Part shown: positions 1 to 64,000 of the stretch, one piece after another | Layout of the letters: each line of letters starts with the position of its first letter | Numbering within the stretch: position 1 is the stretch's first letter | Origin: Candidatus Magasanikiibacteriota bacterium | Lineage (GTDB): Bacteria; Patescibacteriota; Patescibacteriia; Magasanikbacterales; GWA2-37-8 | Direction: 5' to 3' | Assembly: GCA_030650025.1 (NCBI GenBank) | Contig: JAUSEN010000016.1 | Location: 9,428-73,427 of the forward strand | DNA length: 64,000 nucleotides | Notes under the pieces: generated by a model | The model's input: only the letters and a program-made list of their open reading frames with translations | Database searches by the model: none | Told to the model about the DNA's origin: nothing | Position numbers and translations under genes: made by a program

Positions 1-315
1 TGGCAGGCCATTGACCGCGATCATGCCGTCATAAACATGGGTGCCGCGCGCGCCATGGAAAGGAGTGTCATCGGTTTGGTCAGGGGTCGAGGTATAAGCG
101 GTGATAACGCCTTTATAGATAGCGTCTGGCTTTGGCTCCACATTTAAAAGCCTGGCGCCGGGGTCTTCAGAGATAGTAGTTTCAGTAGTAGAGATATAGT
201 TTACGCTAGAATTAGCCAAACTATAGCCATGATCAGCGGCAATAACAAGCCCGGGCGCTAAAACCTCTAATATTAGCGTAAATATGGTAAAGTATTGAGA
301 TATTTTTTTGGTCAT
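1..315 (-). CDS. 3D-domain (MltA/YocH-like) cell-wall protein, 5'-partial at window edge
   Basis: Minus-strand ORF starting at ATG 315-313 and running off the window. Translation has a signal peptide and the ...GVITAYTSTPDQTDDTPFHGARGTHVYDGMIAVNGLP 3D-domain-like signature. Confidence 0.5.
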   Translation of the reverse strand, partial: MTKKISQYFTIFTLILEVLAPGLVIAADHGYSLANSSVNYISTTETTISEDPGARLLNVEPKPDAIYKGVITAYTSTPDQTDDTPFHGARGTHVYDGMIAVNGLP

Positions 316-481
316 ATTTTTGGTCTTTTTCACCTGCCTGCCGGTAGGCAGGCCTGAATAAAGCGGTGGTTGCAAACTAAAAAGATACTCGACTAGAGTA
401 TCTATTAAATTCGCAACGCATAAGTATACCATAAACAGCCCTTTTTGTCAAGAGTCCGCTGGTGCGTTATAATAGCGTTCT

Positions 482-3352
482 ATGAGATGGCTAGGATTAA
501 AAAGGCGTCCGGCGCGCCGTGTTTATGGCGCTATTGGCACGGGTGTTCCCCAATACAAACGCCGGTTTAAGGCGCCGCGTTTTAAAATTCCGTGGCGGCG
601 GCTTTTGGTTTTGGCTTCGGTGGCCGCGGCCTTTTGTTTTGTGTTTGGCACGGGCGTGGTTTTGTGGGTGAGCCGCGATTTGCCTGACCCTAATAAACTT
701 AAAGAGCGTCAAGTAGCGGAAAGCACTAAGATTTATGACCGCACGGGCACGCATCTTTTATATGAAGTTTACCAAGATCAAAAAAGAACGATTGTGCCGC
801 TCGACCAGATTTCGCCTTTGGTAGTGAAGGCGACAATCGCGGTGGAAGACAAATATTTTTACGAACACAGAGGAATTCGCTTGGTAAGCATCGCGCGGGC
901 GGCGTTTAATAATTTAATCGGCCGTAAGCAGGGCGCGGGCGGAGCCTCCACCATGACACAACAGCTGATTAAGAAAACCGTGGTAGGTGACGAACGCCGC
1001 GGGCTCTCGGGACTGGGCCGTAAAATTAAAGAAGCCATTTTAGCGATTCGTTTGGAACGTAAATATACTAAAGATCAAATTGTTCAGCTTTATTTGAACG
1101 AGATTCCATATGGCTCCACTAACTACGGCGTGGAAGCGGCGGCGCAAACCTATTTTCGCAAAAGCGCCAAAGACGTGACACTAGCGGAAGCCGCCACGCT
1201 CGCCGCCATGATTAACCGCCCGAGTTTTTATTTAAATAATCGAAATGCTTTACGCAATCGCCGCGATGTGGTTTTGCGGCTGATGCAAGAACAGGGGTAT
1301 ATAACTCTTGAGGAGAAAACCAGCGCGCAAAACGAGGCCTTGCGTTTATATAGCGGCGCTAATTTGAAAGATGCTCCGCACTTTGTTTTATATGTTAAAC
1401 AGCTGTTGGCCGACCAGTTTGGCGAAAGCGCGATTGACACCGGCGGCCTACGAGTAATTACCACGCTGGATTATGATAAGCAGAAATTAGCCGAGCAAAT
1501 TATTAAAGAACAAGGCGATAAGTACGCGAAAGAGTCTAACGCGGACAACGCGGCCTTAGTGGCGATAGACCCCCAGAGTGGGCAAATTCTGGCTTTAGTC
1601 GGCTCGCGCGATTATAACGACGATAAGATCGACGGCCAATTTAACGTGGCGGTGTCGGGGCGGCGCCAGCCGGGTTCAAGCTTTAAGCCTTTTGTTTATA
1701 CCTTGGCTTTTCAAAAAGGATATACGCCCGCGACCGTGGTGTATGATGTTCAGACTGACTTTGATTTACGGGATGGGAACCAGGTGTATAGCCCTAAAAA
1801 TTATGATGGGAAGGAACACGGCCTCGTGACATTTCGCTCGGCTTTGCAAGGGTCGCTTAATATTCCCGCGGTAAAAGTGCTGTATTTGGTGGGGCCGACC
1901 ACCACTATTGAGTTTGCCAAAAATTTTGGCTACACCACATTTGGTGATAGTAATTTGTATGGTTTGAGCTTGGTTTTGGGAGGAGCGGAAGTCAATTTAT
2001 TAGAACACACTAATGCTTACGCGACGCTCGCTAATAACGGCGGCCACTTCGCGCCCGAAGTAATTCTAAAAGTCACTAATGTTAAGGGCGAAGTTTTAAA
2101 AGAGTGGCAGGAGAGTGAACCGAGCATCGTAGTGGCGCCCGAGATCGCGGCCACGATTACTAATGTTTTAAGCGATGACGCGGCGCGGGGGTCTCTTTTT
2201 GGCACGCGCGGTAATTTAACTTTGCCAGATCGCGCTGTGGCCGCTAAAACCGGCACGACCAATGATAACAAAGACGCTTGGACGCTGGGGTATGTGCCGA
2301 GTTTGGCGGCGGGCGTTTGGGTTGGGAATACGGCTCCGAAGCCAATGAAAGGCGGAGGCAATGCTTTGGCTGGGAAGATTTGGAATTTATTTATGCGGGG
2401 GGCTTTGGCTTCCACGACGCCAGATCAATTTTTGGCGCCGCCAAGCAACGACGCGACTAAGCCAGCCTTGCGCGGGTATGTGGGCGGAATTAGGCTCCCG
2501 ATTAATAAAATCACAGGTAAGATTGCTATTTCTTCAACACCCGAGGCGCTTATTGAGGCGCGGATATATTTGCCCCAACATGATATTTTGCATTATGTGA
2601 ATAAAGATGACCCGCGTGGCCCGGTGCCGAGCGACCCATACCAGGATGGCCAATACCAGAATTGGGAGAATGCTTTGATTGATTGGGTGAGTCGAGAGGC
2701 GGGGAAGGGACGGCTTATGAGCCTGCAAGATCCGCCTACCGAGTATGATGACAGCACGGCCAATGAATTTTCGCCGACCATAAAAATTTTAGCGCCAACT
2801 AGTAACCAGGTGTTTAACAGCCGCCAGCTTAATATCAGTGTCGCGGCCGGGGCGCCGCGCGGAGTGGCGAGCGTAATTTATTCGCTTGATAGCCAAACCA
2901 TCGGCGAGTCTAAGCAGTACCCATTTAACTTGGATTATTACATGACGGCGTTGCCACCGGGCGAGCATGTGCTTAAAGCGGTCGCGACTGACGAAGAGGG
3001 CGCGGCCGGGAGCGACCAATTGAATTTTTATCTGCGCGCGGATTATGACACGCCGAACTTCGATTGGCTAGACCAGTCGCCGCTTAATTTGACAGCCGAG
3101 GATTTCCCTCGAGCGATGCTTTTGAAGCCATATCAGTGGGATAATATTAAAGATATTCAAATTTATTTAAAAACTGATATAACCGAGAGAGCTATTTTTA
3201 ATTTTAATCATGCCGAGGACAAGGTAGTGAATGGCCAGCTGATGTTTACTTGGCGCAAGAGCCCGGGGTTCGGGAGCCACACTTTGCGGGCGGTTTTGAC
3301 AGATAAAGACGGACGTAAGATTGAAAAGGTGCTCAATATTGAAGTGAAATAA
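482..3352 (+). CDS. class A penicillin-binding protein (transglycosylase/transpeptidase) with long C-terminal extension
   Basis: N-terminal TM segment; glycosyltransferase motifs (EDKYFYEHRGI, RKQGAGGASTMTQQL); transpeptidase SxxK (GSSFKPF) and KTG(T) motifs. About 250 aa of extra C-terminal Ig-like sequence. Confidence 0.9.
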   Translation: MRWLGLKRRPARRVYGAIGTGVPQYKRRFKAPRFKIPWRRLLVLASVAAAFCFVFGTGVVLWVSRDLPDPNKLKERQVAESTKIYDRTGTHLLYEVYQDQKRTIVPLDQISPLVVKATIAVEDKYFYEHRGIRLVSIARAAFNNLIGRKQGAGGASTMTQQLIKKTVVGDERRGLSGLGRKIKEAILAIRLERKYTKDQIVQLYLNEIPYGSTNYGVEAAAQTYFRKSAKDVTLAEAATLAAMINRPSFYLNNRNALRNRRDVVLRLMQEQGYITLEEKTSAQNEALRLYSGANLKDAPHFVLYVKQLLADQFGESAIDTGGLRVITTLDYDKQKLAEQIIKEQGDKYAKESNADNAALVAIDPQSGQILALVGSRDYNDDKIDGQFNVAVSGRRQPGSSFKPFVYTLAFQKGYTPATVVYDVQTDFDLRDGNQVYSPKNYDGKEHGLVTFRSALQGSLNIPAVKVLYLVGPTTTIEFAKNFGYTTFGDSNLYGLSLVLGGAEVNLLEHTNAYATLANNGGHFAPEVILKVTNVKGEVLKEWQESEPSIVVAPEIAATITNVLSDDAARGSLFGTRGNLTLPDRAVAAKTGTTNDNKDAWTLGYVPSLAAGVWVGNTAPKPMKGGGNALAGKIWNLFMRGALASTTPDQFLAPPSNDATKPALRGYVGGIRLPINKITGKIAISSTPEALIEARIYLPQHDILHYVNKDDPRGPVPSDPYQDGQYQNWENALIDWVSREAGKGRLMSLQDPPTEYDDSTANEFSPTIKILAPTSNQVFNSRQLNISVAAGAPRGVASVIYSLDSQTIGESKQYPFNLDYYMTALPPGEHVLKAVATDEEGAAGSDQLNFYLRADYDTPNFDWLDQSPLNLTAEDFPRAMLLKPYQWDNIKDIQIYLKTDITERAIFNFNHAEDKVVNGQLMFTWRKSPGFGSHTLRAVLTDKDGRKIEKVLNIEVK

Positions 3353-3595
3353 GAAATCGTTGGGTTTGGTAACGATCCATTGACAAAATGGGTATTTTAT
3401 GGTATGATAATGCGTTCGAAGGGTTGTTTTTAAGCCTTTCGAATGAAGCTGTAGTTCTTTACAATTTAGACAATTTGACCATTGAAATTAGCAGTTTTCC
3501 TACCGGGAACAAAGTTTTGTAATCATACAAATCTTTTTCCCCGGTAGGACTCGTCTTGAGTTCTCCGTGCGGCTTCCAGCAGGAGGAAGAACGTC

Positions 3596-4510
3596 ATGAC
3601 CAAGACCTGGTTTGAGGGATTCAGCAAGGCGGCCATCTTGGCCGCGACCCTGCTCGTGGGGTTCACGAGCGCGGGGTGCGAGGAGAGGAAGGCTTCTCTC
3701 CTCATCACCATGACCTTCGATCCGTCGGTCTCCGAGGAGACGAGGGTCGAGGTCCGGCAGGTTGGAACGGTTCTCCGCCTCGCCGTGTCCGGCGTCGAGG
3801 AGTTGGCCGGCGATGGCAAGCTCGAGAGCCAGTCGCTCGACACGGACAAGCAGACCCTCCGGTATCGCCCGCTCGTCCAGAGCGGTCGTCTCAACTTCCA
3901 TATGGTGTTTTACAGTGGAAGGGATGTCGCGGTCCCGCTGATCTTCGGGCGGGGAGCGGGCGACATCCAGGCCGGCATCGAAGTGCCGGTCGCGGTCGTC
4001 CTCTTCCCCTGTGCAGGGGATCAAACAAACTGCCCGGGGAAGATTCCGGACAAGAAGTGCACTCGTGACGACGAGTGCAACCCGGGCTTCTCCTGCGATG
4101 TGCCGAGCGGTCGGTGCCTGCAGAAGCAGGACCAGCCGGACGCGGCCGCGCCCGTCGACATGGCCACGCCGCCGGATCTCACCCCGATCCCGGATCTCCA
4201 GATCGAGATCGAGAAGGTCTTCCGGGTGATCAAGGCCGGATCCGCAGTATGTTGCGAGATCCGCGATGTCCGGGGCAATTGGCTCGAGGACATCAAGATC
4301 GCGGACGGAACCGAGATCAAAAACCCTAAGGCGAAGTACTGTTTTCCCTTCGCCAAGGGGCTCGACATCACCGGCCGGTGCAACTTGCCGGAGGCGGTCA
4401 TCGCCCTCGGCCAGGGGCGTGACGGGTGCGTCAAGAAGGGAGGTCGCATCGACACCCCCAGCTTCAACTGGACGGAGGGGGGGATCGCGGACGACTGCAG
4501 TCAGAAGTAG
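3596..4510 (+). CDS. Cys-rich lipoprotein, hypothetical, encoded in a high-GC island
   Basis: Lipobox LVGFTSAGC after a signal peptide; strong SD (caggaggaag) 6 nt upstream. GC of about 65% and GC3-rich codons, unlike the flanking genes. Confidence 0.55.
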   Translation: MTKTWFEGFSKAAILAATLLVGFTSAGCEERKASLLITMTFDPSVSEETRVEVRQVGTVLRLAVSGVEELAGDGKLESQSLDTDKQTLRYRPLVQSGRLNFHMVFYSGRDVAVPLIFGRGAGDIQAGIEVPVAVVLFPCAGDQTNCPGKIPDKKCTRDDECNPGFSCDVPSGRCLQKQDQPDAAAPVDMATPPDLTPIPDLQIEIEKVFRVIKAGSAVCCEIRDVRGNWLEDIKIADGTEIKNPKAKYCFPFAKGLDITGRCNLPEAVIALGQGRDGCVKKGGRIDTPSFNWTEGGIADDCSQK

Positions 4511-4654
4511 CTGGCCCGAACCGCCGCGGGCCGGTCGTAGTAGCCTTCTCGCCTAGTACGTACGAAGAGCGAGAAGACCCCCAAACCTCCTCGCTCCTTA
4601 TGCCCGCAAATATTGTGGTTATAAGGAGTGAGGTTTGGGTGGTAAATTCTAATA

Positions 4655-4690
4655 TTAAAATAACCCGCCTCATCGGCGGGTTATTTTAAT
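4655..4690. terminator. bidirectional intrinsic terminator (aacccgcc-tcat-cggcgggtt + T tract) after ruvB
   Basis: Perfect GC hairpin at 4662-4682 flanked by A and T tracts, lying between convergent genes. Confidence 0.55.
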
Positions 4691-4692
4691 AG

Positions 4693-5736
4693 TTATAATA
4701 GAGTTTGGGCTTGGGGAGCAGGAAAGCCGAGGTGCCGATACGCGGCCGGGGTAGCTTTGCGGCCGCGGGCCGTGCGCTCTAAAAAGCCCATTTGTAATAA
4801 AAATGGTTCGTAGACTGTTTCAATTGTGTCCATTTCTTCGCCAATGGCCGCGGCTAAGGTATTAAGGCCGACCGGGCCGCCCTGAAATTTTTCGATTAAG
4901 GTAGTAAGAAGGCGGCGGTCAATTTCGTCTAAACCAAATTCGTCCACGCCCAGCATACCAAAGGCCTCGCTGGCAATATTTTTAGTAATAGCTCCGGTGC
5001 CTTTAATATCCGCTACGTCACGAATACGTTTAAGAAGGCGGTTAGCAATCCGCGGAGTGCGGCGCGCGCGCGAGGCAATGGCGGCGGCCGCGTCCGGCTC
5101 CAGCGGGGATTGTAAAATTTGCGCGTTGCGGTGAATGATTTTTTCAATGTCAGGGGTTTCGTAAAAATTTAGGTGGTAAGTGTGGCCAAACCGATCGCGC
5201 AGAGGCCCGGAGAGGAGGGAGAGCTTCGTGGTAGCGCCAATAAGCGTAAAACGATTTAGGGGCATGCGGATTGTTCGGGCGGCCGGGCCTTTGCCTAAAA
5301 TAATATCAAGCGAATAATCTTCGAGCGCGGGGTATAGTATTTCTTCGATAGTTTTATTCAAACGGTGGATTTCGTCGATAAACAAAACCTCGCCTTCTTG
5401 GAGGTTAGAGAGAATGGCCGCGAGGTCGCCAATTTTTTCTAGGGCTGGCCCCGAGGTTACTTTAATTCCGGCTTGCATCTCGCGGGCAATAATGTGGGCG
5501 AGCGTGGTTTTGCCAAGGCCCGGGTTGCCGTAGAGAAGAACATGTTCCAGCGGTTCGGACCGTTTTTGGGCGGCGGCAATACTAATACCCAGATTTTGTT
5601 TAATCTGTTCTTGGCCCACAAAATCTTGGAGTTCGCGAGGGCGGAGGGTGACGTCTAAAATTAGCTCGTCAGATTGCTCGGCGGGTTCCACCACACGCTC
5701 CTCATTACTTTCTGGATTTTGATTTTCTTCAGTCAT
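4693..5736 (-). CDS. ruvB: Holliday junction branch migration helicase RuvB
   Basis: Walker A LLYGNPGLGKTTLAHIIA and RuvB-typical N and C domains across the full-length translation. Confidence 0.9.
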   Translation of the reverse strand: MTEENQNPESNEERVVEPAEQSDELILDVTLRPRELQDFVGQEQIKQNLGISIAAAQKRSEPLEHVLLYGNPGLGKTTLAHIIAREMQAGIKVTSGPALEKIGDLAAILSNLQEGEVLFIDEIHRLNKTIEEILYPALEDYSLDIILGKGPAARTIRMPLNRFTLIGATTKLSLLSGPLRDRFGHTYHLNFYETPDIEKIIHRNAQILQSPLEPDAAAAIASRARRTPRIANRLLKRIRDVADIKGTGAITKNIASEAFGMLGVDEFGLDEIDRRLLTTLIEKFQGGPVGLNTLAAAIGEEMDTIETVYEPFLLQMGFLERTARGRKATPAAYRHLGFPAPQAQTLL

Positions 5737-5834
5737 AAATGATATAGTAGTATCAGCTTAACAATAAAATGGTCTTTAGTAAAGATTCACAAGTGAGGCA
5801 GGCAATCGGTATTTGTTAATAAAAAAAAGAAAGT

Positions 5835-6311
5835 ATGAATTTATTTGAACAGCGTGACAACGAATACAGCCAATCGATTAATGCGGAAGGGAGGGAAAGG
5901 CAGGAAGAGCAAAAAGAAAAGCAGGCCGAAGAGGTCGAGAAAAAGATGGCCGCGCGCGAGCGCTTCGAGGTTACTGGCAAGGAAATCAAAAATACCAAAC
6001 AGCAAATCCAAAATATTATTGCCAATATGCAGCAGGTAGTTAAGGCGGTGGCAGCTATCCGGGCCCAGCTTAATATTGCCCACGACGAAGACGATATTCC
6101 CTCGGTCAAGCGCGACCAAGTGGCGCTTAAGGCCTTAGAAAAGAAATTATCGGGTTTGCGTAGCGAGCTGATTGGTTTACGCTCCGCGCTCTTGGCCGAG
6201 GAGTCTAAGGCCATAGCCGCTGCCCACCCGGCCCTTGAGGCCAGCGAGGTTATGCGCATAGCCGAGGGCCGTGTTACCGAGTTGTTTGCCCAGTTTGGTT
6301 TGGTGGAGTAA
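5835..6311 (+). CDS. hypothetical coiled-coil protein
   Basis: Charged, heptad-like composition in the 158-aa ORF; no recognizable catalytic motif. Confidence 0.4.
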   Translation: MNLFEQRDNEYSQSINAEGRERQEEQKEKQAEEVEKKMAARERFEVTGKEIKNTKQQIQNIIANMQQVVKAVAAIRAQLNIAHDEDDIPSVKRDQVALKALEKKLSGLRSELIGLRSALLAEESKAIAAAHPALEASEVMRIAEGRVTELFAQFGLVE

Positions 6312-6323
6312 AATATCAGTATT

Positions 6324-6515
6324 ATGAACCCTAATACTATTTATCATTGTGATGGCGGTTGCGCGGCGCTTGCGGCTGCGCCCACCACGTGTGCCTCGCC
6401 TGGCTGCCCGGGTTATGGCGAAGCACTTGGTGCGTATATACAATGCAGTCGGTGTGTAGCGGCCCACGAACGGGATCAAAAAATGCACTGGTGCGAACAG
6501 TGCGAACAAGTTTAA
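6324..6515 (+). CDS. small Cys-rich (zinc-ribbon-like) protein
   Basis: 63 aa with about 10 Cys arranged as CxxGC ... CxxC ... CxxC pairs. Confidence 0.35.
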   Translation: MNPNTIYHCDGGCAALAAAPTTCASPGCPGYGEALGAYIQCSRCVAAHERDQKMHWCEQCEQV

Positions 6516-6540
6516 TTTATACACTATCTTTGAGAAAAAT

Positions 6541-6579
6541 AAAAATTGGTCCCGACGTTGCATCGGGACCAATTTTTTG
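6541..6579. terminator. bidirectional intrinsic terminator
   Basis: aaaaattggtcccga-cgttgca-tcgggaccaatttttt: a 15-bp perfect stem with A tract 5' and T tract 3', sitting between the small ORF and the tRNA-Leu. Confidence 0.65.
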
Positions 6580-6581
6580 TG

Positions 6582-6663
6582 TGCCCAGAGCGGGGGTCGA
6601 ACCCGCATGCCTTACGGCACAGGATTTTAAGTCCTGCGTGTATACCAGTTTCACCACCTGGGC
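6582..6663 (-). tRNA. tRNA-Leu(UAA), type II
   Basis: Manual fold of the reverse complement: acceptor gcccagg/cctgggc, anticodon stem cagga/tcctg, loop cTTAAaa, long variable arm, T arm gggttcgacccc; CCA not encoded. Confidence 0.8.
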
Positions 6664-6672
6664 AAGTTTTAT

Positions 6673-7062
6673 TTAATTCAAATCGGGCCGACGTTTAATG
6701 GCCTTAGCGAGTTTTTTATCAAAGGTAATTACTGGATAGAAACTAGAGAGAAATAATAGGGCCGCGTCTACAAAGGATAAGCCCGGGTGGGGGGATTGAT
6801 AGTAGAATTTTACGAGTTTTGTGAATATTTCTTCATCCGCGCTCCAGAGACGCGCCCCCGTTGCATTCAACCCGCGCTCAATAAACAGATTAGCGGTGGC
6901 CTTGCCACGATTTTGCGTAAGCACGGTGCACACTTCCGCGATTACGAATTGAGGGAGAAATATATCGTCTTTTATATCAGCCACCGTAATTTCCGCGGCG
7001 CGGTGTTGTGAGTCTTCTTCGTTGAAGAGCGCTACCCAGACACTGGAATCAAGGATCGTCAT
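6673..7062 (-). CDS. vapC: PIN-domain toxin VapC
   Basis: 129 aa. N-terminal MTILDSSVWVA... is typical of PIN domains; acidic residues are spaced as in VapC; the ORF overlaps the upstream antitoxin gene by 4 bp. Confidence 0.75.
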   Translation of the reverse strand: MTILDSSVWVALFNEEDSQHRAAEITVADIKDDIFLPQFVIAEVCTVLTQNRGKATANLFIERGLNATGARLWSADEEIFTKLVKFYYQSPHPGLSFVDAALLFLSSFYPVITFDKKLAKAIKRRPDLN

Positions 7063-7298
7063 ACGCCGTAAACGATTTTATCTATATTTTTGCTCAAGTT
7101 TGGGTCGCCGCCCTTAAAACGGATGGCGAATAAATCGTTTAGGGTGTATTTTTTGCGGTTAGGCGTCGCCACTGGCTCAATGCGAAAAATCGGTTTGGAG
7201 TATTTTACAACCGTAAAAGATTGGCCGCGCGCCGTTGCCCGAGCAATGCCGTGCAGATCGCGATATAATTTTTTGACGCCGATGATGGTTGGTTCCAT
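7059..7298 (-). CDS. Phd/YefM-type antitoxin
   Basis: 79 aa; the pattern KKLYRDLHGIARATARGQSFTVVKYSKPIFRIEPV resembles Phd/YefM; it is translationally coupled to the PIN toxin. Confidence 0.6.
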   Translation of the reverse strand: MEPTIIGVKKLYRDLHGIARATARGQSFTVVKYSKPIFRIEPVATPNRKKYTLNDLFAIRFKGGDPNLSKNIDKIVYGV

Positions 7299-7478
7299 AA
7301 TAAGTAAGCTTGAAATTATAAAAAGGTTAAATTTAAGTCTAACTTTAGTTTAACTTATTATGTTATTATTGTCAACCCCCTCGATTTTGCTCGGGGTTGA
7401 CCTTGAGTGGAATCGAAAGGTCAAGGCCGAGCCTCTGGCTAATAGCCAGGCCGCGCTCCAATATGGTATACTGCTGGT

Positions 7479-9275
7479 ATGCATAATAGGGGGCAGAATG
7501 GTTTTAGCTTAGTTGAAGTCATCGTGGCGGTGGCCGTGTTTGTGCTGTTTGCTCTTGGGGTTTACGGCGCGATAAATAGTATTTTGGTGATAGCGCGCGA
7601 GTCGCGCCTTAAAGTTGCTGTGGCTGGCGTGTTAAGCCAGCAAATGGAAATAATTCGTAGCGTGCCATATGACAGCGTCGGGACAATTAATGGCCTACCG
7701 AGCGGGGTGCTTTCAGCTACTTCTACGATTACCGATGGCGGCTTGGTTTTTAATGTCATTACTACAGTTAGTTTTACGGATGATGCCTTTGATGGAACCG
7801 CGACCAGTACACCCGCTGACACCAACCCGGCGGATTATAAAGTGGTGACCGTGGCAGTTAGGTGCGCCTTTTGCGTAAGCCAACAGCCAGCGGTGGGGCG
7901 CACGTTCGTGGCTCCTCCGGTTTTCGAGGGAGCGCCCGAGACCGGGTCGCTCTTTATTCATGTGGTGGACGCGGAAGGCTGGCCAGTACCTGGCGCCAGC
8001 ATCAGTATCAGAAATGATTTTGTTAATCCGCCAGTCGCTGTTGACGCGGTGACGGACATGGACGGCTGGTATACGCTATTAAGCGCTCCGACCAGCACTC
8101 TTGGCTATAATATTACTACCACTAAAAGTGGTTATTCGCTGGATTATACAGCGGCCTCTTCTACAAACAACCCCGCGCCCACCAAATTGCCGGCCAGCGT
8201 TAGTGTGGGGGCGGCCACGACCATCAGTTTCGCGATTGATTTAACAGCGACTCTAAATGTTAAGACAGTGGACAATGTCTGCGCGGGGGTTAGCGCCGTG
8301 CCTTTTGCGCTCTCTGGCCAGAAGTTGATTGGTTCTTTGCCAATGGTTTATAAATTTTATCAAGATTTTACTACTGATGGCGGTGGCGACAAAACTTTCA
8401 GCGCGCTCGAGTGGGATAATTATTCCATAATGTTAAATAGCGCTAATTATGACGTGGCGGGCACGGTGCCGCTTCTGCCTTTCCCACTTTTACCGGGGGC
8501 AGCGCAGAACGCTACGGTCGTAGTGGCTCCGCATTCTAATAATTCTTTATTGGTAATTGTTAAGGACGCGGTAACGGGGTTGCCGTTGGCGGACGCCACG
8601 GCCAGGCTAACTAAGTCTGGTTACGACCAATCCCTAGTGACTGGCCTTGGGTTTGTGGGGCAAACGGATTGGTCGCTCGGGAGCGGGCAAGAAAGTTTTG
8701 CCAACGCGCAAAAATATTTTTCGGATAGCGGCAGCTTGAATGTGGCCGGATCACCGGGCGATGTGGTGCTTAAATCGAGCGGAAATAATTCTTTTTTATC
8801 GTCCGGGTGGCTCGAATCCTCTACGTTTGACGCGCATACCAGCGACATTGCTTACGCTCATTTATATATAACGCCCACGGCGCAACCGCATAAAGCGGGA
8901 GCGACCCCGCTTCAGTTTCAGCTGGCCACGAGCAATTCGAGCTCGCCGGCGGTGTGGAATTTTTTGGGTTCAGATGGTTCAGCCAATACTTTTTATACCG
9001 CTACGAATACGGTGATAACATCGCTCCACAACGACCAACGTTATTTGCGTTACCGCGCCTTTTTGTCCACTGTTGATAATAAGTATACGCCCATACTCTC
9101 GGATTTTTATTATACATTCACGAGCAGTTGTACGCCTCCGGGCCAGGCATTTTTTACTAATTTAGCGGCCGCCACCTACACTTTGACTGTTTCTAAAACC
9201 GGGTATCAAACTAACAGCGGCTCTTTGAATATAGTGGGCAATGGGCAGGCGGTAGTTAATTTATCGCCCAGCTAG
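7479..9275 (+). CDS. large type IV pilin-like protein (prepilin leader MHNRGQNG|FSLVEV)
   Basis: Class III signal peptide with G|FSLVEV and a hydrophobic alpha-1 helix, followed by about 560 aa of Thr/Ser-rich beta-rich sequence. An extended -10 (tggtatact) lies at about 7455-7463. Confidence 0.75.
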   Translation: MHNRGQNGFSLVEVIVAVAVFVLFALGVYGAINSILVIARESRLKVAVAGVLSQQMEIIRSVPYDSVGTINGLPSGVLSATSTITDGGLVFNVITTVSFTDDAFDGTATSTPADTNPADYKVVTVAVRCAFCVSQQPAVGRTFVAPPVFEGAPETGSLFIHVVDAEGWPVPGASISIRNDFVNPPVAVDAVTDMDGWYTLLSAPTSTLGYNITTTKSGYSLDYTAASSTNNPAPTKLPASVSVGAATTISFAIDLTATLNVKTVDNVCAGVSAVPFALSGQKLIGSLPMVYKFYQDFTTDGGGDKTFSALEWDNYSIMLNSANYDVAGTVPLLPFPLLPGAAQNATVVVAPHSNNSLLVIVKDAVTGLPLADATARLTKSGYDQSLVTGLGFVGQTDWSLGSGQESFANAQKYFSDSGSLNVAGSPGDVVLKSSGNNSFLSSGWLESSTFDAHTSDIAYAHLYITPTAQPHKAGATPLQFQLATSNSSSPAVWNFLGSDGSANTFYTATNTVITSLHNDQRYLRYRAFLSTVDNKYTPILSDFYYTFTSSCTPPGQAFFTNLAAATYTLTVSKTGYQTNSGSLNIVGNGQAVVNLSPS

Positions 9276-9343
9276 CAGCCGCGCTTCAAAGGTCGTTCGC
9301 GACATCGCGAGAGACACTGCGCGGCATGATTTTGTCAAATCAT

Positions 9344-9940
9344 ATGAAATCGAATCAGAGTGTCAGAGGATTTACTTTAATTGAGGTCATGGTGGCCGTG
9401 GCGATATCGGCTTTGTTTTTTAGCGCGGTGGCGGAGATTTTTTTGACAAGCTTTAAAACCGCCGGGCTGGTGAGCGATGAGCTCGAAGGCCAGAGTGGCG
9501 CGCGGCGCGCGGTGAATGATTTTGTGAGCCAATTTAGGCTGGCTTCATACTCGAGCGCGGGTGACTACCCCCTGAAGACAGCCAATATTAATGAAATTGT
9601 TTTTTACGCCAATATTGATAAAGATAACTTAATTGAAAAAGTGCGTTATTATTTAACGGACACTACTTTATACCGAGGGGTAACTAAACCGATTGGCAAT
9701 CCCTTGTCGTATGGGTCAGCGAGTGAAACAGCGGAGACATTGCTCGAGGGGGTGCGGCTGAATGGGAACCCTTTATTTACTTATTACCCGGCGGGTATTG
9801 CCGAGGCGCTAGTCCAGCCAGTTGATATCACGACCGTGCGCTTGGCGGGCATTTATTTGCGCGTGGATAAGAAGCCAACGGCGTCGCCGACAGCTTGGAG
9901 CGTGGCGGCCCGGGCGCAGATGCGGAATCTTAAAAATTAA
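9344..9940 (+). CDS. type IV prepilin/pseudopilin (start moved to ATG 9344: MKSNQSVRG|FTLIEV)
   Basis: A classical prepilin leader appears only if the start is taken at the CATATG ATG (9344). The track's upstream ATG at 9326 lies inside the conserved leader palindrome. Confidence 0.75.
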   Translation: MKSNQSVRGFTLIEVMVAVAISALFFSAVAEIFLTSFKTAGLVSDELEGQSGARRAVNDFVSQFRLASYSSAGDYPLKTANINEIVFYANIDKDNLIEKVRYYLTDTTLYRGVTKPIGNPLSYGSASETAETLLEGVRLNGNPLFTYYPAGIAEALVQPVDITTVRLAGIYLRVDKKPTASPTAWSVAARAQMRNLKN

Positions 9941-9950
9941 TGCTTGCTTT

Positions 9951-11339
9951 ATGAAATCAAGATTGGTTTTAAAAAATTTTATGAAGACAGCTCCCGGGAG
10001 CATTTTGTTGTACGTAATTGTTTTTGGAGCGTTGTCTTTTTCTTTTATTGTGATTGGCGTCGCGGGCTACGCGATTGGAGAGCACCGGGCGGGAGCGTAT
10101 CGGCAAAATAGCGAACTGGCCTTCCAAATCGCGGAAGCGGGGATAGAATATTATCGCTGGCATCTTAATCATGACCCCGAAGATTTTCAGGATGGTACTG
10201 GCGTAGCTGGGCCATATGTCCACGAATTTAAGAGCGGTGACGAGGTAATCGGCTACTACTCGCTTAATATTATTCCGCCCCAAGCGACTTCGTCAGTCAC
10301 GGTAGTGGAGTCCACGGGCTGGCTCGCGAGCCAGCCGCAAAGCAAACGCACTATTAGGGTTAAGCTCGGCAGTTCCAGTTTCACAGATCTGGCTAATTAC
10401 GCGTTTGTCGGCAACACGGATATTTGGGTCGGCAATGATACTATTATTAACGGGAGGATTCATTCAAATAACGGCATCCGTTTTGACGGCGTGGCCACGG
10501 CGCCGGTAACCAGCGCGGTCGCGAGCTACCAGTGCCAGCCAATCCACGGCGAAGGATGCCAAAACCAAACCAAGCCGGGCATCTGGGGGCAGGGCGGGCC
10601 ACAGTCGTTTTGGAAATTTCCCGTGGCGGCGAAAGATTTTAGCACCATCGCGTCGGACTTGGCCAATATTAAAAGTTTGGCTCAAGAGAGCGGCCTGTAC
10701 TTTTCCGCCTCGGGGCAACAAGGGTGGTATCTGCACTTTTTAACTAATGGGACATTCACCGCCGCCAAGGTGACAGCGACCGACTGTTACGCTGGCCAAG
10801 ATTTAGATGAGGAAATTGACTCGTGGTATTGCATTGACATTAAAACTACTGACACGGCCACCACTTATATTATACCTACCAGCAGTTATATTTTTGTGGA
10901 AGACACTGTTTTTGTAGATGGAGTGGTAAAGGGGCGAGTGACGATTGGGAGCGGGGCGGAGAAGTCTATTATTATAAACGATGATTTGACTTATGACGCT
11001 AAAGATGGAACCAACGCTATTGGGCTGATCGCTGATCAGCACGTGCTTTTGCCGCACGATAGCCCGGAAGATTTAGAAGTTAACGCGGTAATTTACGCGA
11101 AAAATGGGGCGGCGCGCCGCTATTATTACGCGGGCGATTTTAAGGATTCATTGCTTTTGTATGGTTCAGTAATTTCGGCTGGCACCTGGACCTGGAGCTG
11201 GATATCCAATGGCGGCGCGGTGGTGTCGGGGTACCGTTCCACCACGATAATTTATGACAGTAATTTGACCTATAATCCGCCGGGAGGGTTTTCTTTTGGC
11301 AAGGTCTATACGCCGCTATTCTGGGAAGAAGTGCGTTAA
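9951..11339 (+). CDS. PilX-like minor pilin / pilus-associated protein with N-terminal TM anchor
   Basis: The start is likely MKSRLVLKNFMKTAPGSILLYVIVFGALSF; the track ORF extends upstream into the preceding gene. Membership in the pilin cluster is the main argument. Confidence 0.5.
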   Translation: MKSRLVLKNFMKTAPGSILLYVIVFGALSFSFIVIGVAGYAIGEHRAGAYRQNSELAFQIAEAGIEYYRWHLNHDPEDFQDGTGVAGPYVHEFKSGDEVIGYYSLNIIPPQATSSVTVVESTGWLASQPQSKRTIRVKLGSSSFTDLANYAFVGNTDIWVGNDTIINGRIHSNNGIRFDGVATAPVTSAVASYQCQPIHGEGCQNQTKPGIWGQGGPQSFWKFPVAAKDFSTIASDLANIKSLAQESGLYFSASGQQGWYLHFLTNGTFTAAKVTATDCYAGQDLDEEIDSWYCIDIKTTDTATTYIIPTSSYIFVEDTVFVDGVVKGRVTIGSGAEKSIIINDDLTYDAKDGTNAIGLIADQHVLLPHDSPEDLEVNAVIYAKNGAARRYYYAGDFKDSLLLYGSVISAGTWTWSWISNGGAVVSGYRSTTIIYDSNLTYNPPGGFSFGKVYTPLFWEEVR

Positions 11340-12508
11340 ATGAGAGCGTTTAAAAATTTGTCTACGCTCATAACGCGCACATTTTTTTCTTGCCAGTCTA
11401 CATTTGGTGTTTCCACAATTTGATACAGAAAAGGAATTTTGAGACGTTGTTCAAAATAGTTCAAATTTTTAGATGGAGTGGTGTCGGATAATTTTACTTC
11501 TACCGCAAACCAGGGCTCACGATGGTGCGTAATTAAAAAATCAATTTCACGTCCGGCAACATCGCGCAAGAAAAATAATTCAACATTGTGGCCGTCGGCA
11601 TCTTTTAAATAATGTACGAATTTCAACAAATGCGAAGCGACAATATTTTCTAGCCGCGCCGCGCTGTTTTCTAAAACCGACCAATCCCATAAATATAGTT
11701 TAGGTTCTTTACGCAGACTTTTTATGGCGGTTGCTTGGTATGGATAAATGCGATAATGGTAGTAAAAACGTTCTAAAATTTCCACCCAGTGGGCGATAGT
11801 TTTGTGTGTTACCCCCAGATCTTCGCGCAAACTGTTAAGAGAAAAAAGCGCTCCTACTTTAGAAGGCAACAATTCGTTAAGAACCTGTAAGCTAGATAAA
11901 TCGCGAACTAATTCCACGTCGCGAATGTCATCTTCGATCAGACGATCCAAGCGTTCGTTCTGCCAACGCCGCAAATGGCGCTCATCTTTGGTAAATAAAG
12001 GTTCGGGGAATCCGCCCCATTTAAATAAACTATCATAAGCCGATCGAGAGTTGAGAGACGAAAAGCTAAGGCTCTTTCCGACAATGATGTTGGGAGTTAA
12101 ATTGAGCAGTTCGGCAATGGAAAAAGGGTGTAAGCGAAAATAATGGTAACGACCCATTAAGGAGTCGCCCCCGTGACGATACAAATCTAGGCGGGCGCTG
12201 CCGGTAATAAGTAAGGCATATTTTTGGTTGTTTGTGTCATACAGACCTTTTAAGTAATTTTTCCATTGGCGATATTTATGAAGTTCATCAAAAATAACGA
12301 GACGGGAATCGCCCATAAATTGTTGTTTTAATATTCTTTGACGGTCAGCACGGTTGTCCCAATTTAGATAATCGCTTGGTGTTAGGGCGTTGTTGCCAAT
12401 AGAATGGGCAAGCGTAGTTTTACCTACTTGTCGGGGGCCGCCCACAAATACCATTTTTTTGTCTAAATCATTGGCGATTATTTTTTCCAGATAGCGTTTT
12501 ATATGCAT
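11336..12508 (-). CDS. AAA+ ATPase (DUF4143-type)
   Basis: Walker A VFVGGPRQVGKTTLAH and overall architecture typical of the ATPase_AAA + DUF4143 family. Confidence 0.75.
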   Translation of the reverse strand: MHIKRYLEKIIANDLDKKMVFVGGPRQVGKTTLAHSIGNNALTPSDYLNWDNRADRQRILKQQFMGDSRLVIFDELHKYRQWKNYLKGLYDTNNQKYALLITGSARLDLYRHGGDSLMGRYHYFRLHPFSIAELLNLTPNIIVGKSLSFSSLNSRSAYDSLFKWGGFPEPLFTKDERHLRRWQNERLDRLIEDDIRDVELVRDLSSLQVLNELLPSKVGALFSLNSLREDLGVTHKTIAHWVEILERFYYHYRIYPYQATAIKSLRKEPKLYLWDWSVLENSAARLENIVASHLLKFVHYLKDADGHNVELFFLRDVAGREIDFLITHHREPWFAVEVKLSDTTPSKNLNYFEQRLKIPFLYQIVETPNVDWQEKNVRVMSVDKFLNALI

Positions 12509-12703
12509 AAGTTAGCGGAAATTTAGTTAAATACAAAGATATTATACCGAAGTATAAAAAGTTTGTCAAGTTTTTGTACTTTGGTAGAAAATGTTGATTC
12601 CATAATTCAGGTATAAAAATTGGTTGCTGACATTCCGGAATTTTGTTATACTAGTCTAAGAGGAACGGTATTTAAGTTTCGCCAATTTTTAAAAAAATGA
12701 GGT

Positions 12704-12742
12704 GGCTCCGCGCGAGCGGAGTGAATTTTTGACAAAATTCAT
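12704..12742 (+). promoter_or_regulatory. leader module: GC hairpin (ctccgc-GCGA-gcggag) + palindrome TGAATTTT-tgac-AAAATTCA abutting the galU start codon
   Basis: Seen in sequence; same architecture at five other start codons (findings). Confidence 0.6.
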
Positions 12743-13609
12743 ATGCAAATAGTCCGTAAAGCCGTGATTCCGGTGGCGGGGTTTGGTACCAGGTTCTTGC
12801 CGGTGACTAAAGCCAGCCCTAAAGAAATGCTCCCGGTGGTGGACAAGCCCGTGGTGCAATATGTGGTGGAGGAGCTGGTCGCGTCCGGAATTACGGATAT
12901 TATTTTGGTTACCGGCGCGAGTAAAAGGGCGGTGGAGGACCACTTTGATTATAATTTTGAACTGCAAGCCTGGTTAAAAAAACAAGGCAAGTTAAAAGAA
13001 GAGCAAGAAGTGCGCCACATTGCCGAGATGGCGAATTTTATTTATATCCGCCAAAAAGGGAACTATGGCAATGGCACGCCGTTAATTTGCGCGAAAGATG
13101 TGGTGGGGAACGAGCCGTTTGTTTATATTTGGGGAGATGAGTTTGTGGGAGCGAATCCGCCGAGAGTGAAACAATGCTTGGACGTTTTTTATAAATATGG
13201 CGACCCGGTGGTGGCGGGCGTGCGCGTGCCCAAAAAAGACGTTAGCAAATATGGAATTGTTGAGGTGACAAAATTGGAAAAGAATATATATCAAATTTTT
13301 TCTTTTATTGAAAAACCCACTCCGCGCGAGGCGCCCTCAAATTTGGCGGCTCTCGGCTGTTATATTTTAACGCCCGATGTTTTTGATAATATTAAAAATA
13401 TTAAACCTGGCAAAAGTGGCGAGGTGTGGATTGTGGATTTGGTCAGCCGGCTCATGAAAAAGCGTCCGTTTTACGCCTGCGAAATTGCCAACGGCACTTA
13501 CTATGACACAGGTTCTAAACTTGGTTGGTTAAAAGCGAACGTGGATTTTGCTTTGCGCGACCCGCAGTTAAAGACAGAGTTTAAAAAATATTTGCGAAGC
13601 GTGGTATGA
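12743..13609 (+). CDS. galU: UTP--glucose-1-phosphate uridylyltransferase
   Basis: N-terminal AVIPVAGFGTRFLPVTKASPKEMLPVVDKPVVQYVVEE is the GalU signature. Confidence 0.9.
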   Translation: MQIVRKAVIPVAGFGTRFLPVTKASPKEMLPVVDKPVVQYVVEELVASGITDIILVTGASKRAVEDHFDYNFELQAWLKKQGKLKEEQEVRHIAEMANFIYIRQKGNYGNGTPLICAKDVVGNEPFVYIWGDEFVGANPPRVKQCLDVFYKYGDPVVAGVRVPKKDVSKYGIVEVTKLEKNIYQIFSFIEKPTPREAPSNLAALGCYILTPDVFDNIKNIKPGKSGEVWIVDLVSRLMKKRPFYACEIANGTYYDTGSKLGWLKANVDFALRDPQLKTEFKKYLRSVV

Positions 13610-14997
13610 AAATGGGGAATCGATTTTTAGCGATATTTTTAATAGCAAGCATTTTCTTGACTCTCGGTTTTGGTTGTAAAGGTTTATCGACGGCCGAGGT
13701 CGCCGCGACTAAGCCGGTAACTTTGGAAATGTGGACGTCCTACGATGATGTGGACGCGCTCCAAGGTATTCTTACTAAATATAGAGCGCTCCGGCCTTAT
13801 TTAAAAGTCAACATTCGGCAAATGTCGCCGAGCGATATGTATACCCGTTTGGTAGAAGAGTTGGCCGAGGATCGCGGGCCGGATATAATCTCGATTAATA
13901 GCCGCACGCTCGGCCTATATGTAAGCAAGCTTTCGGCTCTGCCGCCTACCGCCAAGGACATAACGGTTTTAGTAGAAAAGGGAACGCTCGGAACCAACAC
14001 CACGGTGTCGGAACATACGGTGAATTTGCCAACCGCGGCCCAGATTGATGATAACTTTGTGCAGGCGGTGGGCAAAAGCGTGGTTCGGGGCGGGAGCGCT
14101 TACGGCCTGCCATTGTCTTTGGATACGATGGCGATTTATTATAATAAGGACTTGTTGGACCGCTCGGGCGTGCCCGAGCCGCCGAAGACTTGGGACGATT
14201 TCCAAGTGGCGGCCAAGAAAATTACTAAATATAACCGCGCCGACAACAGCATTATTCAGGCCGGAGCGGCCCTCGGCACTGGCAATAATGTCCCGAATAG
14301 CGATGATTTGCTTTATATTTTATTAAAACAGAGTGATATAGATTTTACCAGCCGCTCGGGCCAGGCGGTATTTAACATGCCGCCCTCTGGCAACCGCCGC
14401 GAAGAGCCGCCGGCAGTTTCGGTGATTAATTTCTACACGGATTTTGCCAACCCAGGGCGCGACACTTATAGCTGGAGCGAGAATATGCCGAACGCTCTCG
14501 ATGCCTTTGTAAACGGGCAGGTTGGCTTTTTCTTTGGGTTTAGCTATTATAACAGTATTATTCGGGGGCGGGCGCCACAGCTTAACTACCGAATTTTGCC
14601 GCTTTTGCAGTTGAACCCGGACAAACCAGTGAACGCGGCTAATTTCTCGATGCTCTCGGTGGTAAACAAGAGCAAAAATAAGGACGCGGCCTTTGCCTTG
14701 ATCCAGTACCTTACTTATTCCGAAGCCACTAAAGATTATTTAGCCGCTACCAAGCGGCCAACCGCCGTGCGCTCTTTAATCGCCGCCCAAAAAGAAGACG
14801 CTAGTTTGGAGCCGTTTGTGAGCCAGGTTTTGGTGGCCGAAAGCTGGTACACGGGCAGTAATTATTCGGCCGCGACCAAAGCGCTGGTTGATATGTTTCA
14901 CGAATGGCTCTTGCCGCCGCCCGATCCGAACCGCCCCGAGCAATGGCGGGGCGATGTCTTGAACCGCGCGGCCGCGAAAATTAACCAGACAATTTAA
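13606..14997 (+). CDS. ABC transporter extracellular solute-binding protein (family 1, sugar-type)
   Basis: Signal peptide/lipobox (LGFGCKG); size and composition fit family 1 SBPs. Confidence 0.65.
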   Translation: MKMGNRFLAIFLIASIFLTLGFGCKGLSTAEVAATKPVTLEMWTSYDDVDALQGILTKYRALRPYLKVNIRQMSPSDMYTRLVEELAEDRGPDIISINSRTLGLYVSKLSALPPTAKDITVLVEKGTLGTNTTVSEHTVNLPTAAQIDDNFVQAVGKSVVRGGSAYGLPLSLDTMAIYYNKDLLDRSGVPEPPKTWDDFQVAAKKITKYNRADNSIIQAGAALGTGNNVPNSDDLLYILLKQSDIDFTSRSGQAVFNMPPSGNRREEPPAVSVINFYTDFANPGRDTYSWSENMPNALDAFVNGQVGFFFGFSYYNSIIRGRAPQLNYRILPLLQLNPDKPVNAANFSMLSVVNKSKNKDAAFALIQYLTYSEATKDYLAATKRPTAVRSLIAAQKEDASLEPFVSQVLVAESWYTGSNYSAATKALVDMFHEWLLPPPDPNRPEQWRGDVLNRAAAKINQTI

Positions 14998-15012
14998 ATG
15001 CCATTAATTATA

Positions 15013-15136
15013 GATTCGTTGTCATTCCGACGACGAAGCCTGCCCGACACGCTGACGCGAGTCATGCGGGCGAGGAGGAATCTCTGTCATCATGACCGGA
15101 GAGAGATCTCTCCTGCGACGTCGAGATGACAAAATG
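15013..15136. repeat. structured ~115-bp intergenic repeat, copy 1
   Basis: A 69-nt stretch (tgtcattccgacgacgaagcctgcccgacacgctgacgcgagtcatgcgggcgaggaggaatctctgtc) is identical to 24433-24546, and the 3' arm ...gagagagatctctcctgcg.cgtcgagatgacaa is conserved; outer arms (gtcattccgacgacg / cgtcgtcgagatgac) are complementary. Confidence 0.65.
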
Positions 15137-15181
15137 GGTTAAATGTAATGCGGGATGATTTATTAAATTTTTCTTGGTGGT

Positions 15182-15871
15182 ATGAGTTTGAAAAAATTAT
15201 TACTAGGGGCGAGCCTCGGAATGATGGTGTTAAGTTTGGCAATGCCAACCGCTCCGGCTCTAGCTGATAACAAGTTTTGTTTTTGCGGAACTGATTTAAA
15301 AAAATTTCCGGAGACGGGCGATTTGAATGATTCGCAAAAATATAATTCTTGGTGCTTTCCTAACCAGATCCCCGAAGAAAAGTGCACGGCTACAATTTAT
15401 AAAGCCGAGGCACGGGCCCAGGCGCAGTTAGTGAAGTGCGACGTTTTTACGACGCAACAACAATGCAAACAGGCGGAAACAGACTGGAATACGGCATTTA
15501 CCATACTCTATAATTCGCGCCAGAACGAGGTTTTTAAAAATACGATGCAGGGGTCGGGCGGGCGAGCCTTGCCGGATTGCGTTTTGAAGGACGATTTGAC
15601 CGAAGACTGCCGCGATATCACGGTCTTGGTCGCTTTGGTAGTTAATTATGGGCGGGTAAGCCTTGGCATTATTGGGGCGTTTGCTTTGTGCTTTTTTATT
15701 TACGGCGGGTTTATTTTAATAATGTCGAGCGGCAACCCGGAAAAGGTTAAGAAAGGCACGGACACGATGCTGGCCGCGCTAATCGGCCTTTTTATCGCCT
15801 TTGTGGCTTACTTATTTATCCGCTTTTTGGGCACGGCCATTGGCATCAAAGAGCAATTTAGGTTGTTTTAG
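15182..15871 (+). CDS. VirB2/TrbC-like pilin-module protein, paralog 1 (signal peptide + Cys-containing ectodomain + 2-TM C-terminal module)
   Basis: C-terminal ...FIYGGFILIMSSGNPEKVKKGTDTMLAALIGLFIAFVAYLF matches the module shared by 11 paralogs in this window. Confidence 0.6.
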   Translation: MSLKKLLLGASLGMMVLSLAMPTAPALADNKFCFCGTDLKKFPETGDLNDSQKYNSWCFPNQIPEEKCTATIYKAEARAQAQLVKCDVFTTQQQCKQAETDWNTAFTILYNSRQNEVFKNTMQGSGGRALPDCVLKDDLTEDCRDITVLVALVVNYGRVSLGIIGAFALCFFIYGGFILIMSSGNPEKVKKGTDTMLAALIGLFIAFVAYLFIRFLGTAIGIKEQFRLF

Positions 15872-15875
15872 TTTT

Positions 15876-16868
15876 ATGATGAAGAAGTTTTTGATTTTAT
15901 TAGCGGTGCTAGGAGCTTTTTTATTATACCGGCCTTCTCCGGCGCAGGCGGCGGCGTGTGTTTGCGACCAAGGGGTACAAGAAGGAGTTCCAACAAATAA
16001 CTCTTGCCTTACCTTGACCCAGAAAGGCAATTTGACTGGTTGCAAATGGGTAGAGCAGGAGACAAATTATTGCGTTTGTAAAACCGTCATTGCCTCGCCA
16101 GACGGCCTTAATGATGCGTCGTGCACGCAAAAACTGTATTATGCAAGCGCATTTTACCAGGGGAGATTACTAGGAATAGCTTGCGACGCTGACTTTAACC
16201 CCGCCCTGCAAGTTGGCTGTGATGATTTTTGCGAATCCTTGGGGCCCAATTCTAAAAAAATATATTGCGGCAACGAAGCGGGGAAAGATGAAGTCGATAA
16301 TACGCCGATTAACCAAGCCAAGGGCTGTGCGCCCATTCACTGCTGGTGTGGCAACCCGGCTGGGTATTGCACGCACGATACCGTAAAGCCCAATGGCGGC
16401 AGTTTTTACGACAGACCTTCTTGCAATAAATATTGCGATGATAAAAATGTGAATGGCGAGACGGGGTGGAAGTCCACTCACTGGGATGATAAGTATACTA
16501 ATTATTATAAAATTCCGGTGTCTAATAACGGCTGTTTGTACGAGATCCCCCGGCCAAAAATTAGTCCTTATGATTTTACCGGTAATATAAAGCTGAACGC
16601 CATAAACTTAAACCCGCTTACCAAATTTCGCGGACCCCAGGATTTTCTCGGCAATGCTATTCGCGTAATTCTGTCTCTCATTGGCGCCTTGGTGTTGGTC
16701 ATGTATATTTATGGCGGGCTCCTCTGGATGACAGCGGCGGGCAATAGCGAACAAACCGGCAAAGCCAAACAGATTTTGGTGTGGTCCACGCTCGGGGTGG
16801 CGGTCATGCTCTCGAGCTATGTCTTGGTAACATTCTTGTTTAGAGACGTGCTTAAGTTAACGATTTAA
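15876..16868 (+). CDS. pilin-module paralog 2 with ~280-aa Cys-rich ectodomain
   Basis: Start reassigned to MMKKFLILLAVLG (15876). About 26 Cys in the ectodomain; C-terminal IYGGLLWMTAAGNSEQTGKAKQIL... module. Confidence 0.6.
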   Translation: MMKKFLILLAVLGAFLLYRPSPAQAAACVCDQGVQEGVPTNNSCLTLTQKGNLTGCKWVEQETNYCVCKTVIASPDGLNDASCTQKLYYASAFYQGRLLGIACDADFNPALQVGCDDFCESLGPNSKKIYCGNEAGKDEVDNTPINQAKGCAPIHCWCGNPAGYCTHDTVKPNGGSFYDRPSCNKYCDDKNVNGETGWKSTHWDDKYTNYYKIPVSNNGCLYEIPRPKISPYDFTGNIKLNAINLNPLTKFRGPQDFLGNAIRVILSLIGALVLVMYIYGGLLWMTAAGNSEQTGKAKQILVWSTLGVAVMLSSYVLVTFLFRDVLKLTI

Positions 16869-16870
16869 TT

Positions 16871-17785
16871 ATGAAGAAATTTTTGGTAGTAGCGGTGATG
16901 GCACTCGGCATAGCCGGAATTTGGGGCGTAGCGACTGCCCGCGCGCAAGTAGGCTGCGCGGATAACCGCGGGTGCGCGCCAGGCGATGTTTGTATTAATA
17001 ATGTTTGCAAACCGGCAGTGGCCGATGGCCAGGTGTGTGTTAACAGCCAAGAGTGTTTGTCGGGGCGGTGCGTGAGTGGAATTTGCAAATCACCGGGCCA
17101 AGTGGGCGAGGCCTGTACCGAGGATGGCGAGTGTGTTACGAACAATTGTTTTGACGGTTTGTGCGGCCAGAAAGCCGAATGCAACGCGGATGGTGATTGC
17201 GGCGCGGGGAGGACGTGCACGCAGAATAAGTGCGTGGAAACATTTTCGACCGAGCCGCCGGCTCCGCCTCCGTCAGGGGATAGTGGCGGGCTAAGCCAGT
17301 GCCAAGATGAAAAAGGCTGCCCGGCTGGGCAAGTCTGTGTTGACCATGTCTGCCGCGTGCCTGTGGGGACTTCTGATTCTGGCAAACCGGTAGTAAATAG
17401 GTATTGTTTAAAAGACGACATGTGCCAGCCGATGGATCCGGTGAACGGCTGCCCGGCTGGCTGGGCGCCTAAACCCAAGTGCCCCTGCCCGAATAGCGAC
17501 AGCGGCGCGGAGTGCATTCCGCTCGAGAATCCGCTCGCCGGCAACACCGTGGATATTTTTGGAATCTTCGGCCGGATCTTGCGCGTGGCGCTTGGCTTAA
17601 TTGGTTCCCTTACGCTTTTAATGCTGGTGTGGGGAGGGTTCCAATGGATGATGTCGGGCGGGAGCCCGGAGCGCATCAAGAAGGGTACGGACACGATGCT
17701 CTGGGCCGCGATTGGAGTGGTACTAGTATTCGCCAGCTATTTCATTTTGAGTAATTTTGTAGACTATTTAACTGGCGTTCAATAG
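16871..17785 (+). CDS. pilin-module paralog 3 with five tandem 4-Cys modules
   Basis: Repeats such as CADNRGCAPGDVCINNVC, CVNSQECLSGRCVSGIC and CTEDGECVTNNCFDGLC; C-terminal VWGGFQWMMSGGSPERIKKGTDTML module. Confidence 0.6.
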   Translation: MKKFLVVAVMALGIAGIWGVATARAQVGCADNRGCAPGDVCINNVCKPAVADGQVCVNSQECLSGRCVSGICKSPGQVGEACTEDGECVTNNCFDGLCGQKAECNADGDCGAGRTCTQNKCVETFSTEPPAPPPSGDSGGLSQCQDEKGCPAGQVCVDHVCRVPVGTSDSGKPVVNRYCLKDDMCQPMDPVNGCPAGWAPKPKCPCPNSDSGAECIPLENPLAGNTVDIFGIFGRILRVALGLIGSLTLLMLVWGGFQWMMSGGSPERIKKGTDTMLWAAIGVVLVFASYFILSNFVDYLTGVQ

Positions 17786-17790
17786 GAATT

Positions 17791-17801
17791 TGTGGTATAA
17801 T
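17791..17801 (+). promoter_or_regulatory. extended -10 promoter (tgtggtataat) for paralog 4
   Basis: TGnTATAAT lies about 55 nt upstream of the strong SD gggaggtga and ATG 17854. Confidence 0.4.
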
Positions 17802-17853
17802 AGATTTTAGCTATGTTGACGTTATTATTAAACATAGGAAGGGAGGTGACACT

Positions 17854-18252
17854 ATGATTAAAATGCAGAAATTTCTCGCTCCAATCATGATGTCTTTAAC
17901 ACTCGTTAGCGCCATGCCAGCGATCGCGGCGACAGACACTCTTAAGGATACGGATCTCTTACCGCCGAAGATAGGAGAAACGACCGGCCTTGGCACTGGT
18001 GATATCCGTTTGACCGTCGCGAAAATTATTCGCGTCGCTATGGGCCTCCTTGGTATCGTGGCCGTGGTTATTATCTTGATTGGCGGCTTTACTTGGATGA
18101 CCGCGGGCGGCAACGAAGAAAAGGTAGGCGAAGCCAAGAAATGGATTTTCGCCGGTATTATTGGTCTCGCGATTATTCTTTCCGCTTACGCGATTGCCAG
18201 CTTCGTTATTACGCAATTGGTGGACGCGACTACGCAAGCCGGAGTCATTTAG
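17854..18252 (+). CDS. pilin-module paralog 4 (short form)
   Basis: Signal peptide, short ectodomain, ILIGGFTWMTAGGNEEKVGEAKKWIFAGIIGLAIILSAYAIASFV. Confidence 0.65.
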   Translation: MIKMQKFLAPIMMSLTLVSAMPAIAATDTLKDTDLLPPKIGETTGLGTGDIRLTVAKIIRVAMGLLGIVAVVIILIGGFTWMTAGGNEEKVGEAKKWIFAGIIGLAIILSAYAIASFVITQLVDATTQAGVI

Positions 18253-18413
18253 TAGTCTCCAATTTATTAAGTTTCCATTGGTTAGCAGGGGGAGAAGAGA
18301 AACGACTAACTTGGTCAGCTTGCCAAGCCGAGCGCAGATAGAGATATATGCACTTCGCTTGGTAAGCTACCACCCCCTGCTCTGCCAATAAATTATTTTG
18401 AATTACGAACAGT

Positions 18414-18833
18414 ATGGCGAAAATATTTTTTAAAAAATCTGCTTGGGCGGGTATAGCGGCGGGCATCGCACTGCTCACAGCTTTAGTGGTTCCAGCAGAT
18501 TCAGCCAGGGCAATTTCGGATTTGGAATTGGGGCTGGATTATGGCACGTTTACCGGCTTAAGCTATAGCGACCCGAGAGCCGTGGCCGCGGCCATTATTC
18601 GGGTGGCTCTCGGGCTCCTCGGCACCGTGGCGTTAATAATTATTTTGATTGGCGGATATACTTGGATGACCGCGGGCGGCAACGAAGAAAAAGTAGAAGA
18701 AGCCAAAAAATGGATTAAAGCGGGCGTGATTGGCCTCGCGATTATACTTTCGGCTTTCGCGATTACCAGTTTTGTGGTGCAACAGTTGGTGCGAGCCACG
18801 CAAGAGGCGAGTAACGTAAATTTGGCGCAATAA
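18414..18833 (+). CDS. pilin-module paralog 5 (short form)
   Basis: ILIGGYTWMTAGGNEEKVEEAKKWIKAGVIGLAIILSAFAI; closely related to paralog 4. Confidence 0.65.
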   Translation: MAKIFFKKSAWAGIAAGIALLTALVVPADSARAISDLELGLDYGTFTGLSYSDPRAVAAAIIRVALGLLGTVALIIILIGGYTWMTAGGNEEKVEEAKKWIKAGVIGLAIILSAFAITSFVVQQLVRATQEASNVNLAQ

Positions 18834-18839
18834 TTTTTT

Positions 18840-19463
18840 ATGTTTAAAGTTAAAGCGTTAAGCGGAATTAGTGCCTTAATTTTAAGCTGGTCATTTTTAG
18901 TTCCCCTCCCGGCCTTGGCTGACAGCTATGGCATTAGCCAAACGGCAGACCAAGTAAACATTGAGAACCCAAATTTATTGCCAAAAACCGTGGCGGGAGA
19001 GTCCACGGTTCCAGAAGTTATTGGCGCGATTATTGGGTACGCACTGTCCCTCGTTGGCATAGTTTTTTTCGGCCTGATGCTTTACGCGGGCGTGCGCTGG
19101 ATGATTGCCATGGGCAACACGGAGGACGTGGAAAAGGCCAAGCAAACTTTGGAAGCGGCCGCCATTGGTTTAGTAATAGTTTTGGCGGCTTATGTTTTGA
19201 CTAGCGAGATATTTAAGGTTTTGAGCCCAGCCACCGCGCCGACGGATTCGGCGCAGTTAGACGCCAAGTTAGGGCAGAAATTAGGCGAGCCAGTCGATTG
19301 CACTAACGGCCAGAAGGAATTACTAGAGTCCGATGTGGATTGCGGGGGAATTTGCTCTAAGAAATGCGAAGCCGGAAAGCATTGTTCCGAAGGCAAGGAT
19401 TGCCTGTCCGGAGCTTGCCTCGCGTCTCGAGATCCAAACAATCCCGGTTTTATTTGCCAATAA
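18840..19463 (+). CDS. pilin-module paralog 6 with Cys-rich domain C-terminal to the TM hairpin
   Basis: [40 protein letters not shown] followed by [40 protein letters not shown]. Confidence 0.6.
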
Positions 19464-19481
19464 TTGTGAGTAGCGCTTTAT

Positions 19482-19886
19482 ATGATTATGATAAGAAAAG
19501 TTTTAAATAATATTTTTTTAACCGGGACGCTTTTGCTCTCTGGTTTAATTTTTACTAATTTTGTTTTTACTAATTTTGTTAGCGCGGTTGGTTTGTATGA
19601 CGCCGGCGGGAAGTTGGAACAGGCGGTCGGGGCGGATTCGCAGGTAGGTTTGCGCGGTGATTTAACCTCCACTATTACCACGGTAGTAACGGCAGTGTTA
19701 GCCGTTGTGGGCACAGTTTTTTTGCTTCTCACGATTTACGCTGGCATTCTTTGGATGACCGCGGCGGGTGCGGAAGACCAAATAGAAAAGGCGCAAAATA
19801 TAATTAAAGCCACGGTAATTGGTTTGTTTATAACCATGGGCGCGTACGCGATTACGGCTTTTGTGGGCGGGCGGTTAAGCGGCTAA
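19482..19886 (+). CDS. pilin-module paralog 7
   Basis: IYAGILWMTAAGAEDQIEKAQNIIKATVIGLFITMGAYAITAFV. Confidence 0.65.
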   Translation: MIMIRKVLNNIFLTGTLLLSGLIFTNFVFTNFVSAVGLYDAGGKLEQAVGADSQVGLRGDLTSTITTVVTAVLAVVGTVFLLLTIYAGILWMTAAGAEDQIEKAQNIIKATVIGLFITMGAYAITAFVGGRLSG

Positions 19887-19888
19887 GT

Positions 19889-20419
19889 ATGAGACGAGCC
19901 CAAGTAATTTTAATGCTGGTGGCGGTAGGCGGTATCACTTTTGGGGCGGTTACTTTTGGACAGGCTTTAGGGTTTCAGGATTCGGTTGGCCTGGTAACGA
20001 ACGCGGTGGGGCCAGCGACTAAGGTTGGTTTGGAAGGAAATTTAACCACGTCAATTGCGACAGCAGTTAAAATAGCGCTCGCCTTAGTCGGAACAATTTT
20101 TTTGGGTCTCACGGTTTACGCCGGGATTCTGTGGATGACGGCATCGGGAGCGGAAGACAAAATCGAAAAAGCGCAAGGCATAATTAAAGCCACGGTGATA
20201 GGCCTCGGCATCACTTTTGGAGCCTACGCGATTACAGCTTTTGTGGGCAGTAAATTAGGGGGCAGTGGCGCCCCTACCCCGAGCCAAGTTATTTCTTGCA
20301 CGGAAGCGCCCAATAATGGCAACTGCGTTACCGACAATGGCGCCCCTTGCCCGGGCGGCACCAAAGAAATCCAGGGGACTGATTGCGCCCCAGGCAAGCT
20401 CTGTTGCGCCCCGCTCTAA
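19889..20419 (+). CDS. pilin-module paralog 8 with short C-terminal Cys-rich tail
   Basis: VYAGILWMTASGAEDKIEKAQGIIKATVIGLGITFGAYAITAFV followed by ...CTEAPNNGNCVTDNGAPCPGG...CAPGKLCCAPL. Confidence 0.6.
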   Translation: MRRAQVILMLVAVGGITFGAVTFGQALGFQDSVGLVTNAVGPATKVGLEGNLTTSIATAVKIALALVGTIFLGLTVYAGILWMTASGAEDKIEKAQGIIKATVIGLGITFGAYAITAFVGSKLGGSGAPTPSQVISCTEAPNNGNCVTDNGAPCPGGTKEIQGTDCAPGKLCCAPL

Positions 20420-20451
20420 AAATGAAAAAATTATTTTAAATAGTAAAGGGT

Positions 20452-20958
20452 ATGATTAAAAATTTTTTAGTAAGTTTTATAATGATATTAGCCCTGATGC
20501 CCGGGGTCGCGTTGGCCGCGCCTAATATTGGTTTGGGTGAAGATGGGTTAGCGACAGGCGTCGCGGCGGGCGCGGGGTATGCCCCAGCCACGGACACGAC
20601 GCTGTCGGAATCGGTGGGTAAGGTCATTCGGGTGATTTTGTCCATGGTGGGAACAATTTTTCTGGCGCTAACGGTTTACGCCGGAATTCTGTGGATGACC
20701 GCGGCGGGAGCGGAAGACCAAATAGAAAAGGCGCAAAATATTATCAAGGCCGCGTCGCTTGGTTTAATAATCGTGATTGCCGCTTATGGCATAACCACTA
20801 TAGTGGTTGCGGCCATGACATTTGCCTCGCAACCAAATACCGGAGCAACTGTCGGGGGCAAGCCCAGCCAATCATTTTGGCAACAGCAAGGGCAGTATTG
20901 GCAAGACTGGGCTAACAATTGGAAAATTTCTACCAAGAGTATGTTTGGAATTAAATAG
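20452..20958 (+). CDS. pilin-module paralog 9
   Basis: VYAGILWMTAAGAEDQIEKAQNIIKAASLGLIIVIAAYGITTIV; about 85-90% nt identity to paralogs 7 and 8 across the module. Confidence 0.6.
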   Translation: MIKNFLVSFIMILALMPGVALAAPNIGLGEDGLATGVAAGAGYAPATDTTLSESVGKVIRVILSMVGTIFLALTVYAGILWMTAAGAEDQIEKAQNIIKAASLGLIIVIAAYGITTIVVAAMTFASQPNTGATVGGKPSQSFWQQQGQYWQDWANNWKISTKSMFGIK

Positions 20959-20962
20959 ATCG

Positions 20963-21052
20963 CGATTGCGCCGCGCTTCAAAGGACCCGCCCGCCTCGCT
21001 ACGCGAAGCGTTGCGGGCAGGCACTGCGCGGCACGATTTTGTTAAATCGCAT
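20963..21052 (+). promoter_or_regulatory. conserved structured 5' leader (variant B) ending in palindrome CGATTTTgttAAATCG + CATATG
   Basis: Shares gccgcgcttcaaagg...cactgcgcggca(c/t)gattt with leaders at 9278-9343 and 22911-22961; contains a nested GC palindrome homologous to 54606-54645. Confidence 0.55.
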
Positions 21053-21526
21053 ATGAAAAAACTTTTTGCGTATCAACTAGTGGCAGTATTCGTAGCGTTC
21101 CTCGCTTTGTCTTTTGTGGTAATAACCCCGGCGCGGGCGGAGGACACCAGCTCTGATATCCGGAAACAACTCGAGGCGGCGGGTGGCACGCAAGGCGCGA
21201 ATTATGGGGAAGCGGTTGACCCGCGAGTCACCGCGGCTTTGATTATTCGGGCGATGCTCGGCATGACTACGATTATTTTGATTATTTTAAATATTTACGC
21301 GGGAATCACTTGGATGACAGCCGGCGGAAACGAGGAAAAGGTGGACAAAGCCAAAACGACAATTAGAAATTCCACTATCGGACTGATTATTGTTTTGTCC
21401 GCTTACTCGATAACTGTTTTTGCCACTTACATCGCGCGGGGCCAGCAGTTTGGCCTCGGCGGCGGGCCTAACGCTTTATCGCGCGGTTTAGGCAATTTCT
21501 TCCAGTCGCGGCAGGGTCCGAATTAA
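21053..21526 (+). CDS. pilin-module paralog 10 (start moved to CATATG ATG 21053: MKKLFAYQLVAVFVAF...)
   Basis: The track ORF begins at 20822 but its first 77 aa are the translated GC-rich leader. A plausible signal peptide begins at 21053. C-terminal IYAGITWMTAGGNEEKVDKAKTTI module. Confidence 0.6.
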   Translation: MKKLFAYQLVAVFVAFLALSFVVITPARAEDTSSDIRKQLEAAGGTQGANYGEAVDPRVTAALIIRAMLGMTTIILIILNIYAGITWMTAGGNEEKVDKAKTTIRNSTIGLIIVLSAYSITVFATYIARGQQFGLGGGPNALSRGLGNFFQSRQGPN

Positions 21527-21554
21527 TTTAAGAAATAGAAAAGAGAGAAATTTT

Positions 21555-21590
21555 GATTTAAAAAAATGGCTCCCGAGAGTGGGAGCTTTT
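21555..21590. terminator. bidirectional intrinsic terminator (gctccc-gagagt-gggagc between A and T tracts)
   Basis: aaaaaaatggctcccgagagtgggagcttttttat. Confidence 0.6.
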
Positions 21591-21607
21591 TTATCAAGAT
21601 AACTAAA

Positions 21608-22315
21608 ATGCAGATTTCAGTAATTATACCAGCCTACAACGAAGAAAAAACTCTAGCCAAAACGCTGGAGTCTTTAATAAAGCAAACCACCGATCGCGCG
21701 TTTGAAGTGATTGTCGTAAATAACGCCTCGACGGATAAAACGAGAGTAGTCGCCGAGTTTTTTTTAGATAAATTAGATTTAAAAATAATAGACGAGCCGA
21801 ATAAAGGGCGCGGGGCGGCGCGAGCCGCCGGGTGCGCGTCTGCCGCCGGAGAAATTTTTTTATCAACGGACGCGGATACGATTTTGCCTAGCAATTGGAT
21901 TGATGTTTTGATAAAGCCAGTTCATTCCGGGGTGGTTGGCGTGACTGGTACCGCGAAAATAGAGGATTGTTCATTTTTTGTTAATATTTTTTTCAAACTT
22001 TTTCAACCGGCGTTAACTAAAATTTCGCGGTGGTTACTTGGCTATTATTGGCTGGCTGGTTTTAGCTCGAGCGTGACGAGGGGTGCGTACGAGAAAGCGG
22101 GCGGTTTTGACAAAGCGCTCAATTCTTTAGAAGATACGGACCTAGCGAGAAGAGTTTCTCGGCAGGGCAAAATTGTGTGTGTTTGGAATTGTCCGGTAGT
22201 CTTTTCTGGCCGGCGATTTAAAAAGGGGGTGTTGCGCGGGCTGTTATCGTACCTGCCGCCGTTTATTATGTTTTTGTTTAAGTCGCGGCGTGTTAATTTA
22301 TCAGATATTCGCTAG
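21608..22315 (+). CDS. family 2 glycosyltransferase
   Basis: MQISVIIPAYNEEKTL...VIVVNNASTDKT...DADT: GT2 signature. Confidence 0.75.
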   Translation: MQISVIIPAYNEEKTLAKTLESLIKQTTDRAFEVIVVNNASTDKTRVVAEFFLDKLDLKIIDEPNKGRGAARAAGCASAAGEIFLSTDADTILPSNWIDVLIKPVHSGVVGVTGTAKIEDCSFFVNIFFKLFQPALTKISRWLLGYYWLAGFSSSVTRGAYEKAGGFDKALNSLEDTDLARRVSRQGKIVCVWNCPVVFSGRRFKKGVLRGLLSYLPPFIMFLFKSRRVNLSDIR

Positions 22316-22506
22316 TATAAACCCTGCACCACAAGGGTGCAGGGCACCCTGAACTCTTGTAGTTCAGGGTGAACCGTAAAATGTAAGTTGATGATTAAAA
22401 TAGTTGGGTGCCCAATGGGAATTGTCTCCCTACGGGAGATCCCCCGTAGGGGGAAACCCATTTTGTACCAACTATAAAAAAAGTCGGATTGTTTATTATT
22501 GAATTG

Positions 22507-22580
22507 GGGTGCCCAATGGGAATTGAACCCATATTGTCGGTACCACAAACCGACGTAATAACCATTATACCATGGGCACC
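22507..22580 (-). tRNA. tRNA-His(GUG)
   Basis: Reverse complement folds as acceptor ggtgccc/gggcacc, anticodon stem tcggt/accga with loop ttGTGgt, T arm gggttcaattccc. Confidence 0.7.
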
Positions 22581-22638
22581 ATGAGTAAAATCCGCTCTAG
22601 TATAGCGCCAAAATTGCTTTTAGTCAATGTGAGGGAGT

Positions 22639-22712
22639 GTCTCCTCGAGAGGAATCGAACCTCTATACTTAGCTTAGAAGGCTAATGCTCTATCCATTGA
22701 GCTACGAGGAGA
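22639..22712 (-). tRNA. tRNA-Arg(UCU)
   Basis: Reverse complement: acceptor tctcctc/gaggaga, D arm gtagctcaatggatagagc, anticodon stem ttagc/gctaa with loop ctTCTaa, T arm gaggttcgattcctc. Confidence 0.75.
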
Positions 22713-22910
22713 AAAAATAGCTTATCCCGCCACAGCGGGACCCCGCCTCGCGGCGGTGGGAAGGCTACTGTTTTATCCGCTCCGACGCCCCGCTTTGCGG
22801 GGGTCGGAGCCCCGACTTTACGTCGGGGTTAAACTATGGGATCAAGTGGCTCTATGGTAATCAATTTGGCCTTAAAAATCAAGTTATGGTATAATTTAAG
22901 AGTAACTAAT

Positions 22911-22961
22911 ATTTGCGCCGCGCTTCAGAGGACGTTGCGCGGCATGATTTCGTCAAATCAT
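22911..22961 (+). promoter_or_regulatory. conserved structured 5' leader (variant C) with palindrome TGATTTcgtcAAATCA + CATATG, preceded by an extended -10 (tggtataat at ~22888)
   Basis: ttgcgccgcgcttcagaggacgttgcgcggcatgatttcgtcaaatcatATG. Confidence 0.55.
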
Positions 22962-23324
22962 ATGTACAAGAAGATAAAAGTACTGTCGACTGTTTTTATA
23001 ACTTTTTTGGTTACTTGGCCAATGACAGCCCTGGCGCAATATGGTTTGAACGAAGCGGCCGGGAAAATGGGGTTTGATAGAAGCAAGAATGTTTACGGAG
23101 TGATTAGCCTCGTGGTGGGGGCAGCGTTGGCGTTTACCGGACTAGTGTTTTTTGGAATGATGATGTACGCTGGTGTGCGCTGGATGACCGCGCGCGGCAA
23201 CGAAGATTTGGCAGAGAAGGCCAAACAAGCCCTCGCGAATTCTACGATTGGTTTTGTAATCGTGGCGCTTTCTTACGCCCTGACGCGGTTTGTGTTTGGA
23301 GCGCTTAATTTGCCGACATTTTAA
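22962..23324 (+). CDS. pilin-module paralog 11 (start moved to ATG 22962: MYKKIKVLSTVFITFLVTWPMTALA)
   Basis: C-terminal MYAGVRWMTARGNEDLAEKAKQALANSTIGFVIVALSYALTRFV; the track ORF starts upstream inside the leader. Confidence 0.6.
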   Translation: MYKKIKVLSTVFITFLVTWPMTALAQYGLNEAAGKMGFDRSKNVYGVISLVVGAALAFTGLVFFGMMMYAGVRWMTARGNEDLAEKAKQALANSTIGFVIVALSYALTRFVFGALNLPTF

Positions 23325-23492
23325 GTAGGGGTATGGTATATCATGCCCCTGGCTGTTGCTTGACAGAAATTCGGATTTAAGGTAGGCTGAAGCTATTATT
23401 TATCCTCGTCTAGACGAGCTTTTAAGCGCCAGACAAGGACCGGACGGCTTTGGGGGCATGCCCTGGGCTCGCTCGGTGAGAAATACGCATGT

Positions 23493-23858
23493 ATGTTAGA
23501 CAACAAAAAGAAGCAGGCAGTTATTAAAAAATATCAGACCCACGCCGGGGACACTGGCAGTAGCGAAGTGCAAATAGCGATTCTGTCCGCTGAAATTGAT
23601 GAATTGATTGGGCACTTAAAATTACATCCTAAAGATCATTCTTCCCGCCGCGGCCTGTTACGCAAAGTCTCTAGCCGCCGCAGTTTACTTCGATTTTTGA
23701 AAAAAGAAGATACCAAGAGTTACGATAATTTAATTAAAAAGTTAAAGCTTAAAGCGGCGCGCAATTTGGTAAAACCCGGCGCGACCGGAGTGGCCGCTGA
23801 AGAAGAGATAGTGGAAGAAGAATTGGCGGAGGAACCCCATGAGGAACATGCCAGTTAA
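23493..23858 (+). CDS. rpsO: 30S ribosomal protein S15 with acidic C-terminal extension
   Basis: [58 protein letters not shown] is the S15 core; about 35 extra acidic residues ([19 protein letters not shown]) at the C-terminus. Confidence 0.85.
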
Positions 23859-24432
23859 AACTACTCACCCCTTAAAACACCCCGACCAACGTGTTGGCGT
23901 GTTTATTGATGTGCAAAATATGTATTATAGCGCGCGGAATTTGTTCCACGCCAAGGTTAATTTTGGAAATATTGTTAAAGAGGCCACGGCGGGCCGCAAA
24001 TTGATTCGCGCGATCGCTTACGTGGTGCGCACCGAGAGCAAAGAAGAACAGCCTTTTTTTGACGCCCTATATAACTTAGGAATAGAAACGCGCGAGAAGC
24101 CGCTCCAGATTTTTTGGGGGGGAGAAAAGAAGGCGGATTGGGATGTGGGGCTCGCGGTAGATGCCATTCGGCTCGCCCCAATGGTGGACGCGATTGTAAT
24201 CGTGTCAGGGGACGGGGACTACGTTCCGTTGATGGAATATTTGCGTAATCAGGGTAAACAAGTAGAAGTGGCGGCGTTTGGCGAGACTACCTCGAGCAAG
24301 CTAATTGAGTCGGTCGATGATTTTATGGATTTGAGCGCCGAAAAAGGCAAATTTTTGATCGGCGATAGAAAACTAGCCACACGTCTATTCCGGCCGAATC
24401 CAAAGATGCCAGCGCCGGTGATTAAAAAATAA
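23839..24432 (+). CDS. NYN/LabA-like domain protein
   Basis: [12 protein letters not shown]...[12 protein letters not shown]...[13 protein letters not shown] matches NYN ribonuclease-like domains. The start overlaps the rpsO 3' end. Confidence 0.7.
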
Positions 24433-24546
24433 CTGTCATTCCGACGACGAAGCCTGCCCGACACGCTGACGCGAGTCATGCGGGCGAGGAGGAATCTCTG
24501 TCCGATTGACGAGAGAGATCTCTCCTGCGTCGTCGAGATGACAACA
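24433..24546. repeat. structured ~115-bp intergenic repeat, copy 2
   Basis: See copy 1 (15013-15136). It begins immediately after the NYN stop codon. Confidence 0.65.
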
Positions 24547-24645
24547 AAATAAAAAATTTATTCACGAAGTTTGGGCAAGGACACAGAGGCCATTCACTAG
24601 AATTGGTCTTCAGCTCTTGCCGGAACTTCGATAAATCAAGAACAT

Positions 24646-26847
24646 ATGGCTATTAGAAATTGGTCGCTTAATTGGGGCGGCCGGGAACTCACTGTTGAAG
24701 TGGGTCGGTTTGCTTTAAACACTAACGCCAGCTGTACGGTACGCTATGGCGATACGGTGATTTTAGCTACGGCCACGATAAGTAAAAAAGTTCGCGCGGG
24801 CTTAGACTTTTTCCCGCTGATGGTAAATTTTGAGGAAAAATTGTACGCCGCTGGCAAGATCAAGGGTTCGCGATTCATCAAACGGGAAGGCCGCCCGACT
24901 GATGAAGCGATTTTGTCCGGGCGTTTAGTGGACCGTTCAATTCGGCCCCTGTTTGACCAAGCAATCAGGAATGACGTGCAGGTTATTTTAACGGCTTTGT
25001 CGTATGACATTGAAAACGATCCGCAAGTGCCCGCTTTAATCGCGGCTTCGATCGCGCTGTCTATTTCTGATATTCCCTGGAACGGACCGATTGCGGGCGC
25101 GCGAATGGGCAAGATTAACGGTGAATGGAAATTTAACCCTGGCGTTACTGAACGGATCGCTGGTGAGGCAGATATAATTGTCGCTGGCACTCCAGAAAAA
25201 TTAATCATGGTGGAAGCTGGTACTAAAGAAATTCCGGATTCGGAAGTAGTTGTGGCCATGAAGCAGGGCGCCAAAGAAATGGCCCCGATGGTTGATTTTA
25301 TCAAGAAAATTGTTAAAGAAATGGGTAAAACTAAAATTGATATTAAAACGAATGGTGGTGAGACTGGTGAGAAAATTTTGGAGGTTGAAAAAGAAATACG
25401 CGCTTTTGTGGCCTCGCATGTGGATGATTGGATGTTTGACAACATCAAGCCTGGCAAACAAGAACGCGTGGCGATGGTAGAAAAATTTAGCAAAGCGATT
25501 GAAGCCATGCTGGCCGCTAAAGAGGGATTAGACGAGACTATTCCGGTGATTGTGCTCGGACGCGTCAAAACGTACGTGGAGGAGTTTATCTCGGCGCGTA
25601 TTTTAAAGAACGAACAGCGACTAGACGGTCGCAAGCTTTCCGATATCCGCCCTCTCACTATTGACGTTGGATTACTGCCTCGGACCCATGGCACGGGCTG
25701 TTTCCAGCGTGGCGACACGCAAGTGCTCTCGGTAGTTACGCTGGGCGCGCCGGGCGACGTGCAAACGATTGATACCATGGAAGAAGACGGCACCAAGCGT
25801 TACATGCACCACTATTCTGACACGCCCGCGACTTATGGCGAAACTGGTCCACTCCGGGGGCCGGGGAACCGCGCTATTGGGCACGGTGCTTTAGCCGAGC
25901 GTGCATTGGAGCCAGTTTTACCAGACGAAAATTCGTTTCCATATGCCATGCGCGTGGTTTCCGAAGTGTTTGGTTCTAATGGTTCGAGTTCAATGGCTTC
26001 GACCTGCGCTTCCACGCTCGCTTTAATGGACGCGGGGGTGCCGATTAAAAAACCGGTGGCGGGTATTGCCATGGGTTTGGCGAGCGGCGAGAATGGTAAA
26101 TTTAAAATTTTAACGGATTTACAAGATATCGAAGACGGACCGGGCGGCATGGACTTTAAAATTACCGGGACGCGGGACGGCGTTACCGCCATCCAAATGG
26201 ATACTAAAACCGCTGGTCTGTCTTGGGAGATTGTGGAAGAGACTTTTAAACAATCGCTGGCCGCGCGTCTCAAGATTTTGGACGCCATGAATGCTGTCTT
26301 GCCAGTGCCCCGAGCCGAACTTAGCAAATACGCCCCGCGTATTGAAACTATTATGATTAACCCGGACAAGATTCGTGACGTGATTGGCCCGGGCGGCAAG
26401 ATGATTAATAAAATTATCGCGGAATGCGGCGTGCAAATCGATATTGAAGACAGTGGGCGCGTTTGCGTTACTTCTACTGACCCGGTTGGCATGCAGAAGG
26501 CGATGCAGTGGGTTAAAGATTTAACTCACGAAATTACCGCGGGCGAGTTGTACGATGGCACGGTAGTACGTTTGGAAGATTTTGGCGCTTTTGTGCAGGT
26601 CTTGCCCGGGCAGGACGGCTTGGTGCATGTTTCGGAAATTGCTTGGGATCGCACTAACAAGCCTTCGGATGTTTTAAAACTTGGTGATAAAGTGAAAGTA
26701 GTGGTGAAAGAAATCGATGGCATGGGTCGCGTTAACCTCTCTATGAAGCAGTTATTACCGAAACCAGCTGGTTATGTGGATAGGCCCGCGTTTGAACGCC
26801 CACCCCGCAGTGGTGGTGGCGGGTTTCGCGGGGGACGCAGGCCGTAA
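24646..26847 (+). CDS. pnp: polyribonucleotide nucleotidyltransferase (PNPase)
   Basis: Two RNase PH-like domains, KH and S1 (GELYDGTVVRLEDFGAFV), Gly-rich C-terminal tail. Confidence 0.9.
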   Translation: MAIRNWSLNWGGRELTVEVGRFALNTNASCTVRYGDTVILATATISKKVRAGLDFFPLMVNFEEKLYAAGKIKGSRFIKREGRPTDEAILSGRLVDRSIRPLFDQAIRNDVQVILTALSYDIENDPQVPALIAASIALSISDIPWNGPIAGARMGKINGEWKFNPGVTERIAGEADIIVAGTPEKLIMVEAGTKEIPDSEVVVAMKQGAKEMAPMVDFIKKIVKEMGKTKIDIKTNGGETGEKILEVEKEIRAFVASHVDDWMFDNIKPGKQERVAMVEKFSKAIEAMLAAKEGLDETIPVIVLGRVKTYVEEFISARILKNEQRLDGRKLSDIRPLTIDVGLLPRTHGTGCFQRGDTQVLSVVTLGAPGDVQTIDTMEEDGTKRYMHHYSDTPATYGETGPLRGPGNRAIGHGALAERALEPVLPDENSFPYAMRVVSEVFGSNGSSSMASTCASTLALMDAGVPIKKPVAGIAMGLASGENGKFKILTDLQDIEDGPGGMDFKITGTRDGVTAIQMDTKTAGLSWEIVEETFKQSLAARLKILDAMNAVLPVPRAELSKYAPRIETIMINPDKIRDVIGPGGKMINKIIAECGVQIDIEDSGRVCVTSTDPVGMQKAMQWVKDLTHEITAGELYDGTVVRLEDFGAFVQVLPGQDGLVHVSEIAWDRTNKPSDVLKLGDKVKVVVKEIDGMGRVNLSMKQLLPKPAGYVDRPAFERPPRSGGGGFRGGRRP

Positions 26848-26965
26848 AAAGATTGATGTTTAATTTGTTGTAGAGATGCCCCAGTAGAGACGCCCCAGCG
26901 GGGCGTCTCTACGTTATCTGGCGGTTGATTTTCTGGTTTAATTATGGTTAAATAGCGCGGCAATT

Positions 26966-27047
26966 GGGCAAGTGGCGGAATTGGCATACGCGCATGGCTT
27001 AGGACCATGTCCCGTAAGGGTTGAGGGTTCGACTCCCTCCTTGCCCA
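26966..27047 (+). tRNA. tRNA-Leu(UAG), type II
   Basis: Acceptor gggcaag/cttgccc, anticodon stem catgg/ccatg with loop ctTAGga, long variable arm, T arm gagggttcgactccctc. Confidence 0.8.
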
Positions 27048-27235
27048 CAAACACACAAGATACGAGTTCGAGTCCCCGCCCGAAACGCCTCCGGCGTAGC
27101 CGGGGCGGGCGGGTCTCCCGCGGCACAAAAGCAATATATTGTCTAAGCACGAATAAATTGCTATAATAGACACAGGGTGCGCCAAGCGCGCTCATGTTAA
27201 TTCGCGATCTCTTTTAGAATATAAACAAATAGAAT

Positions 27236-27805
27236 ATGTACAAACAACTGCTTTTTTTGATGGCGGGAATAATTCTGGCCGGCGCCGGGTGCGGTGGCGG
27301 CGGCGCGCCCAATGTAGCCAGCCCTGGGGCGGAGGATGGGAGCGCGCCAATGGCCAGCAGCGCCGACCCTTGCGCCGCGCTTAAAACGGCCTCCGGGGAG
27401 GCCCTACTTACCCCCCCAGACGCGGCCCTGGCTCTCGGCGGCAATTGGTCGGAGCCGGCGAAATTCAATACTGACATCGGCTGCGCGTTCACTTTATCCA
27501 GCGACGAAATGCCCTCGGCCGCGTATCGTTTTCTGTTTGTCACGGTGAGCGTGGTGGAGTCGTTTATGTATGATGAAATAGTAAATACCAAACAGGGCAA
27601 AGTAGCCAATGTCGCCAATTACGAATATAAAGATGTGCCTAACCTGGGCGCGGAAGCTTTTTTCCAGCTTCCCACCGACAGCACTCGCGAATTTAGCACC
27701 CTGCTCTTCGTAAAAAAAGGCAACCGGATTATTTCCATTGGTAGCCGTTACGCCACCGAAGCGCAGATTATTAAACTCGGCCAAACCGCGACTAACCGGT
27801 GGTGA
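27236..27805 (+). CDS. hypothetical lipoprotein
   Basis: Lipobox LAGAGCGGGG after a signal peptide. Confidence 0.5.
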   Translation: MYKQLLFLMAGIILAGAGCGGGGAPNVASPGAEDGSAPMASSADPCAALKTASGEALLTPPDAALALGGNWSEPAKFNTDIGCAFTLSSDEMPSAAYRFLFVTVSVVESFMYDEIVNTKQGKVANVANYEYKDVPNLGAEAFFQLPTDSTREFSTLLFVKKGNRIISIGSRYATEAQIIKLGQTATNRW

Positions 27806-27849
27806 AGTCGCGGCTGTCTTTTTAAAGTTTTTTAATAAAGTAAAATCGT

Positions 27850-29796
27850 ATGCGGAATTTATTTTTGGTAAATTTTAACCAGTTGGCCCGGGCCATTATA
27901 GCGGCCATGGTGTTATTAGCGCCGATTAGCCCGGCCTTGGCCGTAGCGCCGTTTATGCCGCCGCCCATTAATTTAGCGCTGGTGCCCGGAGTCGGCGTGG
28001 TAACTTTGTCATGGAATCCGGGCGCTAATGGCACTGGAAATGAAGAAGCGTACGATATTCAGCAGTCCACTGATGGACAAAATTTTGTTGATATTGGAGT
28101 TGTTTTTAATACCGGGCAAAATAGTTATTCGCGCGCTGTTTCCGGATTAGCGTACGACACAGAATACTGGTTTAAAGTGGCGGGGTATCAACCACCTGGC
28201 ACTTATTCTGACTGGGTAGTAGCCGGGTCGGTTTCCACATTAATAGAAAATCCGGCGCCGCCAACTGCCAGCGGCCCCACTAATTCCACGCTTAATTTAA
28301 GCTTTTCCGCGCCAGCTAATAATCCGGCGACCGTTAAATATGGATTTTACAACATGACATTAGGATCCTATTTAAAGGAAGATGGTTCCGCCGCGAATCA
28401 GGAGAATGTGTTTTTAGCGGCTCCCAATGATCCGCGTTGGACTAATTTTAAGGCCATTGGTTTGTCACCGAATACGGCTTACCGATTTGAAGTTAAAGCG
28501 CAGGGCGCCAATACCGAGAGCTGGTCTGGCGACAGCGCGGCCGTACGCACTTTGGCCAATCCACCCACTAACCTGCAAGCGACCGCGGCCAGCGCCACTA
28601 GCGTTACGGTAAGCTGGGGGGGCGACGCGGTAACTTCTTACAACGTAAAAAATACCAGCACCGGCGCGGAATCGGGTTGGCGCACGGGCACGTCTTACGC
28701 TTTTACCAACCTCACTTGCAACACTAATTATAACTTTACCGTTCAAAGCCGCAACAGCGACAATGTCGCGGGCGCGGCCGTGGCAGTGTCCGGCACCACC
28801 GCGGCTTGCCCCGCAGAGCCGCCACCGGTCCAACCCACCTTGACCTCGGTCTCGGCCGCGGCCAATAGCAATACCAGTATTACCGTTAGTTGGAATGGCA
28901 CGGCCAGCAATTATTTTGTTCAGAATGCTACCGACGCTACCAATTCCGGCTGGATTAGCGGCAATTCTTATACTTTCAATAATTTAATTTGTAACACTAC
29001 CTATAACTTTACTGTTCAAGGCCGAAATACCGGCGGCACTTTGACAGCGCAGTTGTCGGTAACAGCGCAAACTAAGGCCTGTGGCTCGCCGCCTCCTTCT
29101 GCCACCACCACTACGCCTCCGCGGTTTCCTTTGCCAGCGACTTGCCCGGCCACGTTAGCACCCGGTAGTATGATTAAAGTGCGGGGCAAGCCTCCGATAT
29201 ATGTTTTAAATGCTCAATTTCAAGTGTTGCATTTTCCGAGCGGCGATGAATTTAAGAGCTGGAACGCGGATGATAAATACGGCGGCTATATATTAGTCGA
29301 AGAGAGCTGTTTCGATGATTTGCCACTGCCGTCAATTTTCCCGGTGGGTGTAAATTATCGGCCCGGGAGTTATGTGGTTAAAAAAAGTTCGTCCGACCAG
29401 CTTTACGCGGTATTGCCGAATGATTCTTTAGCTAAAATTACCGAGCGCGCCGCGCGCGATCTTTACGGCGCAAATTTTATCCCTAAAGTAATTGCTGATA
29501 TATCTTGGCTGAACTATATAAAAAGGGGGGTGGATATTACCGAAGCTAAAGCTCACGTGGGTATGCTGGTGCGCCAAAATGCCAAGAATTGGTATATCGA
29601 ACCTCATTTTAGTACGGGTCGCTTATGGTTGCGCGAAGTAACCGCGGCTGGTTTTACGGCCAACCGATTTAAATCCATTTTTATTAGAACAGTCCCGGCA
29701 ATCGCGGTGGCAGATTACCCTGTGGGCGCGCCAATTACCACTGATGAGTCTAGGATTAGTAACAGAATTTATATATACGTCCAGCCTCCCACATGA
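27850..29796 (+). CDS. secreted fibronectin type III repeat protein with unknown C-terminal domain
   Basis: Signal peptide; several FN3-like repeats (SWNPG..., TVSWGGD..., TVSWNGT...) with recurring CNTNYNFTVQ motifs. Confidence 0.6.
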   Translation: MRNLFLVNFNQLARAIIAAMVLLAPISPALAVAPFMPPPINLALVPGVGVVTLSWNPGANGTGNEEAYDIQQSTDGQNFVDIGVVFNTGQNSYSRAVSGLAYDTEYWFKVAGYQPPGTYSDWVVAGSVSTLIENPAPPTASGPTNSTLNLSFSAPANNPATVKYGFYNMTLGSYLKEDGSAANQENVFLAAPNDPRWTNFKAIGLSPNTAYRFEVKAQGANTESWSGDSAAVRTLANPPTNLQATAASATSVTVSWGGDAVTSYNVKNTSTGAESGWRTGTSYAFTNLTCNTNYNFTVQSRNSDNVAGAAVAVSGTTAACPAEPPPVQPTLTSVSAAANSNTSITVSWNGTASNYFVQNATDATNSGWISGNSYTFNNLICNTTYNFTVQGRNTGGTLTAQLSVTAQTKACGSPPPSATTTTPPRFPLPATCPATLAPGSMIKVRGKPPIYVLNAQFQVLHFPSGDEFKSWNADDKYGGYILVEESCFDDLPLPSIFPVGVNYRPGSYVVKKSSSDQLYAVLPNDSLAKITERAARDLYGANFIPKVIADISWLNYIKRGVDITEAKAHVGMLVRQNAKNWYIEPHFSTGRLWLREVTAAGFTANRFKSIFIRTVPAIAVADYPVGAPITTDESRISNRIYIYVQPPT

Positions 29797-30437
29797 AATT
29801 ATTTATAGACTCCGCTGTAATCAATGAAATCAAAACCGCCGTGAGCTGGGGGATGGTTGATGGCGTAACCACCAACCCGACTTTAATTATGCGGGCGGGT
29901 AAAGATTTTAAGACCACTATTTTAGAAATTTGTAAGATGGTTTCGGGCCCCGTGAGCGCAGAAACTATTTCGCCGGATGCTGAAGGCATGATTAGAGAGG
30001 GCCGGGAGTTTGCCAAGTGGCACAAAAATGTTTACGTAAAAGTGCCGTGCACGTCCGAGGGGCTTAAAGCCTGCCATGAATTAACTAAACTTGGAATAAA
30101 AGTAAATGTGACGTTGGTATTTTCGGCGAATCAGGTTTTGCTCGCGGCCAAGGCCGGAGCCGCGCTAATCTCACCCTTTGTGGGGCGTTTGGTAGACGCG
30201 GGTGAAGACGGCATGAAAATGATTCAAGAGGCAATGGCGATAATTAACAACTATCATTTTGCGGCGCGATTACTCGTGGCTTCGGTACGCGACACGCGCA
30301 TGGTAACAGACGCGGCCATACTCGGCGCGCACATTGCCACGGTGCCGTTTAAGGTGCTGGAGGCGATGTATAGACACCCGCTGACTGATAAGGGGATCCA
30401 AACTTTTTTAGAAGATTGGGCTAAAGCTAAGAAGTAA
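29793..30437 (+). CDS. transaldolase / fructose-6-phosphate aldolase family (short form)
   Basis: MKLFIDSAVINEIK...GVTTNPTLI and the KVP Schiff-base lysine region. Confidence 0.8.
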   Translation: MKLFIDSAVINEIKTAVSWGMVDGVTTNPTLIMRAGKDFKTTILEICKMVSGPVSAETISPDAEGMIREGREFAKWHKNVYVKVPCTSEGLKACHELTKLGIKVNVTLVFSANQVLLAAKAGAALISPFVGRLVDAGEDGMKMIQEAMAIINNYHFAARLLVASVRDTRMVTDAAILGAHIATVPFKVLEAMYRHPLTDKGIQTFLEDWAKAKK

Positions 30438-30500
30438 AAGCGCTGCAGGAGTTTAGTTTGAGTTAAGGTTTTTGATAAATGTTATCCCCATTTTACCCCC

Positions 30501-30529
30501 TTGACAGGGGAGTTTGGGTATAGTAAAAT
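30501..30529 (+). promoter_or_regulatory. near-consensus sigma70-type promoter (TTGACA-17-TAAAAT) embedded in a 9-bp inverted repeat, ~560 nt upstream of 23S
   Basis: ttgaca 30501-30506 and taaaat 30524-30529; flanking IR ccattttac (30488-96) / gtaaaatgg (30523-31). Confidence 0.5.
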
Positions 30530-32310
30530 GGTGCGTACCGCAAAAAGGTCGTTTTTTACGACCGCCACGTCCCCTGCACCAGAACGCTTCGCGTCCGGTT
30601 CAGGGCTTCGCAGTCTAGCTCTGGCTACTAGCGAAGCGCCACTCGGGACCTCTAGAAAATTGCGTAGCTTACACAAAAAACGATGTATATTGCTACAAAA
30701 TTTACTCGAGTTACTCCAAGTGGTTAAAAACCCCACCCATTTTATTGGGCCGCTTGGAAAAGCGGCTTTTATTATTTTGGTCGGCTCAGATCGGTGAGAC
30801 AGAGATTTCTCCCCGCTCTAGGCGGGTCGAAATGACAGTGCAGAGTGGACTGGCTGGTACTTTGACAATTCAGGCAAGCACCATGCACCACCATAAACCA
30901 CAAGGGTTTATGGCAAACAAGGGTGCATGGCTAAATAACCATGAACCACAAGGGTTCATGGCAAGATTAATGCTTATTTTAAACATCAAGGTCTGGTGTT
31001 TAAAATAATAAAGGGTAACTTCATAAACATGAATATTGTCATGAAAAATTATGAAGTCAACTCAACGTAAGCACCATTTGGTGTTTTCGTTGTGTGCAAT
31101 TTCAACAAGAGCATATGGTGGATGCCTAGACACTAAAAGATGAAGAAGGACGTTGCAAGGTGCGATAAGCCTCGGGGAGCTCCTAAGCAAGCTGTGATCC
31201 GGGGATTTCCGAATGGGGAAACCCGTTACAAAGAAATTTGTAACATCGTATACTGAATTCATAGGTGTACGAGGAAGACCTGGCGAAGTGAAACATCTCA
31301 GTAGCCAGAGGAAAATAAATCGAAGAGATTCCCTTAGTAGTGGCGAGCGAAAAGGGATCAGCCTAAACCTTATACATGTTGTTGCCGTAACAGATTGATC
31401 GCAAGGTTAATTATGAGCGGCAGTTTAAAGACGCAGGTCGTTGTGTATATGGTGTAATAAGACAATTACGCGTCCGCCCTGCGGCGGACGGTGAAAATGT
31501 GACTTTCCTAGTAGAACGCTCTGGAACGAGCGGCCGCAGAGGGTAAGAGCCCCGTACGCGAAAGGAGTCTATATAATCATGGTAGTTGTTCTTGAGTAGG
31601 GCGGAACTCGTGAAATTCCGTCTGAATTCGGGCCGACTATGGTCTAAGGCTAAATACTTTTAGTGATCGATAGTGGACTAGTACCACGAGGGAAAGGTGA
31701 AAAGTAGCCCGGTGAGGGCGATGAAATAGTATCTGAAACCATATGTTTACAAAGAGCGGAAGACCGGAGTACCCAGAATTATTCCCCCCTACGGGGGGAA
31801 TAATTCTGGGTCCTGGTCGACCGTGTTCCTATTGAAGAATGAGCCTGCGAGTGTGCTGTATGTCGTTGCTTAAACCCTTCTGGGGTGGAGGCATAGCGAA
31901 AGCGAGTCTTAACGGGCGTATATAATGGCATGCACATAACCCGAAACCGGGTGAGCTATCCATGACCAGGATGAACCCTTCCGAAAGGAAGGGGGAGGTC
32001 CGAACACACGAGCCGTGCAACACTCGGTGATGAGTTGTGGATGGGAGAGAAATTCTAATCGAACTCGGTGATAGCTGGTTCTCCTTGAAATAGTTTTAGG
32101 ACTAGCCTCGCGCGTTCCCTTTGGCGGTAGAGCACTGGATGAGACTCGGGTCCTTCGGGATACCAGTTTCAATCAAACTCCGAATGCCGAAGATTAAAAG
32201 CGCGGGAGTCAGACTGTGGGGGCTAAGCTCCATAGTCAAAAGGGAAACAGCCCTGATCGCCAGCTAAGGTCCCTAAATCCATATTAAGTGTGAAAGGTGG
32301 TGTTAACTCT

Positions 32311-32348
<38 letters not shown>

Positions 32349-33172
32349 TAAAGAAAGCGTAACAGCTCACTGGTCAAGAGTTTTCGCGCCGAAAATGTAC
32401 CGGGGCTAAATATGGTACCGAAGCTGCGAATTGGTAGATCCTCCGGGATTTACCTCTGGTAAAGGAGCGTTGGTAGCTGCGCTGAAGCCATAGCCGCGAG
32501 GCGTGGTGGAGTGCTACCAAGTGAGAATGCAGGCATGAGTAACAATAAGGGAAGTGAGAATCTTCCCCGCCGAAAATCCAAGGTTTCCTGGGCAACGAGA
32601 CTCGACCCAGGGTTAGTCGATCCTAAGGCCAGGCCGAAAGGCGTAACCGATGGAAGAGCAGGTTAATATTCCTGCACTTGGTATAGTTTGTTTGTTAGTG
32701 CGCATAGTGAAGCTGACAGCGTGTTTTGAATATACACGTTTCTTTACCCCGACGTGAAGTCGGGGCAGGGACGAAGATGAAGCCTTCGGGTGGAGTCAAC
32801 TGTCGGGGACGCTGTGCCTAGAAAAGCTAATAAACGTTAAGCTATATCAAACCGTACCGTAAACCGACACAGGTAGGTGAGTCGAGAAGACTAAGGCGTA
32901 CGAGAGAACCCTCTTTTAGGAACTCTGCAATACAGCGGCCGTAACTTAGGGATAAGGCCCGCCCCGATGTAAAAATCGGGGTTACAACAAAAGACGCACT
33001 GCGACTGTTTACCAAAAACACAGCTCCCTGCAAAAGCGCAAGCTGAAGTATAGGGAGTGATGCCTGGCCAGTGTCAGAACGTTAAGGCGAGAGGTTATCC
33101 GGTCATCCGACCGGAGAAGCCTTGAACTGAAGCGCTGATGAACGCCGGCGGTAACTATAACCGTCCTAAGGT

Positions 33173-33408
33173 AGCGGACTTGAGAAATCGAGCACGCTAG
33201 GATTGGGACGGATATAGCAAAAAGTAAACAATCATTAAAGATGAGCAGAGTCATCGAAATATTAACAGCCATTCAAAAAATGCTACCTTGCTTTGCAGTA
33301 ATGCAAAGAATAATCCGGTCATAGCTTATGAGAGACTATACGCTATGCTCCTCCGACGAAACTCGGAGGAAGAAGATTTAGTCCTTCGTCATTAAACAGG
33401 AAACGAAG
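33173..33408 (+). mobile_element. group I-like intron (ORF-less), inserted after the U of GGU|AGCG (E. coli ~L1931, helix 69/70 region)
   Basis: The conserved ccgtcctaaggt.agcgaaattccttgtcgg is interrupted by 236 nt; the 5' exon ends in U and the insert ends in G. Confidence 0.6.
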
Positions 33409-33430
33409 AGCGAAATTCCTTGTCGGGTAA

Positions 33431-33682
33431 ACCAAGAACTTGCCCCCTGGTCGAGTAATTGACCTTGAAGCAATAGCTGTATCGGTGGAACCCATAAAAA
33501 ATCGTGCAGATTAATTATGGGCAATACCGAGGGAAGTCCTCCCAAAATGGAGTGACCCCGTAGAGACTACACGCTGTCTCCCGAGTTATTCGGGATGAAG
33601 ATATAGTCCGATCCTGCCGAGTAATTGGCAGCCCTACGAAAATCAAAAATCTAAAATCATAAATCGAAAATTCGTAGATGGA
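33431..33682 (+). mobile_element. second 23S insertion (~252 nt) within GGGUAA|GUUCCGACC (E. coli ~L1951-1953); intron-like, ORF-less
   Basis: Conserved flanks gggtaa and gttccgacctgcacgaatgg are contiguous in E. coli; boundaries are uncertain by 1-2 nt. Confidence 0.55.
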
Positions 33683-34208
33683 GTTCCGACCTGCACGAAT
33701 GGCATAACGATAGTGCGACTGTCTCAAAGAGGGACTCGGTGAAATTGCAAGGAAGGTGAAGATGCCTTCTACCCGCAACTAGACGAAAAGACCCCGTGAA
33801 GCTTTACTACAGCTTGCTATTGGTATACGTGCACGTATGTTGAGCGTAGGTGGGACCCGCAAGGGGCCAATGAGACACCACCCTTATGTATATGTATGCC
33901 TAATCTCTGCCCGTGAATCCGGGGAGGGAGACAGTGGCTGGCGGGTAGTTTATCTGGGGCGGATGCCTCCTAAAATGTAACGGAGGCGTTTACAAAGGTA
34001 GGCTTAGCGCGGATGGAAATCGCGCTGGACGTGCAAACGCAAAAGCCTGCTTTACTGCAAGGGCTACAACCCGCGCAGTTGCGAAAGCAGAAGTTAGTGA
34101 ACCGACCATCCTATATAGGAAGGTGGAAGATCAACGGATAAAAGCTACTCCGGGGATAACAGGCTGATCGCGCCCAATAGTCCACATAGACGGCGCGGTT
34201 TGGCACCT

Positions 34209-34573
34209 TAAATTATCGGGGTGCATACAAAGTGATTTGTTTCCAAGTTTTTTCGTCTAAAACAATTATGTTAAGATAGAAATAGAGATTTAAATCGGCT
34301 TATAACGGTGAACCCGTCATCCCGCCTAAGGCGGGATCGGCAATACCGTGGGAAGTCGCCCATTAACTGTGGGTTGACCCCGTAACGACTGACCCGAAAG
34401 GGGAGACTCGGTTACAGTTAGTAATCGGGTAATACGCCGACTCTTATATTAATCAAACTGAGATCATGCGACTCACGCCCCGAGCAAGTCCCGAAAGGGA
34501 CAAGTCGAGGGGTCCGCTAACATCCAGTATAAGAAGAAGATATAGTCTGCCCCATACGAAAGTATGGAATCAT
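34209..34573 (+). mobile_element. third 23S insertion (~365 nt) in the peptidyl-transferase-centre strand GGCACC|U(A)CGAUGUCGG (E. coli ~L2500); intron-like, ORF-less
   Basis: tttggcacc ... tacgatgtcggctcatc flanks; no long ORF inside. Confidence 0.55.
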
Positions 34574-34636
34574 GTACGATGTCGGCTCATCGCATCCTGG
34601 GGGTGAAGAAGCTCCCAAGGGTTTGGCTGTTCGCCA

Positions 34637-34688
<52 letters not shown>

Positions 34689-35124
34689 CTATCTGTTGCG
34701 GGCGCAGAATGTTGCAAAGACTCTTCCCTAGTACGAGAGGACCGGGAAGAATAAACCTCTGGTGTGCGAGTTGTTCCGTCAGGAGCATTGCTCGGTAGCT
34801 ACGTTTAGCACGGATAAACGCTGAAAGCATCTAAGCGTGAAGCCGTCTTTAAGATTAACATTCGTTATAGACCCCTTGTAGATTACGAGGTTGATAGGCT
34901 CTACGTGTAAGCACAGTAATGTGTTGAGCGGAGGAGTACTAATCGGTCGAGCGCACAACGAAAGCATTAAGTGGTGCTCACCTCTTCGGTGAGTCTACGA
35001 GTTATGTTTGCCATGTCATTCGACATGGCCTTGCCTGAATTTAGTCATTGTAGTAAACTATTTTGAAAATTCCCCCGCCAAAAGCGGGATCAGCTCGCTA
35101 ACGCGAGCCGAAAAAAGAACTAAT

Positions 35125-35236
35125 GTCTTGGTGGCTTTAAGCGAAGGGGTCACACCCGATCCCATCCCGAACTCGGCAGTTAAGCCCTTCTGCGCTGATG
35201 ATAGCCCAAGTGGCAAAAGTAGGCCGCCGCCAGGAC
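35125..35236 (+). rRNA. 5S rRNA
   Basis: cccgatcccatcccgaactcggcagttaagc matches the 5S loop B/C consensus (cf. E. coli cccacctgaccccatgccgaactcagaagtgaaac); terminal helix gtcttggtggc / gccgccaggac. Confidence 0.8.
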
Positions 35237-35295
35237 ATTGGTTCTTTTTTTATTTGACGCTGGTTTTCTTGTGTGGTAGTGTAGTTTCATAAACT

Positions 35296-35895
35296 TTGCT
35301 TATGGTTATTAAAGAGAATGCTATAATGCCACAGAAGTCCAGAATAATAGTCATTGGAGGCACATATGGAGTAGGAAAAACCAGCGCCGCCCACCAGTTA
35401 TCGGCTGATTTAGATATTCGTCAGCGCGGCGGTCTTGATGTTATCACCGACACCATGAAGGCTTTTTTAAAAAATTCTAAGTTGGTAGCCAACCTTTCTC
35501 GGTTTGAGGACGTATCAAAACAGGCTTTAAAAAATAAATTACATCGGGAGAGCAAATTTATTAGCAAAGCGATTAATACGATTATAGGTATCGCTGACAA
35601 GACAGGCGAAAGTTTTATAATAGAAGGCGTCCAAATTTTGCCGGAGTTTTTGCCGCTAGATCGTGTCCAATACTGTGTATTGAAGGTTTCCGACAGTCGT
35701 GAGCATCAACAGCGGTTCGAGTCGCCGTCTTTAATGCGCTTCCGGCATTATAATAATGCTAACTTTGGAGTGGTAAAAAAGTTGGAAGAGGTAATTTTGA
35801 GCGCGGTTGAACAGTATAAAGCGCCGATATTCGATAATGTGGTTCCTCTTGAGCAAACAGTATTAAATATTCGTAAATATTTTAGTTTAGTTTAA
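35296..35895 (+). CDS. P-loop NTPase / small kinase-like protein
   Basis: Walker A IVIGGTYGVGKTSAAH; no further assignment possible. Confidence 0.45.
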   Translation: MLMVIKENAIMPQKSRIIVIGGTYGVGKTSAAHQLSADLDIRQRGGLDVITDTMKAFLKNSKLVANLSRFEDVSKQALKNKLHRESKFISKAINTIIGIADKTGESFIIEGVQILPEFLPLDRVQYCVLKVSDSREHQQRFESPSLMRFRHYNNANFGVVKKLEEVILSAVEQYKAPIFDNVVPLEQTVLNIRKYFSLV

Positions 35896-35928
35896 AAAAA
35901 GAGGACAAAATTTTTTTCTATTCAAGTT

Positions 35929-36585
35929 ATGTCTTCGGCCTTGGTGCAAAAAACAGCAGAATACGTAAAATTAAAACTTCATCATGAGCCATCCGGACAT
36001 GATTGGTATCATGTGAGGCGAGTTTGGCAAATGTCTCGTTTGCTACAAAAAGAAGAAGGTGGCGATTTAGAGCTAGTGGAACTGTCGGCGTTGTTACATA
36101 ATTTACGCGAACATGGCAACACGGCTTTTTATGAAGAAAAAGGGTCGCTCGCGCTTTTTGGCATGATGGATGTTTTAGGAATTGAGGAAGAGCTGAAACA
36201 AAAAATTTTACATGTGGTAGAGGATGGCAAATATCAGGGTGATGATACCAAAAAACCAATGACGATTGAGGGCATGATTCTGCAAGACGCCAACTGGCTC
36301 GATGCCTTGGGAGCGGTGGGAATTGCCCGGGCGTTCGCATCGGGCGGGTTTATTGGGAGGCCAATTTATGATCCTGATATTAAAGTTCGTAAACGAATGA
36401 ATAAGCAGTTATATCAACAAAAAAAGAAGGATACCACGAGTTTTAATTATCTATATGAAAAAGCTTTCCGAGTAGCGGAGATATTGAATACCACGACAGC
36501 CAAAAGGATAGGCGCGACCCGCATCGCATTTATGAAGAATTTTATAGAAGAATTTGTTAAAGAGTGGGAAGAAAAAGATCAGTAA
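35929..36585 (+). CDS. HD-domain phosphohydrolase
   Basis: H..HDWYHV... and downstream D residues typical of HD domains. Confidence 0.6.
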   Translation: MSSALVQKTAEYVKLKLHHEPSGHDWYHVRRVWQMSRLLQKEEGGDLELVELSALLHNLREHGNTAFYEEKGSLALFGMMDVLGIEEELKQKILHVVEDGKYQGDDTKKPMTIEGMILQDANWLDALGAVGIARAFASGGFIGRPIYDPDIKVRKRMNKQLYQQKKKDTTSFNYLYEKAFRVAEILNTTTAKRIGATRIAFMKNFIEEFVKEWEEKDQ

Positions 36586-36692
36586 AATTATATATTTCAC
36601 GCGGCTGGTCTCTTGACAAGCCGTATTTTTTTTGATACGTTCAGAATAGACGAACGGGACGTCAACCACAACCAACAACCCGGGAGGGCCAG

Positions 36693-37343
36693 ATGCGCAA
36701 AAAGCATAAAAAGCCCGAGCGGGGGCTGGTTCTGTGTTTTGACGGCCCTTCCGCCGCCGGGAAGGACCATGTGGTGAGGTACCTGCTTCGCCGCCACCCC
36801 GAATGGGTGTTCGTGCCGCGCTACACCACGCGGCCGCTGAAGCCCGGGGAGCGGAATGGGGTGGATTATCACTTCGTAGCGCCTGCCGAGTTCGCTCGTC
36901 TCAAAAAGACGGGCAGGCTCAAGGGCGTGCACCACTTTGACGGGAATTGGTACGGGGTGGATGTCCGCGAGATTGACCGCCACCTCGGCGCCAAGAAGCG
37001 CCGCACGGTGGTCGGGATCTTCGGCCGGTGCTCTCCGGCCGTACGCGAGGAGTTTGGCAAACGCGTTGGCAAACGCGCGGTGCTATTTTTCATCACCGCG
37101 TCGCCGGCAGTACTCGCCGAGCGCTTGCGTGAGCGAGGGGAGCTCACCGAGGGGCAGTTCCACACGCGCCTCGGAAATGCCGCGCGTCACATCAGTGAGG
37201 CGCAGGGGAAGTTCGACTACGTCGTGTCGACCGACCCTGATGCTCGCCCCCCGCCGCTCTTCATCGAGGCGGTGCTCCACAGCCTCGAAATCAAGCTCGG
37301 AATCAAGGTGGCGGGCCTTGATTTCAACAACAACGACGACTGA
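36693..37343 (+). CDS. gmk: guanylate kinase-like protein, compositionally foreign (high GC)
   Basis: GPSAAGKDHV (P-loop) ... TTRPLKPGERNGVDYHFV ... YGV: guanylate-kinase signature blocks. GC of about 62% against a background of about 45-50%. Confidence 0.65.
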   Translation: MRKKHKKPERGLVLCFDGPSAAGKDHVVRYLLRRHPEWVFVPRYTTRPLKPGERNGVDYHFVAPAEFARLKKTGRLKGVHHFDGNWYGVDVREIDRHLGAKKRRTVVGIFGRCSPAVREEFGKRVGKRAVLFFITASPAVLAERLRERGELTEGQFHTRLGNAARHISEAQGKFDYVVSTDPDARPPPLFIEAVLHSLEIKLGIKVAGLDFNNNDD

Positions 37344-37396
37344 TGCGTTCAGTCGTTAAGCAAGGAGGAGAACAACAGGCCGTCCTGCTGGTGTTG

Positions 37397-38008
37397 CTAA
37401 GGCAACTCCAGCAGGGAAGTACTGAATCCAGCAATAATATTTTTGATTGCCGGGTTGAGCATTTTTTCGGCTAGGATTTCTTCCCAAGAATACTCTTTAA
37501 AGTAGGCTACTTCTTGTAAATCCGGAGTCGGGGTGCCTTGGAATTCGCTATAAAATATATACCAATAGTGGTGGGGGGCGCCGCGGCGGCAAAGGTCATT
37601 TTCGGAAAGTCCTTCCCATAGTAGTTTATATTTTTCTAAAGTAAAACCAGTTTCTTGGGCAGTTTCTCGAAGCAAAGTCTGTTCGGGAGTTTCGTCTATA
37701 GTAACGTGGCCGGCAACATTGTCGATTACTTGAGGGAAGGTGCGTTTTTTCATGAGTAAAAATTTTCTGGTGGCGACATTGCGCAGTAAAACGCCAATGG
37801 TAAAATGCTGCATTTGCTCGCGATGCCAAACAGTTTTGGTGCGGTTGTCCAGGCGCAACTTTAGCCCATCGGTTTTATTGCATTGCAAACAATGAAATTG
37901 TATTTGGTCTGGCGTAATAATTTTGCGAGGGTTTGGCGCCAGGCAAAAATAGCAATAATCGCCATCGGCTAATTTGGCTAGATCTTTTTTTAGATGAATA
38001 GGATACAT
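37397..38008 (-). CDS. NUDIX hydrolase with N-terminal zinc-ribbon
   Basis: CYFC...CLQC zinc ribbon; Nudix box GHVTIDETPEQTLLRETAQETGF. Confidence 0.75.
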   Translation of the reverse strand: MYPIHLKKDLAKLADGDYCYFCLAPNPRKIITPDQIQFHCLQCNKTDGLKLRLDNRTKTVWHREQMQHFTIGVLLRNVATRKFLLMKKRTFPQVIDNVAGHVTIDETPEQTLLRETAQETGFTLEKYKLLWEGLSENDLCRRGAPHHYWYIFYSEFQGTPTPDLQEVAYFKEYSWEEILAEKMLNPAIKNIIAGFSTSLLELP

Positions 38009-38139
38009 AAGTAATTATACGTTACTCTTATTAGTTAAATAGATCAAGACTTGGCAATTTCGTAAGTTTGCGTTATAATGAATCGTCGATAGGTTTAATG
38101 GGTTTAATTGAAGCCTATTTTTTAATAAGTTGAGAATTT

Positions 38140-38676
38140 ATGAAGCAAGCTATTGCCAAAATTTACGCAAAAAACAAGCGCGAAGTTAAGATAAGTTGGG
38201 AAGAGGTGGAGAGGGCGACTTTGCGCATTGTGCATGCCATGCAGAGAGATAATTATAAGCCTGATATAATAATTTCCTTGGCGCGCTCAGGCTTAATCCC
38301 GGCCGCGATGATTAGTTATACGCTCGGCAATAAACAGTTGTATTTTATTAAAGCAGAATTAACCAAAACGCAACGCTCGGGGAAAGATCAGGATTTTTTA
38401 AGCCGTCCGGTATTAACGCAACGCATTAAGCGCAGTTTAAAAAACCATCGTCTGCTGGTGGTGGACGAAATGACAGTCTCGGGCGCGACCCTTGAACTTG
38501 TGAGCGAATATTTAAAAACTAAAAAACCAAAACAGGTAAAATACGCCGTGCTGTTTAAACAGCCCTGGTCGCATTTTAAGCCAGATTATTTTGGAAAGGT
38601 TTTGAAAGATTGGCCTCTCTACCCCTGGAAGGATTTGCGTAATAATATAAGAGATCCGCGGAGTTTGATTAAATAA
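38140..38676 (+). CDS. purine phosphoribosyltransferase-like protein
   Basis: PRPP-binding motif LLVVDEMTVSGATL. Confidence 0.65.
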   Translation: MKQAIAKIYAKNKREVKISWEEVERATLRIVHAMQRDNYKPDIIISLARSGLIPAAMISYTLGNKQLYFIKAELTKTQRSGKDQDFLSRPVLTQRIKRSLKNHRLLVVDEMTVSGATLELVSEYLKTKKPKQVKYAVLFKQPWSHFKPDYFGKVLKDWPLYPWKDLRNNIRDPRSLIK

Positions 38677-38735
38677 AAATAAAATGATATTGTATCTGTA
38701 GGGGCGGGGTTACCCCGCCCCTACGTTGTATATTT

Positions 38736-39686
38736 ATGGACCGAAATTTGGCTTTAGAATTCGTGCGGGTTACCGAAGCCGCCGCGATTGCCGCGGCTGG
38801 TTGGATTGGCCGTGGTGATGCCAAGGCCGCGGACCAAGCCGCCGTGGACGAAATGCGGGACCGGTTTAAATATGTGCCATTTCAGGGCGTTGTCGTGATT
38901 GGCGAAGGCGCTAAAGACGAAGCACCCGAGTTGTATGTTGGCGAAAAATTGGGAGACGGCACTGGTCCAGAGCTTGATATTGCCGTAGATCCGCTTGAAT
39001 GTACCGACAGTGTCGCTAATGGCCGGCCGAATGCTATGGCCGTGATCGCGACTGGCAAAAAAGGATCGTTGTTTCATGCGCCCGATACATACATGAATAA
39101 AATTGCCTGCGGCCCTCAAGCCCGCGGAGTTATTGATTTAGACGCGAGCGTGGAAGAAAATATTGGCCGCGTGGCCGAAAAATTAGAAAAATCCATCTCG
39201 GATATGGTATTAATTGCTTTGGACAGGCCTTATAATCAAGAAATAATTGAAGAAGTGCGGCGACTAGGCGCGCGTATACGATTGATTCCGGATGGCGATG
39301 TAGCGGGGGCGATTGCCACCTGCCTGCCAGATTCGGGTATTGATTTATTAATCCAAAAAGGCGCTTCAGCCGAAGGGGTACTCGCGGCCGTGGCGATTAA
39401 AGCTCTCGGTGGAGATTTCCAGGGCCGCTTGGCGCCTAAAAACGACGAGCACCTGGCGCGCGTCAAGGCCATGGGCATAACCGATGTTAATAAAAAATTA
39501 CTGCTCGAAGATTTAGCCGCGGGCGACGACCTGACATTTACCGCCACGGGCGTTATCGATGGCCCGCTTTTGAAGGGCGTGCGGTATACAAGCAATTATT
39601 GCCTAACCCATTCTGTGGTTATCCGGGCTAAAAGCGGAACCGTGCGATTTTTAGAAACGCAACATCGTTTAAAAAATAATTTTTGA
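38736..39686 (+). CDS. glpX: fructose-1,6-bisphosphatase class II
   Basis: MDRNLALEFVRVTEAAAIAAAGWIGRGDAKAADQAAVDEMR is the GlpX N-terminal signature. Confidence 0.85.
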   Translation: MDRNLALEFVRVTEAAAIAAAGWIGRGDAKAADQAAVDEMRDRFKYVPFQGVVVIGEGAKDEAPELYVGEKLGDGTGPELDIAVDPLECTDSVANGRPNAMAVIATGKKGSLFHAPDTYMNKIACGPQARGVIDLDASVEENIGRVAEKLEKSISDMVLIALDRPYNQEIIEEVRRLGARIRLIPDGDVAGAIATCLPDSGIDLLIQKGASAEGVLAAVAIKALGGDFQGRLAPKNDEHLARVKAMGITDVNKKLLLEDLAAGDDLTFTATGVIDGPLLKGVRYTSNYCLTHSVVIRAKSGTVRFLETQHRLKNNF

Positions 39687-40429
39687 TGAGTATGGCAGGT
39701 GAAAGAGACGATGTTTATCCGTTTCCACAGACAGCAGAATTTGAGATGGCGAAAAGAAAGTTTTTTTCTGATTTTGCTCTAGCGCACTTGTCTCAATTTA
39801 GAATTCATCAGAGCGGGGGAATTTTAGGAAAAGAAAATAGAGATTGGCGAAATATTTCCGAGCACTGTTTGGTAGAGGCTGTAGCGGCTGATACTATCGC
39901 CGCGGCAACTGGCGCGAATCGAGAAATTTTGGTTGCCGCGGCTCTCCTACACGACTGGTTCAAACGAAGAGAAATAGAACGGACGTGCGCTACTAATCCA
40001 GCACAAATGGGGGCGAGTTTGGCGGACATAGAAAAAGCCGATCGGGTAGCGTTAGAGAAATTTGGGGTGGCCCCGGTGGTAATTGATTTGGCCCATGCTA
40101 ACATCTTAGCGGCAGGGGACGCAGAATATCTCGGAAGCCGAACACTTGAAGAAAAAATAATGCACTGGATAGATTTGTCGACCCAAGATACTTTAGTAGT
40201 TGATTTTCGAGAACGGGTGCAAGCGGCCGAGCAAAAAGATGCTTACCGGGCATGGTCCGAGTCACTGCGTCCCCAATACGGCGGAAAAAGTCTTTCCGAA
40301 ATTGATATTGCAGTGGCTGCCCAAGAACAAGCAGAAATAGAACGTCTTTTAAATATCCCAGACGGGGCTCTCGTTACTTGGATTCGTAGTCAAATTGAAA
40401 ATAAAATTGCCAATAAATTAAAAAAATAA
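39683..40429 (+). CDS. HD-domain protein
   Basis: LLHDWFKR HD motif. Confidence 0.5.
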   Translation: MMSMAGERDDVYPFPQTAEFEMAKRKFFSDFALAHLSQFRIHQSGGILGKENRDWRNISEHCLVEAVAADTIAAATGANREILVAAALLHDWFKRREIERTCATNPAQMGASLADIEKADRVALEKFGVAPVVIDLAHANILAAGDAEYLGSRTLEEKIMHWIDLSTQDTLVVDFRERVQAAEQKDAYRAWSESLRPQYGGKSLSEIDIAVAAQEQAEIERLLNIPDGALVTWIRSQIENKIANKLKK

Positions 40430-40433
40430 AAAT

Positions 40434-40928
40434 ATGTCCGAAAAGAAAGGCCCAAGAGGTAAAATACCAGTTGAAGATAACCCTCGCAAAAAGGTAATAA
40501 ATTACTCGGTTCATGAGGGAGGAACGATAGAAGTTTCACAGATAGATTTTTCTAATCCCGCAGAAATTTTAAAATTAAAACCTAAAAATTCAGTATTACC
40601 TGACCAAACGTGGATTTTATTGGTCGGATTTAAAGGAATTGTCGGCGCCTGGGTTAAGGATTTTCGCGCCTACGCCACGGCACAAGAGCGCACCAGTTCA
40701 AAATTACCTGGCGGGGTAGTTGATCTAGGGGAAGTCGGTCAGCAATTTTTCGATCAGGCTGGCCGTGACTATAAAGTGTATGTTCGCTTAGTAAGAGATA
40801 GTGTGGTAAAAGATAGTAGTTTTTTTGATGATGTTACTAAGCTTGGACTATTCGGCCAATGGTTTGTCGGATCGGGGGTTAGCCCTAGTCGGATGAAAGA
40901 AATACTTATTGAACATGTAAACTCTTAA
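40434..40928 (+). CDS. hypothetical protein
   Basis: ORF only; sits in an operon-like run with neighbours. Confidence 0.4.
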
Positions 40929-40933
40929 TTTTT

Positions 40934-42013
40934 ATGTCAAAAATCTACACAACAATTCAAGATCAACTCGGCGTTGACGCGGAAAATTTGCTTGGCTTTA
41001 CCAATCCCAAAATTTCTAAAAGTCGGCTTTCTCTGCCCAGCCCGCAGTTTATAGAAAAAGTTTTTAGTGAGTCTGATCGATCGGCAAAAGTCGCGGCCAA
41101 TCTTAAAAAAATGCGTAACCATGGCCGGCTTAAGGGTACTGGCTATGTTTCTATTTTGCCGGTGGACCAGGGCATCGAGCATTCGGCCGGCGCGAGTTTT
41201 GCTAAAAATCCTGACTATTTTGACCCGGAAAATATTGTAAAGTTAGCAGTAGAGGGTGGGTGTAATGCGATGGCCTCAACGCTCGGTGTTTTAGGCATGG
41301 TGAGCAAAAAATATGCTGCGAAGATTCCATTTATCGTAAAATTAAATCACAACGATTTTTTGCGCTACCCAAACGACTACGATCAAACCATGTTTGGCTC
41401 GGTACAACAAGCGTATGACATGGGGGCCGTGGGTGTCGGTGCCACTATATATTTTGGTTCGCTCGAATCAAAACGCCAAATTCAAGAAGTAAGCGTGGCT
41501 TTTGCCGAAGCGCATAAAAAAGGCATGTTTACAGTACTGTGGTGCTATTTGCGTAATAATGGTTTTAAGGTTAATAGCGTGGATTACCACGATTCCGCAG
41601 ATTTAACCGGCCAAGCTAATCATATCGGCGCCACGATTGAAGCTGATATTGTAAAACAAAAATTGCCAGTAAAAAATGGCGGATACAAAGCTTTGAACGA
41701 AGGCGACAAAAAGTTTGGAAAATTTAGTGAAAAAATGTATACGGATTTATGCTCCGACCACCCAATTGATCTCTGTCGCTATCAGGTTATTAATGGTTTT
41801 GCTGGCCGCGTGGGGCTGATTAATTCAGGCGGCGAGAGCGGCGGGGCATCGGACTTGGCCGAAGCGGTTAAAACCGCGGTTATTAACAAGCGCGCCGGCG
41901 GTATGGGACTTATTGTGGGGCGCAAGTCGTTCCAAAAATCTCTCAAAGAAGGTATCCAAATTTTAAATGCCGTACAAGATGTGTATTTATGTAAAGAAGT
42001 GACGGTCGCTTAA
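40934..42013 (+). CDS. class I fructose-bisphosphate aldolase, archaeal-type (DhnA family)
   Basis: [13 protein letters not shown]...FIVKLNHND...Schiff-base lysine context, typical of DhnA/FbaB. Confidence 0.7.
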
Positions 42014-42014
42014 T

Positions 42015-43037
42015 ATGAAACCAATCCGTCTCGCCATCAATGGATTCGGCCGCATGGGGCGTATTTTAACCCGCGTGATTTGGAATAATTCTAATTTTGA
42101 GTTAGTGGCCGTTAATAGCCGTTCGGATGCGGATATTTATGCTCATCTTTTAAAATACGACTCTATTTATGGGCCGTGGGAACACGAAGTTGGTTTTAAA
42201 GAGAATGACGCTTTAACTGTGGATGGAAAAAAAATTAAACTATTTCATGAACAAGAGATTGGCGGATCTCTGTGGAGAGAAAGTAATGTTGATGTGGTGA
42301 TAGAATCTACTGGAGTTTTTCGCGATCGGGCTTCGAGCGAGCAGCACCTCGCGGCCGGAGCCAAGTATGTGGTGATTTCGGCCCCAGCCAAAGACGAAGA
42401 TATCACCATGATTTATGGTATTAACCACGAATTGTTTAACCCGAGCAAACATAAAATAATCTCGGCGGCCTCGTGCACCACCACTTGCTTAGCGCCAGTG
42501 GTAAAGATTTTGCATGAGAATTTTAAAATTAAACACGGCACAGTTATCACCACTCACGCCTATACCAACGACCAGCATTTGGTAGATAACCCGCACAAAG
42601 ACAAAAGTTTTCGGCGTTCTCGCGCGGCCGCGATTTCAATCGTTCCAACTTCTACCGGAGCGGCCAAAGCGATTGGCAAAGTTATCCCGGAATTAAATCA
42701 CAAATTAGATGGCAATGCTTTGCGTGTGCCGGTGACCGTGCCGTCGATTTTAAGTTTTGTAGCCGAAGTCGAGAAGCCAACCACGATGGAAGAGGTGAAT
42801 AAGGTTTTTACAGCCGCCGCGCAGAACGCTCCGGATCGGTTGGCAGTTTCGGATATTGGTCTTGTTTCGGTGGACTATATCCGCTCGCCATTTGGCGCCA
42901 CGGTGGATACGCTCTCTACCCTTGTCACTAATGGCACCCAAGTGTTCGTGCAAGCCTGGTATGACAATGAGTGGGGGTATGTAACACAGCTCGCGAAACT
43001 TGTAGAATATATGGGCAAGGAGATTATTAAAAGCTAA
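42015..43037 (+). CDS. gap: glyceraldehyde-3-phosphate dehydrogenase
   Basis: NGFGRMGR NAD-binding fold and ASCTTTCLAP active-site Cys motif. Confidence 0.9.
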   Translation: MKPIRLAINGFGRMGRILTRVIWNNSNFELVAVNSRSDADIYAHLLKYDSIYGPWEHEVGFKENDALTVDGKKIKLFHEQEIGGSLWRESNVDVVIESTGVFRDRASSEQHLAAGAKYVVISAPAKDEDITMIYGINHELFNPSKHKIISAASCTTTCLAPVVKILHENFKIKHGTVITTHAYTNDQHLVDNPHKDKSFRRSRAAAISIVPTSTGAAKAIGKVIPELNHKLDGNALRVPVTVPSILSFVAEVEKPTTMEEVNKVFTAAAQNAPDRLAVSDIGLVSVDYIRSPFGATVDTLSTLVTNGTQVFVQAWYDNEWGYVTQLAKLVEYMGKEIIKS

Positions 43038-43148
43038 TTTGTAGTAAAAAAGGCTAAGTAAAGCCAGAACAGTGGTTTATCCACAGGTAGCTGTCAGAAA
43101 AAAATTGACAGCTATTTTGTTCTATGTTATGCTTAAATTAGCAAAAAT

Positions 43149-43883
43149 ATGGATATTTCTTTTTTTAAGAAATTGGGATTTTCTGACAAAGATGCCATGG
43201 TTTATATGGCACTTTTGGCGCTGGGGCCGTCGTCAGTGCGCAATTTGGCTAAAAAGGTGGAATTAAATCGCGGAACGGTTTATGAAATTTTGAAGAGCCT
43301 TAAAGAGCAGAAGCTGGTAACTTATTACGAAAAAGAAGCTAAACAATTTTTTGTAGCCGAGGATCCTATTAAACTGGAAGAATTGCTAGCTAGGCAGGAA
43401 GGAGAGCTGAATGATGTAAAGTCTAAGCTAAAAGGCGTGGTGTCCGAATTAAAGGCGGTTTATGACAAAGGCGGAGCGCGACCGGTGGCTCGCTATTATG
43501 AAAAAGGGGAAATCAAGAAAATTTTGGAGCATGTATTAGATATTTGCGAGGTGACAGAAGAGACGCAGTACCGGGTGTATTCGGATTCGAATATAACTGA
43601 ATATTTATATGAAGGGTTTCAAAGTTTTAGTGACGCGCGCGTCGCCAAGGGTATCGCGGTAAAGGCGATCGCCAGTGGGAGCGGCGGGGCGCTCCGCGGT
43701 TTAGATGAGCGCAAGTTTTTTACTGTTAAAAGCCAGAAGCCAACGTACATATTAATTTATCCAGGGCACACGGCCTATATTTCGCTCGACTCGGCCAACG
43801 AACTGGTTGGAGTGGTGATTGAGAATGACGGTATTTTTGAAATGCAGAAAAGTATTTTTGATGAGCTTTGGAAGAATTTGTAA
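43149..43883 (+). CDS. TrmB-family transcriptional regulator
   Basis: N-terminal wHTH LGFSDKDAMVYMALLALGPSSVRNLAKKVELNRGTVYEILKSLKEQKLV plus a coiled-coil and sugar-binding-like C-terminal domain. Confidence 0.75.
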   Translation: MDISFFKKLGFSDKDAMVYMALLALGPSSVRNLAKKVELNRGTVYEILKSLKEQKLVTYYEKEAKQFFVAEDPIKLEELLARQEGELNDVKSKLKGVVSELKAVYDKGGARPVARYYEKGEIKKILEHVLDICEVTEETQYRVYSDSNITEYLYEGFQSFSDARVAKGIAVKAIASGSGGALRGLDERKFFTVKSQKPTYILIYPGHTAYISLDSANELVGVVIENDGIFEMQKSIFDELWKNL

Positions 43884-43896
43884 CATAGATTACGCA

Positions 43897-44532
43897 GATT
43901 TTATGTTTATTATAGATTTCGATGATACGTTGTTTGATACACGCCCAAAGTTTATAGAGGCGAGGTTTGCGGCGGTAGCGACGCTTGGAGTAACTCGAGA
44001 ACAATACGATATTGCGCGCAACGGATTAAATAAAAATGGCAATTATACAACTAGGCGGCATGCCTACGAAATCGCGAAATTTGATTTTGATGAAGAAAAA
44101 GTTTGTTTAGCCCTCGATTCGGTTTTGGATTCAGAAAAATTACGCAGTTTTTTATTTGCTGATGCATCATATTTTTTAGAAAGCTTAAAAAAGTTAGAGC
44201 AACCGTTAGTTCTGTTAAGCCTGGGAGACGAGGAATTTCAAGCCTGTAAAGTACAGGGGGCAGGAATAGAGAAATATTTCGATAGAATATTTTATGTAAA
44301 TGATACGAAAAAACACGTAGTGCGAGAATTGCTTAGAGCCATCTCGGACGCAAAAGTATGGTTTGTGAATGACAGAGTAGAACAAACCAAAGAGTTGGCA
44401 GAAATGTTTCCGCGCTTAGTGCCGGTACTAAAACAGTCGGCGCGAGATAGTGAGGAGGATTATAAGTTAAGTGGTATTCCATATTTTAAGACTCTGACTG
44501 AAATTTATGACTATATTAAAGCGCAATCCTAG
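43897..44532 (+). CDS. HAD-superfamily hydrolase
   Basis: Motif I FIIDFDDTLFDT. The start was chosen at the first ATG that does not overlap the upstream gene; the track ORF starts at 43819. Confidence 0.55.
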   Translation, partial: DFMFIIDFDDTLFDTRPKFIEARFAAVATLGVTREQYDIARNGLNKNGNYTTRRHAYEIAKFDFDEEKVCLALDSVLDSEKLRSFLFADASYFLESLKKLEQPLVLLSLGDEEFQACKVQGAGIEKYFDRIFYVNDTKKHVVRELLRAISDAKVWFVNDRVEQTKELAEMFPRLVPVLKQSARDSEEDYKLSGIPYFKTLTEIYDYIKAQS

Positions 44533-45280
44533 TAATGTCGCGACGGTAATATTGGCCGCAGGGGAAGGCAGGCGGATGCAAAGCGCTTTGCCCAAAGTTA
44601 TGCATGAGCTTAGTAGGAAGCCGTTGATTGAATATGTGGTAAAGGCGGCAGAAGATTCTGGCGTGGCCGGGAGTTTAGTAGTAGTAGCGAGCGCAACAGG
44701 GCAGGCAGTGCAGGATTATTTAGGAGAGCGGGTAAGTTATGTGGTGCAGTCGCAGCAGCTTGGTACCGGGCACGCGGTAGCGGCTACGGAAGATTTTTTT
44801 AAAGAGCAATCAGACGAAATAGAAAGTATGGTGGTGCTTTATGGCGACATGCCATTTATCTCGCCCCAGTCGATTAAGCGTTTGACGGGAGAGCATATTG
44901 CTAAGCGCAATGTGCTAACCGTGATGACTGCCACGGTGCCAAATTTTGAGGGTACTAACAGCCAGTTTAAAGATTTTGGTAGGATCGTAAGGAATAGTAG
45001 GGGAGAGATTGAGAAGATTGTTGAGTATAAAGACGCGAGCGTGGCAGAAAAAAATATTGGTGAGGTAAATACTGGATTTTTCTGTTTTGACGCGCCGTGG
45101 CTTTGGTCGCATCTAAAGTTAATTAGGAACTCCAATGACCAGGGCGAATATTATTTGACGGATTTAGTGGGGCTCGCGATTCAAGGCGGGTATCCCATTA
45201 GCACAGTTTTGGTGGAAGTTAGCGAAGCGATTGGGGTTAATACCAAAGAGCAGTTAGAAAGATTGCATGTTATTAATTAA
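44507..45280 (+). CDS. sugar-1-phosphate nucleotidyltransferase (GlmU N-terminal-domain-like, no acetyltransferase domain)
   Basis: VILAAGEGRRMQSALPKVMHEL... nucleotidyltransferase fold; the left-handed beta-helix is absent. Confidence 0.7.
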   Translation: MTILKRNPSNVATVILAAGEGRRMQSALPKVMHELSRKPLIEYVVKAAEDSGVAGSLVVVASATGQAVQDYLGERVSYVVQSQQLGTGHAVAATEDFFKEQSDEIESMVVLYGDMPFISPQSIKRLTGEHIAKRNVLTVMTATVPNFEGTNSQFKDFGRIVRNSRGEIEKIVEYKDASVAEKNIGEVNTGFFCFDAPWLWSHLKLIRNSNDQGEYYLTDLVGLAIQGGYPISTVLVEVSEAIGVNTKEQLERLHVIN

Positions 45281-45287
45281 GTAAATT

Positions 45288-45326
45288 CGCTCCACGCGAG
45301 TGGAGTGATTTTCTGAGGAAAATCAT
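45288..45326 (+). promoter_or_regulatory. leader module: hairpin ctccac-GCGA-gtggag + palindrome TGATTTT-ctgagg-AAAATCA abutting the glmS start codon
   Basis: It begins 8 nt after the upstream stop codon and ends at CATATG. Confidence 0.6.
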
Positions 45327-47168
45327 ATGTGTGGAATTGTTGGGTACATTGGAAAAAAACAGGCGTTACCGATTTTGCTTAATGGCTTGAAGCGTTTGGA
45401 ATACCGAGGGTATGATTCCGCGGGCGTGGCAGTATTAAATGAGGGGTTGTTTCAGACTACGCGATCGGTCGGTAAGATCGATAATTTGGTGGCAAAAATG
45501 CAAGATGAAAAAATAGGTGGGGCGAGCGGAATAAACGGGACGATGGGAATCGCTCACACCCGCTGGGCTACGCATGGCGGTGTTACCGAGGAAAATGCCC
45601 ATCCGCATAAGGATTGCACGGGTAATTTGATGATTGTGCATAATGGTATTATAGAAAATTATCGCGAACTTAAAGAAGATCTTGGTAAAAAACATGAATT
45701 TAAATCGCAGACTGATACGGAAGTGCTGGCGCATTTAATTGAGTCTTTATATAAAGGCGATTTACGGCTGGCAGTGGAAGCCGCTCTGGCTAAGGTGCGC
45801 GGGACATATGGATTGGTAGCTATGCATGCCAGCGAGCCCACAAAAATAGTAGCGGCGCGTTTGGGGAGCCCGCTCGTGGTGGGAGTGGGCGATAAAGAAT
45901 ACTATGTAGCTTCCGACACTTCGCCAATGCTGGCGCACACGCAGCAAGTGATTTTTTTAGATGATGGCGAAATCGCGGAAATTAGCGAACACGGGGTGCA
46001 GATTTATAATTTGGCTGATGAGAGGCTGAATAAACCAAGTGAAAAAATTGATTGGGACGAAACTACGGCCGAGCGGCAAGGGCATGACCACTTTATGCTT
46101 AAAGAAATTTTGGACCAGCCCACGGTTATTAAAGATGCTTTGCGCGGCCGTTTGGTAGAGAGCGATGGCACGGCTCGTCTCGGCGGCCTCAACATGACCG
46201 AGGAAGAAATGCACAAGATTAAGAGGGTGATATTGATCGCGTGTGGGACAGCGAGTTATGCCGCTCTCGTCGGTAAATATGCCTTTGAACGTTTAGCGGG
46301 GTTACCGACTACCGTAGAAATTGCCAGTGAATTTCGCTACAGCGACCCGGTGATAGATAATCACACTTTGGTTTTTGGCATCTCACAGTCTGGGGAAACC
46401 GCTGATACGCTCGCGGCCTTGCGCGAAGCCAAACGCAAGGGCGCGTTTGTGCGTGGTATTGTTAATGTGGTAGGTTCGACAATCGCTCGCGAAACTGATG
46501 GCGGCACCTATATTCACGCGGGGCCAGAATTGGCGGTCGCTTCGACAAAAGCGTTTATGAATATGATAGGCGTTTTGCTGATGTACGCGTTGCAGTTTGG
46601 GCGAGTAAATCGCCTGGCTGTGGCCACGGGCCAGCGTTTAGTTAAAGCCATGCTCCAGATTTCGGGAAAGATGAAGCAGACGCTCGAGTTAAGCGATCAA
46701 ATTAAAATTCTCGCCAAAAAATATTCTGGTTATAAAAATTATTTTTTCTTGGGGCGAGGAGTTAATTACCCGGTAGCTTTGGAAGGGTCTCTGAAACTTA
46801 AAGAATGTTCATATATTCATAGCGAAGCTTACCCGGGAGGGGAAATGAAGCATGGGCCAATCGCGCTTTTGTCGCCGGATTTCCCGGTGATGGCGATTAT
46901 GACCAAAAACCAGCTCTACGATAAAATGCGCAGCAATGTTGAAGAGATTAAGGCGCGTCAGGCGCCGCTGATAATTATAGCGACCGAGGGGGATGATAAG
47001 GCCAAAGAGCTCTCTGAAGATGTAATATATGTTCCTGCCACGATGGAGCTTTTAGAGCCGTTAATTAATACGATCCCGCTCCAGCTGTTTGCTTACCACA
47101 CCGCAGTAATGCTCGGGCGCGATGTTGACCGCCCGCGCAATTTAGCAAAGAGCGTGACTGTTGAGTAA
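45327..47168 (+). CDS. glmS: glutamine--fructose-6-phosphate aminotransferase
   Basis: MCGIVGY N-terminal nucleophile and two SIS domains; the C-terminus ends ...SVTVE. Confidence 0.9.
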   Translation: MCGIVGYIGKKQALPILLNGLKRLEYRGYDSAGVAVLNEGLFQTTRSVGKIDNLVAKMQDEKIGGASGINGTMGIAHTRWATHGGVTEENAHPHKDCTGNLMIVHNGIIENYRELKEDLGKKHEFKSQTDTEVLAHLIESLYKGDLRLAVEAALAKVRGTYGLVAMHASEPTKIVAARLGSPLVVGVGDKEYYVASDTSPMLAHTQQVIFLDDGEIAEISEHGVQIYNLADERLNKPSEKIDWDETTAERQGHDHFMLKEILDQPTVIKDALRGRLVESDGTARLGGLNMTEEEMHKIKRVILIACGTASYAALVGKYAFERLAGLPTTVEIASEFRYSDPVIDNHTLVFGISQSGETADTLAALREAKRKGAFVRGIVNVVGSTIARETDGGTYIHAGPELAVASTKAFMNMIGVLLMYALQFGRVNRLAVATGQRLVKAMLQISGKMKQTLELSDQIKILAKKYSGYKNYFFLGRGVNYPVALEGSLKLKECSYIHSEAYPGGEMKHGPIALLSPDFPVMAIMTKNQLYDKMRSNVEEIKARQAPLIIIATEGDDKAKELSEDVIYVPATMELLEPLINTIPLQLFAYHTAVMLGRDVDRPRNLAKSVTVE

Positions 47169-47194
47169 TTAATTATTATGAGTGAGCTTTTTTT

Positions 47195-47848
47195 ATGAAA
47201 TTTTCGGCAGTAATTTTTGACCTCGACGGCGTTTTGATTGACAGTGAATTGCACTGGTTTCGCGAGGAGATGAAATTTTTGAAACAGTTTAATATCCAGC
47301 TTAAGCCGGCGGACGCGTTTAAACTAAGCGGCAAAAGTTTGTATGAGGTGGCTGGCATTTTAAAAGCAGAGCATGGATTACTCGCGCCGATTGATGATTT
47401 GCTGGGGCAAAAAAAAGCTATGGCTGACAAAATTTACCGCTTTAATGCCAGAAAAATGCGCGGAGTGGATAAGTTACTAAAGGTTTTAGAGAAAAATGAA
47501 TATAAAATAGCGATTGCGTCGGGCTCGGCGTTAAAACGCGTTAAAATGATTGTGGAGAGATTTGGTTGGAAAAAGTATTTTGACAAATTAGTGTCCACGG
47601 AGCAAGTTAACTTGCTGGGGAAACCGGATCCGGCCATATATCGTTACGCGGCTATGAGTTTAAAAGTTAAGCCAGAAAATTGTTTGGTATTTGAAGATTC
47701 TTTAAATGGAGTATATGCGGCTCATGGCGCTGGCATGCAATGTGTGGGAGTGCCAGATGCCAGGTGGAGCTGGGGCGATTTTTCAGAGGCCGATTTGGTA
47801 ATAGATTCGTTAGCCGATAAAAAGTTGTTTAATTTTTTGGGGTTATGA
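47195..47848 (+). CDS. HAD hydrolase (beta-phosphoglucomutase-like)
   Basis: AVIFDLDGVLIDSE motif I. Confidence 0.65.
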   Translation: MKFSAVIFDLDGVLIDSELHWFREEMKFLKQFNIQLKPADAFKLSGKSLYEVAGILKAEHGLLAPIDDLLGQKKAMADKIYRFNARKMRGVDKLLKVLEKNEYKIAIASGSALKRVKMIVERFGWKKYFDKLVSTEQVNLLGKPDPAIYRYAAMSLKVKPENCLVFEDSLNGVYAAHGAGMQCVGVPDARWSWGDFSEADLVIDSLADKKLFNFLGL

Positions 47849-48837
47849 AAAAAAATAAATTAAAAGTCGTGGCGGTGGGGGGAGGAAATGGCAGTGCGAT
47901 TGTGCTTGAGGCCTTAAAAAATTACGCTGATCGTTTGGAAATTTCGGCGGTGATTTCGGTAAGCGACTCGGGCGGCTCGAGCGGAGAATTACGGCGCCAG
48001 TTTAAATTGCCGCCGCCGGGCGATATTTTGCGCGCGGTTTTGGGTTTGTCACCTTATGATTACCGCTTATTAAAAAAGATTTTTTATGGCAATCGTTTTG
48101 AACACTTGAAAAAATTTAAAGTCAAAGGCGCCGTGCGCGGTTTAAAAGGGCATAATTTAGGCAACTTATTTTTGATGATGTTAGCAAATGCCGAAGGGGA
48201 CTACTTAAACGCTATTAGAGCTTTGGAAAAAGCGGTAGCAGCGCAAGGTCATGTTTACCCTGTATCCCTAGAATTAACTGATTTAGGAGTAGAATTAGCA
48301 AACGGCAGAGCGGTTATTGGCGAAGGCAATATTGATCGGCCGAACTATAGTAGAAAATTAAAAATTGAAAAAGCATTTTTAAAGCCACTTGTTAAAGTTT
48401 ATAAACAAGCGGAGCAGGTACTTAAGAGTGCGGATGTAATTATTTTTTGCCCGGGCAGTTTATACTGCAGTGTAATCGCCGCGCTTTTGCCCAGAGGTGT
48501 TAAAGAGGCGATAGCGAGAAATGGGAGAGCGAAGTTAGTCTATATTCCGGGCGATGCTTATGAGATTAATGGCGAGACGGGCCCAGAGAAATTGAGCGAA
48601 TTTGTTAGCCAAATTGAACAGTATTTACCGCGCGCCCTTGATGTAGTAATGTACAATGACTGCGAATTAAGTGGACGCCTAAAAAAACGTTATAAAGAAA
48701 AGAAATGGGCGCAGTTTAAGAAAGATCCTGAGGATATAAAAGGCAAAAAGTTGGTGAGCGGAGATTTTGAGAAAGAAGCAGGTGGCTTGAGCAGTGCCAA
48801 GCTCGCACCTATGCTTAAAAAAATAATTTTTGTATGA
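47845..48837 (+). CDS. CofD/YvcK-family (UPF0052, gluconeogenesis-factor-like) protein
   Basis: VVAVGGGNGSAIVL...VSDSGGSSGELRR signature. Confidence 0.7.
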   Translation: MKKNKLKVVAVGGGNGSAIVLEALKNYADRLEISAVISVSDSGGSSGELRRQFKLPPPGDILRAVLGLSPYDYRLLKKIFYGNRFEHLKKFKVKGAVRGLKGHNLGNLFLMMLANAEGDYLNAIRALEKAVAAQGHVYPVSLELTDLGVELANGRAVIGEGNIDRPNYSRKLKIEKAFLKPLVKVYKQAEQVLKSADVIIFCPGSLYCSVIAALLPRGVKEAIARNGRAKLVYIPGDAYEINGETGPEKLSEFVSQIEQYLPRALDVVMYNDCELSGRLKKRYKEKKWAQFKKDPEDIKGKKLVSGDFEKEAGGLSSAKLAPMLKKIIFV

Positions 48838-49196
48838 ATATTAAGAAAGACATAATAAAAGACAGTTTGATGGTAAAGATAACAGTGACAGAAGAGGGCC
48901 AAGAAGCGGGGCGGTGCTTTGTATATATTTTGCATAATGATTTGCACGCCGAGCCGTTTGCGTATTTAGAGGATGTATTTGTTGCCGAGAAATTTAGAGG
49001 CCAAAAAATTGGGACTAAATTGGTGGAACTGGCTGTGGAAGAGGCGAAAAGCCGGGGGTGTTATAAAATGATTTTTACAACTCGCCATGCTAAGCCCGAA
49101 GTGCAGGAGTGGTATAAAAAATTGGGATTTAAAGATTGGGGAACAGAATTTAGGATGGATTTAAAATCAGACTCGAAAATATTGACGAAAGATTAA
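48834..49196 (+). CDS. GNAT-family N-acetyltransferase
   Basis: VAEKFRGQKIGTKLV acetyl-CoA-binding motif. Confidence 0.6.
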   Translation: MNIKKDIIKDSLMVKITVTEEGQEAGRCFVYILHNDLHAEPFAYLEDVFVAEKFRGQKIGTKLVELAVEEAKSRGCYKMIFTTRHAKPEVQEWYKKLGFKDWGTEFRMDLKSDSKILTKD

Positions 49197-49197
49197 T

Positions 49198-50397
49198 ATG
49201 AATCTGTACGAATTTGAGGGAAAAAATTTATTGGCTAAACATGGAATTAAAACGCCGCGAGGCGTGGTGGTTCGGCGTGGGGATGATTTTGTTAGTAAGT
49301 ATAATGAATTAGTGAAATTGGGAATTAAAGACGTGGTGGTGAAGGCCCAAGTTTTGAGCGGTAAGCGTGGTAAAAATAATGGGATTAAATTTTGTGATAA
49401 TGGCGAGGAGGTAAAAAAGGCATGTGAGGAATTATTTACTTTAAATATTCGAGGGCAGTATGTGGCGGCTATATTAATTGAAGAAAAATTAGCCATTGCG
49501 GAAGAACATTATATTTCGATTGTTTATGATACTAACAAAAAACAGCCGTGTTTAATTTATAGTAAACAGGGAGGGATGGATATTGAGGATGTGGCAGAGG
49601 AGAAGATTGAGAAAGTGTGGTTGGATATTAGGGAAGAAAATGTCGTTGGCGTAGAGACGTTGCACGCAACGTCTCTACCGATTGATGAATTATGGAAATT
49701 ATTTTTAAACGAAGATACCCGGCAAGTAGAAATTAATCCGCTCGTGAAAACCAAATCTGGCGAATGGGTCGCGGCGGACGCAAAAATCGCGATTGATGAT
49801 GATGCTTTTTTTAGACACCCCTCGGCAAGCTCGGGGCCTTCGGTAACTGATTGGACCAAATTTGAGCCGCGGACAATGCTGGGGCGCCTGCCGACAAGCC
49901 GGGAAATTGCCGTCAAGAAAATTGATGAAGGCGAAAAATATTACCAAGGCACAGCCGGGAAGTATATTGAGCTCGACGGTGATATCGCGATGATTTTAAA
50001 CGGGGGTGGAGCGAGTATCGCCAATATGGACGCCCTAGCTCAAGTGGGACTCAAAGCTGCTAATTACACGGAATATTCCGGTAATCCACCGAGAGAAAAA
50101 GTCGCGGCGTTGGCGCGCATTGTACTATCTAAACCTGGTCTCAAGGGCCTTTGGATGTGTGGGGTAGTAGCCAATTTTACTAACATTAAAGAAACGTTTT
50201 TAGGGATTTGCGATGCCCTCGATGAAATTAAGCCGACTTACCCAATTGTCGTCCGGCGCGACGGCACGGAGAGTGCCGCGGGGTTCGCATTATTAGAAGA
50301 ATGCGCCAAGCGTAATAATTTGAATATTAAAATGTTTAAAAAGGAAACCGGCATGAGTGCCACGGCGCAAATTTTGGCGGAGATGATAGAAAAATAA
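49198..50397 (+). CDS. SucC-like ATP-grasp subunit (succinyl-CoA synthetase beta / citryl-CoA synthetase large subunit-like)
   Basis: MNLYEFEGKNLLAKHGI... ATP-grasp N-domain and the ...DGDIAMILNGGGASIANMD ligase-CoA motif. Confidence 0.7.
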   Translation: MNLYEFEGKNLLAKHGIKTPRGVVVRRGDDFVSKYNELVKLGIKDVVVKAQVLSGKRGKNNGIKFCDNGEEVKKACEELFTLNIRGQYVAAILIEEKLAIAEEHYISIVYDTNKKQPCLIYSKQGGMDIEDVAEEKIEKVWLDIREENVVGVETLHATSLPIDELWKLFLNEDTRQVEINPLVKTKSGEWVAADAKIAIDDDAFFRHPSASSGPSVTDWTKFEPRTMLGRLPTSREIAVKKIDEGEKYYQGTAGKYIELDGDIAMILNGGGASIANMDALAQVGLKAANYTEYSGNPPREKVAALARIVLSKPGLKGLWMCGVVANFTNIKETFLGICDALDEIKPTYPIVVRRDGTESAAGFALLEECAKRNNLNIKMFKKETGMSATAQILAEMIEK

Positions 50398-50406
50398 TAA
50401 TCAACT

Positions 50407-51297
50407 ATGTCTATCTTGATAGATAAAAACACAAAAGTAGTAGTCCAAGGCATGACTGGCAAAGAAGGCCAGAAAGGCGCCAAAGCCATGCTGGATTATA
50501 ATACCACTGTTTTATGCGGAGTAACGCCGAACAAAGGTGGGCAAGAAGTGGAAGGAAAGCCGATTTTTAATTCAGTAGGAGAAGCTAAAGCGCAGTGGCC
50601 GGATTTAAATACCAGCGTTATTTATGTGCCGCCGTTTGCGGCTAAAGCCGCGATTTTGGAAGCGATTGAAGCGGGGGTAGCGTTAATAAATGTGTTTACC
50701 GAGAGAATTCCCATTAAAGACACGGCGTATTGTTTGGCGGCGTCTCAGGAGAAGGGGGCGAGAGTGCTCGGACCAAGTTCGTTAGGCGTGATTAACCCAG
50801 GAATTGGGAGATTAGGAGTGGTCGGAGGGCCATTAGTTAATGAAATTTTTCAGCCTGGGAGTATTGGCGTGGTCTCGCGTTCGGGCGGAATGACCAATGA
50901 ACTCTCTTGGAGTTTGAGGCAGGCAGGTTTAGGGCAGAGTGCGGCGGTGCACGTGGGCGGCGATTTGCTTATGGGCACAACGTATGCGGATGTTTTGCGC
51001 CTGTTTGAGAAAGATGCCAACACCAAGGGCGTGATTATTTTTGGAGAACACGGCGGCAGTTATGAATTTGAAATTGTGGAGGCGATACAAAAGAAAGAAT
51101 ACACCAAGCCGCTCGCCATTTTTATCGGCGGTAAATTTGCCAGCAGCCTCCCGGAAGGCATGAATATTGGCCACGCCGGCGCGATTGTGGAGCGCGGCAA
51201 GGGCGCGGCGGAAAAGGCCGCTGCTTTGGCTACAGTGGGAGTAATGATCGCGGAGCAATACGAAGATTTGGTTAATTTGATTAAACCTTATGCCTGA
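50407..51297 (+). CDS. SucD-like CoA-binding subunit (alpha)
   Basis: VVVQGMTGKEGQKGA CoA-binding Rossmann fold; SRSGGMTNE and GHAGAI (phospho-His) regions. Confidence 0.7.
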   Translation: MSILIDKNTKVVVQGMTGKEGQKGAKAMLDYNTTVLCGVTPNKGGQEVEGKPIFNSVGEAKAQWPDLNTSVIYVPPFAAKAAILEAIEAGVALINVFTERIPIKDTAYCLAASQEKGARVLGPSSLGVINPGIGRLGVVGGPLVNEIFQPGSIGVVSRSGGMTNELSWSLRQAGLGQSAAVHVGGDLLMGTTYADVLRLFEKDANTKGVIIFGEHGGSYEFEIVEAIQKKEYTKPLAIFIGGKFASSLPEGMNIGHAGAIVERGKGAAEKAAALATVGVMIAEQYEDLVNLIKPYA

Positions 51298-51631
51298 TTT
51301 AAACCAAATGACGAGCACAATTCAACAGGCGGAAGAGGCCATTGCTAAAGTTTCTAGTACAGCTGGGGCGATAAATGATGCTTATGTAAAAACCAAAAAT
51401 GTGATAGAGCAGGGTAGGCGTTATTATGATGTGTTTAAGAGTTGGGTGGAAAAATTTCAGGAGTGGTTGGAAAAACTTGAGCCCTATATTACGCCGGTAA
51501 AAAATTTCTGGCTAAAAATTAGCAATAATAACGAACCGAAACGGGTACTAGTCATCGTTTTGGTGGTAGTGGTGGTAATTGTTTTATGGAAATTGCGTAA
51601 TTTACGCGCGGGGCAAAAATTTGACCGATAG
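51290..51631 (+). CDS. hypothetical protein with C-terminal TM helix
   Basis: ORF with a hydrophobic C-terminal segment (VLVIVLVVVVVIVLW). Confidence 0.4.
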   Translation: MPDLNQMTSTIQQAEEAIAKVSSTAGAINDAYVKTKNVIEQGRRYYDVFKSWVEKFQEWLEKLEPYITPVKNFWLKISNNNEPKRVLVIVLVVVVVIVLWKLRNLRAGQKFDR

Positions 51632-51634
51632 TTT

Positions 51635-52462
51635 ATGAAGAAAAACCAAATGAAAAAATTTAGAAAAGGTGAACGAAACGCGCTCGGAATGACAGCTGAC
51701 CAGAGCTCTGTAATACGTAATACGGCTTGGGAAAAATCCAGCCGCTGGTACGATAAGCTGGTGGGTGAGGGCGGGCATTATTACCATGAGCATGTAATAC
51801 TCCCGGCAGTTTTAGCTATTTTTAAACTCCAGAACGGCGACAGTGTTTTAGATATTGGCTCGGGCCAGGGGGTGCTCGCCCGTATTCTGCCAAGAGGCAT
51901 TTCGTATGTTGGGGTGGACGCGTCGCTCTCTCTCACTAAAGTGGCGTCGGCAAAAAATAAAAACCCAGAGCACCGGTACGTGTGTGCCGACGCTGGCAAG
52001 ACTCTTCCGGTAGCGAAAAAAGATTTTACGCACGCGGCGATTATTTTGGCTTTACAGAATATGGAGAACCCGGGTAGTGTGCTCAAAAACACTGCCGTGC
52101 ATCTTAAAGGCGGAGCAAAATTAGTGATTGTTCTTAATCACCCGGCCTTTCGGATTCCGCGCCAGAGCGGGTGGGATGTTAACCCCAAGAATAATATCCA
52201 ATACCGCTGGATAAATCGTTATTTAAGTCCCATGAAAATTCCGCTCAATATGCACCCGGGGAAAAGTAATACCGAGTTAACCTGGAGTTTCCACGAGCCG
52301 ATTTCGGCATACGCGAAATTTTTGAAAGAAGCCGGGTTTGTGATTGAAAATATTGAAGAGTGGAGCTCGGATAAAACCAGTACGAGCCGCGAAAAAAAAC
52401 GCGAGGACCGGGCGCGGGCGGAAATCCCGCTGTTTATGTGCGTGGTGGCTATCAAAAAATAA
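51635..52462 (+). CDS. class I SAM-dependent methyltransferase
   Basis: Motif I VLDIGSGQGVLA. Confidence 0.6.
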   Translation: MKKNQMKKFRKGERNALGMTADQSSVIRNTAWEKSSRWYDKLVGEGGHYYHEHVILPAVLAIFKLQNGDSVLDIGSGQGVLARILPRGISYVGVDASLSLTKVASAKNKNPEHRYVCADAGKTLPVAKKDFTHAAIILALQNMENPGSVLKNTAVHLKGGAKLVIVLNHPAFRIPRQSGWDVNPKNNIQYRWINRYLSPMKIPLNMHPGKSNTELTWSFHEPISAYAKFLKEAGFVIENIEEWSSDKTSTSREKKREDRARAEIPLFMCVVAIKK

Positions 52463-52484
52463 TTATTTATTATAACTTTTCGAT

Positions 52485-53219
52485 ATGACGATAAAATTTA
52501 AAACAGCTATTTCTAATGTTAACGCCGGCGATGAGGTGGTGCGGGGAGAAAATTTAAAAAATTTAATAGTAGCCAAAACATTTACCGAAGTTATTTTTTT
52601 GATTTTACGGGGTGTGATGCCAACGTCAGAAGAAGTTCAGATGCTGAACGCGGTATTAGTAAGTATGATTGACCATGGGCCCGGGGTGAGCTCGGCTTTA
52701 ACGGCGCGGGTGGTTCAGTCCGCGGGGAATGATTTGCATACGGGGGTGGCCGCGGGAATGCTAGCTTTGGGAGGGAATAGGCATGGCGGAGCGCTCGGCG
52801 GCGCGGCTAAATTTTTTCAGGAAAATTTTGAGACTCAAGACTTGCCTGGGTTATTAAAAAATTTAAAAGACAAGAAAATTCGTGTGCCGGGGTATGGGCA
52901 TAAAGTTTTGGCGCATGATAACAGAACCGACGTGCTTTTTGGAGTAGCCAAAGAAACAGGTTTTTTTGGAAAATATTCTGAATTTGCTAATACAGTGCAT
53001 GAAGAAATTAATAAAATAGCTTCGAAAAAATTGCCGTTGAATATGGACGGGGCGAACGCGGCGATTCTGTCTGACATGGGTTTTGATTGGCGTTTAATAA
53101 CGGGATTTTTCTTAATTGGCCGCACCCCAGGCCTCGTGGCGCAAGTCTACGAGGAAATGCAGAGCGGGGAGGGTATCAGACGGTTAGAAGAGAGTGAGAT
53201 AGAGTATTTGGGAAGTTAG
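52485..53219 (+). CDS. citrate-synthase-like catalytic-domain protein (citryl-CoA lyase-like, short form)
   Basis: VPGYGHKVLAHDNRTDVLF resembles the citrate synthase GxGHxVY(K)xxDPR active-site block; the whole protein is only 244 aa. Confidence 0.55.
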   Translation: MTIKFKTAISNVNAGDEVVRGENLKNLIVAKTFTEVIFLILRGVMPTSEEVQMLNAVLVSMIDHGPGVSSALTARVVQSAGNDLHTGVAAGMLALGGNRHGGALGGAAKFFQENFETQDLPGLLKNLKDKKIRVPGYGHKVLAHDNRTDVLFGVAKETGFFGKYSEFANTVHEEINKIASKKLPLNMDGANAAILSDMGFDWRLITGFFLIGRTPGLVAQVYEEMQSGEGIRRLEESEIEYLGS

Positions 53220-53253
53220 GCTTTTGCAGGCAACGCGTAATTTAAATAGAGCA

Positions 53254-54090
53254 TTATTCTTTTTCGGCGTATATTACCGCGTAGCGTGAGAGAAATTTTA
53301 AAAAGGGAAAAATTTTGAGAAGTTTTTCGTCCCCGCGCTGCAAGGCGCGGTTCATTTTTTGTTTGCCAGTTTCTAAGTCTGGTTCGCGCTTAAAAAAAAT
53401 CTTGGTTAAAAACAAAAATAGCGGTTTTATTTTGTAAATAAAGGGGCTAAAGATTCGGTAGGGAATAAAAATGGTGTGAGTAAAGATTGTTGCGATTAGC
53501 CGCAAGTCGTCAATTAGTAAAATTCTTTCGGTGGGGGTTTCCTGCCTAATAGGGTAGAGCTTAGTAAAAAGTTTGGAGACGCGAATATTTTGGATGGTTT
53601 TGGAAAAGGCCAAAGGTTCGATAGCGATTAATTTTCCGCCTGGTTTTAACACACGTTTAAATTCGTTGAGGGCCAGGTCTACTTCCAGGTGGTGGAGCGA
53701 AACATTAATGAATACAATGTCAAAAAAGTTATCCTCAAACGGGGTGTGTTCAGCAGGGCAGGCATAAAAATGTGTTTGGGCAGTGGTATTATTGGTACGG
53801 GATCTAGCCTCGGCAATTTTGATGCTTTCGTCGCTGATGTCAAGGCCATAAACTTCAGCGCCGTTTTTGGCCAGCCAAACGCTTAGTTCGCCATTGCCAC
53901 AGCCAATTTCCAAAATCTTTTTGCCGTTAACATTTTACAAAAATTTTTTAGCGCCGTCCAACAAGTCTCCGCTGTAAGTGCCAAAGGGCGGCACGTTTTT
54001 GTCGACCAACAGAGGTTTACCGTCCCATTTTTCGTGGACAATAGCGTTGAAACAGTCGCGTTCGATATTTTGTTTTGAGCTGTAAGACAT
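53254..54090 (-). pseudogene. class I SAM methyltransferase (UbiE/SmtA-like) interrupted by an in-frame TAA (53935-53937)
   Basis: MSYSSKQN...GAKKFL - TAA - NVNGKKILEIGCGNGELS... are in one frame; motif I spans the junction. The track calls only the part downstream of the stop (53254-53913). Confidence 0.55.
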
Positions 54091-54191
54091 ATCTTAGCCA
54101 GTTTAGCATATTTGAGGCGGTTGGCAAAGCCAGCGCGATTAGGGCCGAGCCCCTTCATTTTTATTTATAAAAATGATAGTATCTAGGTATT

Positions 54192-55277
54192 ATGCAATAC
54201 CAAATTTTAGAAGTAAACCCAGTTTCCGGTTATGAATTGTTAGATTCGGGTGATGGCGAAAAATTAGAGCGCTATGGCGATGTTGTAGTTGTACGGCCAG
54301 ACCCACAGGCCTTATGGCGCAAGAAGCTGCCGGAGAGCGAGTGGCAAAAAGCCAACGCTTATTTTAAACCCCGCATCACCATAAACCACAAGGGTTTATG
54401 GCAAACAAGGGTGCAGGGCGAGCGTGATAGTAAGAGCGCAGAGTGGCAGACGCGCAGCGAGATTCCAGCACGGTGGCCAATTGAATTTGGGGGTTTAAAG
54501 TTTTGGATTAAACTTTCGGCTTTTAAGCATACGGGGTTATTTCCGGAACAGCTTCCGAATTGGGTTTGGCTGCAAGAAAAAATACGATTGGCGAGACCCC
54601 ACCCCCGCCCGACTTCGCTACGGCGAAGCCGTTGCGGGCGGGCTGCCCTCCCCTTTGCGAAGGGGATGGGAAGCGATACCCCCTCTGTCGCAACGGAGGG
54701 GGAAGGGGGAGGACTGGCGCGCGTTTTAAATTTATTTGGCTATACCGGTGGGGCGACGCTCGCTTGCGCGCAGGCTGGCGCCAGTGTTGTCCATGTGGAT
54801 GCTAGCAAGTCCGCCATTGGATGGGGGAGGGATAACGCGGTGCTTTCCGGCTTAGATAAAAAACCAATTCGTTGGATACTAGACGATGCCGCGACGTTTG
54901 TGCGTCGCGAAATTAAGCGCGGCAACAAATATGATGGCATCATTATGGATCCGCCGGCTTTTGGACACGGACCTAACCGAGAACTTTGGAAAATAGAAGA
55001 TCATTTTTTACCGCTTCTTGAGGATTGTAAAAAAATATTAAGCAGAGAGCCTCTGTTTTTTTTGGTGAATGGCTATGCCTCGGGGTATTCGGCCGTGGCT
55101 TATGAAAATAGTTTAGGTGATTTGTTAAAACACACCCCCCGGCCCCCTCTTGTTAGAGGGGGAGGCGAAAAAGATAATCTAGGAAATATAGAAATTGGTG
55201 AATTGACGATTGCCGAGAGCGGGAGTGGCAGAATTTTGCCAGCTGGTATTTTCGCGCGCTGGAGCGCCCCGCAGTAA
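54192..55277 (+). CDS. RlmI/RlmK-like SAM-dependent rRNA methyltransferase carrying in-frame palindromic insertions
   Basis: NLFGYTGGATLACAQAGA...VDASKSAI (motif I) and DPPAFG (motif IV). GC-rich low-complexity inserts at 54377-54418, 54593-54718 and 55131-55168. Confidence 0.65.
   Translation: MQYQILEVNPVSGYELLDSGDGEKLERYGDVVVVRPDPQALWRKKLPESEWQKANAYFKPRITINHKGLWQTRVQGERDSKSAEWQTRSEIPARWPIEFGGLKFWIKLSAFKHTGLFPEQLPNWVWLQEKIRLARPHPRPTSLRRSRCGRAALPFAKGMGSDTPSVATEGEGGGLARVLNLFGYTGGATLACAQAGASVVHVDASKSAIGWGRDNAVLSGLDKKPIRWILDDAATFVRREIKRGNKYDGIIMDPPAFGHGPNRELWKIEDHFLPLLEDCKKILSREPLFFLVNGYASGYSAVAYENSLGDLLKHTPRPPLVRGGGEKDNLGNIEIGELTIAESGSGRILPAGIFARWSAPQ
54593..54718. repeat. nested GC-rich palindromic mini-element (in-frame inside CDS)
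   Basis: gagaccccaccc...ccctcccctttgcgaagggga.gggaa...ccccctc.gtcgcaacggagggggaagggggagg; related to 61947-62033 and 20985-21020. Confidence 0.65.
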
Positions 55278-55298
55278 GTTTGTTTCGAACAGAGATTT

Positions 55299-56369
55299 AT
55301 GGAGATGGTTATCCAAGAGCGATTAGTGAGCCGCGAGCACAATAATTTTAACATCTTGCGCCTGTTGGCCGCGGTGGGTGTTATTATTACGCACGCCTAC
55401 GCGCTCCTTGGGCTACCTCAATTCGATTGGCTTAAACGCACGAGCCTGGGGCTAATTTCATTTAGCAAATTGGGCGTGTACGTGTTTTTTGTTATCAGCG
55501 GGTTTTTAGTTACCCGCAGCCTTGAAAACAGCGCTACAATTAAGTCATTTTTTTGGAAACGATTTTTGCGAATTTTTCCGGCCATGGTAGTAGTAATTGG
55601 TTTGGCCGTGTTTGTGTTAGGCCCGCTGGTCACCGAGGCACCGCTGGGGGATTATTTTACGAGTCTTGAGACGTATCGGTATTTGGGGGGGTCGTTCCTG
55701 TATTTTATAACCTATTCGCTTCCCGGTGTTTTTTTAAATAACCCATATCCGGGGGCAGTTAACGGGTCGCTGTGGACTTTGCCGTATGAATGGGCGTGCT
55801 ATTGTTTGCTCGCGTGCCTCGCCCCGCTTATTAGAAAGCGCAGTTTTATATGGCTCGCCGGTATTGCCGCGGCGTGTATGGCAACGCGCACGCTCCTGGG
55901 GCACTACCAGGTGTTTTTGGTAGTTCCATTTGTAAGCATCGACACGCGCGAGCTCCTTTTATTTGCTTTTTTATTTTTTTGGGGCGCGGCCGCTGGATAC
56001 GTGGCTTCATATATTCGATATAATTTTTTGGCTGTTTGCCTCGCGCTTGTAGCCTTGGGTGGGTTGTTATTTTTTCACAAGAAACTCGCTTCGTATTGGC
56101 TCCTTATTATTTTGCCCTTTATTACTGTTTGGCTCGCGGCCATTCCCCTGCCCGCGGTCATCCGCCGCTGGTTTAACCAGGCCGATTTTTCTTATGGCAT
56201 GTATATCTACGCCTTTCCAGTGGCGCAGCTTTTGGTATATAGCTACCGCGGCTTTACGGTTACCACTTTTGCTCTTGCTACTATTTTTGCCACGTTGCCG
56301 TTGGCCATGCTGTCGTGGTACTTGGTCGAAAAACCCGCGCTGGCTTTAAAAAAATTTCCCCCCATATAG
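55299..56369 (+). CDS. acyltransferase family 3 (OafA-like) membrane protein
   Basis: NILRLLAAVGVIITHAY and about 10 TM helices. Confidence 0.75.
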   Translation: MEMVIQERLVSREHNNFNILRLLAAVGVIITHAYALLGLPQFDWLKRTSLGLISFSKLGVYVFFVISGFLVTRSLENSATIKSFFWKRFLRIFPAMVVVIGLAVFVLGPLVTEAPLGDYFTSLETYRYLGGSFLYFITYSLPGVFLNNPYPGAVNGSLWTLPYEWACYCLLACLAPLIRKRSFIWLAGIAAACMATRTLLGHYQVFLVVPFVSIDTRELLLFAFLFFWGAAAGYVASYIRYNFLAVCLALVALGGLLFFHKKLASYWLLIILPFITVWLAAIPLPAVIRRWFNQADFSYGMYIYAFPVAQLLVYSYRGFTVTTFALATIFATLPLAMLSWYLVEKPALALKKFPPI

Positions 56370-56370
56370 T

Positions 56371-57063
56371 ATGGCGCTAACGGTTTTATACGAAGATAAC
56401 CATTTAATCGCGGTTTTTAAACCGGCGGGGGTTTTAGTGCAGGGAGATAAAACTGGAGATGCCACCTTGATGGACGAAGTCAAGTATTATTTAAAACAAA
56501 AATACCATAAAACCGGCAAAGTTTTTTTGGGGCTCATTCACCGGCTCGATCGGCCGGTCGCGGGCGTAGTGTTATTTGCTAAAACCAGTAAAGGGGCCAG
56601 CCGCCTTAGCGAGCAATTCAGAAATCATACCGTAGAAAAAATATACGAAGCCTTAGTTGAGGGAGTGCCACCTCAAGGACAAGGGCAGTTAGTGCATTTT
56701 TTAAAAAAAGATAAAGAGGGGAACGTTACCACGGTTTATGATAATTTTGTGCCTGGTAGCCAACGGGCGGAATTGCAGTATGAAGTTTTAGATGAAAAAA
56801 TGGTTGGGCCAGTAGGGAACACGCCCCAGGCGCGTTCCCTACTGCGAATTAAATTAGGTACGGGCCGAAGCCACCAGATTCGCGCGCAACTCGCCAAAAT
56901 TGGCTGTCCGATTGTCGGCGATGTTAAGTATGGTGCAAGTTCGGCTTTAGAGGATAAAGCCATTGCCCTGACTGCCGCGTCTCTGATATTTGATACGGCC
57001 ACCGGAGAGAAAAGGGTTACCGTGCGTGTGGATAGTTTTCTAGACAAAGCCTTCACACCGTGA
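56371..57063 (+). CDS. RluA-family pseudouridine synthase
   Basis: HRLDRPVAGVVLFAKT catalytic Asp motif. Confidence 0.8.
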   Translation: MALTVLYEDNHLIAVFKPAGVLVQGDKTGDATLMDEVKYYLKQKYHKTGKVFLGLIHRLDRPVAGVVLFAKTSKGASRLSEQFRNHTVEKIYEALVEGVPPQGQGQLVHFLKKDKEGNVTTVYDNFVPGSQRAELQYEVLDEKMVGPVGNTPQARSLLRIKLGTGRSHQIRAQLAKIGCPIVGDVKYGASSALEDKAIALTAASLIFDTATGEKRVTVRVDSFLDKAFTP

Positions 57064-57116
57064 TAACCTGACAAAGTATTCAATTTTACTTATTTTTTTA
57101 ACTCATTTTTAATTAA

Positions 57117-57155
57117 CGTCCCGACGTACGTCGGGACATGATTTCGTAAAATCAT
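57117..57155 (+). promoter_or_regulatory. leader module: hairpin gtcccgac-gta-cgtcgggac + palindrome TGATTTcgtaAAATCA abutting the start codon
   Basis: Ends at CATATG 57153-57158. Confidence 0.55.
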
Positions 57156-58304
57156 ATGCGAAAGCTTAAGTTTTTGGGGGCAATGGCAGCAGGTTTGGCG
57201 CTTTTCGGCGCCGGGTGTTCTTTTACTCCGCCAGGAGAGAAGTCTGTTACAGAGGGTAGCTATGTCCCTAAAACAGCTGATACTAGCCCAATTAAAATTG
57301 GTTGGGTGGGGCCTTTGACAGGGGACGCGGCGAGTGTTGGTAAAGACGCGTTGACAGCGGCGCAGTTGGCAGTGGAGGAAGTGAATGCCGCGGGCGGCAT
57401 TAACGGGCGAATGCTTGAACTTGTGGCCGAAGACGGCAAATGTAATCCTAAAGACGCGGCTACGGCAGGGAATAAGCTTATTAATGTAGACAAAGTCCCG
57501 GCGATTGTGGGGACGGCGTGTTCAGGCGAGATGATGGCAATTGCGCCAACTGCCGAACAGAATAAAACAATTATGGTGGGTTACTGCGCTTCGGCTCCGA
57601 CGGTCAGCGCGGCGGGTGATTATATCTTTCGCACGTATCCGTCCGATGTTCTGCAATCCAAATTTGTCGCTGAATATGTTTATAATACTCTTGGCAAGAA
57701 GAAAGTGGCCACGCTTGCCGTCCTCGGCGATTGGGGGACTGGCCTTAAGAACGGCTTTGAACAGCGCTTTAAAGAATTAGGCGGAGAAGTTGTTTCTTCT
57801 CAAGACTATGTGCAGGAAAGTCGCGATTTACGCACACAGTTGACTAAAGCCAAGGACAGCCAGCCCGAGATTTTATTTTTTGTCGGATACACAGAAGCTT
57901 CGATTGCTGGTTTAAAACAAGCTAAAGAGCTCGGCCTTAATGTATCGATAATTGGCGGCGATGCCTGGGATGACACCAAGATTCATGCTAATTCTTTTGC
58001 CGAGGGCATTATGTACAGTGTCGGGGCCGCGCCCCAGTATGACCTGGCCTGGGTAGAAAAATTAAAACAGAAGGGCGCTACCACCAATGTCTGCGTGCCT
58101 CGTTCGTATGACAACGTCAAACTCCTGGCAGAAATTATGAAACGGACTGGGACGGACACTGCTAAAATTAAAGACGAGCTGTACAAGGTGCAAGGTTATC
58201 AAGGAATTGGTGGCATAGTAAATATGGACAGCAACGGTGACAATACTTCTGCCCAGTTCCAAATTAAAGTAGTTAAGAACGGCAAAGCCGAAGCGGCAAA
58301 ATAA
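57156..58304 (+). CDS. branched-chain amino acid ABC transporter substrate-binding lipoprotein (LivJ/LivK family)
   Basis: Lipobox FGAGCS; IKIGWVGPLTGDAASVGKD...INGRMLELVAEDGKC. Confidence 0.8.
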   Translation: MRKLKFLGAMAAGLALFGAGCSFTPPGEKSVTEGSYVPKTADTSPIKIGWVGPLTGDAASVGKDALTAAQLAVEEVNAAGGINGRMLELVAEDGKCNPKDAATAGNKLINVDKVPAIVGTACSGEMMAIAPTAEQNKTIMVGYCASAPTVSAAGDYIFRTYPSDVLQSKFVAEYVYNTLGKKKVATLAVLGDWGTGLKNGFEQRFKELGGEVVSSQDYVQESRDLRTQLTKAKDSQPEILFFVGYTEASIAGLKQAKELGLNVSIIGGDAWDDTKIHANSFAEGIMYSVGAAPQYDLAWVEKLKQKGATTNVCVPRSYDNVKLLAEIMKRTGTDTAKIKDELYKVQGYQGIGGIVNMDSNGDNTSAQFQIKVVKNGKAEAAK

Positions 58305-58381
58305 AAATTGCTTAATCAGAGTCTTCAAGCGGGCGCCCCGCGCCACAGGCACGGGGCGCCCGTTCTGTAAATTGGCGTAAT

Positions 58382-59287
58382 ATGGAAATCGCCAGTGCCG
58401 CAATTTTGCCCCAGCTCATAGTCAACGGCCTGATAGCCGGGGCAATGTATTCTCTTACGGCCGCAGGGTTCTCGCTGGTGTACGCGACGAATCGTTTTTT
58501 GAATTTGGCACACGGTGGCATAATGATGGTGGGGGCGTACCTCGTGTATACGTTTTTTAATCTGGCTGGTTTAAATTTTTACGCGGCGAGCTTTTTGGCA
58601 GTGATTTGCACCAGCCTGTTTGGGGGATTTTTGTTTGTAAGCGTTTATCGGCCGCTCCGCCAGAAAAAAGCGGCCAATATGGTAATGCTTATCGCCGCCG
58701 CTGGCTTAGCAATACTCTTAGAAGCGCTCGTTACCTTAATTTTTGGCACTGACGTTAAACAGCTGAATTTTATCAGCGTGCAAGAGGGGTGGCATATCGC
58801 CGGGGCGATTATTACTCCGCTCCAGCTTGTCGTGATGGCAGTATCGGCCGTTCTTTTGGTGAGTTTCGCGGTTTTTATGAAGTATAGCTCTTGGGGCAAA
58901 TTAATCCGCGCTGTTGCCGATAATGCTGATTTAGCGCGCACCACCGGTATTAACCCTTACGCTGTGCAATTATGGAGTTTTGTGATCGCGTGCGCCATCG
59001 CGAGCGTAGCCGGAATTTTAATCGGCCTGGAGCGCAATATCGAGCCGCGCATGGGCTTGGGCTTCGCGCTGGTTAGTTTTGCTAGCACGGTAGTAGGCGG
59101 CATGGGTTCGCTCCCCGGGGCAATACTCGGGAGTTATTTGATAGGGCTAGCAGAAAATGTCGGTCAGTGGATTCTGCCTTCTGGCTATAAAGAAGCTATT
59201 TGGCTTGTGATGCTGTTTTTGTTTTTACTTATCCGCCCGAGCGGAATTTTTGGCACGGAGCAAGGGGTGCGGCAAACAAAATTATGA
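58382..59287 (+). CDS. livH: branched-chain amino acid ABC permease
   Basis: LivH-like TM protein in operon context. Confidence 0.7.
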   Translation: MEIASAAILPQLIVNGLIAGAMYSLTAAGFSLVYATNRFLNLAHGGIMMVGAYLVYTFFNLAGLNFYAASFLAVICTSLFGGFLFVSVYRPLRQKKAANMVMLIAAAGLAILLEALVTLIFGTDVKQLNFISVQEGWHIAGAIITPLQLVVMAVSAVLLVSFAVFMKYSSWGKLIRAVADNADLARTTGINPYAVQLWSFVIACAIASVAGILIGLERNIEPRMGLGFALVSFASTVVGGMGSLPGAILGSYLIGLAENVGQWILPSGYKEAIWLVMLFLFLLIRPSGIFGTEQGVRQTKL

Positions 59288-60156
59288 GCGCGTATTTTTC
59301 TCAAATTTTGATACTCATTTGTATTTATGCGATTGTCGCTGGCAGTTTGAATTTGGCGTTTGGCTATACCGGCCTTGTAAACTTGGGGCACATCGCATTT
59401 TTTGGGTTGGGAGCCTATACCTCGGCGATTTTGACCGTTGAGTATCAGGTGCCGTTTATGGCAGCTTTTTTTGCCGCGGGGGCAGTGGCCGGTGTCTTTG
59501 GCTGGGTTATTACTGCCATCACGAGCCGCCTCAAGGGTGATTATTTTGCGCTGGCCGCGCTGGCCTTTAATTTTTTAGCGGTGGCTGTTTTTTTGAATTG
59601 GATTTCGTTCACTCACGGCCCCTTGGGAATCGCGGGAGTTCCGCGCCCCCAGATTTTCGGCTTAAAAATTTTAAGCCCCGAGGGCTATGCCGCGTTCGCA
59701 TTTTTGGTGATGGCGGCCGTGTTTCTTTTTATGCGTCGGCTTACCGCTTCGCGCTACGGCCGAGTTTTGGAGGCAGTGCGCGATGACGCTTTAGGCGCCG
59801 AAGCGCTCGGCAAAAATGTTTTTCGCCTCAAGTGCCAGTGCTTGGTAGCTTCCACGTTTTGCGCCGGATTGGCCGGGTCATTGTTCGCTCACTTTATTCA
59901 ATTTATCGATCCGTACTCGTTTTATCTGCCAGACCTTATCGTGGCGCTTACCATTTTGATTGTCGGCGGCCTGGCTTCGCTTAAGGGCTCACTAGCTGGA
60001 GCACTCATTATTATAATTATCCCGGAATTGCTCCGATTCTTGCCGATCCCAGATCATGTGGTCGGACCCTTGCGGCAAGCCGTATACAGCGCTATCTTAA
60101 TCGGAATTTTGCTCGTGCGGCCACGTGGGATTTTTGGCAAAGTTGACTTGGAATAG
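59284..60156 (+). CDS. livM: branched-chain amino acid ABC permease
   Basis: Start moved to ATG 59284 (MSAYFSQIL...), overlapping the livH stop by 4 nt. Confidence 0.65.
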   Translation: MSAYFSQILILICIYAIVAGSLNLAFGYTGLVNLGHIAFFGLGAYTSAILTVEYQVPFMAAFFAAGAVAGVFGWVITAITSRLKGDYFALAALAFNFLAVAVFLNWISFTHGPLGIAGVPRPQIFGLKILSPEGYAAFAFLVMAAVFLFMRRLTASRYGRVLEAVRDDALGAEALGKNVFRLKCQCLVASTFCAGLAGSLFAHFIQFIDPYSFYLPDLIVALTILIVGGLASLKGSLAGALIIIIIPELLRFLPIPDHVVGPLRQAVYSAILIGILLVRPRGIFGKVDLE

Positions 60157-60228
60157 CACAGATTACCTGCCCGCAATGCTTCGCATAGCGAGGCGGGCGG
60201 GCGCAGATTCATTTGGATTAAACAGATT

Positions 60229-60957
60229 ATGTTACAGATTGAAAATATCACTAAGAATTTTGGCGGCGTGGAGGCTATCAAAGGTTCTGATTTTAGCGTA
60301 GTCGAAGGACGCACCACGGCGTTGATTGGCCCAAACGGTGCCGGTAAAACAACTTTATTTGATATTATCAGCGGGTTTGTGAGGCCAGACACTGGCCGGG
60401 TGATTTTCGCTGGCGAGGAGTTAAATAAATTACAACCATTTCAGAGAGCGAACCTTGGCATCAGCCGTACGTTTCAGCAGGTAAGATTATTTCGTTATTT
60501 GACTATCATGGATCATCTCATAATGTCCGAAGATAGTTTTGACACTAAGTTTTGGCGCAATATTTTTAAGCGGCCGCGCGTGGAGCGCAGTAAATATGAG
60601 GCGGTGCTTGAGCAGTTTGGCATCGAACGGACGTTAGATACAGTCGTTTCTGATCTTAGTTATGGCCAACGTAAACTTCTTCAGATCGCTATGGCGCTCC
60701 GCCGGCCGCACAAGCTTTTAATGCTCGATGAGCCGGTAGCGGGTGTTAATAGCGTGGTCCAAGCCAAAATTGAAAATTTGTTGCTTGATTTAAAATCTAA
60801 GGGCGAGACAATTTTATTGATTGACCATGATATGAATTTTGTACGGCGATTGGCTGATCATGTCATTGCCCTAGATGCGGGGGTAGTGATTGTCGACGGG
60901 ACTCCGGAACAAGTGCTAAATGACTCGCGAGTTTTAGAAGCTTATTTGGGAGTATGA
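60229..60957 (+). CDS. livG: ABC transporter ATP-binding protein
   Basis: Walker A GPNGAGKTT, signature LSYGQRKLL, Walker B LLMLDEP. Confidence 0.8.
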   Translation: MLQIENITKNFGGVEAIKGSDFSVVEGRTTALIGPNGAGKTTLFDIISGFVRPDTGRVIFAGEELNKLQPFQRANLGISRTFQQVRLFRYLTIMDHLIMSEDSFDTKFWRNIFKRPRVERSKYEAVLEQFGIERTLDTVVSDLSYGQRKLLQIAMALRRPHKLLMLDEPVAGVNSVVQAKIENLLLDLKSKGETILLIDHDMNFVRRLADHVIALDAGVVIVDGTPEQVLNDSRVLEAYLGV

Positions 60958-60993
60958 TGTTTATTTACGGAACAACAATTTTCTCGCTAACTG

Positions 60994-61725
60994 TTGTTCC
61001 GTAAATTATATATGCTAAAAATAACAAATTTAAATGCCGGCTATGCGGATTTACCTGTTTTAAAAGAGGTAAATTTGGAATTACAACCCGCTACCATGTC
61101 AGTGTTGATGGGTCCGAATGGCGCTGGGAAGTCCACGCTTTTGAAGTCGGTTTTTAATTTGACCAATATTACCAGCGGGCAAATTTATTTTGAAGGCGTT
61201 GAGATTACTGGTTGGCCGGCGCACAAGTTGCTATCATTAGGAATCGCGTATGTAGCCCAAGGAAAGATTAATTTTAGTTCCATGACCGTGCGCGAAAATT
61301 TGATGCTCGGCGCGCATTTTATAAAAAATAAAATGGAATGTCAGGAACGCTTGGTAAAAATTTATGAACAGTTCCCAATGCTTTTAGAAAAAGAAGGCGC
61401 TTTGGCCTTTACGCTTTCGGGCGGGCAGCAGCAGATGCTTGCGATCGGCCGGGCGTTGATGAGCGCCCCGCGGTTGCTTTTGCTCGACGAGCCTTCGCTT
61501 GGGCTCGCGCCTAAATTGGTGAAAGAAGTGTTTGCTAAAGTCAGAGCCATTAAAGATATTTTTGGCGCGACAGTTTTAATCGTGGAGCATAACTTAAAAA
61601 GTTTAATGGAAGTGGCGGATTATGGGTATATTTTGGTGCAGGGTCAAATTGTCGCTCATGATAAATGTAGTATTTTAAAAAATCTGCCTATCATGAAAGA
61701 TGTGTTTGTGGGTAAATTAGATTAG
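60994..61725 (+). CDS. livF: ABC transporter ATP-binding protein
   Basis: GPNGAGKST, LSGGQQQML, LLLLDEP. Confidence 0.8.
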   Translation: MFRKLYMLKITNLNAGYADLPVLKEVNLELQPATMSVLMGPNGAGKSTLLKSVFNLTNITSGQIYFEGVEITGWPAHKLLSLGIAYVAQGKINFSSMTVRENLMLGAHFIKNKMECQERLVKIYEQFPMLLEKEGALAFTLSGGQQQMLAIGRALMSAPRLLLLDEPSLGLAPKLVKEVFAKVRAIKDIFGATVLIVEHNLKSLMEVADYGYILVQGQIVAHDKCSILKNLPIMKDVFVGKLD

Positions 61726-61744
61726 AAGTCGGATAAGTTTTTTT

Positions 61745-63085
61745 ATGCTTAAACAAATTGTTGACTTACACGTACACTCAAAATACTCGCGCGCTTGTTC
61801 GCCGCAGTTGGATCTGCCGAATATCGCCGCGGCTTGTAATAAGAAAGGGATAGATATTATCGCGACGGGCGATTTTACGCACCCGGCCTGGTTTAAACGC
61901 CTCGAAGAAAATTTGGAAGAAACGAGTGAAGGGGTGTATGAATTGCGAGACCCCACCCTCGCCCTCCCCTTTGCGAAGGGGAGGGAAATTGTCGCCCCCC
62001 TCCTTAGCAAAGGAGGGGGTAGGGGGAGGTCTCACGTACGTTTTGTGCTCGGGACGGAAATTTCTTGCATTTATTCTCATAAAGACAAGACCCGCCGCCT
62101 GCATTTGTTAATTTTTGCGCCTAATTTAGAGGCAGTAAGAAAATTTAATGCCGAGTTAGAGAAGAGAGGGGTGAATTTAAAGGCTGATGGGCGGCCGATA
62201 ATGGGTTTGAGCGGTAAAGAGATTGTGCAGATTTGTTTAGATATAGATAAAAATATGTGGGTGGTGCCGGCCCATGCCTGGACACCGTGGTTTGCGGTAT
62301 TTGGGTCTAAATCTGGGTATGATTCGCTGGAAGAATGTTTTGAAGAGTTAACGCCACATATTACCGCCATTGAAACTGGCTTGTCGAGCGATCCTACTAT
62401 GAATCGCCGGTTGTCTAGGCTTGATAATATTACTCTCATTTCTAATTCGGACGCTCATAGTTTGGAAAAGTTAGGCCGAGAGGCGAATATTTTGCAGTTT
62501 AATGATGAGGAGAGTCTCACGTATGCAGAATTAAAGAGAATTATTACCACCGGGGACAGAAAAAAATTTTTAAACACGATAGAATTTTATCCGGAAGAGG
62601 GAAAATATTATGCTGATGGCCATGCGGATTGCAAAATTAGCCTGACACCAGAAGAGGCCATAACCAATAAATTAAAATGCCCTAAGTGCCAGCGCCCACT
62701 AACAGTAGGCGTCTTGCACCGTGTAGTAGCGCTCGCCGATAGAGATGAGAAGGAAATACCCAAAAACAAGTTTATTCCGCACCAATACGCGGTGCCATTA
62801 CTCGAAATTATCGCGGGAGCGTTTAGGGTGGGAGTGGCCAGTAAAAAAGTAAGAGCGGAATATGAGAGTTTAATAAAAAAATTGGGCGCAGAATTTGATA
62901 TCTTGTTGAATATTCCGATTGATAAGATTGAGGGGGCGGTAAGTAATAAAAACATCGCGTTCGGCATACAGAATATGCGGGCGGGGAAGGTAGCGGTAAA
63001 ACCAGGGTACGATGGTATTTTTGGCGTGGTTGACGTGTTCTCTGACAAAAAATATCATCGGCCGGTGCAGACTAGCCTGCTTTAG
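61745..63085 (+). CDS. PHP-domain protein (TIGR00375-like; possibly endonuclease-Q-like) with 29-codon in-frame palindromic insertion
   Basis: VDLHVHSKYS...GDFTHP PHP motifs and CPKC zinc-finger-like motif; insert PTLALPFAKGREIVAPLLSKGGGRGRSHV encoded by 61947-62033. Confidence 0.6.
   Translation: MLKQIVDLHVHSKYSRACSPQLDLPNIAAACNKKGIDIIATGDFTHPAWFKRLEENLEETSEGVYELRDPTLALPFAKGREIVAPLLSKGGGRGRSHVRFVLGTEISCIYSHKDKTRRLHLLIFAPNLEAVRKFNAELEKRGVNLKADGRPIMGLSGKEIVQICLDIDKNMWVVPAHAWTPWFAVFGSKSGYDSLEECFEELTPHITAIETGLSSDPTMNRRLSRLDNITLISNSDAHSLEKLGREANILQFNDEESLTYAELKRIITTGDRKKFLNTIEFYPEEGKYYADGHADCKISLTPEEAITNKLKCPKCQRPLTVGVLHRVVALADRDEKEIPKNKFIPHQYAVPLLEIIAGAFRVGVASKKVRAEYESLIKKLGAEFDILLNIPIDKIEGAVSNKNIAFGIQNMRAGKVAVKPGYDGIFGVVDVFSDKKYHRPVQTSLL
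61947..62033. repeat. GC-rich palindromic mini-element with terminal inverted repeats gagacc/ggtctc, 87 bp, in-frame in CDS
   Basis: gagaccccaccctcgccctcccctttgcgaaggggagggaaattgtcgcccccctccttagcaaaggagggggtagggggaggtctc. Confidence 0.7.
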
Positions 63086-63099
63086 CAGAGCGATTGCTT

Positions 63100-63150
63100 C
63101 GTAATTTTTTTTCATAAAAAAACCCTGAACCACATAGGATTCAGGGTTAG
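63100..63150. terminator. bidirectional intrinsic terminator (ccctgaa...ttcaggg hairpin between T and A tracts)
   Basis: ttttttttcataaaaaaaccctgaaccacataggattcagggtt. Confidence 0.55.
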
Positions 63151-63164
63151 TTTAAGAGAGAAGT

Positions 63165-63227
63165 TTATTTCTTCTTCTTTTTTCCAGCCTTCTTCTTGCC
63201 CTTCTTGGCGGCTTTTTTCTTGGCCAT
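63165..63227 (-). CDS. 20-aa polylysine micro-ORF MAKKKAAKKGKKKAGKKKKK with strong SD
   Basis: aagggaggtg lies 5 nt upstream of the ATG (minus strand) and the terminator hairpin is immediately downstream; not in the ORF track because it is under the length cutoff. Confidence 0.45.
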   Translation of the reverse strand: MAKKKAAKKGKKKAGKKKKK

Positions 63228-63465
63228 ATGTGGCACCTCCCTTCGAACTTGTTTTATGAGAAACAAGCTTGATTAAATTTTTTTTCTACTCGCGAGTGAG
63301 AGAAAAAATTTTAAAAAAGAATTTTTCCCGACAAGCATCGAGGATAAATTCTTTTCACGACCCTTAGATATAGTATATATGGTGCACGTAAAATGTAAAT
63401 AGAAAAGAGGAGAGTTATGCACACCCCTACGCTAAAGCTTCGGGATGCAAGCAGCTCAAGAATTT

Positions 63466-63538
63466 GTGTCTCCATGAGGAATTGAACCTCAATTACAGGC
63501 TTCGGAGGCCTGTGTTTTATCCGTTAAACTATGGAGAC
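63466..63538 (-). tRNA. tRNA-Arg(CCG)
   Basis: Reverse complement: acceptor gtctcca/tggagac, D stem gttt/aaac, anticodon stem caggc/gcctg with loop ctCCGaa, T arm tgaggttcaattcctca. Confidence 0.8.
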
Positions 63539-63784
63539 CTTATTTAAAAAATCCCTAATCTGTTGTCGCAGTAATCTTTTGCCTTCTGTCGTTTTTAAAA
63601 ATTTTTCTCTCCTTTCTGCATCGGATTTTTCTAGGTAGCATTCATAATGAACTAACATTGGCATTTTATTTTTAGTCGAAGCAACTCTATCCTGTTTATG
63701 TTGGTTCACACGTTTAGCCAAGTCAGCAGTTGACCCTTTGTATAAATCGCCATTTTTTAATAATAGAATATATGTATAATACAT
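63524..63784 (-). CDS. GIY-YIG nuclease-family small protein
   Basis: YYTYILLLKNGDLYKGSTADLAKRVNQH matches GIY-x10-YIG. The 3' end overlaps tRNA-Arg by ~15 nt, so the true C-terminus may be shorter. Confidence 0.7.
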   Translation of the reverse strand: MYYTYILLLKNGDLYKGSTADLAKRVNQHKQDRVASTKNKMPMLVHYECYLEKSDAERREKFLKTTEGKRLLRQQIRDFLNKVSIV

Positions 63785-64000
63785 ATTGTGGTTAACTTCG
63801 CCCAGTCATTCGACTGGGCGCCCGGTCGTATGACCGGGCGGAGGCCGGTATCCTATCCGTTGAACGACGAGGACTAAACTAAACGCCGCACAGCGCGCAG
63901 CGCCTCGTATATCCTATACTGGAGAGGGGAAATAATCAAGTCAAAAGTCCCGGGCTTTTCTGCTGTATAGCCACCAAAATTAATTTTAAACCGGGTCACA

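What the first reader, a model, noticed from the sequence alone, without database searches (positions are those of the whole stretch)
15013..15136. Two copies of a ~115-bp highly structured intergenic repeat (second copy 24433-24546)
A 69-nt core is identical between the copies, followed by a short variable stretch and a conserved 3' arm containing the perfect palindrome gagagatctctc. The outer arms (gtcattccgacgacg / cgtcgtcgagatgac) are complementary, so the element folds into a long stem with internal GC hairpins. Both copies sit directly after stop codons (SBP gene; NYN gene) and upstream of the next gene. The variable centre with conserved pairing arms is MITE/REP-like, or it could be a small RNA gene family.
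Basis: seen in the sequence. Interest (0 to 1): 0.5.

Follow-up and report, generated by a model that had tools for sequence, protein, structure and literature searches.

The report
Nested palindromic mobile repeats, CPR bacterium
The two ~110-nt repeats are copies of a small hairpin-forming, apparently selfish DNA element that is common in ultra-small groundwater (CPR) bacteria and carries a second 36-nt hairpin element nested inside it; relatives of both elements sit in frame inside essential genes, as the palindromic elements of Rickettsia do.

Summary
There are two copies (15020-15131 and 24434-24543, + strand): 69 nt are identical, the 33-nt right arms differ at 1 position, the 8-10-nt centre is variable, and the flanks are unrelated. 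It is a composite. (i) Two inverted ~33-nt hairpin units (TGTCAT-NNN-loop-N'N'N'-ATCTCTGTC) form a REPIN/MITE-like element. A 19-mer of the left unit hits 77 metagenome contigs, mostly Hainich groundwater; 50 are distinct full elements, and some are nested in one another. Unit stems covary strongly (99% paired). There is no target-site duplication. (ii) Exactly 36 nt is inserted in the loop of the left unit. It matches 35/36 a hairpin whose exact 28-nt core the one genome scan found in Saccharibacteria, Nomurabacteria and Moranbacteria MAGs. There the hairpin lies in frame in GltX, RpoB, RNase J and HtpX, and possibly RecA and AtpB. Orthologous sites show filled and empty states: the NYN-pnp spacer, HtpX (exactly 12 aa) and a YchF loop. 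No Rfam family, terminator or promoter consensus fits, and orientation relative to genes is not fixed. Best reading: a non-autonomous selfish palindromic repeat, RPE/REPIN-like. The mobilising enzyme is unknown. No description was found in the searchable literature.

The parts
15020..15131 (+). Copy 1, whole two-unit palindromic element (112 nt), between the SBP_bac_1 gene and the first T4SS_pilin gene
15020..15088 (+). Copy 1 left unit, TGTCAT-TCC-GACGACGAAG[insert]GA-GGA-ATCTCTGTC
   Evidence: covariance model R1, 39.1 bits, E 1e-9; canonical uninterrupted unit TGTCATTCCGACGACGAAGGAGGAATCTCTGTC seen 29 times in metagenome loci
15039..15074 (+). Copy 1 nested 36-nt hairpin A (CCTGCCCGACACGCTGACGCGAGTCATGCGGGCGAG), inserted between GAAG and GAGGAAT of the unit
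   Evidence: comparison with the canonical unit; 35/36 identical to the 36-mer found in 16 loci, 15 of them labelled as CPR MAGs
15089..15098 (.). Copy 1 variable central spacer (ATCATGACCG)
15099..15131 (-). Copy 1 right unit, inverted, subtype CTC/GAG (TGTCAT-CTC-GACGTCGCAGGA-GAG-ATCTCTCTC on the - strand)
   Evidence: R1, 40.1 bits
24434..24543 (+). Copy 2, whole element (110 nt), between the NYN gene and the pnp leader
24434..24502 (+). Copy 2 left unit with nested hairpin
   Evidence: R1, 39.1 bits
24453..24488 (+). Copy 2 nested 36-nt hairpin A, identical to that of copy 1
24503..24510 (.). Copy 2 variable central spacer (CGATTGAC)
24511..24543 (-). Copy 2 right unit, inverted, subtype CTC/GAG
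   Evidence: R1, 40.8 bits
30798..30837 (-). Solo unit of the same family (TGTCAT-TTC-GACCCGCCTAGAGCGGGGA-GAA-ATCTCTGTC), with no partner unit; upstream of the 23S rRNA gene
   Evidence: best R1 hit in the window, 47 bits; sequence
20986..21021 (-). 36-nt sister hairpin (family B, same CCYGCCCG/CGGGCRGG stem), interrupting a repeated leader-like motif whose uninterrupted version is at 22913-22964
   Evidence: (I1)
60166..60201 (+). 36-nt sister hairpin (family B), intergenic between a 318-aa hydrophobic ORF (59200-60156) and an ORF with an ATP-binding P-loop motif (60229-60957); neither ORF was scanned against a family library
27075..27113 (+). 39-nt hairpin with the same stem, splitting a sequence that resembles the 3' end of a tRNA, just after tRNA 26966-27047
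54604..54642 (+). 39-nt hairpin with the same stem, in frame inside the SAM-methyltransferase ORF 54192-55277

Best explanation
The repeat is a non-autonomous, selfish palindromic DNA element of a large family found in Patescibacteria (CPR). The window comes from a Candidatus Magasanikbacteria MAG.

Anatomy (shown). The element has two ~33-44-nt hairpin units, TGTCAT-NNN-GA..loop..-N'N'N'-ATCTCTGTC. They lie in inverted orientation with the TGTCAT ends outside, around a short free spacer. The whole can fold either as one long hairpin or as two local hairpins.

Nesting (shown). The window variant has a second-order passenger. A 36-nt GC-rich hairpin ('hairpin A') is inserted exactly in the apical loop of the left unit. 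Hairpin A belongs to a separate family with an exact core in several CPR classes. Both window copies share this insert and its private G-to-A change. So the composite was copied as one piece to a second locus after the nesting event.

Mechanism (inferred). Copies are made and inserted in trans by an enzyme encoded elsewhere. Insertion leaves no target-site duplication, and the conserved feature is a base-paired hairpin next to constant sequences. I therefore favour a single-strand, hairpin-recognising route of the IS200/IS605-RAYT type ('peel and paste') over a classical DDE cut-and-paste. This step is inferred, at about 0.35.

Side effects (inferred). Both families lack stops in at least one frame, so copies survive in frame inside genes as well as between genes. 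The two window copies lie right after stop codons. They are therefore probably co-transcribed and may act as 3' stem-loops on the SBP and NYN transcripts.
For: Family and distribution.
- A 19-mer of the left unit hits 77 metagenome contigs (79 sites). They contain 50 distinct full elements of 58-165 nt (most 79-110 nt) with the same plan.
- Model R1 finds 186 units in those 433 kb, 5 units in the window, and 2 further elements of other subtypes 5-6 kb upstream of the window in the same genome.

Defined polarity.
- Units no more than 60 nt apart are arranged +/- 59 times and -/+ once.

Nesting.
- Elements are found nested inside the spacers of other elements (L022, L026, L035, L042, L049, L065, L085).

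Structure under selection.
- On 51 distinct units, 99.0% of cells are paired.
- 79 cells are changed on both sides, against 24.1 +/- 5.3 in shuffles (0/500 reach the observed value).
- Slid controls give 9-56% paired.
- Eight complementary triplet types occur.

Filled and empty sites.
- The S15-NYN-pnp synteny is conserved. L096 and L098 have no element there. L095 carries a different subtype at a position 11 nt away.
- Most of the 120 best YchF homologs lack the insert carried by L046 and a few relatives.

Hairpin A as a separate insert.
- Its exact 28-nt core is in 16 loci from Saccharibacteria, Nomurabacteria, Moranbacteria and other MAGs.
- On the sense strand it always reads PARHADASHAGG. 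On the antisense strand it always reads RPHDSRQRVG(Q/R)A.
- In HtpX, 'ADP|KG' becomes 'ADP-RPHDSRQRVGQA-KG', exactly 12 aa or 36 nt. At least 28 of the 120 best homologs are filled. Close relatives (83% identity) are empty.

Other points.
- No target-site duplication in 51 insertions or at the HtpX site.
- A short-read contig of the same sample ends about 30 nt past the NYN stop, that is, inside the repeat. This is the usual behaviour of multi-copy sequence.
Against: - No transposase was found. None of 148 ORFs within 1.5 kb of elements has a transposase or RAYT domain among the 25 most frequent families. No pair of units flanks a gene.
- Movement was not observed directly. All evidence is comparative.
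- Different family members occupy the same site in different lineages (HtpX, the YchF loop, the NYN-pnp spacer). This could also arise by in-situ divergence with compensatory changes, or by gene conversion, rather than by repeated insertion.
- Copy number in this genome is modest (4 elements plus 1 solo unit in about 73 kb).
- R1 found no unit in 150 kb of other CPR loci, so the family is patchy.
- The two window copies have nearly identical arms but very different centres. A simple recent copy-paste does not explain this.
Confidence: 0.8

Rival explanations
1. It is primarily a functional RNA element: a small RNA gene family, or a cis-acting 3'-UTR stem-loop (stabiliser, processing site or terminator) kept for the host's benefit.
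For: Both window copies lie directly after stop codons, in the sense orientation, and fold very stably as RNA. Stems covary. There is a weak sense bias among relatives: 14 sense to 6 antisense in tandem gene contexts, and about 10 to 2 for copies inside ORFs. REP and Correia elements are known to affect the stability of neighbouring mRNAs (PMC2229807).
Against: No Rfam match. No promoter or terminator consensus and no U-run after the stem. Relatives occur antisense, between divergent genes and inside coding sequences. Orthologous sites lack the element or hold another subtype. Nearly all variable pairs are Watson-Crick with almost no G-U, so the structure is equally good on both DNA strands. 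Nested copies are hard to reconcile with a dedicated RNA gene.
Confidence: 0.1
2. The family is ancient and vertically inherited. Copies diverge in place through compensatory changes and are homogenised by gene conversion, so there is no true transposition.
For: Different subtypes occupy the same site in related genomes (HtpX; YchF; the NYN-pnp spacer). Degenerate copies exist (P0139, P0137). No transposase was found.
Against: The two window copies sit at unrelated loci, share 101 of 102 arm positions and share a private nested insert. Elements are nested within elements. An identical 36-mer sits in genes whose flanks are only about 70-80% identical, and in different genes in different CPR classes. 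Close relatives have precise empty sites.
Confidence: 0.07
3. It is a remnant of a simple segmental duplication.
For: There are only two full copies in the 64-kb window.
Against: Similarity ends exactly at the element termini. There are 77 metagenome contigs with the same unit and 16 loci in reference genomes with the nested hairpin. More elements lie in the same genome outside the window.
Confidence: 0.01
4. It is a host recognition site, for example a protein-binding, DNA-uptake or recombination signal, whose constant motifs TGTCAT and ATCTCTGTC are the functional part.
For: The constant motifs flanking a variable but paired stem are invariant across subtypes. CPR bacteria are thought to rely on DNA uptake (my own knowledge).
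Against: The density is far too low for an uptake signal: 5 units in 64 kb, and none in 150 kb of other CPR loci. Copies inside coding sequence and nested copies point to spread rather than placement.
Confidence: 0.02

Closest known systems
REPINs (REP doublets forming hairpins), mobilised by RAYT tyrosine transposases (Bertels and Rainey; PMC3337134)
   Same: Two short imperfect palindromes lie in inverted orientation around a poorly conserved spacer. The whole folds into a long hairpin of about 90 nt. Solo units look like decayed remnants. No target-site duplication is expected for an IS200/IS605-like mechanism.
   Different: REPINs are extragenic, whereas relatives of this element sit in frame inside genes. 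REPINs are not hybrids of two REP groups, whereas here the two units usually differ in subtype (TCC with CCC or CTC). No RAYT was found. No GTAG-type head; the constant ends are TGTCAT and ATCTCTGTC. The host is a CPR lineage.
Rickettsia palindromic elements (RPE; Ogata et al. 2000, as reviewed in PMC2229807)
   Same: They are 100-150-nt palindromic repeats found between genes and in frame inside conserved protein genes. One frame is kept open, and the insert lands in a variable loop of the protein.
   Different: Sequence similarity to RPEs was not tested. The host group is different and free-living or episymbiotic. The element here is built of two modular units and accepts nested inserts. The 36-nt hairpin A is much shorter than any RPE and is identical across classes.
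Classical bacterial MITEs (Correia/NEMIS, RUP, ERIC; PMC2229807, PMC3184786)
   Same: Under 200 nt, non-coding on their own, with terminal inverted repeats and a long stem-loop transcript. Some have open frames fused to genes.
   Different: Most MITEs have TA at the termini and make target-site duplications. Here there are none in 51 insertions. The termini are TG..CA, and the flanking bias is Y before and R after the element.
Neisseria dRS3 / NIME mosaic repeats and E. coli BIMEs (from my own knowledge, not checked here)
   Same: The unit core ATTCC-N-GGAAT resembles dRS3 (ATTCCC-N8-GGGAAT). The architecture is a modular mosaic of small palindromic units.
   Different: Different constant flanks, host and arrangement. 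Membership was not tested.

Membership tests
Classical MITE (derived from a DDE transposon) | Terminal inverted repeats and size under 200 nt, with no coding capacity of its own | tested here: met
   Inverted 33-44-nt units with TGTCAT ends; most full elements are 79-110 nt
Classical MITE (derived from a DDE transposon) | Target-site duplication flanking the insertion (often TA) | tested here: not met
   51 distinct insertions: no consistent duplication, only Y at -1 (47/51) and R at +1 (49/51). The HtpX empty and filled DNA comparison shows none for hairpin A
Classical MITE (derived from a DDE transposon) | A parent autonomous IS with the same terminal repeats | tested here: inconclusive
   No unit pair flanks a gene in 647 kb of held DNA. 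No transposase among the 25 most frequent families in 148 neighbouring ORFs. Whole genomes could not be searched
REPIN / REP | Two REP-like imperfect palindromes, inverted, separated by a variable spacer and forming a hairpin | tested here: met
   59 +/- pairs against 1 -/+ pair at 60 nt or less; folds; stem covariation
REPIN / REP | Extragenic location | tested here: not met
   12 of 51 relatives lie inside long ORFs, including YchF, phosphoglucomutase, UvrC and TsaD. The two window copies themselves are intergenic
REPIN / REP | A cognate RAYT (HUH/Y1 transposase) gene flanked by the repeats | tested here: inconclusive
   Not seen among the neighbouring ORFs scanned. A RAYT is single-copy per genome, so it could lie outside the DNA held
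REPIN / REP | Both REPs of a doublet belong to one REP group (no hybrids; PMC3337134) | tested here: not met
   The left TCC unit is paired with CCC, CTC, TTC, TCT or CCT units. In the window it is TCC with CTC
Rickettsia palindromic elements (RPE) | A palindromic repeat inserted in frame in conserved protein genes as well as between genes | tested here: met
   YchF aligns full-length to PDB 1jal with a 17-residue gap under the element peptide. HtpX has a 12-aa insert with empty relatives. This holds for family relatives, not for the two window copies
Rickettsia palindromic elements (RPE) | Sequence relationship to RPE-1 to RPE-8 and a host in Rickettsiales | not tested
The host here is Candidatus Magasanikbacteria
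Any Rfam RNA family | Score at or above the family's gathering threshold | tested here: not met
   No hit at gathering thresholds. The best sub-threshold hits have E 0.16-3.7 and are implausible (eukaryotic or viral miRNA families, an archaeal snoRNA, a CRISPR repeat)
Intrinsic terminator | A GC-rich stem followed by a T-run | tested here: not met
   The scan reports no site at either element, and no T-run follows them on either strand

The most novel reading that the evidence does not exclude
CPR bacteria harbour an undescribed, multi-tier system of hairpin mini-elements. It comprises a ~90-nt two-unit element, 36-39-nt GC hairpins with a common CCYGCCCG/CGGGCRGG stem, and possibly a third CCATAAACC..GGTTTATGG family. 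These elements insert into each other, into RNA-gene fragments and in frame into essential genes, without target duplication. The hairpins examined so far are 36 or 39 nt, multiples of three. They are exchanged across class-level lineages: the 28-nt search core and its flanks give an identical or near-identical 36-mer in Saccharibacteria, Nomurabacteria and Moranbacteria. This implies a hairpin-specific mobilisation machinery that has not been identified and may be new, and a steady source of small peptide insertions in the reduced proteomes of these organisms.
Probability: 0.35. Interest if true: 0.8.

Novelty: new variant of a known kind. Interest (0 to 1): 0.6.

Why it matters
Protein-coding palindromic repeats have been treated as a peculiarity of Rickettsia and Wolbachia (PMC2229807). 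This work suggests the same phenomenon is common in the Candidate Phyla Radiation. These are bacteria with tiny genomes, where selfish DNA is not expected to be tolerated, and the inserts lie in core genes (RpoB, GltX, RNase J, YchF, TsaD, UvrC, HtpX, possibly RecA).

Practical consequences:
- These repeats break short-read assemblies.
- They create spurious or extended ORFs and odd low-complexity peptides in CPR protein catalogues.
- They could serve as markers of recent horizontal exchange between CPR lineages that share a habitat.

The family also gives a concrete route to an unknown mobilising enzyme in organisms that cannot yet be manipulated genetically.

Tried and rejected
- Rfam at gathering and at permissive thresholds: nothing credible.
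- Promoter and terminator scans: nothing at the elements.
- More copies in the window by blastn-short, nhmmer and a covariance model: only the two copies and one solo unit.
- Viral-contig scans with the hairpin-A core, the outer arms and a degenerate unit pattern: 0, 0, and one solo unit plus one chance hit. The elements are not a visible phage feature.
- Target-site duplication: none.
- Transposase near the elements: none among the frequent Pfam families of 148 neighbouring ORFs. No unit pair flanks a gene.
- 'All four elements of this genome share one orientation': rejected as meaningless. The element is quasi-palindromic, and orientation can only be defined within a subtype.
- Orientation of the 19-mer subtype against local GC skew: 23 to 11, p = 0.058, so inconclusive.
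- The two direct copies flank the T4SS-pilin/S15/NYN block 9.4 kb apart. A composite transposon was rejected, because relatives keep the same gene order without the elements.
- Literature: six full-text searches with element sequences, peptides and topic words found no description in CPR. The library lacks most subscription papers, so this is not proof of novelty.
- Look-up of the window's last large ORF, to extend the contig downstream: not on record.

Full report
**1. The observation**

Two copies of one sequence lie at 15020-15131 and 24434-24543 on the + strand.
- The first 69 nt are identical.
- The last 33 nt differ at one base.
- The 8-10 nt between them differ at four positions plus a 2-nt indel.
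- Similarity ends exactly at TGTCAT... and ...ATGACA, and the flanks are unrelated.

A 30-mer of the core occurs twice against none expected. No third full copy is in the window. Both copies fold far better than shuffled controls, as RNA (z -5.1 and -5.9) and as DNA (z -3.8 and -4.7).

Copy 1 follows the stop of a solute-binding-protein gene by 22 nt. Copy 2 follows the stop of a NYN-domain gene by 1 nt. The next genes are a T4SS pilin and polynucleotide phosphorylase.

The window comes from a Candidatus Magasanikbacteria MAG: the PNPase is 100% identical to an NCBI MAG protein on a 130-kb contig. The long 23S rRNA gene with a group I intron fits a CPR origin.

**2. The element is a composite**

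It returned 16 loci in Saccharibacteria, Nomurabacteria, Moranbacteria and other Patescibacteria MAGs, plus one MAG labelled Bdellovibrionales. These loci share only a 36-nt hairpin, CCYGCCCGACACGCTGACGCGAGTCATGCGGGCGGG. They share neither the outer arms nor the second hairpin.

It returned 77 contigs, most from Hainich groundwater filter fractions. There the sequence continues as TGTCATTCCGACGACGAAGGAGGAATCTCTGTC, without the 36-mer. A 10-30-nt variable spacer follows, and then an inverted unit of the same design, for example GACAGAGATCCCTCGTCGG[small GC hairpin]CCTCGCTCGGGATGACA.

*The window element.* It is therefore a two-unit element with exactly 36 nt inserted between GAAG and GAGGAAT in the loop of its left unit. 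The insert is 35/36 identical to the 36-mer shared by the CPR loci. With the insert removed in silico, the remaining 74 nt fold into a single long hairpin (z -5.9).

**3. The unit**

I collected units with a pattern that fixes only the constant flanks. This gave 63 distinct sequences. The design is TGTCAT-NNN-GA-[loop or small GC hairpin]-N'N'N'-ATCTCTGTC.

On an alignment of 51 of them (49 from that list plus the two right units of the window copies), the counts are:
- The five-pair stem plus one inner pair is paired in 99.0% of cells.
- 79 cells are changed on both sides, against 24.1 +/- 5.3 in shuffles (0 of 500 reach the observed value).
- Slid controls give 9-56% paired.

Eight complementary triplet types occur: TCC/GGA, CCC/GGG, TTC/GAA, CTC/GAG, CCT/AGG, TGC/GCA, GTT/AAC and TCT/AGA. 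Almost all variable pairs are Watson-Crick, so the constraint is equally compatible with a DNA hairpin.

A covariance model of the unit (R1) gave these results:
- Five units in the window: the four of the two copies, and a solo unit at 30798-30837.
- 186 units in the 433 kb of metagenome loci.
- None in 150 kb of CPR loci that had been fetched for other reasons.
- Two more two-unit elements of other subtypes 5-6 kb upstream of the window in the same genome.

Neighbouring units 60 nt or less apart are arranged +/- 59 times and -/+ once. The element therefore has defined outer ends.

**4. Evidence that it spreads**

(a) *Recent copying.* The two window copies are at unrelated loci and share a private nested insert, including its G-to-A change.

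(b) *Nesting.* Elements are nested in the spacers of other elements in at least seven loci.

(c) *An orthologous intergenic site.* The gene order S15-NYN-pnp is conserved in relatives.
- A relative with 78% PNPase identity has a 23-nt spacer.
- A relative with 77% identity has 128 nt, with the conserved pnp leader and no element.
- The closest relative (85%) carries a different subtype (stem ATTGC/GCAAT). It ends 3 nt from the leader, whereas the window element ends 14 nt from it.

(d) *Assembly behaviour.* A short-read contig of the same sample breaks inside the repeat.

Fifty-one distinct insertions show no target-site duplication. There is only a pyrimidine before and a purine after the element, plus AT-rich flanks.

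**5. Copies inside genes**

*The two-unit family.* Twelve of 51 relatives lie within long ORFs. Translation shows intact genes with the element read through in frame: YchF, phosphoglucomutase, UvrC, TsaD, a ComEC-like protein and others. In the sense orientation the frame is always VIPTTKEESLS...DRDPSS..SLGMT. The YchF protein aligns end to end with the H. influenzae structure 1jal, with a 17-residue gap under the element peptide. Most of its 120 best homologs lack the insert. A few carry other subtypes in the same loop.

*Hairpin A.* It behaves the same way. It is spanned in frame by open reading frames in GltX, RpoB, RNase J and HtpX. It also lies in open frames at the start of RecA and at the C-terminal end of an AtpB-like ORF, where it may fall outside the true coding region. 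It reads PARHADASHAGG on one strand and RPHDSRQRVG(Q/R)A on the other.

In HtpX, the 120 best homologs split into two forms: 'ADP|KG...' and 'ADP-RPHDSRQRVGQA-KG...'. This is a clean 12-residue difference. Degenerate copies exist in some lineages, and other hairpins with the same stem occupy the same site in others. At the DNA level, GAC C^CC AAA becomes GAT C[36 nt]CG AAA, with no duplication.

*Sister hairpins in the window.* The window holds four sister hairpins with the same stem, of 36 or 39 nt:
- One is in frame in a methyltransferase gene.
- One splits a sequence resembling the 3' end of a tRNA.
- One interrupts a repeated leader-like motif whose uninterrupted copy lies 1.9 kb away.

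**6. What it is not**

- No Rfam family fits.
- No promoter or terminator consensus lies at the elements.
- Relatives occur in both orientations in tandem gene contexts (14 to 6), between divergent genes (6) and inside genes.

A dedicated small-RNA gene or a terminator is therefore unlikely to be the primary explanation. The two window copies are probably still part of the upstream transcripts and may stabilise them. A segmental duplication is excluded.

**7. Mechanism**

*Shown:* the anatomy, the stem covariation, the defined ends, nesting, filled and empty sites, in-frame survival, and the absence of target duplication.

*Inferred:* mobilisation in trans by a hairpin-recognising enzyme. I favour a single-strand HUH/Y1 route, as proposed for REPINs and RAYTs (PMC3337134), for three reasons:
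- No duplication is made.
- The conserved feature is a hairpin next to constant motifs.
- Loops such as GCGAAGC are known to form very stable DNA mini-hairpins (my own knowledge).

No such enzyme was found. The 148 ORFs within 1.5 km of elements... correction: within 1.5 kb of elements are ordinary housekeeping genes. Orientation against GC skew is only weakly biased (23 to 11, p = 0.058).

An alternative is in-situ divergence with gene conversion. It would explain why different subtypes share sites. It does not explain the two near-identical window copies, the nesting, or an identical 36-mer in different genes of different classes.

**8. Unexplained**

The arms of the two window copies differ at 1 of 102 positions, yet the 8-10-nt centre differs at most positions. 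Three explanations are possible:
- The loop of the palindrome is hypermutable, or is revised by hairpin-processing nucleases.
- The centre is re-made at each transposition.
- The arms are homogenised by conversion.

I could not distinguish these.

**9. Comparison with known kinds**

The architecture is closest to REPINs. The behaviour inside genes is closest to Rickettsia palindromic elements. The general class is bacterial MITE-like repeats (PMC2229807, PMC3184786, PMC3337134).

It fails defining features of classical MITEs: no target duplication and no TA ends. It also fails defining features of REPINs: it is not strictly extragenic, its unit pairs are hybrids of subtypes, and no RAYT was seen. 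I therefore file it as a new variant of a known kind, not as a member of either family.

Six full-text searches found no description of such elements in CPR. The library is incomplete, so novelty is probable but not proven.

**10. Verdict**

It is a nested pair of palindromic selfish elements belonging to two families that are widespread in CPR bacteria.
- Confidence in the selfish-repeat reading: 0.8.
- Confidence in the specific single-strand mechanism: about 0.35.
- Interest: 0.6.

Noticed in passing
window 22318-22347, 30880-30964, 54368-54419: A third hairpin family (CCATRMACC-ACAAG-GGTKYATGG, partly nested in CCATGCACC..GGTGCATGG). It lies upstream of the 23S rRNA gene, near tRNAs, and in frame inside the methyltransferase ORF 54192-55277 (peptide ...ITINHKGLWQTRVQGE...).
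   Followed up: partly
window 9274-9346, 20966-21053, 22913-22964, 57125-57158: A repeated leader- or promoter-like motif, TTGCGCCGCGCTTCAAAGGAC..TGCGCGGCATGATTTTGTCAAATCATATG, ahead of several genes. The copy at 20966-21053 is split by a 36-nt family-B hairpin, which gives a filled and an empty comparison within the window.
   Followed up: partly
window 27056-27135; also L003 and L005: A sequence resembling the 3' end of a tRNA (GAGTTCGAGTC^TCTCCCGCGGCACA) lies directly after tRNA 26966-27047 and is split in its T-loop region by a 39-nt hairpin. In L003 and L005, hairpin A itself sits in comparable tRNA-like fragments. These may be remnants of integration sites.
   Followed up: no
window 15089-15098 vs 24503-24510: The central spacer of the two otherwise near-identical copies differs at 4 positions plus a 2-nt indel, while 102 nt of arms differ once. 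The loop is either hypervariable or rebuilt.
   Followed up: partly
window 31093-34959: The 23S rRNA gene spans 3867 nt against a 2925-position model and has a group I intron at 33419-33631. Other insertions are likely.
   Followed up: no
window 15182-23324: An array of genes with T4SS_pilin domains (four of the ORFs were scanned and matched). They share internal repeats (WMTAGGNEEKV..AK region), lie between the two element copies and are interrupted by tRNA genes at 22508-22711.
   Followed up: partly
window 24555-24640; L095 100-200; L098 2925-3000: A conserved structured leader upstream of pnp (AAGTTYGGGCRAGGACMCAGAGGCC...TCTTGCCGGAACTTC) is shared with relatives. It may be an autoregulatory leader. 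The element was inserted just upstream of it.
   Followed up: no
L102 3500-3591 and 4697-4799 (same genome, 5-6 kb upstream of the window start): Two further two-unit elements of other subtypes (TTC+TCC and TCC+TTC) lie next to PemK and ParE toxin genes.
   Followed up: yes
L001 3070-3105: Hairpin A lies in frame in a GltX-like ORF of a MAG labelled Bdellovibrionales, the only host not labelled as CPR. This is either mis-binning or cross-phylum transfer.
   Followed up: no
L101 (P0140) and P0214, HtpX site: Hairpins with the same stem but different loops (39 nt RPLSPERSDGGQA; 30 nt RPTERSFGQA) occupy exactly the site that hairpin A occupies in other HtpX genes. This suggests a hotspot, or loop exchange between family members.
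   Followed up: partly

What the first reader, a model, noticed from the sequence alone, without database searches (positions are those of the whole stretch)
15182..23324. Tandem array of 11 paralogs sharing a VirB2/TrbC-like two-helix C-terminal module with hypervariable ectodomains
Eleven consecutive same-strand genes, interrupted only by a GT2 gene and two tRNAs, all end in the same roughly 60-aa module: hydrophobic helix, (Y/W)GG.xWM(T/M)AxGN.E...KAK loop, second hydrophobic helix. This is the signal-peptide plus two-TM hairpin architecture of conjugative-pilus subunits (the T4SS-pilin-like family expanded in CPR). The remaining portions diverge completely and range from ~40 to ~280 residues. 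Paralogs 2 and 3 have heavily Cys-rich ectodomains; paralogs 6 and 8 instead carry Cys-rich domains C-terminal to the membrane hairpin. No T4SS machinery genes (VirB4, VirD4, VirB6) are in the window. A conserved module with a diversified exposed domain, in tandem and with recent duplications, suggests a variable surface-display or adhesin repertoire, for example for host-cell attachment by an episymbiont.
Basis: partly seen in the sequence, partly recalled or inferred. Interest (0 to 1): 0.7.

Follow-up and report, generated by a model that had tools for sequence, protein, structure and literature searches.

The report
Conserved VirB2-like pilin gene array
Eleven neighbouring genes in an uncultured Magasanikbacteria (CPR/Patescibacteria) genome encode secretion-system-type pilin proteins: one highly conserved probable main subunit plus relatives carrying fast-evolving outer domains. 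This kind of array is already described in these bacteria, and here it proves to be an old, ordered set rather than a shuffling repertoire.

Summary
Eleven same-strand genes (15182-23324) each carry a signal peptide and an ~80-aa two-helix module. Ten of 11 reach Pfam's threshold for PF18895 (T4SS_pilin); paralog 8 misses it by 1 bit. No VirB4/VirB6/VirD4 lies in the 64 kb. GenBank already names these proteins 'pilin', and tandem 'VirB2 arrays' of 2-11 genes in Patescibacteria are published (Wang 2023; Quiñonero-Coronel 2025).

New here: the array is a fixed feature of Magasanikbacteria. Forty-three relatives carry 8-13 such genes at the same site (GalU-SBP-[array]-rpsO-NYN-pnp). The order of nine classes is conserved: A-B-C-D-E-F-G-H-I. 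The window adds duplicates of D and F. Each class keeps its architecture: A-C have N-terminal Cys-rich domains, D is minimal, and E-H have C-terminal extensions. Ectodomain sequences have diverged to background identity.

Class D (paralog 4) looks like the major subunit. Its module is 79% conserved. It alone has a strong Shine-Dalgarno site and often its own promoter. A very stable hairpin follows it in 44/44 arrays.

So the 'variable adhesin repertoire' reading is only partly supported. A major pilin plus accessory, domain-bearing pilins fits better. This is a new member of a known kind, of moderate interest.

The parts
15182..15871 (+). Paralog 1, class A pilin (229 aa): signal peptide, ~110-aa ectodomain with 7 Cys, hairpin module at nt 15596-15844
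   Evidence: PF18895, 35.9 bits; conserved Cys framework in 11 homologs; AF2 model
15876..16868 (+). Paralog 2, class B pilin (330 aa): ~220-aa ectodomain with 18 Cys, module at nt 16614-16853
   Evidence: 30.7 bits; the ectodomain has no homolog other than itself; NCBI names it 'pilin'
16871..17785 (+). Paralog 3, class C pilin (304 aa): ~195-aa ectodomain with 26 Cys in small repeated disulfide-type modules (DUF7107/EB-like), module at nt 17534-17773
   Evidence: (PF18895 40.6 bits; DUF7107 33.8 bits)
17791..17853 (+). Promoter-like TGnTATAAT (-10 at 17796-17801) and strong Shine-Dalgarno AGGAAGGGAGGTGA (17836-17849) ahead of class D
   Evidence: D18; SD >=5 nt in 84% of first-D genes against 0-8% in other classes; 63/68 nt identical in L170 although dS is ~0.6
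17854..18252 (+). Paralog 4, class D minimal pilin (132 aa, no Cys), proposed major subunit; module at nt 17983-18222
   Evidence: 40.1 bits; module 66-95% identical to orthologs, median 79%; 3332 homologs; hairpin helices 51-82 and 88-131; omega 0.028
18253..18413 (+). Intergenic spacer that folds into a long stable hairpin after class D
   Evidence: -58.3 kcal/mol, z = -5.9; a comparable structured spacer follows the first D gene in 44/44 arrays, median z -7.2
18414..18833 (+). Paralog 5, duplicate of class D (139 aa), without SD
   Evidence: (75% to paralog 4)
18840..19463 (+). Paralog 6, class E (207 aa): module at nt 18987-19226 followed by a 78-aa C-terminal extension with 8 Cys
19482..19886 (+). 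Paralog 7, class F (134 aa), module at nt 19641-19880
19889..20419 (+). Paralog 8, class F duplicate (176 aa): 52-aa C-terminal extension with 6 Cys
   Evidence: 25.6 bits, just under the gathering score; 72% to paralog 7
20452..20958 (+). Paralog 9, class G (168 aa): 45-aa C-terminal extension without Cys
20966..21055 (+). Structured leader (two hairpins) ending at the start codon of paralog 10
   Evidence: D13, D20; z = -3.5
21053..21526 (+). Paralog 10, class H (157 aa)
   Evidence: (PF18895, 28.9 bits)
21566..22315 (+). GT2 glycosyltransferase interrupting the array; present at this place in only 9 of 80 related loci, so probably not a core part
22505..22711 (-). tRNA-His (22505-22579) and tRNA-Arg (22639-22711) between classes H and I
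22866..22964 (+). Promoter-like site (TTGGCC-18-TATAAT with TG, 22866-22895) and a second copy of the structured leader (22913-22964) ahead of paralog 11
22962..23324 (+). Paralog 11, class I minimal pilin (120 aa from the MYKKIKV start)
   Evidence: (34.0 bits)

Best explanation
The locus is the chromosomal pilin set of the type IV secretion system (T4SS) of a Candidatus Magasanikbacteria bacterium. It holds nine ancient classes of VirB2-like hairpin pilins, which make eleven genes here after duplication of classes D and F.

Proposed mechanism: each protein is exported by Sec and its signal peptide is removed. It then sits in the membrane as a helical hairpin with both ends outside the cell. 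Class D (paralog 4) is small, Cys-free and extremely conserved. It has its own promoter and strong ribosome-binding site and is followed by a stable hairpin. I propose it is the abundant major subunit. Classes A-C carry N-terminal disulfide-rich domains, and classes E-H carry C-terminal extensions. I propose these are low-abundance accessory pilins that use the same assembly module to place fast-evolving domains on the outside of the structure. A VirB4/VirB6-type machine encoded elsewhere in the genome would assemble them into a surface filament or short conduit used for contact with a host cell.

Shown: family membership, hairpin fold, signal peptides, conserved order and architecture, and the expression signals of class D.

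Inferred: the both-ends-out topology, polymerisation, dependence on the T4SS, the major/minor division of labour, and the role in host contact.
For: Family:
- PF18895 scores 25.6-40.6 bits; ten of 11 are at or above the 26.6 cutoff.
- NCBI already names these very proteins 'pilin'.
- PF04956 TrbC gives sub-threshold hits for #3-5.
- NCBIfam's Mycoplasma ICE 'pilin-like conjugal transfer protein' gives E of about 1e-7 for the best paralogs (1.9e-7 to 2.1e-3 across the eight that match), below its cutoff.
- hhalign against genuine VirB2/TrbC from Ti-type plasmids aligns helix-loop-helix in register, including the W-M motif: P = 1.9e-4 and 4e-4.

Fold and topology:
- AF2 gives a hairpin with helices 51-82 and 88-131 at pLDDT >90.
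- All 11 have an AxA-type signal peptide and two hydrophobic segments.
- Cys-rich domains occur either before or after the hairpin, which implies that both termini are extracytoplasmic.

Ancient ordered set:
- 43 related genomes carry 8-13 such genes at the same site, in the order A-I.
- In 21 nine-gene arrays, positions 1-7 match the window class 21/21 times.

Major-subunit signature of D:
- Its module is 79% identical across genomes whose PNPase is 72.5% identical.
- Residues 33-120 are invariant against L170 at dS of ~0.6; omega is 0.028.
- An SD of >=5 nt occurs in 84% of first-D genes against 0-8% in other classes.
- A structured spacer follows D in 44/44 arrays.

Display role:
- Ectodomains are at background identity although their length and Cys class is conserved.
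- In other Patescibacteria the same module is fused to 2276-3265-aa proteins with Big_5 and TIG Ig-like domains.

Machinery elsewhere:
- Three genomes that hold the syntenic pnp locus are listed as VirB4-positive in Table S1 of PMC12102498: L052 and L021, which carry a full array, and L058, which has a single pilin gene there.

Precedent:
- An essential array of VirB2-like pilins lies in the Southlakia T4SS locus.
Against: - No T4SS machinery lies within 15 kb upstream or 40 kb downstream. The link to a T4SS therefore rests on family name and literature.
- PF04956 is not reached, and the profile-profile probability is only 35-48%.
- Fold searches return only generic helical hairpins, ATP synthase subunit c among them.
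- The profile search against PDB sequences found nothing.
- No pilus of this type has been seen in any Patescibacterium.
- Ectodomains of 100-220 aa, or of thousands of residues in other lineages, would be hard to fit at every position of a VirB2-type filament.
- Poly-module proteins with 4-17 hairpins in one chain exist in the family. A classical pilin model does not predict these.
- The loop is not clearly positive, so the positive-inside rule does not settle the topology.
Confidence: 0.5

Rival explanations
1. Membrane-anchored display proteins. The hairpin is only a stable two-helix membrane anchor, and none of the proteins polymerises or needs a T4SS. The array would be a family of cell-surface proteins, some with adhesive or binding ectodomains and some bare.
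For: - No T4SS gene is nearby. The conserved neighbours are GalU, an orphan lipoprotein SBP and type-IV-pilin-like genes.
- The module is fused to giant Ig-domain proteins in other lineages.
- Fold searches cannot tell it from any helical hairpin.
Against: - A simple anchor would not need 79% identity over 80 residues (above PNPase), nor omega of 0.028.
- Classes D and I have almost nothing to display.
- The G-G/A...W-M-T-A-x-G-N motif at the loop is conserved in all classes and aligns with the VirB2 W-M.
- The strong-SD plus hairpin signature points to a bulk structural subunit.
Confidence: 0.2
2. Envelope-embedded ring or channel. The hairpins pack side by side into a hetero-oligomeric ring or short tube inside the membrane and wall, as the core channel of the T4SS or on their own. 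This is comparable to rings of hairpin subunits, and it is not an extended pilus.
For: - Poly-module proteins with 4, 8 and up to 17 covalently linked hairpins behind one signal peptide exist in the family.
- Two-module ORFs occur at array position 1 in four relatives.
- The closest structural matches include ATP synthase c subunits.
- The nine classes keep a fixed order and a roughly fixed number.
- Gram-positive T4SSs normally lack pili.
Against: - The match to c subunits is not significant (E >1).
- The very different expression signals of D and the others argue against an equimolar complex.
- Copy number varies from 8 to 13.
Confidence: 0.2
3. Variable adhesin or antigenic-variation repertoire. 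The paralogs are alternative versions expressed or exchanged to change the exposed surface.
For: - Ectodomains are essentially unalignable between orthologs, and their lengths vary widely (class C 42-226 aa; C-terminal extensions up to 411 aa).
- Copy number varies through duplications of D, E and F.
- Published speculation exists for Patescibacteria, by analogy with Bartonella and Anaplasma.
Against: - Classes are one-to-one positional orthologs in a fixed order across an order-level clade.
- Every gene is complete with its own signal peptide.
- There are no long flanking repeats, silent cassettes or invertible elements.
- Omega is 0.09 in the one ectodomain that could be tested.
- No same-species strains were available to show presence/absence variation.
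Confidence: 0.07

Closest known systems
VirB2-like pilin arrays of Patescibacteria (Southlakia epibionticum ML1 T4SS locus, Wang et al. 2023, PMC10633639; survey by Quiñonero-Coronel et al. 2025, PMC12102498)
   Same: Both are tandem sets of sequence-divergent, structurally alike PF18895/VirB2-like pilins in a monoderm CPR genome. [quoted passage not shown] The window's array of 11 fits this description.
   Different: Here the array is not in or near a virB4 cluster. It sits at a fixed housekeeping site (GalU-SBP ... rpsO-NYN-pnp) throughout Magasanikbacteria. I did not find the following in those papers: nine positionally orthologous classes, class-specific N- or C-terminal Cys-rich domains, and a major-subunit signature on one class. 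Two pairs here exceed the published maximum identity of 54% (75% and 72%).
Conjugative/T-pilus pilins VirB2, TrbC and TraA (Pfam PF04956) of diderm T4SSs
   Same: Both have a cleaved leader, an amphipathic helix plus two hydrophobic helices joined by a short loop, and both termini outside. The W-M motif at the end of helix 1 aligns.
   Different: - PF04956 is below threshold (best 17.8 against 27.9 bits).
- The loop is 7-8 residues longer and is acidic/basic (GNEEKVxEAKK).
- The organism is a monoderm.
- No adjacent virB1/virB3/virB4, unlike the plasmid loci fetched.
- There are many paralogs with fused domains.
- tblastn against 72,556 plasmids found nothing.
Mbov_0395 family pilin-like conjugal transfer protein of Mycoplasma ICEs (NCBIfam NF045849)
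   Same: This was the only NCBIfam family to match the pilin paralogs: 8 of the 9 scanned matched, with E from 1.9e-7 to 2e-3 over the whole hairpin. It belongs to a monoderm (MPF-FATA-type) transfer system, the class from which the Patescibacteria T4SS is said to derive.
   Different: All scores are below the equivalog cutoff (at most 30.6 against 40 bits). The Mycoplasma proteins are single-copy and ~80 aa, without ectodomains.
Major/minor pilin organisation of type IV pili and type II secretion pseudopili (analogy, not homology)
   Same: One abundant, conserved, separately expressed major subunit is paired with a conserved ordered set of low-abundance subunits. These share the assembly module and carry extra domains for tip or adhesive functions. 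A stable stem-loop after the major subunit gene is a classical device in pilus operons (established knowledge).
   Different: The module is unrelated (a hairpin, not an N-methylated single helix) and so is the assembly machine. True type-IV-pilin-like genes with N_methyl motifs lie upstream in the same window (7479-9940).
VirB2 paralog families of Bartonella and Anaplasma
   Same: Multiple tandem VirB2 paralogs occur in a host-associated bacterium. cites them as the model for variation.
   Different: Those are thought to serve antigenic variation. Here the paralogs are stable orthologous classes under purifying selection.

Membership tests
Pfam PF18895 T4SS_pilin | Match to the family HMM at or above the gathering score (26.6 bits) | tested here: met
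   Ten of 11 paralogs score 26.9-40.6 bits; paralog 8 scores 25.6
Pfam PF18895 T4SS_pilin | Signal peptide followed by two hydrophobic helices forming a hairpin | tested here: met
   AxA-type sites and two hydrophobic segments in all 11; AF2 hairpin with pLDDT >90
TrbC/VirB2 conjugative pilins (PF04956) | Match to PF04956 at or above its gathering score (27.9 bits) | tested here: not met
   Best is 17.8 bits (E 0.004) for paralog 4, with weaker hits for #3 and #5 and none for the others
TrbC/VirB2 conjugative pilins (PF04956) | Detectable homology to genuine VirB2/TrbC by profile-profile comparison | tested here: inconclusive
   hhalign against 8 annotated VirB2/TrbC proteins gives P 1.9e-4 (probability 47.5%, 57 columns) and P 4e-4 (34.9%, 64 columns), in register
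TrbC/VirB2 conjugative pilins (PF04956) | Fold specifically similar to solved conjugative pilins | tested here: inconclusive
TrbC/VirB2 conjugative pilins (PF04956) | Encoded within a T4SS gene cluster (next to virB1/virB3/virB4) | tested here: not met
   No such Pfam domains in any window ORF, in contrast to the plasmid loci
TrbC/VirB2 conjugative pilins (PF04956) | Polymerises with phospholipid into an extracellular pilus | not testable with these tools
   Needs multimer modelling or experiment
Patescibacterial VirB2-like pilin arrays (PMC12102498, PMC10633639) | Two or more VirB2-like/PF18895 genes in tandem or separated by one non-pilin gene, in a Patescibacteria genome | tested here: met
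   11 genes. The genome is placed in Ca. Magasanikbacteria by PNPase relatives and NCBI names
Patescibacterial VirB2-like pilin arrays (PMC12102498, PMC10633639) | Location near virB4, as for the Southlakia array and ring 5 of that paper's Fig. S9 | tested here: not met
   No VirB4 within the 64-kb window. VirB4 is reported elsewhere in three related genomes
Patescibacterial VirB2-like pilin arrays (PMC12102498, PMC10633639) | Essential for epibiotic growth | not testable with these tools
   Uncultured organism
Antigenic-variation pilin cassette systems | Silent or partial cassettes, shared recombination repeats, or strain-to-strain shuffling | tested here: not met
   All genes are complete. 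The only repeats are the coding modules themselves. Positional orthology holds across 43 genomes
NCBIfam NF045849 (Mycoplasma ICE pilin-like protein) | Score at or above the equivalog cutoff (40 bits) | tested here: not met
   At most 30.6 bits. The hits are consistent but sub-threshold, in 8 of 9 pilin paralogs scanned

The most novel reading that the evidence does not exclude
A heteropolymeric VirB2-type surface filament in a monoderm bacterium. It would be built from one major pilin (class D) and eight conserved accessory pilin classes that graft rapidly evolving disulfide-rich domains onto its outside or tip. That would be a T4SS pilus organised like a type IV pilus, with major and minor pilins. 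It would be encoded away from its machine, beside type-IV-pilin genes, and in this genome partly co-regulated with one of them through a shared structured RNA leader. The family's poly-hairpin proteins would then be pre-linked stretches of such a filament.
Probability: 0.25. Interest if true: 0.7.

Novelty: new member of a known kind. Interest (0 to 1): 0.4.

Why it matters
What the essential T4SS of Patescibacteria does, and whether it builds a pilus, is an open question. This locus does not answer it, but it narrows the search in three ways.

- It names one gene class (D) as the candidate bulk subunit to look for in proteomes and in cryo-ET of Magasanikbacteria-rich samples.
- It shows that the paralogs are stable, specialised classes rather than interchangeable variants.
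- It shows that the hairpin module is used widely as a carrier for extracellular domains, from 40 aa up to Ig-domain giants.

The conserved site and order also give a practical marker for comparing host-contact surfaces between Magasanikbacteria lineages.

Tried and rejected
- A profile search of PDB sequences with the class D family returned no hit at E <= 10.
- A search with the class B ectodomain alone in the 5.8-billion-protein set returned only the protein itself.
- tblastn of class D against 72,556 plasmids found no match at E <= 1.
- Strain-level comparison was not possible. The genome and metagenome scans gave no same-species relative: the best PNPase match is 77% and the best class D match is 70%. 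The only close relative is a 1.2-kb contig (L170), which is itself at dS ~0.6-1.8.
- The source genome's own VirB4 could not be looked for, because only the window and +-10-kb loci are readable.
- The shared leader before paralogs 10 and 11 was sought in relatives by pattern and by eye and not found.
- I considered whether GT2 is a core part of the array, for example for pilin glycosylation. I rejected this because it is present in only 9 of 80 loci and once inverted.
- I considered that multi-module hits were gene-call fusions. I rejected this for P0136 and P0139, which have one signal peptide and no internal starts.

Full report
**What is there.** Between 15182 and 23324 the + strand carries eleven ORFs. 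After correction of three start codons the genes are 15182-15871, 15876-16868, 16871-17785, 17854-18252, 18414-18833, 18840-19463, 19482-19886, 19889-20419, 20452-20958, 21053-21526 and 22962-23324. Each has an N-terminal signal-peptide-like segment with an AxA-type site, followed by two long hydrophobic segments. An ~80-residue stretch aligns without internal gaps in ten of them; paralog 1 carries a 3-residue insertion. It has invariant glycines and a nearly invariant W-M and Y: consensus IRVAL.L.G....L...YAG..WMTA.GNEE..EKAK..I.A..IGL.I...AY.IT.FV. Pairwise identity in this module is 21-54%, except for paralogs 4/5 (75%) and 7/8 (72%). An HMM built from the eleven modules finds exactly these eleven ORFs in the 64-kb window. 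The array is interrupted by a GT2 glycosyltransferase gene (21566-22315) and by tRNA-His and tRNA-Arg on the opposite strand.

**Family.** Ten of the eleven proteins reach the gathering score of Pfam PF18895, 'Type IV secretion system pilin'. Paralog 8 misses it by one bit. Three of them give sub-threshold hits to PF04956 TrbC/VirB2. In NCBIfam the only family the pilin paralogs match is NF045849, the 'Mbov_0395 family pilin-like conjugal transfer protein' of Mycoplasma ICEs: eight of the nine paralogs scanned match it, with the best E-values near 1e-7, always below its cutoff. To test the VirB2 relationship directly I retrieved annotated VirB2/TrbC genes from Ti-type and other MPF-T plasmids and aligned them. 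I then compared profiles. The class D family against VirB2 gives P = 1.9e-4 (probability 47.5%), and the eleven window modules against VirB2 give P = 4e-4 (34.9%). In both, amphipathic helix, helix 1, the W-M motif, the loop and helix 2 are in register, and the window family has a loop 7-8 residues longer. AlphaFold2 models paralog 4 as a helical hairpin (helices 51-82 and 88-131) with pLDDT above 90 in the module. Fold searches only return generic hairpins and cannot discriminate. A profile search of PDB sequences finds nothing. I conclude that membership in PF18895 is established and that distant homology to VirB2/TrbC is likely but not proven here. GenBank already names paralogs 1 and 2 'pilin [Candidatus Magasanikbacteria bacterium]' on a 130,414-bp contig. 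A profile of the module finds 78,560 cluster representatives at E <= 0.001 in the 1.84-billion-protein library, so the family is very large.

**Organism and surroundings.** The nearest PNPase sequences (at most 77% identity) come from Candidatus Magasanikbacteria and unnamed Patescibacteria MAGs. The window also has a 23S rRNA gene of 3867 nt with a group I intron, which is typical of CPR. No ORF in the window matches VirB4, VirD4, VirB6 or other T4SS machinery.

**What is already known.**
- Wang et al. [quoted passage not shown]
- Quiñonero-Coronel et al. 2025 used PF18895 and PF04956 and reported 441 'VirB2 arrays' of 2-11 pilin genes in 383 Patescibacteria assemblies. They found an average identity of 25% and speculated about adaptation to different hosts.
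- A 2025 review calls the six Southlakia pilins 'structurally conserved, but sequence-divergent' and raises the possibility of a pilus in a monoderm.

The finding as stated is therefore a further member of a published kind.

**What the comparison with relatives adds.** I fetched 80 genomic loci around PNPase and scanned them with the module HMM. Forty-three relatives with enough upstream sequence carry 8-13 pilin genes on the same strand just upstream of rpsO-NYN-pnp. The flanks are syntenic: GalU-SBP-[array]-rpsO-NYN-pnp. In metagenome loci centred on the class D gene, 17 of 28 long loci extend this to pilin(N_methyl, ~600 aa)-pilin(N_methyl, ~200 aa)-unknown(~500 aa)-GalU-SBP-[array]. When each module is assigned to its most similar window paralog, the arrays read A B C D E F G H I in nearly every genome. 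The window's paralogs 5 and 8 are extra copies of D and F. In the 21 relatives with exactly nine genes, positions 1-7 match the corresponding window class in 21 of 21 cases. Positions 8 and 9 are less clear-cut. Identity to the positional ortholog is 44-58% for most classes and 79% for D, which exceeds identity between paralogs within the window. The duplications that made the nine classes therefore predate the radiation of this clade.

**Architecture is conserved by position**:

| Class | Added part | Typical size and Cys content |
|---|---|---|
| A | N-terminal ectodomain | ~126 aa, ~7 Cys |
| B | N-terminal ectodomain | ~217 aa, ~15 Cys |
| C | N-terminal ectodomain | ~92 aa, range 42-226; the window's copy is at the long end, with 26 Cys in DUF7107/EB-like repeats |
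| D | none (minimal) | ~134 aa in total, no Cys |
| E | C-terminal extension | ~69 aa, 8 Cys |
| F | C-terminal extension | ~47 aa, ~4 Cys |
| G | C-terminal extension | ~37 aa |
| H | C-terminal extension | ~26 aa |
| I | none (minimal) | - |

The ectodomain sequences themselves have diverged to background. Orthologs show ~23% global identity, the same as non-orthologous pairs, and BLAST finds only a handful of hits. The class B ectodomain of the window has no detectable relative in 5.8 billion proteins. Class A keeps a recognisable Cys framework (CFC...C...C...C...C...PxC...CRDI) in its eleven closest homologs. Its AF2 model is a small alpha/beta domain of moderate confidence with no informative structural match. 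Cys-rich, presumably disulfide-bonded domains occur on either side of the hairpin, and the N-terminal ones follow a signal peptide. Both termini are therefore most likely outside and the loop inside, which is the topology known for VirB2/TraA (inference plus established knowledge).

**Selection.** The one close relative available is a 1.2-kb contig, L170. Its class D protein is 95% identical, and residues 33-120 are invariant although dS is about 0.6. Omega is 0.028 in the D module, 0.12 in the rest of D, 0.044 in the C module and 0.09 in the C ectodomain. This single comparison gives no sign of positive selection. The ectodomain simply evolves about twice as fast and by indels.

**Class D stands apart in its expression signals.**
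- A Shine-Dalgarno match of at least 5 nt (typically GGAAAGGGGGTGA) precedes 84% of the first D genes, against 0-8% of genes of any other class.
- Many D genes also have a TGnTATAAT element 45-55 nt upstream.
- In the window these are at 17796-17801 and 17836-17849. The 68-nt spacer is 63/68 identical in L170, better than synonymous sites in the flanking genes.
- In all 44 arrays the first D gene is followed by a 61-266-nt spacer that folds far better than shuffled sequence (median z -7.2).
- In the window this is 18253-18413 (-58.3 kcal/mol, z = -5.9 with dinucleotide shuffles).

A small, extremely conserved, separately and strongly expressed subunit followed by a stem-loop, inside an ordered set of weakly translated relatives, is the classical layout of a major pilin among minor pilins (analogy from established knowledge of pilus operons).

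**Most likely mechanism.** I propose that class D is the bulk subunit of a VirB2-type assembly. The other eight classes would be accessory subunits that share its assembly module and expose variable domains. The structure would be built by a VirB4/VirB6 machine encoded elsewhere. Three genomes that hold the syntenic pnp locus are VirB4-positive in Table S1 of Quiñonero-Coronel et al.: those of L052 and L021 carry a full array, and that of L058 has a single pilin gene at this site. Two metagenomic contigs support the idea that the module serves as a carrier for surface domains. There a PF18895 module heads proteins of 3265 and 2276 aa with Big_5 and TIG Ig-like domains. Polymerisation, T4SS dependence and a role in host contact are inferences. 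I give this explanation a confidence of about 0.5.

**Rivals.**
- The hairpin might be only a membrane anchor (0.2). The extreme conservation of D and the conserved loop motif argue against that.
- The hairpins might form a ring or short channel in the envelope rather than a long pilus (0.2). This is suggested by family members with 4, 8 and up to 17 hairpins in one polypeptide behind a single signal peptide, and by two-module ORFs at position 1 in four relatives.
It cannot be fully excluded without within-species data.

**Verdict.** The phenomenon is already described and annotated, so this is a new member of a known kind. I did not find the following in the literature searched: the fixed nine-class order, the class-specific domain architecture, the separation from the T4SS cluster at a conserved housekeeping site next to type-IV-pilin genes, and the major-subunit signature of class D. 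These make the locus moderately interesting (0.4) and give concrete targets for experiments on the still unexplained T4SS of Patescibacteria.

Noticed in passing
window 9276-9346, 20966-21055, 22913-22964: Three copies of a structured leader, each ending at a start codon. P1 (GCCGCGC/GCGCGGC) encloses a variable inner hairpin. P2 is AUGAUUU-YGUY-AAAUCAU; it is CGAUUU/AAAUCG in copy 2, a compensatory change. One copy precedes a type-IV-pilin-like gene (true start probably 9344, MKSNQSVRGFTLIE). The other two precede VirB2-like paralogs 10 and 11, which suggests co-regulation of the two pilin types. It matches no Rfam family and was not found in related genomes.
   Followed up: partly
window 7479-11339: Type-IV-pilin-like genes with N-terminal methylation motifs (598 aa with a CarboxypepD_reg domain; 204 aa), plus a 505-aa protein with no Pfam hit. 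Together with GalU and an SBP they form a conserved neighbourhood upstream of the pilin array in many Magasanikbacteria-like contigs.
   Followed up: partly
window 13606-14997: Orphan extracellular solute-binding protein (SBP_bac_1) with a lipoprotein-type signal. It overlaps the GalU stop codon, has no ABC permease beside it, and is the conserved immediate upstream neighbour of the array in 39 of 80 related loci.
   Followed up: partly
L162:10001-19795 and L166:5145-11972: Giant proteins (3265 and 2276 aa) that begin with a PF18895 pilin module and continue with Big_5 and IPT/TIG Ig-like domains. These are pilin-module/adhesin-like fusions in other Patescibacteria.
   Followed up: partly
P0136, P0139, P0141 (protein library); L048, L050, L051, L054 position 1: 'Poly-pilin' proteins with 2 to 17 hairpin modules in one polypeptide. 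In the two multi-module proteins read in detail (P0136, P0139) the modules follow a single signal peptide, are joined by 30-50-aa linkers and have no internal start signals.
   Followed up: partly
window 31093-35235: The 23S rRNA gene spans 3867 nt against a 2925-position model, with a group I intron at 33419-33631. 5S rRNA lies at 35127-35235, and there is no 16S gene in the window.
   Followed up: no
window 22388-22424 vs 22489-22525; 21566-22315: A partial copy of the 3' end of tRNA-His lies 101 nt from the real gene, among several GC-rich hairpins. The adjacent GT2 gene is present at this place in only 9 of 80 relatives and is inverted in one. This suggests a variable insertion next to the tRNA.
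   Followed up: partly
window 11336-12508 (- strand): An AAA_14/DUF4143 ATPase gene on the opposite strand interrupts the otherwise conserved unknown(505 aa)-GalU adjacency. It has a counterpart in only one related locus, at 24% identity.
   Followed up: no
window 49198-53219: A gene set resembling ATP-citrate lyase or citryl-CoA synthetase/lyase: ATP-grasp_2 + Citrate_bind, CoA_binding + Ligase_CoA, and a citrate synthase C-terminal domain. A methyltransferase gene lies in between.
   Followed up: no
L016, L039, L049, L058: Four related genomes have only a single pilin gene upstream of rpsO-NYN-pnp, in spite of at least 6 kb of upstream sequence (10 kb in three of them). The main block has been lost or moved in these lineages.
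   Followed up: no

What the first reader, a model, noticed from the sequence alone, without database searches (positions are those of the whole stretch)
15876..17785. Large cysteine-rich ectodomains with tandem 4-Cys modules fused to the pilin module
Paralog 3 contains at least five consecutive ~22-aa modules with the spacing C-x5-C-x5/6-C-x3/4-C (e.g. CADNRGCAPGDVCINNVC; CVNSQECLSGRCVSGIC; CTEDGECVTNNCFDGLC; CNADGDCGAGRTCTQNKC; CQDEKGCPAGQVCVDHVC). Paralog 2 has ~26 Cys in 280 aa with a different spacing. These resemble eukaryote-like disulfide-knotted adhesion and binding modules (EGF, antistasin or Dickkopf-like), which are unusual as extensions of a pilin-type membrane anchor.
Basis: seen in the sequence. 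Interest (0 to 1): 0.5.

Follow-up and report, generated by a model that had tools for sequence, protein, structure and literature searches.

The report
Cysteine-rich surface domains on VirB2-like pilins
Two neighbouring genes of an uncultured ultra-small (Patescibacteria) bacterium encode conjugative-type pilin subunits that each carry a large, probably disulfide-bonded outer domain, which most likely turns an otherwise plain pilin into a surface or pilus-borne binding protein.

Summary
Window 15876-17785 holds two intact genes, P2 (330 aa, 18 Cys) and P3 (304 aa, 26 Cys). They are members 2 and 3 of a tandem array of ten VirB2-like pilin genes (Pfam PF18895; an 11th lies nearby) in a Candidatus Magasanikbacteria genome.

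P3 reads: signal peptide, five 4-Cys modules, Pro-rich linker, conserved 6-Cys domain, ENPL motif, two-helix pilin hairpin. The modules pass Pfam DUF7107. They fall below threshold for EB and Dickkopf_N, and show no EGF or antistasin match. P2's ectodomain is an orphan.

The cysteines look structural and extracytoplasmic:
- They are almost fully conserved against a syntenic relative, while other ectodomain residues are 28-42% identical.
- Cys counts are even in 96 of 104 Cys-rich N-terminal pilin extensions surveyed.
- There are no CxxC motifs.

Across 72 related loci (71 from other genomes), about 22% of 468 pilins carry Cys-rich N-terminal extensions and 17% carry Cys-rich tails. Tandem DUF7107-type modules are rare (4 of 468), and P3 has the most.

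Patescibacterial pilin arrays are published. I found no description of these ectodomains. Best reading: modular adhesive pilins. That function is inferred, not shown.

The parts
15182..15871 (+). P1: first pilin paralog (229 aa). It has a signal peptide, a ~125-aa ectodomain with 8 Cys, and a T4SS_pilin hairpin.
   Evidence: Pfam PF18895 35.9 bits. All 8 ectodomain Cys are conserved in the L001 ortholog, against 35% identity for non-Cys residues.
15876..16868 (+). P2: pilin paralog (330 aa, 18 Cys). Signal peptide is aa 1-25 (15876-15950), the orphan Cys-rich ectodomain is aa 26-250 (15951-16625), and the two-helix pilin hairpin is aa 254-325 (16635-16850).
   Evidence: PF18895 30.7 bits, with no Pfam, NCBIfam or PDB-sequence match for the ectodomain. 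Full-length homologs are P0016-P0018 and L001 8985-9995. 17 of 18 Cys are conserved. The AF2 model is unusable, pLDDT 45.8.
16871..17785 (+). P3: pilin paralog (304 aa, 26 Cys) with the tandem 4-Cys modules.
   Evidence: PF18895 40.6 bits and PF23416 DUF7107 33.8 bits, both above their cut-offs. Identical to the NCBI hypothetical protein Q7K39_03230 of a Candidatus Magasanikbacteria MAG.
16871..16945 (+). P3 signal peptide (MKKFLVVAVMALGIAGIWGVATARA, with an A-x-A site).
   Evidence: Read from the sequence. No signal-peptide predictor was available.
16955..17008 (+). Module 1, CADNRGCAPGDVCINNVC (spacing 5-5-4).
   Evidence: Conserved in the L001 ortholog. AF2 beta-hairpin, pLDDT about 78.
17036..17233 (+). 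Modules 2-4 (aa 56-72, 82-98, 104-121). This block is absent from the L001 ortholog.
   Evidence: Modules 2 and 3 have spacing 5-4-4 and the G-x2-C...C-x-SG-x-C signature shared with DUF7107 and Dickkopf_N relatives. AF2 confidence is low for modules 2 and 3.
17243..17299 (+). Pro-rich linker FSTEPPAPPPSGDSGGLSQ.
   Evidence: Sequence. pLDDT below 50.
17300..17353 (+). Module 5, CQDEKGCPAGQVCVDHVC.
   Evidence: Conserved in P0002, P0003 and L001.
17405..17515 (+). Membrane-proximal 6-Cys domain (YCLxxxxCQPxxPxxxCPxGWxxxPxCPCPxxxxxxC).
   Evidence: Conserved in P0002-P0007, including orthologs that have no 4-Cys module. It is the best-predicted part of the ectodomain, pLDDT 84-89.
17525..17536 (+). 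ENPL motif, which marks the boundary between the extension and the pilin core.
   Evidence: N220, P221 and L222 are invariant or nearly so in alignment A2. The motif was found in 31 of 468 surveyed pilin ORFs, and in many of them it directly follows the signal peptide.
17555..17773 (+). P3 pilin hairpin: two hydrophobic helices joined by the loop SGGSPERIKKGTD.
   Evidence: AF2 helices 229-262 and 266-301. 78% identical to the L001 ortholog, against 45% for the ectodomain.
17854..18252 (+). P4: short Cys-free pilin (132 aa), the candidate major subunit.
   Evidence: It is the only paralog with a canonical Shine-Dalgarno, GAAGGGAGGTGACACT, and this sequence is identical in L001. It is the most conserved paralog, 94% in the module.
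18414..21526 (+). P5-P10: six more pilin paralogs. P6 (18840-19463) and P8 (19889-20419) carry C-terminal Cys-rich tails of 8 and 6 Cys.
   Evidence: Nine of the ten array paralogs exceed the PF18895 cut-off; P8 falls just below it, 25.6 vs 26.6 bits. All 6 Cys of the P8 tail are conserved in L001.
22836..23324 (+). An eleventh pilin paralog, separated from the array by a glycosyltransferase gene and two tRNA genes.
   Evidence: PF18895 34 bits. tRNAs.

Best explanation
P2 and P3 are modular VirB2-type (T4SS_pilin) subunits. Each is exported by Sec and its signal peptide is cut. The protein is then held in the cytoplasmic membrane by the two-helix pilin hairpin, with the short basic loop facing the cytoplasm and the N-terminus facing outward. 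The 200-225-residue N-terminal region therefore lies outside the cell, where its paired cysteines form disulfides. P3 would carry 13 disulfides: five small two-disulfide beta-hairpin modules on a Pro-rich stalk, followed by a conserved 6-Cys base domain. P2 would carry 9 disulfides in an orphan fold. I propose that these ectodomains are binding (adhesin) modules. They would be presented either on the cell surface or, at low stoichiometry or at the tip, on a pilus built mainly from the short Cys-free paralogs. P4 is the likely major subunit. Fast ectodomain divergence and gain or loss of modules would tune the target specificity of an organism presumed, like other Patescibacteria, to depend on a host. 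Shown here: the architecture, the integrity of the genes, orthology and synteny, Cys conservation and parity, module family, and faster ectodomain evolution. Inferred: topology, disulfide bonding, incorporation into a pilus, and adhesion.
For: Architecture:
- Pilin module above Pfam's cut-off in 9 of the 10 array paralogs (P8 just below, 25.6 vs 26.6 bits) and in an eleventh paralog nearby.
- AF2 gives a helix-loop-helix at P3 aa 229-301.

Real genes:
- A syntenic array with the same gene order exists in L001, with orthologs on the diagonal.
- P2 and P3 homologs appear to share contigs in other assemblies, judged from matching contig lengths.

Structural cysteines:
- Window Cys that align to Cys in L001: P1 8/8, P2 17/18, P3 14/14, P8 tail 6/6. 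Non-Cys identity is 28-42%.
- 96 of 104 N-terminal pilin extensions with at least 4 Cys have an even Cys count.
- No CxxC motifs.

Extracellular module family:
- P3 passes DUF7107.
- An exhaustive search found 178 clusters with the module.
- Of 101 relatives scanned, 53, 33 and 31 match DUF7107, EB and Dickkopf_N, with partner domains such as fn3, cohesin, VWA, PhoD and GH18.

Variable ectodomain on a conserved anchor:
- Ectodomain versus module identity is 33-45% versus 71-81% for P1-P3.
- dN is 0.48-0.75 versus 0.16-0.22.
- P3 orthologs carry 0, 2 or 5 modules.
- Pilins carrying the ENPL motif range from no extension up to 26 Cys.

Major and minor subunits:
- Only P4 has a strong Shine-Dalgarno, and it is conserved in L001.

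Context from the literature:
- VirB2 arrays of 2-11 genes are reported in Patescibacteria.
- The array is essential in S. epibionticum.
- No PrgB-type adhesin was detected in the phylum (PMC12102498, PMC10633639).
Against: - No T4SS machinery gene lies in the window or in the 9.7 kb upstream of it.
- Within 6 kb of the arrays in the other 71 loci surveyed, only one large Walker-A ORF was found. A link to a T4SS or a pilus is therefore not shown for this clade.
- A 200-aa domain on every subunit is hard to fit on the outside of a tightly packed VirB2 filament, so any incorporation would have to be sparse or at the tip. This is my inference.
- A profile of the pilin modules found no solved VirB2 or TraA by sequence.
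- No disulfide-forming enzyme was seen in the window.
- No binding partner or expression data exist.
Confidence: 0.5

Rival explanations
1. Membrane anchor only. The VirB2-like hairpin never polymerises in these paralogs and simply tethers disulfide-rich proteins to the cell surface, for example as envelope, receptor or adhesion proteins. The 'pilin array' would then be a family of two-helix-anchored surface proteins.
For: No VirB4 or VirB6 genes lie near the array here or in the related loci surveyed. Extensions reach 454 aa with 36 Cys in other loci (L061), which is awkward for a filament subunit. The pilin-module profile finds no solved conjugative pilin by sequence.
Against: The hairpin is far more conserved than a generic anchor would need to be: 71-94% identity where the ectodomains show 33-53%. 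The large paralogs always sit in one operon-like array with short, extension-free paralogs. The family is classed with T4SS pilins, and the S. epibionticum array lies inside an essential T4SS cluster (PMC10633639).
Confidence: 0.25
2. Cleavable pro-domain. The Cys-rich region is cut off near the ENPL motif (and the C-terminal tails of P6 and P8 are trimmed). This would release a soluble disulfide-rich protein and leave a standard short pilin.
For: In many pilins carrying the ENPL motif, the motif follows the signal peptide directly. Cleavage before it would therefore give every ortholog the same mature N-terminus. From my own knowledge, not checked here: VirB2 and TrbC pilins undergo extensive N- and C-terminal trimming and cyclisation, and TraA and VirB2 have unusually long leaders.
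Against: No protease or cyclase gene was seen near the array. The 6-Cys base domain is conserved immediately next to ENPL with no recognisable cleavage site. A disposable leader would not be expected to keep every cysteine across about 50% divergence, although a secreted product could.
Confidence: 0.15
3. Extracellular metal or redox function. The cysteines would bind metal ions (metallothionein-like) or shuttle electrons, rather than form structural disulfides.
For: Cys density is very high, 13% of the P3 ectodomain. In relative L001 a DsbD_2/HMA/cupredoxin protein and a P-type ATPase lie about 1.8 kb downstream of the array.
Against: Cys counts are even in 96 of 104 cases. There are no CxxC or CxxCH motifs and almost no His. 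The modules belong with disulfide-bonded extracellular families, DUF7107, EB and Dickkopf_N. The L001 copper-related genes have no counterpart in the window.
Confidence: 0.05
4. Artefact. P2 and P3 would be mis-assembled or frameshift fusions of a Cys-rich secreted-protein gene with a pilin gene.
For: The source is a metagenome-assembled genome. One related locus (L050) does show an artificial fusion across a run of N.
Against: Both reading frames are continuous. The same fused architecture occurs in independent assemblies from JGI, Logan, ENA and NCBI. An identical contig region was also assembled independently from SRR13727527.
Confidence: 0.02

Closest known systems
Patescibacterial VirB2-like pilin arrays (Quinonero-Coronel et al. 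2025, PMC12102498; Wang et al. 2023, PMC10633639)
   Same: Tandem array of sequence-divergent PF18895/VirB2-like genes in a Patescibacteria chromosome. There are 10 genes here; the published range is 2-11. The host is a monoderm.
   Different: The published descriptions treat VirB2 as a small protein and mention no extra domains. Here 5 of 10 paralogs carry Cys-bearing extensions of up to 225 aa. The array is not next to virB4, whereas 1135 of 1948 assemblies in that study had the pilin gene near virB4.
Modular type IV pilins, e.g. PilB of Streptococcus sanguinis (Raynaud et al. 2021, PMC8179133)
   Same: [quoted passage not shown]
   Different: It is an unrelated pilin class, with a single N-terminal helix, a class III signal peptide and a T4P machinery. 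The module is C-terminal and is a vWA domain. Here the anchor is a two-helix VirB2-type hairpin and the extension is mostly N-terminal and disulfide-rich. This is an analogy, not homology.
Bartonella Trw T4SS with multiple variable TrwL (VirB2) and TrwJ (VirB5) copies
   Same: Tandemly amplified, sequence-variable VirB2 paralogs, proposed to make variant pili for host-specific binding (PMC12857230; PMC12102498).
   Different: The binding role there is attributed to variant pili built from the VirB2 and VirB5 copies. That the paralogs are short and lack added domains is from my own knowledge. It is a diderm host-associated pathogen.
Pfam DUF7107 (PF23416), EB module (PF01683), Dickkopf_N (PF04706), and the Myxococcus Cys-rich repeat TIGR04201
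   Same: Short tandem 4-Cys units with the same spacing and the G-x2-C...C-x-SG-x-C signature, found in secreted or extracellular multidomain proteins.
   Different: None of the 149 best-scoring non-self cluster representatives carrying the module has a pilin motif. Only DUF7107 is reached at Pfam's threshold. I found no paper that mentions DUF7107, so the family name carries no functional information.
VirB5 pilus-tip adhesin of Gram-negative T4SS
   Same: The proposed role: a minor component that gives a VirB2 filament its binding specificity (PMC12857230).
   Different: VirB5 is a separate helical protein without a pilin hairpin. No sequence or fold similarity was found here.

Membership tests
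Pfam T4SS_pilin (PF18895), VirB2-like pilins | Score above the family's gathering threshold (26.6 bits). | tested here: met
   P2 30.7 bits and P3 40.6 bits. Nine of the ten array paralogs are above threshold; P8 falls just below at 25.6 bits.
Pfam T4SS_pilin (PF18895), VirB2-like pilins | N-terminal signal peptide followed by two hydrophobic helices joined by a short polar loop. | tested here: met
   Hydrophobic N-terminus with an A-x-A site, read from the sequence. AF2 helices 229-262 and 266-301 in P3, and 254-286 and 291-325 in P2. No dedicated signal-peptide or TM predictor was available.
Pfam T4SS_pilin (PF18895), VirB2-like pilins | Encoded with, or dependent on, T4SS machinery (VirB4, VirB6, VirB3). 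| tested here: not met
   None was found in the 64-kb window or in the 9.7 kb upstream. Only one large Walker-A ORF lies within 6 kb of the arrays in the other 71 loci surveyed. The rest of the genome could not be read, so absence from the genome is not shown.
Pfam T4SS_pilin (PF18895), VirB2-like pilins | Polymerises into an extracellular filament. | not testable with these tools
   This needs microscopy or biochemistry. The review PMC12857230 still treats it as only a possibility for Patescibacteria.
Pfam TrbC/VirB2 (PF04956) | Score above the gathering threshold (27.9 bits). | tested here: not met
   P3 14.4 bits and P4 17.8 bits, although the P4 match spans model positions 9-97 of 98. A profile of the pilin modules hits no solved VirB2 or TraA sequence.
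Pfam DUF7107 (PF23416) | Score above the gathering threshold (24.6 bits). | tested here: met
   P3 scores 33.8 bits over 3 stretches, the best covering aa 29-72 against model positions 2-46 of 48. 53 of 101 module relatives also match.
EB module (PF01683) | Score above the gathering threshold (24.3 bits). | tested here: not met
   P3 scores 22.0 bits. 33 of 101 relatives match at E<=0.001.
Dickkopf N-terminal Cys-rich region (PF04706) | Score above the gathering threshold (25 bits), or a significant fold match to Dkk CRD1. | tested here: not met
   P3 scores 15.6 bits. PDB sequence search gives Dkk1 at E about 2. Foldseek gives the Dkk4 N-terminal region at E=1.4, probability 0.12.
   No hit at E<=1 for P2 or P3 against Pfam-A.
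Myxococcus Cys-rich repeat (TIGR04201) | Score above the NCBIfam cut-off (25 bits). | tested here: not met
   15.1 bits, 2 stretches, aa 102-121.
Disulfide-bonded extracellular module (general class) | Paired, conserved cysteines in an extracytoplasmic segment. | tested here: met
   Cys counts are even: 26 in P3, 18 in P2, and 96 of 104 cases in the survey. Window Cys conserved in the L001 orthologs: P1 8/8, P2 17/18, P3 14/14 aligned. The segment lies between the signal peptide and the first helix.
Disulfide-bonded extracellular module (general class) | Actual disulfide connectivity. | not testable with these tools
   Model coordinates are not returned, so Cys-Cys distances could not be measured. 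pLDDT is below 50 for modules 2 and 3.

The most novel reading that the evidence does not exclude
Patescibacteria have turned the conjugative-type (VirB2) pilin into a modular display scaffold. Hypervariable, disulfide-knotted ectodomains grafted onto the outward-facing N- or C-terminus of particular paralogs would be the missing host-recognition adhesins of the essential patescibacterial T4SS/pilus. They would be co-assembled at the tip of, or sparsely along, a filament made of short paralogs. Module accretion (0, 2 or 5 modules in the P3 lineage) would set reach and specificity.
Probability: 0.3. Interest if true: 0.75.

Novelty: new variant of a known kind. Interest (0 to 1): 0.5.

Why it matters
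How Patescibacteria recognise and hold on to their hosts is an open question. Their T4SS and its pilin array are essential in the one species tested, yet the function is described as completely unknown, and no PrgB-type adhesin was detected in the phylum (PMC11665869, PMC12102498). VirB2 pilins are normally regarded as small structural subunits. If some paralogs carry large, fast-evolving, disulfide-stabilised ectodomains, two things follow. First, there are concrete candidate host-binding proteins to express, label and block. Second, there is a testable prediction that the filament, if it exists, is heteropolymeric. It would also extend the 'modular pilin' principle from type IV pili to the unrelated conjugative pilin class. 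If the rival readings hold, the result is more modest: a descriptive note on a lineage-specific family of surface proteins.

Tried and rejected
- Word-indexed homolog search with the P3 modules alone found nothing. The exhaustive search was needed.
- The AF2 model of P2 was too poor to use, pLDDT 45.8.
- A profile of the pilin modules against PDB sequences returned only spurious designed-repeat hits.
Synonymous sites are saturated against the only ortholog available (pS 0.72-0.87), and a metagenome scan found no closer strain.
- No DNA-level tandem repeat exists in P3, so the modules are not recent duplications.
- The promoter and terminator scan was uninformative.
- No lipobox was seen in P2 or P3, by inspection.
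- The DsbD-like neighbour seen in L001 has no homolog in the window.
- A look-up of the window's last gene, to extend the context downstream, failed.
- The intracellular metal-binding and frameshift-fusion readings were considered and rejected (see rivals).
Full report
**What is there**

The flagged interval 15876-17785 contains exactly two + strand genes, P2 (15876-16868, 330 aa) and P3 (16871-17785, 304 aa). They are the second and third members of a head-to-tail array of ten genes (15182-21526). Nine of the ten end in a Pfam PF18895 'T4SS_pilin' module scoring above its gathering threshold, and P8 falls just below it (25.6 vs 26.6 bits). An eleventh copy lies at 22836-23324, beyond a glycosyltransferase gene and two tRNA genes.

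P3 is identical to a hypothetical protein of a Candidatus Magasanikbacteria MAG, and P2 to a protein that NCBI calls 'pilin'. A 23S rRNA interrupted by a group I intron, with no 16S gene beside it, fits a Patescibacteria/CPR genome; that association is from my own knowledge.

**Checking the observation**

All five modules quoted for P3 are present (aa 29-46, 56-72, 82-98, 104-121, 144-161). Their regularity is not a side effect of the 13% Cys content. Among 100,000 shuffles of the ectodomain, none reached five non-overlapping modules and only four reached four.

P2 has 18 Cys in 330 aa. The 26 Cys belong to P3, and '280 aa' matches an antisense ORF (16852-17694) that overlaps P3.

P3 also has a sixth, differently spaced 6-Cys region (aa 179-215). 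It is followed by an ENPL motif and then the two-helix hairpin. P1 carries 8 ectodomain Cys. P6 and P8 carry Cys-rich tails after the hairpin.

**Are they real genes?**

Yes. A syntenic locus from an independent JGI metagenome (L001) has the same flanking genes: RuvB, type-4-pilin-like genes, a nucleotidyl transferase and a solute-binding protein. It also has the same order of pilin paralogs, with clear one-to-one orthology (40-74% identity on the diagonal).

Full-length P2 homologs (P0016-P0018) and P3 homologs (P0002-P0007) occur in other assemblies. P2-like and P3-like proteins appear to lie on the same short contigs, judged from matching contig lengths. This disposes of the frameshift-fusion refutation.

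**What the cysteines are doing**

Four observations point to structural disulfides.
- Against the L001 orthologs, window Cys align to Cys in 8/8 (P1), 17/18 (P2), 14/14 aligned (P3) and 6/6 (P8 tail) positions. The surrounding residues are only 28-42% identical.
- I surveyed 468 pilin-module ORFs from 72 loci: the window, L001 and 70 genome-collection loci whose record titles name Magasanikbacteria, Uhrbacteria, Kerfeldbacteria, Parcubacteria and others. In that survey, 104 ORFs have at least 4 Cys in the N-terminal extension, and 96 of those have an even number.
- None of P1, P2, P3, P6 or P8 has a CxxC motif, and His is nearly absent.
- The segment lies between a signal peptide and the first hydrophobic helix. 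The inter-helix loop carries the basic residues (SGGSPERIKKGTD). [quoted passage not shown]

So the extensions are extracytoplasmic and very probably disulfide-bonded. Actual connectivity could not be tested.

**What the modules are related to**

P3 reaches Pfam's threshold for DUF7107 (33.8 vs 24.6 bits). It falls short for the EB module (22.0 vs 24.3), Dickkopf_N (15.6 vs 25) and the Myxococcus Cys-rich repeat (15.1 vs 25). There is no EGF, antistasin, TNFR or FOLN signal.

An exhaustive phmmer search of 1.84 billion cluster representatives found 178 clusters carrying the module. Of 101 relatives scanned, 53, 33 and 31 match DUF7107, EB and Dickkopf_N. Their partner domains are typical of secreted proteins: fn3, cohesin, VWA, PhoD, GH18 and trypsin. 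The named sources include Myxococcota and a barnacle, so the module is not specifically eukaryotic. None of the other 149 top representatives carries a pilin motif.

The AF2 model of P3 (pLDDT 65.8) gives beta-hairpins for modules 1, 4 and 5 and a confident 6-Cys domain, but a poor prediction for modules 2 and 3. Fold searches were not significant. The P2 ectodomain has no family, no relative in the PDB, and an unusable model.

**How unusual is the fusion?**

Cys-rich extensions on these pilins are common in this clade. In the survey, 22% of ORFs have at least 4 Cys N-terminally and 17% have at least 4 Cys C-terminally. 69 of 72 loci hold at least one such gene, and extensions reach 454 aa with 36 Cys. 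Almost all of the extensions tested lack any Pfam family.

The DUF7107-type module in tandem is rare. Four of 468 ORFs have two or more copies, and window P3 has the most, with five.

The xENPL motif that marks P3 and its orthologs occurs in 31 of the 468 ORFs. In some of them it follows the signal peptide directly. In others a 2-Cys loop, then 6-8, 14-16 and finally 26 Cys are interposed. This looks like stepwise accretion at the mature N-terminus.

Between the window and L001, modules 1 and 5 are orthologous, and modules 2-4 are an insertion or a deletion. There is no DNA-level repeat, so the expansion is not recent.

Ectodomains evolve about three times faster than the hairpin at non-synonymous sites (dN 0.48-0.75 versus 0.16-0.22). 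Synonymous sites are saturated, so dN/dS cannot be interpreted.

**Likely mechanism**

The best-supported reading is that P2 and P3 are modular pilins. A conserved VirB2-type hairpin would anchor them in the membrane and possibly polymerise. A variable, disulfide-stabilised ectodomain would be displayed outward as a binding module.

P4 is short, Cys-free and the most conserved paralog. It is the only one with a canonical Shine-Dalgarno, and that sequence is identical in L001. It is therefore the natural candidate for the major subunit, with P1-P3 as minor or tip subunits.

This would supply the adhesin that surveys failed to find in Patescibacteria (PMC12102498). It also parallels the 'modular pilin' strategy shown for the unrelated type IV pilin PilB (PMC8179133) and the variable TrwL arrays of Bartonella (PMC12857230).

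The weak points are as follows.
- No T4SS machinery is nearby, either here or in related loci.
- There is no evidence that any patescibacterial VirB2 polymerises.
- A bulky domain is hard to fit on a filament subunit.
- No disulfide-forming enzyme was seen in the window.

The rival readings are a non-polymerising two-helix membrane anchor, a cleavable pro-domain trimmed at ENPL, extracellular metal or redox chemistry, and assembly artefact. I rate these at 0.25, 0.15, 0.05 and 0.02.

**Novelty**

Arrays of divergent VirB2-like pilins in Patescibacteria are published, and the array is essential in S. epibionticum (PMC12102498, PMC10633639, PMC12857230). In the searchable literature I found no description of large Cys-rich ectodomains on these pilins and no paper mentioning DUF7107.

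I therefore class this as a new variant of a known kind. It is a solid descriptive finding with a plausible but untested functional reading. Interest is moderate.

Noticed in passing
window 31093-34959, 33419-33631, 35127-35235: The 23S rRNA match spans about 940 nt more than the Rfam model length and contains a group I intron. A 5S gene follows, and no 16S gene lies beside them.
   Followed up: no
window 7479-9275, 9326-9940, 9822-11339: Upstream of the VirB2-like array lie two type-4-pilin-like genes with the N-terminal methylation motif (one of 598 aa with a CarboxypepD_reg domain) and a 505-aa orphan. The gene order is the same in L001. Two unrelated pilin systems therefore sit within about 6 kb of each other.
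   Followed up: partly
window 18840-19463 (P6) and 19889-20419 (P8): These two pilin paralogs carry their Cys-rich regions after the hairpin (8 and 6 Cys). The P6 tail contains one 4-Cys module ([18 protein letters not shown]). All 6 Cys of the P8 tail are conserved in L001, whereas the P6 tail is largely unalignable with its ortholog.
   Followed up: partly
window 19482-20419 versus L001 12310-12849: P7 (no tail) and P8 (tail) both correspond to a single tailed gene in L001. This means a duplication in the window lineage or a loss in the other.
   Followed up: partly
window 17825-17853: P4 is the only array member with a canonical Shine-Dalgarno. The 16-nt stretch GAAGGGAGGTGACACT before the ATG is identical in the L001 ortholog, even though synonymous sites are saturated.
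   Followed up: yes
window 3596-4510: An orphan 304-aa ORF with a lipoprotein-like N-terminus (…TSAGC), 13 Cys and one module-like stretch CTRDDECNPGFSCDVPSGRC. It has no Pfam family.
   Followed up: no
L001 15587-19049: In the syntenic relative, a membrane protein combining HMA, DsbD_2 and cupredoxin-like regions, plus a P-type ATPase, is inserted between the array and the last pilin gene. The window has no homolog of the DsbD_2 protein.
   Followed up: partly
window 16852-17694 (- strand): A 280-aa antisense ORF overlaps P3.
   Followed up: no
window 16949-17540: The P3 ectodomain has 59% G+C, against 47.5% for the window and 50.6% for its own pilin module. This may simply reflect Cys, Gly, Ala and Pro codons. 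Foreign origin was not tested.
   Followed up: no
loci L005, L007, L009, L010, L012 and others: Many genome records titled 'uncultured Gammaproteobacteria' or 'Pseudomonadales' carry Patescibacteria-type pilin arrays 50-60% identical to P3. The record titles look taxonomically wrong.
   Followed up: no
L050 3209-5104: A run of N joins a solute-binding-protein gene to a pilin gene into one apparent 631-aa ORF. This is an assembly artefact. It was included in the counts but is called out here.
   Followed up: yes
L074 1-9700 (upstream of the window): The 9.7 kb upstream of the window holds ParE and PemK toxin genes, a 903-aa LTD/PKD surface protein and signal peptidase II. There is no T4SS gene.
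   Followed up: no
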